Positions 1 through 15,882 of a stretch of 15,882 nucleotides of DNA are shown here, piece by piece. The DNA is from an uncultured Gammaproteobacteria bacterium (lineage in GTDB: Bacteria > Patescibacteriota > Microgenomatia > Daviesbacterales > UBA10151). The DNA lies in contig CAZFVS010000006.1 of NCBI GenBank assembly GCA_964522265.1, forward strand, positions 3,933 to 19,814, given 5' to 3'. Position numbers and translations under genes: made by a program. Within the stretch, counting starts at the first letter, position 1; every line of letters begins with the position of its first letter. A model generated the notes under the pieces. That model searched no databases. It was not told the DNA's origin and saw only the letters and a program-made list of their open reading frames with translations.

Positions 1-240
1 ATCCAGACCATTATCCAAAACAATAGTTATACTTCCGCGAAGACAGAAGATTACCTGTTTTGTTTTTTTGTGAGCATGTCTACCCCTAACTGCATTTTTT
101 ATCACGTCAAAGATGTAATAAACCCGTTTGATAGCAAAAGGGATGTGATTATTCTCCTCCATAAAGCACAAGTAACCCTCATCCAGAATTTTGGGAAGTT
201 CAATGATATAAGACAGCTTGGTTTTTCTAATATTATTCAT
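1..240 (-). CDS. Sugar 3,4-ketoisomerase of the FdtA/QdtA/WxcM-like cupin family; N-terminal 80 codons only, gene continues past the left window edge
   Basis: Manual translation of the minus strand from ATG at 240-238 gives MNNIRKTKLSYIIELPKILDEGYLCFMEENNHIPFAIKRVYYIFDVIKNAVRGRHAHKKTKQVIFCLRGSITIVLDNGLD with no stop down to nt 1. The blocks IPFxIKRVYYIFD and RGxHAHKKxxQVxxCLxGSxxxxLDxG are the signature I recall for FdtA-type dTDP-4-keto-6-deoxyglucose 3,4-isomerases. The start overlaps the upstream GT4 stop (233-235) by 8 nt. It is not in the ORF track because it is open at the edge. Confidence 0.8.
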   Translation of the reverse strand, partial: MNNIRKTKLSYIIELPKILDEGYLCFMEENNHIPFAIKRVYYIFDVIKNAVRGRHAHKKTKQVIFCLRGSITIVLDNGLD

Positions 241-1342
241 ATCTTTTTTCCTTATTTAAAACATATTCTAAAAAATCTTCAAACTGTTCTGCTACTTTTT
301 CCCAGCTAAATTCTTTTGCAAATTCTCTCGCACTTTTTCTCATTTTCCTATTTAGATTCGGCTTCGTACCCTCTAATAATTTTCCAGCATAATCATCAAG
401 ATCAAATCGTTTTGCCTTAAGCGCAACTGTCTTTTTAATCCATCTACTCTCAGGAAGATCAAATGCCACTACCGGCAGTCCCGCTGCTAAAGCTTCTAGT
501 GTCCAAAGCGAAATTTCATCATGCCTTGAAGGAAAAACTACAAATACAGACTCCTCAATCAACCTAATCTTTTTTTCACCATACGCCGGACCTAATATTT
601 TGACTTTTCCATCAAGTTTTAAATCTGATATTAACTTTTTAATTTTTTCCTTGTCTGGACCGTGCCCGGCAATTACCAAAGGAAAACCAATCTTGTTTGA
701 AACTTTTGCATAAGACTTAAGCAGTAAATCAATCCCTTTTTGCCAGATATCAAATCTGCTTAAAAATAAAATATATCGTGGTTTTTTATGTATTACCTTA
801 AAAAAGCTTTTATCAACTCCTTGTGGAACAATCCTATAAATAATATTTGGATTTAACTTTTTTGCTTTTGAGCTGTCTGTTTCAGAATAAGGAAGCAGAT
901 ATTTATAAAATCTAATACCAAATTTTTCTATCAGATCAAAAGGTATGTGGTATTTTTTGGCAAACTCAATAGCATTAAACATTGCAGGAAGCCCAACCAC
1001 TGGAATTTTAGTAAACAGCGGGGAAAAGCTGACAGATGTTGGGGCATGGAAATTTTCGATTATTATGTCTGCCTTTATACCTCTTACAAGCATTGGAATT
1101 GACAGAATAAAAAACAGGTTAGTCAAAAGTGGATTTTTATTTACAATCCCCGCATGTCTATAATAAACCCCATCCTCTTGGTAATTTTTAAACCCCGGAT
1201 ATTTGGAACAATAAACTGTAACTTGATGTTTTTTAGCCAACCTTTTACCTACCTCTCTTGTGGCATGTGCAGCTCCTGCTCCCCAAAAAGGATTTTTAAG
1301 GCTGTCCATATCAATAATTGCTATATTCATTTTTGCATTCAT
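233..1342 (-). CDS. GT-B fold glycosyltransferase, family GT4 (Glycos_transf_1 type)
   Basis: 369-aa ORF. The N-terminal MNIAIIDMDSL...GAGAAHATREVGKRLAKKHQVTVY resembles a GT4 N-domain. The C-terminal FPSRHDEISLWTLEALAAGLPVVAF is the GT4 nucleotide-sugar binding block, followed by an FSWEK tail. An alternative start is ATG 1330. Only 1 nt separates it from the upstream acetyltransferase stop. Confidence 0.85.
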   Translation of the reverse strand: MNAKMNIAIIDMDSLKNPFWGAGAAHATREVGKRLAKKHQVTVYCSKYPGFKNYQEDGVYYRHAGIVNKNPLLTNLFFILSIPMLVRGIKADIIIENFHAPTSVSFSPLFTKIPVVGLPAMFNAIEFAKKYHIPFDLIEKFGIRFYKYLLPYSETDSSKAKKLNPNIIYRIVPQGVDKSFFKVIHKKPRYILFLSRFDIWQKGIDLLLKSYAKVSNKIGFPLVIAGHGPDKEKIKKLISDLKLDGKVKILGPAYGEKKIRLIEESVFVVFPSRHDEISLWTLEALAAGLPVVAFDLPESRWIKKTVALKAKRFDLDDYAGKLLEGTKPNLNRKMRKSAREFAKEFSWEKVAEQFEDFLEYVLNKEKRYE

Positions 1343-1343
1343 A

Positions 1344-1925
1344 TTATTTAGTCTCCCATTTTTTGGATTTGGTATTGAATTGTTTTACAATTTTCGCAGG
1401 AGCCCCGATAACCAAACAAAAAGGCGGTACATCATTTACAACAACACTGTTTGCCCCTACTACTGAATTTTTCCCAATGGTTACTCCGGAACAAATTGTT
1501 GCATTTGCCGCAATCCAAACCCCTTCCTCTATGACTACATCCTTTACATTAATATACCCCTGATCTTTAATTGGAACATTTACATTATGATACTCATGGT
1601 CATGATCCCCAATGAAACAATAAGGACCAATCATAGTGTTCTTTTTGATATGAATATTTTTGGCTGCAGCAATAATAGTTCCTGTTGCTACAAATACTCC
1701 ATCATCTATTCTAAGGTTTGGAATTTTATATCCGTGCTCATTAAACTCCTCAAGAAATTTTAATGTTACATTCTTTTCCAGGTGAACCTTATTTCCCAAA
1801 TAAATGTGATTACCATTCAGAATGGTTACATCCTTACCAAATAAAACCCTTGCCCCTAAACAATAGAGGTTGCTAAATAACAGATGATAAAGATAGCGAA
1901 AAGCAAAAGTCCCTTTAGATATCAT
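1344..1925 (-). CDS. Left-handed beta-helix (hexapeptide repeat) O-/N-acetyltransferase, LacA/NodL/WcaF-like
   Basis: 193-aa ORF with serial hexapeptide-type repeats (IEEGVWIAANATICSGVTIGKNSVVGANSVVVNDVPPFCLVIGAPAKIV). This is typical of sugar acetyltransferases. Its ATG (1925-1923) lies inside the last codons of the upstream kinase-like gene, an 11-nt overlap. Confidence 0.85.
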   Translation of the reverse strand: MISKGTFAFRYLYHLLFSNLYCLGARVLFGKDVTILNGNHIYLGNKVHLEKNVTLKFLEEFNEHGYKIPNLRIDDGVFVATGTIIAAAKNIHIKKNTMIGPYCFIGDHDHEYHNVNVPIKDQGYINVKDVVIEEGVWIAANATICSGVTIGKNSVVGANSVVVNDVPPFCLVIGAPAKIVKQFNTKSKKWETK

Positions 1926-2889
1926 ATCTTAATCCTTTATTTAAATAAGTTTTTGTATATTCTGATTCTAAAAATACCCAATATTTTTTCCATACATTGA
2001 AATTGGGATCTGCAAATTGAATGGCTATATAAGATTTCAAAAAACTATTTACAGACGTTTTTAATTTCTTTTCTATATTTCTGGATAAATTCAAGTACGC
2101 AGGATCCAGACTTAAAAGAGCCAAATCATAACCTGGTAAAGTGAGAACCATCCTACCTATATCAACCAGGTATATTTTTGAATCCTTTATTATGACGTTA
2201 TGAGGCTTAAGATCCCGATGGGCTAGGCATAAACCATCATTTATATTTTGTGAAAGCAACATCCTGAGTGTTGCCAAAAATGCTTTAATAACTATTCCAT
2301 AATTTCGATTACTTCTAAGAATTGTTAAGAAACTTAAATATGGCAATGAAACTAAATAGAACACAATATTTCGTTTAGGAAAAAGTTTAACCTCATCTTT
2401 TGTCAGTAAGCTGGATGTTTGGTTTAACTCATTGATAATATGGACAAAGGTTTTGGTCTGATAATTTAATGAAAATTTACTTAATGTTTTTCCTTCAATG
2501 AATTCGTAAACAATTGATATCGACTTAGTAGAGGTAATTATCTCAATTGGCTTAGGTGTTGTAATTTTATTTTTTGCTATATTTAGTGTTTTATATAATA
2601 AATTACTTATAAACCACTCATTCAAAATAAAGTAACTTTTATAATCTTTTATTCCTGCCTCAAAAGTTTTTATAAAATAACTTCTCTGGTTTTTTATATA
2701 ACATCCCATCATTGAATCTACGTAATTATTTTCCTTTTTAATTGCTTTAAGCAACTTGTACTTACCAATTCGCTTAAATTGCCGTATTTTTTCTTTGTCT
2801 CTATTTAACCCTAACGCATGGATAAATGAACCTATTATTAGGTTTATGAAAGATGGTTTTTGAATAATAGAATTTGACAATTTTTTCAT
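1915..2889 (-). CDS. Minimal protein-kinase-like (PKL) fold phosphotransferase; LPS-kinase/APH-like, substrate unknown
   Basis: 324-aa ORF. The catalytic-loop motif HRDLKPHN sits at aa 224-231 (nt 2197-2220, verified by back-translation). It is followed by YLVDIG, a DFG-like metal-binding Asp at aa 243-245. A candidate beta3 Lys lies in SYFIKTF and a hinge-like segment in IVYEFIEG. There is no obvious Gly-rich loop or APE motif. The gene is extremely AT-rich. Confidence 0.6.
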   Translation of the reverse strand: MKKLSNSIIQKPSFINLIIGSFIHALGLNRDKEKIRQFKRIGKYKLLKAIKKENNYVDSMMGCYIKNQRSYFIKTFEAGIKDYKSYFILNEWFISNLLYKTLNIAKNKITTPKPIEIITSTKSISIVYEFIEGKTLSKFSLNYQTKTFVHIINELNQTSSLLTKDEVKLFPKRNIVFYLVSLPYLSFLTILRSNRNYGIVIKAFLATLRMLLSQNINDGLCLAHRDLKPHNVIIKDSKIYLVDIGRMVLTLPGYDLALLSLDPAYLNLSRNIEKKLKTSVNSFLKSYIAIQFADPNFNVWKKYWVFLESEYTKTYLNKGLRYDI

Positions 2890-2898
2890 ATATTTATA

Positions 2899-5800
2899 TT
2901 AAAATTCCAATATTTTCATAAGTTTACCGCTGCTTTTCTCCCAGCTAAATTGCTTGACCCATTGCTTTGAATATTCTTCCAAGGAAATTCTAAATTCTTC
3001 ATCCTTTAACACTTTACAAATTGCTTCTATCCATTTTTCCTGGTTATCCCAAGTCACCAGTAAACCCGTATGGGGATTTAGAACCGAATCCCTAAGCCCT
3101 GGTACATCAGAAGCAATGACGGTAGTCCCTGCCGCATAAGCCTCAATAATAGTGATACCCCACCCTTCAATTTTTGACGGCTGAACTAAAGCCCACGATT
3201 TGGCGAAAAGTTCAATCTTTGATTTTTCAGATACACTACCTGTAAATTTAACAATCTTACTAAGTCTTAATTTTTTAACCAATCTTTTAAGCGGAACCTT
3301 GCTTTCACCTGCACCTGCAATAGTTAAAGTAATCTCCGGGATTTCCTTTTTGATTTTTTTCATAATTAATATCAGCTTATCTATTGATTTATACGGTTTT
3401 AATCTTCCAAGATATAGCAGTGAAGGTTTCGTGCTTTTCTTAAATTTTGTCTGGAATTTTTCTAAATCCACTCCAGGACTCACTATTGATATTTCGGACT
3501 GTTTACCCATACCTAATTCTGTTATTGCTTGTCTTGAAGATTCTGATACTGTTATGATTTTTTCTTTTTTGTAAATTAGAGGCATAACCTCACCTTCCAA
3601 AAACTTTCCAATTTGAGCTAAAGGAAATTTTAGATCTGTTAAAAATACTTCCTGATGAACATGATGAATTAATAGAAACTTTTTCTCTTTTGCATACAAT
3701 GGTGTAAAAAATGGTACTCCGTTTTCCGAATCTATAATGACATCGAATTTCCCTCTAAATTTAAACATGTAATACAGAAACGCCCACAGATAAACCATGT
3801 AAAATCCACCTCTGCGATAAATCTGGATTCCATCAATGACCTCATTTTTCATACTCTTGCCATCATTACCTGAAAATATTGCAACATAAGAACCTTCTTG
3901 AATCCACCTTTTTGCAAGTTCATGAATATAAACCTCTGCTCCTCCTGCCCACTTATGTTTTATATCTCTCCAATTAAATATAAGTATCCTTAATTTTCTA
4001 TTCGCCTCTAGGGTAGGACTTTCTATCCTGCCAAATAATGCCAATATATCGGAGAGATTATTTTCAAAAATCCTTAAATATTTAACCAGTGAATGCAGAC
4101 TTAATGTCACAATAAGATGAATTGTCAGGATTGACGAGGTAACCAAAGCAATTGCACCTGCGTCCCGATGGTATATCTGTATTAATCCAATCTGGATTAA
4201 AACTAAAAGAGAAGTAAAAACAGTAAATGAATAAACTCTTTTAACCAGATAATAATCTACGAAAACTTTTGAAATTGAATAACAAGCCATTCCAAAAGTA
4301 AAAAAGAGTAGGTTCGGAACAATAGCAGAAGCCTTTGCCCCATAAAGCATTGGAATTGTTATTCCTCCCAAAACTCCAAAGGTAAAAAAACCACCAAGAG
4401 AAAGCAGAACTGTAGCAAGAAGGAGTATTTTAAGGATTCTATCAGAATTTCTCTTAGCTCCTTCCTCTCTGCTTACTAAAGGAATCATAAAGGGAGAGGT
4501 CAATGCTCCTAAAAAGAAGACCATCTTACCAACCAATGACAAAAGAGCATATTTTCCTGCTTCGGCTTGAGGTAAAAAGTGATTAGCCAAGAGGATGTCA
4601 ACTGTCAGGAATGCTACTGAAGAAAATGCTGTTAATAAAGATGCTGCAAAAAACTTTTTAGGAAACTTCTGAATTTCTGAACCGGGCGCATCATGCTCTT
4701 TCTCTTTGATTTGTCTAACAAGTATTAACCATCCTGCAAGAAAAGCTACTATAATAGAAAGAGGTATAGCCGAAAATGCCCAACGCCCCAGACCTATCCA
4801 TACCAAAGAAGCTGCTGTCAACATCTTAACAGCAGGTTCCAATACATCTATAAAAGCCAGGGTGCCAAACATTAGGTGCGAAGACAAAAAGCCACTATTT
4901 GCTCCATTAATAAATCCAACCAATAAAATTGCTCCAAAAAATATAAATAGAAACGGATTATCGACATTGAAATATTTCATTAAAAATGGAGTAGAAAATA
5001 ACCAAACAGTGGTTATCAAAACGGAAAAAATAAATGCTTTCTTTTGTAAATACTGCCAAAAACTAAAACCAGCATTTTCCCCGTACTTCCCAATCAAAAA
5101 CCCACTCCTGAAATTTGCAGTTGTTGTAAAAGCATTCAAAAGAACAGAACTAAAGGAGACAAATGCCCCAAGAAGTCCAATCAATGCAAAATCCTTAAAA
5201 TCTAATACCCGGCCTAAGAATGCATTAAAAATAAAGTTTAAAATATTGGCAACCATAGAAGCCACCACAATTGCCATTCCTCCTATGTAAGTTTTTTTAC
5301 CTGCAATAATTCCGATTAATTTATGGCGTAGGTTATATGGAAAAGCGATAGATTGTTGCTCTTGCTTTTTGTCCAAATGGAATCCATGTACTGTTTTTTC
5401 CCAATAGTGGGGTTTGAAGATAAGCTGGTAGATGGCTAGAACTGCAGCGAAGGATGCCATCAGCCAGTAAAGGGGGATTAAATAGATATATTTTATTAGG
5501 CTGTACTGGCCTTTTTTTGCACAACCTATCATATAGTTGTAAACGTACATAAAATTCCCAAATACTAAGGAAAAAATAGCCATATAAAAAACCGGGGCGG
5601 GGTAGAATGATTCAATAGTCGGCCCGACAATTGCATAGAGGGTAAAATATGAAATAGTCAGCGCCCAAAGAATCGGATTTATCAGTAAAAAGGAGATCCT
5701 TGCTCCTATAATCAACTGGAAAATAAGCGCATGGTGTTTATGGCTTACTAAAAATTTCAGGTCATCCCGAGAATGCACAAGATAGGTTTGCAGGTAACCC

Positions 5801-7512
5801 TTAATCCATCTTGAACGCTGTCTTAACCAATTTTTAAGATTACTGTTTGCTTCCTCTAAGGTTGTTGATTCAATAATTGCTGTTTTGTATCCCTTTTTGA
5901 AAAGTCTTACCCCCAGGTCACAATCCTCGGTAACGTTAAACGGATCCCAACCCTCAAGTTCCCGCAGCGCAGATATCTTAAAGTGATTACTGGTTCCCCC
6001 TAAAGGTATAGTTGTATTAATAGCCTGGAAACCTGTTAACATCACATCAAACCAAAGTGAGTACTCTGCCGTAAAAAGGCGGGTTAAAAGATTTTGGTGA
6101 GGGTTAAAGTAGTTGAGTTTTGCCTGTAAACAAACTGTTTTTTGGTCCAGTTTGCTAAAAGCCAGGTAAGCTTTTTTCAGCTGATCGCTATCGGGGATAT
6201 CCTCAGCATCATAAATTACGATCAAATCTCCTCGAGCTTTAGCCAAACCATAGTTACAGGCTTTTGGTTTGGTTTTAGGTTGGGACAGCGGTACGATTGT
6301 AGTTTTTATAAAATCAGGCAGCGTTAAACCTTTTACTTTATTTATTGTCTCGAGATCGTCTTCCTCCAGAAGCAGCTGGACATCCAGCTTATTTTTAGGC
6401 CAATCCAATTTTGAAATAGCTTTTATAAAGTTCGGGACAACTGCCGCTTCCTTATACAAAGGACAAAGTATTGAGTAAATAGGTAATGTGTTTTGATCAA
6501 TGTTGTCCAATTCCTCCTTGGTAAAATTCAATTCAGGACAGGAGTGAAGACTTTTAGTAATTAAAAATAAGGAGAAGAGTGCGTCAATAAAATAAATGAG
6601 GCTCAAGGCTCCTATAATGATTTGCAGAGTTAGCAACCAATTTAAAAAAAGTCCTGATGCTATATAAAACAAAAGCAGAGCTGCGGCAAGTTTTTGATAT
6701 AGATGAAAAGTTTTAAAGGCTGAAAGGTTATGGTTTAGTGTTGTATGGGTTACAAAACGACTGCCTTTATGGGCAATTCCGGACCCCAGCATACTTTCAT
6801 TTGATTCAGGTTTGATTTTATAAACTTTTTTACTTGAAAATTTGGTTTTTAAAGCCCTCGCTCCTATTTCTAATGAAGTTTTAACAATACTAATACTTGA
6901 ATTTCCGTATTCCCTTTTATCAAACTTGATATCAAAAGACCCAATTGTATAACCCAATTCCCTGGCTGTTAAAAGAAGCGGTAAATCAATTGTCCATGCC
7001 GACAGCTTGTTCTCGTCAAGGGCTTCGATAACTTCTCTTTTAAAAAGTTTAAGTCCTGACTGGACATCACATTTCAAACCGAAAAGAAATTTTCCGAATA
7101 TATTCCTGAACGCTGAATTTAACAACTTCCTAATAGGTTTATCGTTATAGTCAACCCTGTTGGCAACAACCACACCATGTTCGGAGAGCATTCTGAACAT
7201 TTCCGGAATAGCTTCAGGCGGGTATTGAAGATCCCCATCTATCATGGCGAAGTACTCACCTTCAACCGCTTTTACCCCTTCGATTATCGAATATGCTTTC
7301 CCGGGCTTGCCTTGTTTGTAAATAAGTTTAACCGAATAAAATTTCTGAAGACTGAATATAAAATCCGCTGTTTTATCCTCAGACCGATCATCTACAAAAA
7401 TAATTGTGTAGTTTATGCCGGATGAGGACATGGCAGAAGCAATCCTTTTTACCAAAGGCACTATATTGCCTTCCTCATTTTTAACTGGAATAATAATATT
7501 TAAATAATCCAT
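2899..7512 (-). CDS. 1537-aa multidomain membrane glycan-assembly protein: polyprenyl-phosphate-type GT2 + processive GT2 synthase + Wzx/MOP flippase-like domain + GT4
   Basis: Uninterrupted 4614-nt ORF.
- Module 1, aa 4-225: NIIIPVKNEE, FVDDRSEDKT, IDGDLQYPPE (Dpm1/GtrB/ArnC-like GT2).
- Two hydrophobic spans at aa ~272-318.
- Module 2, aa ~343-580: DAED (nt 6199-6210), TED (5923-5931), QRSRW (5806-5820), then ~4 hydrophobic spans to aa ~698.
- Module 3, aa ~741-1143: ~12 hydrophobic spans with Wzx-like N-terminal (ANILNFIFNAFLGRVLDFKDFALIGL) and mid (LLANHFLPQAEAGKYALLSL) blocks.
- Module 4, aa ~1174-1537: GT4 with EGWGITIIEAYAAGTTVIASDVPGLRDSV and an FSWEK tail. Confidence 0.9.
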   Translation of the reverse strand: MDYLNIIIPVKNEEGNIVPLVKRIASAMSSSGINYTIIFVDDRSEDKTADFIFSLQKFYSVKLIYKQGKPGKAYSIIEGVKAVEGEYFAMIDGDLQYPPEAIPEMFRMLSEHGVVVANRVDYNDKPIRKLLNSAFRNIFGKFLFGLKCDVQSGLKLFKREVIEALDENKLSAWTIDLPLLLTARELGYTIGSFDIKFDKREYGNSSISIVKTSLEIGARALKTKFSSKKVYKIKPESNESMLGSGIAHKGSRFVTHTTLNHNLSAFKTFHLYQKLAAALLLFYIASGLFLNWLLTLQIIIGALSLIYFIDALFSLFLITKSLHSCPELNFTKEELDNIDQNTLPIYSILCPLYKEAAVVPNFIKAISKLDWPKNKLDVQLLLEEDDLETINKVKGLTLPDFIKTTIVPLSQPKTKPKACNYGLAKARGDLIVIYDAEDIPDSDQLKKAYLAFSKLDQKTVCLQAKLNYFNPHQNLLTRLFTAEYSLWFDVMLTGFQAINTTIPLGGTSNHFKISALRELEGWDPFNVTEDCDLGVRLFKKGYKTAIIESTTLEEANSNLKNWLRQRSRWIKGYLQTYLVHSRDDLKFLVSHKHHALIFQLIIGARISFLLINPILWALTISYFTLYAIVGPTIESFYPAPVFYMAIFSLVFGNFMYVYNYMIGCAKKGQYSLIKYIYLIPLYWLMASFAAVLAIYQLIFKPHYWEKTVHGFHLDKKQEQQSIAFPYNLRHKLIGIIAGKKTYIGGMAIVVASMVANILNFIFNAFLGRVLDFKDFALIGLLGAFVSFSSVLLNAFTTTANFRSGFLIGKYGENAGFSFWQYLQKKAFIFSVLITTVWLFSTPFLMKYFNVDNPFLFIFFGAILLVGFINGANSGFLSSHLMFGTLAFIDVLEPAVKMLTAASLVWIGLGRWAFSAIPLSIIVAFLAGWLILVRQIKEKEHDAPGSEIQKFPKKFFAASLLTAFSSVAFLTVDILLANHFLPQAEAGKYALLSLVGKMVFFLGALTSPFMIPLVSREEGAKRNSDRILKILLLATVLLSLGGFFTFGVLGGITIPMLYGAKASAIVPNLLFFTFGMACYSISKVFVDYYLVKRVYSFTVFTSLLVLIQIGLIQIYHRDAGAIALVTSSILTIHLIVTLSLHSLVKYLRIFENNLSDILALFGRIESPTLEANRKLRILIFNWRDIKHKWAGGAEVYIHELAKRWIQEGSYVAIFSGNDGKSMKNEVIDGIQIYRRGGFYMVYLWAFLYYMFKFRGKFDVIIDSENGVPFFTPLYAKEKKFLLIHHVHQEVFLTDLKFPLAQIGKFLEGEVMPLIYKKEKIITVSESSRQAITELGMGKQSEISIVSPGVDLEKFQTKFKKSTKPSLLYLGRLKPYKSIDKLILIMKKIKKEIPEITLTIAGAGESKVPLKRLVKKLRLSKIVKFTGSVSEKSKIELFAKSWALVQPSKIEGWGITIIEAYAAGTTVIASDVPGLRDSVLNPHTGLLVTWDNQEKWIEAICKVLKDEEFRISLEEYSKQWVKQFSWEKSSGKLMKILEF

Positions 7513-7707
7513 AACCTATATTAAAAAGGCTCTATCTCATCAAAAAATTAGGTTTTGGGCAGAGGCCTTATTTACAAAGGCCTATAATAACATATGTGGA
7601 TTGAAAAGTCCAACCTATAGATATTTTATCTTCGCAGGACCAAACAACCGATGCTTAAAAATGCTTTTAATTGTTAACCCATTTTAAACCAATAGTCAAG
7701 TTTTATC

Positions 7708-7736
7708 TTGTATTATAGGGTTTACTGATATACAAT
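7708..7736 (+). promoter_or_regulatory. Candidate sigma70-type promoter for the PIG-L gene (TTGTAT-N17-TACAAT), -10 ending 6 nt before the ATG
   Basis: TTGTAT at 7708-7713, a 17-nt spacer, TACAAT at 7731-7736, ATG at 7743. No Shine-Dalgarno motif lies in between. AT-rich context, so chance matches are likely. Confidence 0.3.
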
Positions 7737-7742
7737 ATTAAG

Positions 7743-8459
7743 ATGTATTCCCAATTGAAAGACAAAGTTATACTTTGTGTTTGCGCCCACCCGGATGACT
7801 TGGAATTTGGCTGTGCCGGTACAATAGCTAAATGGGTCAGCCAGGGTGCAACAGCTTACTATGTGATTTTGACAGACGGGAGTAAAGGCTTGGAGGATAC
7901 AGGCATGCCCAGTAAGCAGCTTGCTAAAATCAGGAGGGCAGAGCAGAGGGGAGCAGCTAAGGTGTTGGGAGTCAAAAAGGTGTATTTCCAAAATTTTGTC
8001 GATGGGGAACTTATGAACAACCTCGAAGTTCGGAAAGGATTGGTTAAAATTATCAGGGAGCTGCAGCCTGATATAGTTATAACTTTAGACCCAACCTTCA
8101 TTTATGACGAGAATCATGGGATTATTAATCACCCGGATCATCGCACAGCCGGGCTGGCTACCATGGAGGCGATTTTCCCTTTTGCAAGAAACTCCAGAAC
8201 CTTCCCTGAGCTTTTAGACCAGGGATACAACTGCCACAACGTTAAGGAGGTTTTGCTGGTAAATTTTACTAAATGCAATTTTTTTATTGATATCTCGGAG
8301 ACATTAGACAAAAAAATCCTGGCGCTAAGCGCCCATCAGAGCCAACATGATGATCCTGAAAAAATCAGCAGCATGGTTAAAAGAATAGCCAAAGGGTACG
8401 GCAGAAAAGCAAGTCTTGAATATGCCGAGGGGTTTGTCAGGGTTAGTATCAACCATTAA
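7743..8459 (+). CDS. PIG-L/LmbE family zinc-dependent N-acetylglucosaminyl deacetylase (BshB/MshB-like)
   Basis: 238-aa ORF with the family motifs VCAHPDDLEFGCAGT near the N-terminus and INHPDHRTAG mid-protein. The length is typical of LmbE-like proteins. Confidence 0.88.
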   Translation: MYSQLKDKVILCVCAHPDDLEFGCAGTIAKWVSQGATAYYVILTDGSKGLEDTGMPSKQLAKIRRAEQRGAAKVLGVKKVYFQNFVDGELMNNLEVRKGLVKIIRELQPDIVITLDPTFIYDENHGIINHPDHRTAGLATMEAIFPFARNSRTFPELLDQGYNCHNVKEVLLVNFTKCNFFIDISETLDKKILALSAHQSQHDDPEKISSMVKRIAKGYGRKASLEYAEGFVRVSINH

Positions 8460-8460
8460 G

Positions 8461-11400
8461 TCAATACTCATCCCAGGATTTAATCTGTAAATCAGCAACG
8501 GTTTTTTCAGATAACGCGTAGGAAAGCGTGTTTGCTGCCTGCAAGTTAGTTACCAGGGGTATGCCAAAATCTACACATGACCTTCTGATGATAAACCCGT
8601 CTTTGTTGCCACCGCTACGATCCCTCGTACTGATATTAATCACCAAATCCACTTTCTTAGCCTTTAAAAGGTACAGGACTGACGGGTCCTTCTGTTCTGA
8701 TATTTTAAATACCTTGGCATTATTAATACCTGCGGCTTTTAAAAACAGCGAGGTTTTCTCTGTTGCGAAAATTTTCAGGCCCAGTTTTGCAAACCTGCCG
8801 GCTCCTTCCAAAAATTCCGACTTATTTTGATCCCCGCCTATTGACATAAAAATTCCTGCTTTGGGAAATTTCCAACCCGTTGCCAGAAGGGCTTTAAGAT
8901 ACGCCTCGTAAAGATCAGTGCCAAAACAAGCCACCTCTCCTGTTGATGACATCTCAACCCGCAGTCTCGGATCTGCTTCTTTAATCCGGTTAAAAGAAAA
9001 TTGCGGTGCTTTTACTCCGACATAATCCAAATCAAGAGTTTTATAATCGCCGCCTACAGATTCATCTAACATGGCTTTTGCAGCTATCGAGATAAAATTA
9101 TATCCGGTAACTTTAGAGACAAAAGGAAAGGAGCGTGACGAACGCAGGTTTAATTCTATAACCATGACCTTGTTATCCTTTGCTAAAAACTGGATATTAA
9201 AAGGGCCGGTAATATTTAACGCTTTCAGGATTTTTTTTGTATTTTCTTTAATCTGGCGTACGGTCTCAAGGTAAAGCCGTTGTGGTGGCAACACCATCGT
9301 AGCATCGCCGCTGTGAACACCCGCATTTTCAACATGCTCGCTGATGGCATAAATTATCAACCCGCCGTTTTGGGCCACGCCGTCAATTTCGATCTCTTTG
9401 GCGTTATCAATAAATTTACTGATGACAACCGGAAAATCCGGAGACAGTTTGGTTGCCTGCTTAAGATAGGTTATTGTTTCTTTATCGCTGATTGCGATAT
9501 TCATAGCGCTTCCGCTTAGAACATAAGAGGGCCTTATCAAAATAGGGTAACCGATTTTGCCTGCAAACTTTAGAGATTCTCTAACAGATGAGAGTTTTTG
9601 CCAAACAGGCTGTGCTATTTCAAGCCGGTCTAGGAGATTGCTGAATTTTTGTCTGTTCTCTGCCTGATCAATGCTGCGCGGGGAAGTGCCTAAAATTTCC
9701 GCTCCGGCTTCAGATAAACCTTGTGCCAGATTATTCGGTATTTGCCCTCCAAATGCAAGTGCCACCCGGGAGGGATTAACATCCAAAATATCCAATACCC
9801 TCTCCAAAGTCAACTCTTCAAAGTAAAGATTGTCTGCACTGTCAAAATCCGTTGAAACTGTCTCGGGATTACAGTTAATTACCGTAGTCTCGAACCCTTT
9901 TTTTCGGAATTCCTGTGCAGCCGTAACGCAGCACCAGTCGAATTCAACGGAAGAACCTATCCGGTAAGGACCGGAACCAAGAACAATAATTTTTTTATCC
10001 TTCTTAGCAGCCATTTGATTTGCAATGTCTTCTGATTGCTCCACATGGTATGACAAATAAAGATAATTTGTTTTTGCAGGATATTCCGCAGCCAGAGTGT
10101 CGATATGTTTGACTTTCGCAGTTATCCCCATTTTTTTTCTGGTCTCTCTTAGTTTGGTTTCCGTTGTATTAAAACCTTTAGCTAAAAGCCTGTCTGAAAA
10201 ACCTAATTTTTTCGCTTCCAGAATTGTTTGAAAATCCAGCGTCAACCTTTTTTGTAAGAGATTGCCTTCAAATTGAACAACTTTTTTTATTTGTTCTAAA
10301 AACCACGGATCAATACCTGTTGCTTTGTATATTTTTTCAACTGCCGCACCTTGAGCCAGTTCAGCTGATACTGCAAAAAGCCTTTTAGCACTTGGCGAGA
10401 GAAAATCCTCCAGTGTCCGCAGTCTTTTGTCACGAGCAGTGTTTAACAAACCATCCTGATCCGGTTCAATCATCCGAACTGCTTTCTGAAGTCCTTCCGG
10501 AAAACTACGGCCGATTGCCATAACCTCACCAACGCTTTTCATCTCGGATCCGATACGAAGTGATGCACCGGCAAACTTTTGCAAATCCCATTTCGGAATT
10601 TTAACGACAATGTAATCCAGGGCAGGTTCAAAAAAAGCAGAAGTTGATTTGGTAACGCTATTTTTCAATTTAGGAAGGGTATAGCCTAAACCTAACTTGC
10701 AGGCGATATAAGCCAAGGGGTACCCGGTTGCTTTTGATGCCAAGGCCGAAGACCTGGACAACCTGGCATTAACTTCTATAACTCTGTAATCATGGCTTTT
10801 GGGGTCGAGCGCGAATTGAATATTGCATTCTCCCACAATTTTCAAATGCTCAATAACCCGAAAGGAAAGTTCTCTCAAAAAATGATATTGGAAATTGGTC
10901 AGGGTTTGTGACGGTGCAACCACGATACTCTCACCTGTGTGAATTCCCAACGGATCCATATTCTCCATATTACAAACTGATATTTTATTGCCGTTTTTAT
11001 CCCTGACAATTTCATATTCTAGCTCTTTCCAGTGATGTAAATATTCTTCAATGGCAACCTGCGGTGAATATTGAAACGCAATTTCACAGGATTGAGTCAG
11101 TGCTTCTTGGTTTTGTACAACTGAGGAACCAAGTCCTCCCAACGAATAAGCTGAGCGGATAATCACAGGAAAACCGATTTTTTGTGCCACTTTTACCGCC
11201 TGGCTGACTGATGAGGCAAAACCGCCCCTGGGAACTTGTACACCTATTTTTTTTAGTTCATTGGAAAATAATTGCCTGTCTTCCGTAATCTTGATACTGC
11301 TAATTTGCGTACCTAAAATTGAAACCTTATTTTTTTTTATTAAACCTGAATCAGACAGAGCAAGACCGCAATTTAAAGCAGTTTGACCGCCAAAGCTTAA

Positions 11401-11643
11401 TGATACTGCGTCAGGTTTTTCTTTTTGAATAATTTTTTCTACGAAATAAGGAGTTACCGGCAGGAAATAAATTTTTTGCGCAAGGTCAGCGGATGTTTGA
11501 ACAGTAGCTATATTGGGATTTACCAGAATGGCTTTGATTCCTTCTTCTTTAAAAGCTTTAAGTGCTTGTGAACCGGAATAGTCAAACTCTCCCGCTTCAC
11601 CGATTTTCAGAGCACCTGAACCTAGCAATAAAATTTTTTTCAT
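8461..11643 (-). CDS. carB: Carbamoyl-phosphate synthase large subunit
   Basis: 1060-aa ORF. The N-terminus KKILLLGSGALKIGEAGEFDYSGSQALKAFKEEGIKAILVNPNIATVQTS is repeated in the second ATP-grasp half as IIVLGSGPYRIGSSVEFDWCCV...VINCNPETVSTD. The length and a C-terminal MGS-like domain fit CarB. It lies immediately downstream of carA. Confidence 0.97.
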   Translation of the reverse strand: MKKILLLGSGALKIGEAGEFDYSGSQALKAFKEEGIKAILVNPNIATVQTSADLAQKIYFLPVTPYFVEKIIQKEKPDAVSLSFGGQTALNCGLALSDSGLIKKNKVSILGTQISSIKITEDRQLFSNELKKIGVQVPRGGFASSVSQAVKVAQKIGFPVIIRSAYSLGGLGSSVVQNQEALTQSCEIAFQYSPQVAIEEYLHHWKELEYEIVRDKNGNKISVCNMENMDPLGIHTGESIVVAPSQTLTNFQYHFLRELSFRVIEHLKIVGECNIQFALDPKSHDYRVIEVNARLSRSSALASKATGYPLAYIACKLGLGYTLPKLKNSVTKSTSAFFEPALDYIVVKIPKWDLQKFAGASLRIGSEMKSVGEVMAIGRSFPEGLQKAVRMIEPDQDGLLNTARDKRLRTLEDFLSPSAKRLFAVSAELAQGAAVEKIYKATGIDPWFLEQIKKVVQFEGNLLQKRLTLDFQTILEAKKLGFSDRLLAKGFNTTETKLRETRKKMGITAKVKHIDTLAAEYPAKTNYLYLSYHVEQSEDIANQMAAKKDKKIIVLGSGPYRIGSSVEFDWCCVTAAQEFRKKGFETTVINCNPETVSTDFDSADNLYFEELTLERVLDILDVNPSRVALAFGGQIPNNLAQGLSEAGAEILGTSPRSIDQAENRQKFSNLLDRLEIAQPVWQKLSSVRESLKFAGKIGYPILIRPSYVLSGSAMNIAISDKETITYLKQATKLSPDFPVVISKFIDNAKEIEIDGVAQNGGLIIYAISEHVENAGVHSGDATMVLPPQRLYLETVRQIKENTKKILKALNITGPFNIQFLAKDNKVMVIELNLRSSRSFPFVSKVTGYNFISIAAKAMLDESVGGDYKTLDLDYVGVKAPQFSFNRIKEADPRLRVEMSSTGEVACFGTDLYEAYLKALLATGWKFPKAGIFMSIGGDQNKSEFLEGAGRFAKLGLKIFATEKTSLFLKAAGINNAKVFKISEQKDPSVLYLLKAKKVDLVINISTRDRSGGNKDGFIIRRSCVDFGIPLVTNLQAANTLSYALSEKTVADLQIKSWDEY

Positions 11644-11655
11644 ATTTTTCGAGAA

Positions 11656-12714
11656 CTACAATATATTTAGGAATTCATCAAACAAGTACTCGGCATCCTT
11701 TGGCCCGGGTGAGGCCTCAGGATGAAACTGGACAGCCATAAAAGGCTTTTTCTTGTGCCTGATACCTTCATTTGACCCGTCATTTAAGTTGACAAACCAT
11801 TCCATCCAACCGGAGGGTAATGTTTTGGGGTTAACAGCAAAACCATGGTTTTGGGAGGTAATAATGCATTTTTTGGTTAATACATCCTGCACCGGTTGAT
11901 TCTGACCCCTGTGGCCGAATTTTAATTTATAGGTATCTCCTCCTGCTGCCAGAGCCAGCAGCTGGCTGCCAAGACAAATTCCCAATATAGGGACATCTTG
12001 ATTCATCAAATTTTTAATAGTTAGTATTGTTTCCTTTGCATTTTTCGGATCTCCCGGTCCATTGGATACCAAAACCCCATCGAAAGTTAAACCTTGAGAG
12101 ATGGGGTCAAAATTCCAAGGAACAACCGTCAAACGTACTTTCTTTTCAACCAAAGACCTGATTATATTTTGCTTGGCTCCACAATCTATCAGAACAATGT
12201 GTTTTTTGCCTGCACCATAAGTTTGTAGTTTTTCAATTGAAACAAAGGGGAGAACATTGTGAATGTTGGGATCATAGATACTCTGGTTATCGGTTTTCAG
12301 TTTGTCTGTAACTGACAACTGAATTTTTCCCAACATAGTGCCCTGAGATCTTAGTTTGGTTGTTAAAGCTCTAGTATCTATCCCTTGCAGGGCAGGAATA
12401 TCCTCAGATTTAAGCCAAGCACCCAAAGTTTGCTGACTCTCAAAGTGGGAGGGAAAATCAACGTAATTTTGGACAACAAGACCCCTTACCTGGATCTTCT
12501 TGGACTCAAAATATTTAGTGTTAGGTACACCATAGTTACCAATAATAGGGTAGGTTAAAACCAGGATCTGCCCAAAATATGAGGGATCAGTCAGACTCTC
12601 GGGGTATCCCACCATACCGGTATTAAAAACAACCTCCCCTGAGCTTGAAACATCAGCCCCAAAAGATTCGCCTATAAAGGTAGTGCCATCAGATAGAATT
12701 AATCTCCCCTGCAA
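11656..12714 (-). CDS. carA: Carbamoyl-phosphate synthase small (glutaminase) subunit
   Basis: 352-aa ORF. The N-terminus (M)QGRLILSDGTTFIGESFGA aligns with the CarA N-terminus. The GATase block is PILGICLGSQLLALAAGG with VQFHPEASPGP. The start is TTG at 12714-12712. An in-frame TAG lies 5 codons upstream and the next Met falls inside conserved sequence, so TTG is the only plausible start. Confidence 0.95.
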   Translation of the reverse strand: MQGRLILSDGTTFIGESFGADVSSSGEVVFNTGMVGYPESLTDPSYFGQILVLTYPIIGNYGVPNTKYFESKKIQVRGLVVQNYVDFPSHFESQQTLGAWLKSEDIPALQGIDTRALTTKLRSQGTMLGKIQLSVTDKLKTDNQSIYDPNIHNVLPFVSIEKLQTYGAGKKHIVLIDCGAKQNIIRSLVEKKVRLTVVPWNFDPISQGLTFDGVLVSNGPGDPKNAKETILTIKNLMNQDVPILGICLGSQLLALAAGGDTYKLKFGHRGQNQPVQDVLTKKCIITSQNHGFAVNPKTLPSGWMEWFVNLNDGSNEGIRHKKKPFMAVQFHPEASPGPKDAEYLFDEFLNIL

Positions 12715-12723
12715 GCTTTTATC

Positions 12724-12753
12724 AGTCTAAAGAAAATTGATATCCTATGTCAA
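12724..12753 (-). promoter_or_regulatory. Candidate carAB promoter: TTGACA-N18-TAGACT, 9 nt upstream of the TTG start
   Basis: On the minus strand, a perfect TTGACA lies at 12753-12748, followed by an 18-nt spacer and TAGACT at 12729-12724. GATAAAAGC then precedes TTG at 12714. No SD motif is present. Confidence 0.35.
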
Positions 12754-12818
12754 TTGCTCAAAAATATCCTGAAATAGGATGACACCTGAAAGGTGGTAAG
12801 CTAAATTAGGTAAAATTA

Positions 12819-12848
12819 GGGCGGCCCGGCTGAAAAGCCGGACCGCCC
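12819..12848 (-). terminator. Rho-independent terminator for the small minus-strand ORF
   Basis: The minus-strand RNA reads GGGCGGUCCGGC-UUUUCA-GCCGGGCCGCCC. That is a 12-bp GC-rich stem whose only non-Watson-Crick pair is U-G, followed by UAAUUUUACCUAAUUU. On the plus-strand transcript the same position is a C-A mismatch and no U-tract follows, which favours minus-strand function. The hairpin starts 6 nt after the TAG of the small ORF. Confidence 0.6.
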
Positions 12849-12854
12849 ATTGCA

Positions 12855-13031
12855 CTACAAGATGTTGAGCCTCTTTAGGAAAGAAGCAGCTACAAGGACT
12901 GCCCCTATGAGGTGAAACAATGTTCCAATATTCCCAAAAAGCCTTGCTTTCCTTGGAGTGAAAAATGCTCTGAATAAAAACGCCCAGCCCAACACAAAGA
13001 ATCCAAGACCCATGAAAAACAACAGTTCCAA
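12855..13031 (-). CDS. Small hypothetical membrane protein (about 52-58 aa, two predicted TM helices); not in the supplied ORF track
   Basis: Manual minus-strand translation gives (TTG)ELLFFMGLGFFVLGWAFLFRAFFTPRKARLFGNIGTLFHLIGAVLVAASFLKRLNIL, with TAG at 12857-12855. GGGAGG at 13041-13036 lies 4 nt before TTG 13031. Alternative starts are TTG 13022 and ATG 13013. Two hydrophobic helices are joined by a basic loop (RAFFTPRKAR). The ORF is flanked by a good promoter and a strong terminator. I recognise no family. Confidence 0.45.
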   Translation of the reverse strand: MELLFFMGLGFFVLGWAFLFRAFFTPRKARLFGNIGTLFHLIGAVLVAASFLKRLNIL

Positions 13032-13095
13032 GATTCCTCCCTATTCTTGTGAATGTGCTTGCCTCACTTCGCGGGCGAAGCAGGCAACTTTGCGT

Positions 13096-13124
13096 AATAT
13101 ACTAGCTAATCTGACACAAGTCAA
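13096..13124 (-). promoter_or_regulatory. Candidate promoter of the small ORF: TTGACT-N17-TATATT
   Basis: On the minus strand, TTGACT lies at 13124-13119, followed by a 17-nt spacer and TATATT at 13101-13096. This predicts a leader of roughly 55-60 nt. The leader would contain a small CTTCG-N4-CGAAG hairpin (13067-13080) and the GGGAGG SD. Confidence 0.4.
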
Positions 13125-13140
13125 CCTTATAGTGTATAAT
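13111..13140 (+). promoter_or_regulatory. Candidate murA promoter: CTGACA-N18-TATAAT, -10 ending 6 nt before the ATG
   Basis: CTGACA at 13111-13116 and a consensus TATAAT at 13135-13140, then TCACTA and ATG at 13147. No SD is possible in the 6-nt gap. It overlaps back-to-back with the small-ORF promoter. Confidence 0.4.
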
Positions 13141-13146
13141 TCACTA

Positions 13147-14406
13147 ATGGCGAAATATATTATCAAAGGCGGAAAACCGTTAAAAGGCGTTATCAATATA
13201 TCCGGCAACAAAAATGCAGTTTTCCCCTGTGTGGCGGCTGCGCTACTCACCAAAAAACAGGTTATGCTCAAAAATATTCCCAAAATCGATGATGTCGTAA
13301 CAACAATGCAGATCCTAAACAAAATTGGAGCAGATACAAAACTTGAAGGAAATAGTCTCTATATTAATGCTGCCCATATTAAAACCTATATTCTTCCTAC
13401 GGATCTTATGAGAAAGCTGAGAGGATCGATTGTAATAGTCGGCGCCCTTTTGAGCAGAACGGGAAAAGCCCAATTTTCATTCCCGGGAGGAGATATTGTA
13501 GGTAAAAGAAGCATCGAAACTCACCTGGAGGGGTTTAAGAATCTTGGATTTAAAGTTATAAAAAATGATTTAAATTTTATAGTGTTGCCGGGTGGCTTGA
13601 AAAAAGAGATTATTTTCCTTGAAGAAGCATCCGTAACTGCAACCGAAAATTTAATCTTAGCTTCGGTTTTAAGAAGCGGGAAAGTGGTTTTAAAAAATTG
13701 CGCCACTGAACCACATATTGCTGATCTTTGCAGTATGCTCATCAAAATGGGTGCAAAAGTCAAGGGTACAGGAACACAAACACTGATTATAAACGGTGTA
13801 AAAACCCTCAGGGGAGTTGAGTTCACATTAGGTCCTGATTATTTGGAAATGGGAACTTACGCTGTGGCTGCTGCCATAACAAGAGGGAAAATCGGACTGA
13901 AAAATTGCAGCATCAAAGATCTTGAACCCGTGGTTTATCCTCTTAAAAAAATGGGGATTGGGCTTGAAAAAAATCAGGGGATTGTTTATACATCGTCTAA
14001 AAATATTTTATCCATACCAAAACTGCATACCAATATCTGGCCGGGGTTTCCAACAGATCTGATGAGCGCTTTTATAGTTTTGGCCACCCAAGCCAAAGGT
14101 GTTTCACTCCTGCATGATTGGATGTATGAAACAAGAATGTTTTTTGTCGATAAACTAGTCAATATGGGTGCAAATATCACTATTTCTGATCCGCACCGGG
14201 TTTTAGTTTACGGCCCCAGTAAGCTTCATGGCAGGGAACTTGAAACACCGGATATCAGGGCTGGCATGGCTCTGGTTTTGGCAGCTCTGGTTGCTAAAGG
14301 CGAAAGCGTGATAAATAAGGCTGAGTTAATAGACAGGGGCTATGAGGATGTGGCAGGAAAGCTTTCTTCCCTAGGAGCAGATATAGAAAAACAGGAGTCT
14401 GTTTAA
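13147..14406 (+). CDS. murA: UDP-N-acetylglucosamine 1-carboxyvinyltransferase
   Basis: The ORF track opens at 12958, but homology begins at the in-frame ATG 13147. MAKYIIKGGKPLKGVINISGNKNAVFPCVAAALLT aligns with E. coli [35 protein letters not shown]. The result is 419 aa, typical for MurA. The preceding 63 codons are low-complexity and overlap the minus-strand small ORF and promoters. Confidence 0.93.
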   Translation: MAKYIIKGGKPLKGVINISGNKNAVFPCVAAALLTKKQVMLKNIPKIDDVVTTMQILNKIGADTKLEGNSLYINAAHIKTYILPTDLMRKLRGSIVIVGALLSRTGKAQFSFPGGDIVGKRSIETHLEGFKNLGFKVIKNDLNFIVLPGGLKKEIIFLEEASVTATENLILASVLRSGKVVLKNCATEPHIADLCSMLIKMGAKVKGTGTQTLIINGVKTLRGVEFTLGPDYLEMGTYAVAAAITRGKIGLKNCSIKDLEPVVYPLKKMGIGLEKNQGIVYTSSKNILSIPKLHTNIWPGFPTDLMSAFIVLATQAKGVSLLHDWMYETRMFFVDKLVNMGANITISDPHRVLVYGPSKLHGRELETPDIRAGMALVLAALVAKGESVINKAELIDRGYEDVAGKLSSLGADIEKQESV

Positions 14407-14434
14407 AAAGCTTTCTGTATGATAGATTATTTTT

Positions 14435-15832
14435 GTGTATATAGAACTCGGCAGACCGGATGAACATTGCGGAATAGTGGGTGTTTACGGGGTAGAGGAT
14501 GCCGCCAGGGATGTTTACTTCAGTTTGTTCGCACTCCAGCATAGGGGCCAGGAAAGCGCAGGCATTAGCTCCGCTTATGGAAAATATATTTTTACCCATG
14601 CAGGCATGGGACTGATTCCCGCAGTATTCGATGAAGAAGATATCACTAAGTTGGTAGGGGATATGGCAATAGGACACACACGGTACTCTACCTATGGCGG
14701 TTCTAAAAAGGAATATTGCCAACCCGTAAGTTTGGATAAAAATTTGGTTTTAGCGCACAATGGCAACTTACCTATTACCAAACCACTCGAGGATTTTTTA
14801 GATTCCAAAGGCATTGAATGGAATAATTGCAACGATACTATGCTTATGTATAAAGCAATAAATTACAATCTCAAAAGAGGAGCGGAACTGTCTGATGCGG
14901 TTGAGCAAATTTACCATTTGGTGGACGGGGTCTATGCCTGCGTAGCTATGACATCAAGAGAGTTTGTCGCTTTCCAGGACCGCTGCGCTATGAAACCTCT
15001 GTGTATGGGCAGGGTAGGAAAATCAGGATATGTATTTGCTTCCGAAACCTGCGCCCTGGACACGATCGGTGCAAAGTTTATGGAAGAGGTAAAACCCGGG
15101 GAAATGTTTGTCTTAAAAGACAATAAGATGCGGCGGAAACAGGCAGTCACAGGAGACCTTAAAAGAGACAGCTGGGAATTTGTTTATTTTGCAAGACCGG
15201 ATAGTGTAATGCTTGGAAGAAGCATTGAGATAGTCAGACTCACACTTGGAAAACTTTTGGCTCAAAAATATCCAACTGATGCGGATATTGTAATCGGAGT
15301 TCCTAATTCAGGCACTACCGCCTCAATTGGCTACGCCCAAGAATCAGGCATTCCCTGGCAGGAAGGACTTATTAAAAATAATTATATTGGCAGGACCTTT
15401 ATCCAACCAAACAAAAGAGCGGAATTGGTAAGACTCAAGTTGAATCCTATTGAAGAGATTATTACCGGAAAAAGGGTTGTTTTGGTTGATGATTCAATCG
15501 TCAGAGGGACAACTACCCCAAAAGTTATCAGCATTTTAAGAAATAAAGGGGCGAGAGAGATACATATGCGTATTCCTGCACCCCCATATAAATGGCCTGA
15601 TTATTATGGTACAGATACTCCCATACAGGAAGGGCTGATTGCAGCTAAAAAAAGCGAAGAGGAGATCTGCAAATTTATTGGTGCAGATTCATTAAGGTAT
15701 CTATCCTTCGAAGCAACCATCCAGGCTATTGGTTTGCCTGAAAGCCAGCTTTCAACATCATGGTTTACCGGGGTTTACCCAATCTCTATAGGGGAATTAG
15801 CAAACAATATTAGGGATTTAAAAACTAAGTAA
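14435..15832 (+). CDS. purF: Amidophosphoribosyltransferase (glutamine PRPP amidotransferase)
   Basis: 465-aa ORF with a GTG start. The Ntn nucleophile context is HCGIVGVYG, followed by FALQHRGQESAGI. The PRPP loop is RVVLVDDSIVRGTTT. It starts 28 nt downstream of murA on the same strand. Confidence 0.93.
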   Translation: MYIELGRPDEHCGIVGVYGVEDAARDVYFSLFALQHRGQESAGISSAYGKYIFTHAGMGLIPAVFDEEDITKLVGDMAIGHTRYSTYGGSKKEYCQPVSLDKNLVLAHNGNLPITKPLEDFLDSKGIEWNNCNDTMLMYKAINYNLKRGAELSDAVEQIYHLVDGVYACVAMTSREFVAFQDRCAMKPLCMGRVGKSGYVFASETCALDTIGAKFMEEVKPGEMFVLKDNKMRRKQAVTGDLKRDSWEFVYFARPDSVMLGRSIEIVRLTLGKLLAQKYPTDADIVIGVPNSGTTASIGYAQESGIPWQEGLIKNNYIGRTFIQPNKRAELVRLKLNPIEEIITGKRVVLVDDSIVRGTTTPKVISILRNKGAREIHMRIPAPPYKWPDYYGTDTPIQEGLIAAKKSEEEICKFIGADSLRYLSFEATIQAIGLPESQLSTSWFTGVYPISIGELANNIRDLKTK

Positions 15833-15882
15833 TTGTTCAGGATTTGACAAAACCTTCTAGGATTAGGCACACTTAATTAATG

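Follow-up and report, generated by a model that had tools for sequence, protein, structure and literature searches.

The 1537-amino-acid protein encoded by one open reading frame (ORF) of the window, by which we mean the whole stretch of 15,882 nucleotides analysed here, is, to judge from its homologues, a genuine fusion that is under selection, and not a chimera, a mis-assembly or the product of a frameshift. From N- to C-terminus it joins a Dpm1/GtrB/ArnC-like glycosyltransferase (GT2a), a second, synthase-like GT2 (GT2b), a putative flippase block of the MOP superfamily (MOP) and a GT4 glycosyltransferase. The four modules are all of known kinds, their chemistry being predicted. As the related genomes show, this architecture is common in Microgenomates (Patescibacteria) rather than singular, and the ORF shows one of the several ways in which a conserved set of four modules is fused. 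Its features, all on the minus strand, are the following.

2899..7512, minus strand: the whole ORF, from an ATG start (1537 aa plus stop).
6838..7503, minus strand: GT2a (aa 4-225), a Dpm1/GtrB/ArnC-like GT-A domain, from Pfam PF00535 and PDB sequence matches.
6697..6837, minus strand: linker from GT2a to the first TM pair (aa 226-272), from length and conservation across homologues.
6559..6696, minus strand: TM1-TM2 hairpin (aa 273-318), part of GT2b, from hydropathy and model helices 40-59 and 61-92.
5773..6495, minus strand: GT2b catalytic domain (aa 340-580) with DAED, TED and QRSRW, from Pfam PF13641/PF13632, profile and fold.
5416..5736, minus strand: three hydrophobic helices 3' of GT2b (aa 593-624, 639-666 and 670-699), from the model.
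5377..5415, minus strand: K-P-H-Y-W-E-K-T-x-H-G-(F/L)-H (aa 700-712), a proposed gating loop, from conservation and position.
5284..5376, minus strand: variable basic linker from GT2b to MOP (aa 713-743), from homologue length and conservation.
4084..5283, minus strand: MOP-superfamily (Wzx/PST-like) 12-helix putative flippase block (aa 744-1143), from fold and HMM matches in relatives.
4018..4083, minus strand: amphipathic helix N-terminal to GT4 (aa 1144-1165), from a hydrophobic moment of 0.44 and model helix 439-456.
2902..3987, minus strand: GT4 (GT-B, retaining type; aa 1176-1537), from Pfam PF13439 and PF00534 and PDB matches.

At 36.3% GC a run of 1537 codons without a stop would arise by chance with a computed probability of about 1e-48. 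Full-length homologues number more than 100 and come from independent assemblies; of the 120 best, 112 cover all four modules, with identities of about 50%, and a motif count showed the catalytic motifs of all modules to be invariant across the 120. It is the full-length homologues and the invariant motifs that argue against mis-assembly. Alternatively, the long frame might be an artefact of mis-assembly, of a chimeric contig or of a sequencing error erasing a stop between genes, as may be hinted by related genomes in which the modules are encoded as two genes divided at the GT2b/MOP junction. Indeed, in one of these (L049) the two ORFs share a frame with a single TAA between them, so that a single base change can interconvert the fused and split states. 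Such an artefact is nevertheless effectively refuted, its probability being close to nil: the 112 full-length four-module proteins come from independent assemblies and sources, 45 four-module ORFs were found among related loci, the window's junctions are all in frame with conserved flanking motifs, and its GT2b/MOP linker aligns with those of the full-length homologues. An earlier note on this DNA had read the long frame as a sign of selection and as a genuine fusion of four modules in this order, rather than a chimeric assembly, and these readings hold; Pfam, fold search and homologues agree on the order, and the motifs lie where it had put them or within the module ranges that it gave. Its three transferases, namely a Dpm1/GtrB/ArnC-like GT2 at aa 4-225, a processive-type GT2 and a C-terminal GT4 with an E-x7-E block, are likewise borne out by the matches described below.

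Comparison of 84 related loci, with 88 MOP-bearing ORFs, showed the four-module ORF in 45 of the 88 and a constant module order despite repeated, independent splitting and fusion. The variant forms comprise coupled [GT2a-GT2b] and [MOP-GT4] genes, loci in which GT2a is separate or absent, a GT2b-GT4 fusion lacking MOP, and a halved MOP; in 14 loci a stop/ATG junction lies within the GT2b-MOP linker. The modules joined in the window are thus often encoded as neighbouring genes in relatives. GT2a is missing from 18 ORFs, and MOP is always fused or adjacent (the L007 fusion being without it), which ties the flippase to GT2b and GT4 and not to GT2a. The core set would be GT2b, MOP and GT4, with GT2a catalysing an optional first step, on a gene of its own in some loci and missing from others. 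Database sources label the family only 'glycosyltransferase'. The earlier note knew of no characterised protein with the full architecture and allowed that it might already be both common and characterised; it is common in Microgenomates, and literature searches found neither a characterised GT2a-GT2b-MOP-GT4 protein nor a paper on the family.

GT2a matches Pfam Glycos_transf_2 (PF00535) over aa 6-163 (E 1.4e-33). Its DGD, at aa 92-94 (nt 7231-7239), opens the motif D-x-D-L-Q-Y-P-P-E (aa 92-100), which is invariant in every homologue having the module. The PDB sequence matches are P. furiosus DPMS (5mlz, 3.6e-18), ArnC (9hwj, 1.9e-14) and GtrB (5ekp, 1.4e-12), and by these matches the closest solved relatives are polyprenyl-phosphate transferases; DPMS, GtrB and ArnC transfer a sugar from a nucleotide sugar to polyprenyl phosphate. 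Against NCBIfam ArnC the module scores 62 bits, the cut-off being 529. GT2a shares the GT-A domain and D-x-D-L-Q-x-P-P-E with the polyprenyl-phosphate glycosyltransferases (Dpm1/DPMS, GtrB, ArnC, GacI, CsbB), but has no TM helices of its own; a linker of 47 aa ties it to the TM pair that belongs to GT2b. Among homologues this linker measures 27-48 aa (median 47); its length is kept, its sequence is moderately conserved and its pLDDT is low.

The second transferase matches Pfam Glyco_tranf_2_3 and Glyco_trans_2_3 over aa 346-628 (E 3.6e-25 and 7.2e-24), and its motifs DAED (aa 435-438), TED (aa 528-530) and QRSRW (aa 565-569) are each found in 120/120 or 118/120 homologues. The best profile and fold matches are processive GT2 synthases: a profile search against PDB sequences gave BcsA (7lby, 1.6e-18), and Foldseek gave BcsA (3.2e-14), HAS (5e-14), CvHAS (TM 0.56-0.58), PcManGT (TMt 0.62-0.66) and also chitin synthase, fold matches that rest on a predicted model including the membrane helices (pLDDT 78). 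The NCBIfam model PgaC_IcaA aligns with aa 313-701 (94 bits, against an equivalog cut-off of 422), and the cut-off of Pfam Glyco_transf_21, the ceramide glucosyltransferase family, is exceeded (31.9 against 21.7 bits). In GT2b, as in BcsA, class I hyaluronan synthase, chitin synthase, PgaC/IcaA and NodC, a GT-A domain with D, D, TED and Q(R)xRW comes after a first pair of TM helices and is itself followed by a second pair, a third helix and a conserved loop motif. The TM1-TM2 hairpin is present in all homologues lacking GT2a. Unlike these synthases, GT2b has neither the two TM helices past the gating loop nor a PilZ domain or other regulator, and, L007 aside, it always occurs together with a flippase of the MOP type and a GT4.

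The minimal core of cellulose synthase has six helices, arranged as two TM helices, the GT domain, two TM helices with an interface helix and gating loop, and a final two TM helices, and the gating loop of BcsA carries a conserved FxVTxK motif (PMC8892547). GT2b has only 2 + 3 helices, short of this six-helix core. Of the three that follow the catalytic domain, probably two cross the membrane and one is an interface or inner-leaflet helix, a count that the helix parity of natural variants also favours. In the family average, loops rich in lysine and arginine (K+R) flank the third helix on both sides; with a mean H of 0.75 and a moment of 0.06 this helix is strongly hydrophobic but lacks amphipathic character, in which it differs from the BcsA interface helix. 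In the motif of aa 700-712, P, W, E, K, T, H and G each occur in 120/120 homologues, and its low pLDDT suggests flexibility. Like the loop of BcsA, the WEKTxHG within it lies past the position of the interface helix, and its pattern aromatic-x-x-T-x-basic-G resembles FxVTxK(G). We therefore propose that it is gating-loop-like, from position and sequence pattern, the HMMER alignment to BcsA ending before the motif. GT2b, or its stand-alone protein, stops 10-40 residues past WEKTxHG. Compared with true synthases it is thus short of the final two channel helices, having only four of the six core TM helices. Since the two TM helices after the gating loop are missing, self-export by GT2b is doubtful, and it is more likely that the flippase carries the export step. 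As hallmarks of processive exporters, QRSRW and TED mean that GT2b may still have a translocating role.

The window's own MOP block, scanned as aa 701-1173, has no Pfam or NCBIfam match, even at E<=1, and its profile retrieved only spurious orexin-receptor matches from PDB sequences (E about 0.002). Among homologous blocks, 11/37 match Polysacc_synt (best 1.2e-8) and 3/37 Polysacc_synt_3 (best 9.6e-14). An AlphaFold model of the block (pLDDT 86.9, pTM 0.84) has 12 long helices and matches MurJ, MATE and WzxE structures (E 2.8e-7 to 4e-6, TM 0.65-0.75). The fold and the HMM matches in relatives identify aa 744-1143 as a MOP-superfamily block, with predicted flippase function. The Wzx/MOP-like 12-helix block suggested earlier thus stands by helix count, fold and relatives, although its own sequence yields no HMM match. 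It shares with MOP flippases (Wzx/PST, WzxE, MurJ, GacK) the 12-helix, two-lobe, N-in/C-in fold, with which the family-averaged K+R pattern of the loops is consistent, and conserved charged helix residues: D972 and K996 occur in 120/120 homologues, R768 in 118/120 and K896 in 110/120, otherwise as R. It differs from them in that the window's copy is too diverged for any HMM match and lies between two glycosyltransferase modules instead of being free-standing. An identity as MurJ, the lipid II flippase, was rejected because the block has 12 helices and not the 14 of MurJ, and relatives match Polysacc_synt, not MurJ models. The linker from GT2b, with a mean K+R of 10 across aa 700-743, varies from 18 to 116 aa and is the least conserved segment; it is here that related genomes split the gene.

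The C-terminal module matches Glyco_transf_4 and Glycos_transf_1 in Pfam over aa 1190-1518 (E 4.7e-13 and 2.4e-39), and NCBIfam Agl16 aligns with aa 1190-1533. Its EGWGITIIE (aa 1449-1457) provides the E1449-x7-E1457 pair, both glutamates being present in 120/120 homologues, and its PDB matches are MshA (3c4q, 1.1e-15), PimA, WbaZ and PimB'. The amphipathic helix before it is retained in the variant without MOP (L007).

Several concordant lines indicate that the N-terminus is cytoplasmic, that the chain crosses the membrane about 16 times (2 + 2 + 12) and that GT2a, GT2b and GT4 all lie on the cytoplasmic face. In natural variants, GT2b and GT4 are always separated by 0, 6 or 12 helices: in L007 MOP is gone entirely and GT2b is joined straight to GT4 with no helix between, and in L021 MOP is reduced to a six-helix half. 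These separations imply that all catalytic domains face the cytoplasm. MOP-GT4 is a protein of its own in 14 loci, with a Lys-rich N-terminus right at the ATGA-type junction, and the family-averaged K+R pattern places the segment past the third post-GT2b helix inside. The earlier placement of all transferase domains in the cytoplasm is thus upheld by the helix parity of the variants, the K+R pattern and the N-termini of the split genes. Of the spans counted then (about 2, 4 and 12), the 2 before GT2b and the 12 of MOP stand, but 'about 4' after GT2b becomes three helices in the model; the parity is nonetheless even.

The ORF leads a surface-glycan operon, with three further genes in the window.

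1915..2889, minus strand: APH/choline-kinase-like phosphotransferase gene, directly downstream (Pfam APH, 3.1e-6).
1344..1925, minus strand: hexapeptide-repeat (WbbJ/WcaF-like) sugar O-acetyltransferase gene, with relatives in only 3 related loci.
233..1342, minus strand: separate GT4 glycosyltransferase gene, with high-scoring orthologues in related loci.

The APH-like gene, which has relatives in 22 related loci and in L001 lies immediately downstream, probably belongs to the same operon, and the orthologues of the separate GT4 are also separate, just downstream of the giant gene. Operon neighbours in four annotated relatives (L001-L004) include dTDP-sugar pathway genes, several soluble GT2 and GT4 proteins, a deacetylase and an APH-like kinase, with no Bac_transf or Glycos_transf_4 family listed in these four loci. 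Two families of 8-10-helix proteins are encoded 1-5 kb downstream in 16/69 loci; their PMT_2 matches are all sub-threshold (3/7, best 9.2e-7, and 2/11), profile searches of them against PDB sequences gave no match, and on the PMT_2 matches they are GT-C candidates. The window holds no GT-C candidate and, of the parts of a Wzx/Wzy-dependent pathway, no priming phosphoglycosyltransferase, Wzy polymerase or chain-length regulator; an Rfam scan of the window gave no match. Of the Gtr-type three-component system (GtrB/GacI, flippase and GT-C), the first two kinds are here in one polypeptide, and the proteins of related loci with sub-threshold PMT_2 matches are candidates for the third. A bacillithiol or mycothiol pathway (GT4 and divergent PIG-L as MshA/MshB or BshA/BshB) was rejected, its scores being far below cut-offs and PIG-L adjoining the giant gene in just 1/84 related loci.

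The reading that we prefer, to which we give an even chance, is that the protein both builds and flips a lipid-linked glycan. GT2a would load polyprenyl phosphate with a sugar taken from a nucleotide sugar, the reaction of DPMS, GtrB and ArnC. GT2b, with the full catalytic set of cellulose and hyaluronan synthases (D, D, TED, QRSRW and the gating-loop-like WEKTxHG) but without the two channel-closing helices, would then extend a membrane-anchored, lipid-linked acceptor in a bilayer-open groove, with no extrusion of free polymer. GT4 would add another sugar, probably alpha-linked, MOP would flip the lipid-linked product to the outer face, and other operon-encoded proteins, in some relatives including the PMT_2-like GT-C candidates, would use it outside. 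No sugar is assignable, since the NCBIfam scores of the modules are far below every equivalog cut-off.

Alternatively, GT2b may polymerise and translocate a beta-glycan, the MOP helices possibly replacing its missing channel helices, while GT2a makes a polyprenyl-phosphate sugar that MOP flips, as in GacI/GacK or GtrB/GtrA (GacK is the flippase of the streptococcal group A carbohydrate pathway), an extracytoplasmic GT-C decorates the polymer with the flipped sugar, and GT4 primes or caps the chain. This synthase-dependent route with Gtr-type decoration, the one nearest to the earlier note's picture of a make, decorate and export assembly line, is possible, if on the doubtful side. It would account for the full processive signature of GT2b, its best structural matches to BcsA, HAS and chitin synthases, the matches of GT2a to DPMS, ArnC and GtrB, the PMT_2-like multi-helix proteins in related operons and the fact that MOP comes after GT2b exactly at the place that TM7-8 have in BcsA. 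However, MOP is kept, fused or adjacent, in loci without GT2a, so that its role is not tied to GT2a; GT2b alone has four of six core TM helices; and the GT2b-MOP linker, the least conserved segment and one of variable length, is broken in 14 loci. That break, with the absence of MOP from L007, speaks against the idea that MOP helices are built into a GT2b channel. It is quite improbable, in our estimation, that GT4 and GT2b instead glycosylate a glycerolipid (diacylglycerol or phospholipid, perhaps scavenged from a host), which MOP would move to the outer leaflet, where it would serve as a membrane component or anchor a lipoteichoic-acid-like polymer. The Glyco_transf_21 score of GT2b, the lipid-acting PimA and PimB' among the relatives of GT4, the amphipathic helix before GT4 and the reduced lipid biosynthesis of Patescibacteria would fit such a route, but GT2a falls within the polyprenyl-phosphate transferase clade, known MOP flippases act on polyprenyl-linked glycans, and the dTDP-deoxysugar pathways and many further glycosyltransferases of the operons are typical of polysaccharide loci. 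A fourth, hybrid route, in which GT2b hands a growing lipid-anchored chain to the tethered MOP or borrows MOP helices as a channel wall, we consider unlikely. If true, it would couple polymerisation and translocation across two unrelated machineries in one polypeptide, unlike any of the three canonical routes (Wzx/Wzy, ABC transporter and synthase).

The one related concept that the literature searches turned up is that of the PplT/MprF fusions, in which a lipid-modifying enzyme is likewise fused to a domain translocating the modified lipid; fusions of a PplT domain with a GT-A or GT-B domain have been reported (bioRxiv 10.1101/2022.03.11.483950). These differ in the unrelated PplT flippase fold, in their phospholipid substrates and in having one catalytic domain, against three here. 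By analogy only, the same activities (Dpm1-like GT2, GT4, MOP-type flippase) recur in the archaeal and eukaryotic lipid-linked oligosaccharide pathways, whose components include AglJ/Dpm1/Alg5, Alg2/Alg11/Agl16, Rft1/AglR and luminal GT-C enzymes, the last paralleled by the PMT_2-like candidates near the giant gene in some relatives. In those pathways, however, the activities reside on separate proteins, and neither an oligosaccharyltransferase nor a priming enzyme came to light here.

A cellulose-synthase-like enzyme without terminal channel helices that is obligately paired with a flippase is unusual, and the pairing offers a test case for synthase-type GT2 enzymes acting on lipid-linked acceptors and for what decides whether such enzymes export their own product. 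The variants with 0, 6 or 12 helices between GT2b and GT4 form a built-in topology experiment, and the presence of most of a glycan pathway in a single gene makes it attractive for heterologous reconstitution. As a natural 'Rosetta stone', the fusion assigns the four activities of its modules (polyprenyl-phosphate sugar synthase, synthase-like membrane GT2, MOP flippase and GT4) to one pathway, and does so in a large group of bacteria that are uncultivated and whose envelopes have hardly been studied.

The reading frame of the four-module protein, with the motifs, Pfam matches and helices of its product, is laid out as follows.

2899-7512, minus strand: four-module ORF, ATG start, 1537 aa
aa 6-163: Glycos_transf_2 (Pfam), module 1 (GT2a)
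aa 92-94 (nt 7231-7239): DGD, GT2a
aa 273-318: two helices before GT2b
aa 346-628: Glyco_tranf_2_3 / Glyco_trans_2_3 (Pfam), module 2 (GT2b)
aa 435-438: DAED, GT2b
aa 528-530: TED, GT2b
aa 565-569: QRSRW, GT2b
aa 593-624, 639-666 and 670-699: three helices after GT2b
aa ~741-1143: 12 helices, module 3 (MOP)
aa 1190-1518: Glyco_transf_4 and Glycos_transf_1 (Pfam), module 4 (GT4)
aa 1449-1457: EGWGITIIE, GT4

At 36.3% GC, the computed probability of 1537 consecutive sense codons arising by chance is ~1e-48. All five motifs were found where the earlier note had placed them, and each module belongs to, or is close to, a known family. Of the four modules claimed in that note, 1, 2 and 4 are matched directly by Pfam, whereas module 3 is not in the window's own copy. 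Solved relatives of GT2a, identified by PDB sequence match, are P. furiosus dolichol-phosphate mannose synthase, ArnC and GtrB, and its D-x-D-L-Q-Y-P-P-E stretch is invariant across the aligned homologues that have the module. The GT2b profile matches BcsA at 1.6e-18, and the AlphaFold model of aa 232-742 (pLDDT 78, pTM 0.77) resembles BcsA, hyaluronan synthases, chitin synthases and the minimal PcManGT in structure searches. For GT4, the solved relatives are MshA, PimA, WbaZ and PimB'. The window's own MOP block gave no Pfam or NCBIfam match even at E<=1, and its profile retrieved only spurious GPCR matches among PDB sequences. Because homologous blocks match Polysacc_synt (11 of 37) or Polysacc_synt_3 (3 of 37) in Pfam, and a confident AlphaFold model with 12 long helices (pLDDT 86.9, pTM 0.84) resembles MurJ, MATE transporters and WzxE, module 3 is predicted to be a diverged Wzx/PST-type MOP domain. 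The charged residues R768, K896, D972 and K996 of its helices are invariant or nearly so among homologues.

Among 5.8 billion proteins searched, more than 120 relatives are full-length (1530-1600 aa, ~50% identity), and they come from NCBI, JGI, ENA and Logan assemblies; those that carry a name are annotated as 'glycosyltransferase' and assigned to Candidatus Levybacteria, Curtissbacteria, Gottesmanbacteria, Microgenomates or Patescibacteria. All four modules are covered in 112 of the 120 aligned best homologues, the remaining eight lacking module 1 only, and in this alignment the catalytic motifs of all three transferases are without exception invariant or near-invariant. The earlier contention that this is a genuine fusion rather than a chimera is borne out by these relatives, and an artefactual origin of the long ORF is essentially excluded. 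That note named no characterised example of the architecture. No published account of the four-module family was found in the literature searched, but the architecture is not rare: it is widespread, generically annotated and uncharacterised. The Patescibacteria-type gene often occurs in records titled 'uncultured Gammaproteobacteria bacterium' (related loci L006, L012, L014-L020 and many others), and other carrier genomes are titled Eisenbacteria, Methylomirabilota or Bathyarchaeia; such titles look like placeholder or wrong MAG taxonomy rather than true hosts.

After the third helix past GT2b comes an invariant motif, K-P-H-Y-W-E-K-T-x-H-G-(F/L)-H (aa 700-712, window 5377-5415). No other short stretch of the protein is as well conserved: its P, W, E, K, T, H and G occur in 120/120 homologues. 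The K-P-H-Y-W-E-K-T-x-H-G part is flexible in the model. In BcsA, the GT domain is followed by two TM helices, an interface helix and then the gating loop, which lies in the cytosol and binds UDP through its FxVTxK motif (review PMC8892547). W-E-K-T-x-H-G lies in the same place and shares with FxVTxK the pattern aromatic-x-x-T-x-basic-G, and from this resemblance, which is one of position and pattern and not of alignment, we infer that it may be a gating loop and thus cytosolic. Unlike the BcsA interface helix, the third helix after GT2b shows high hydrophobicity and no amphipathic character. Past the gating loop, the minimal cellulose-synthase core continues with two further TM helices (PMC8892547); the GT2b module, or the separate GT2b protein, ends after the invariant motif, and the linker to MOP in the fusions is poorly conserved (18-116 aa). 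GT2b shares its catalytic machinery with the processive exporters, but of the six core helices that mark exporting synthases it has just four, and a flippase always accompanies it.

A scan with the MOP profile, at one genome per species, found 163 loci. The 80 kept belong mostly to Microgenomates classes, some being labelled WWE3 or Parcubacteria. HMMs of the four modules were built and run against every ORF in 84 loci, where the 88 MOP-bearing ORFs have the following compositions.

GT2a-GT2b-MOP-GT4: 45 ORFs
GT2b-MOP-GT4: 18 ORFs
MOP-GT4: 15 ORFs
MOP alone: 10 ORFs

In fourteen MOP-GT4 loci, GT2a-GT2b is the ORF directly upstream. Its stop lies 10-40 codons past the conserved motif, the next ATG overlaps it or lies within a few bases, and the downstream protein begins 'MK...'; these GT2b/MOP splits are typical coupled-gene junctions. 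Since the split forms are scattered across the clustering of MOP sequences, fusion or fission has occurred repeatedly. GT2a is a separate upstream ORF in three loci. In a Gottesmanbacteria locus (L049:6073-6075), the GT2a-GT2b and MOP-GT4 ORFs share one frame with a single TAA between them, a state that may reflect very recent fission, a sequencing error or a site of read-through; the other split loci mostly use different frames, with ATGA overlaps in several. In a Roizmanbacteria locus (L007; 1949-4942, 5881-7350), GT2b is fused directly to GT4 and MOP is a separate downstream gene, while in another genome (L021:2501-5938) the MOP block that separates GT2b from GT4 is reduced to its C-terminal half, six helices long, and a full free MOP lies alongside. 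A second, free MOP paralogue directly follows the giant gene in L008:5911-7317, L016:5902-7326 and L068:9098-10522; on the family MOP HMM it scores 495 bits in L008 and 519 bits in L016, nearly equal to the fused copy. In a wider survey, the MOP profile matched 980 proteins among 1.84 billion cluster representatives (E<=1e-30), and the best 150 of these show the same length classes (~1530-1610, 1290-1420, 720-960 and 405-520 aa). The core set is GT2b, MOP and GT4, and GT2a is an optional addition.

The earlier note had counted about 2, 4 and 12 membrane spans between the soluble domains and placed all transferases in the cytoplasm. The counts of 2 and 12 hold, but three helices, not about four, follow GT2b, and three crossings there would put GT4 outside the cell. 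An even number of crossings can be argued from four observations. The MOP-GT4 proteins of two-gene forms have a short Lys-rich N-terminus immediately ahead of helix 1. The spacing between GT2b and GT4 is 0, 6 or 12 helices, since L007 has none, a complete GT2b being joined to GT4 via ~100 hydrophilic residues, and L021 has only half of the full MOP. Averaged over the family, the K+R count is low in the first loop (0.1) and higher in the segment preceding the first helix (2.9), in the second loop (3.0) and in the 44 residues that follow the third helix (aa 700-743; 10.2); within MOP it alternates as N-in/C-in predicts. The invariant flexible motif is the fourth. The crossing pair may be any two of the three helices, with even parity in each case; the cytoplasmic placement itself is supported by the natural variants, the K+R pattern and the split-gene N-termini.

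The giant gene is flanked in the window by the following genes.

233-1342, minus strand: separate GT4 gene, downstream
1344-1925, minus strand: WbbJ-like acetyltransferase, downstream
1915-2889, minus strand: APH-like (APH/choline-kinase-like) phosphotransferase, directly after the giant gene, 11-nt overlap with the next gene
7743-8459, plus strand: PIG-L/LmbE deacetylase, upstream and divergent
beyond the PIG-L/LmbE gene, minus strand: carB, carA
beyond carB/carA, plus strand: murA (12958-14406; TIGR01072, 480 bits, above cut-off) and purF

Because the TIGR01072 alignment begins only at residue 64 of the murA ORF as listed, its mechanical GTG start is probably ~63 codons too early. In related loci (L001-L004), the giant gene heads operons with genes for RmlA/RmlB/RmlC-like proteins, an aminotransferase, a methyltransferase, several 300-aa GT2s, GT4, polysaccharide deacetylase and an APH-like kinase. 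Relatives of the APH-like kinase occur in 22 related loci and of PIG-L in one; in L004 one polypeptide combines the APH-like domain with a polysaccharide deacetylase. Two protein families of ~500 aa with 8-10 helices, present in 16 of 69 loci at a distance of 1-5 kb downstream (for example L007:10245-11819 and L049:11025-12698; alignments A3 and A4), are on sequence grounds GT-C candidates only: their sole similarity to a known family is to PMT_2, below threshold, in 3 of 7 (best 9.2e-7) and 2 of 11. In the A3 family, a P-D close to the N-terminus is invariant. The window contains no such candidate. GC content is 0.28-0.39 across the glycan genes (window 1-7500; minimum 0.284 at 2001-3000) and 0.40-0.43 across the housekeeping carB, carA, murA and purF (8000-15882), a compositional step such as exchangeable surface-polysaccharide loci typically show. 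In two related loci (L002:7784-8011 and L003:7710-7946), the giant gene is closely preceded upstream by a small gene of HTH_17 (excisionase/MerR-like) type; the 230-nt upstream spacer of the window (7513-7742) has no HTH_17 ORF and shows sigma-70-like promoter matches on the minus strand.

How the modules cooperate can be read in several ways. The earlier note pictured a protein that makes, decorates and exports its glycan; GT2b would then be a true exporter, with GT2a and MOP forming a Gtr/Gac-type side-chain branch. This is possible but rather doubtful, given that MOP is kept where GT2a is absent, that the connection between GT2b and MOP is variable or broken and that the GT2b channel is incomplete. 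The architecture, genuineness and cytoplasmic topology proposed in that note stand, but its functional story is no more than a proposal and probably needs revision for GT2b. A glycolipid route, to which a Pfam match to Glyco_transf_21 and the PimA-like relatives of GT4 would point, seems improbable.

The fusion of a lipid-modifying enzyme to its own flippase is known in principle from MprF and PplT-GT fusions (bioRxiv 10.1101/2022.03.11.483950), which have this principle in common with the four-module protein but are of unrelated fold. The reading we favour, at about even odds, is that the protein works as an assembly line facing the cytoplasm, where it builds a lipid-linked glycan for its MOP domain to flip. 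GT2a would make a polyprenyl-phosphate sugar; GT2b, its groove open to the bilayer owing to the missing helices, would extend a membrane-anchored acceptor; GT4 would add a further sugar; and MOP would flip the product for use outside the cell.
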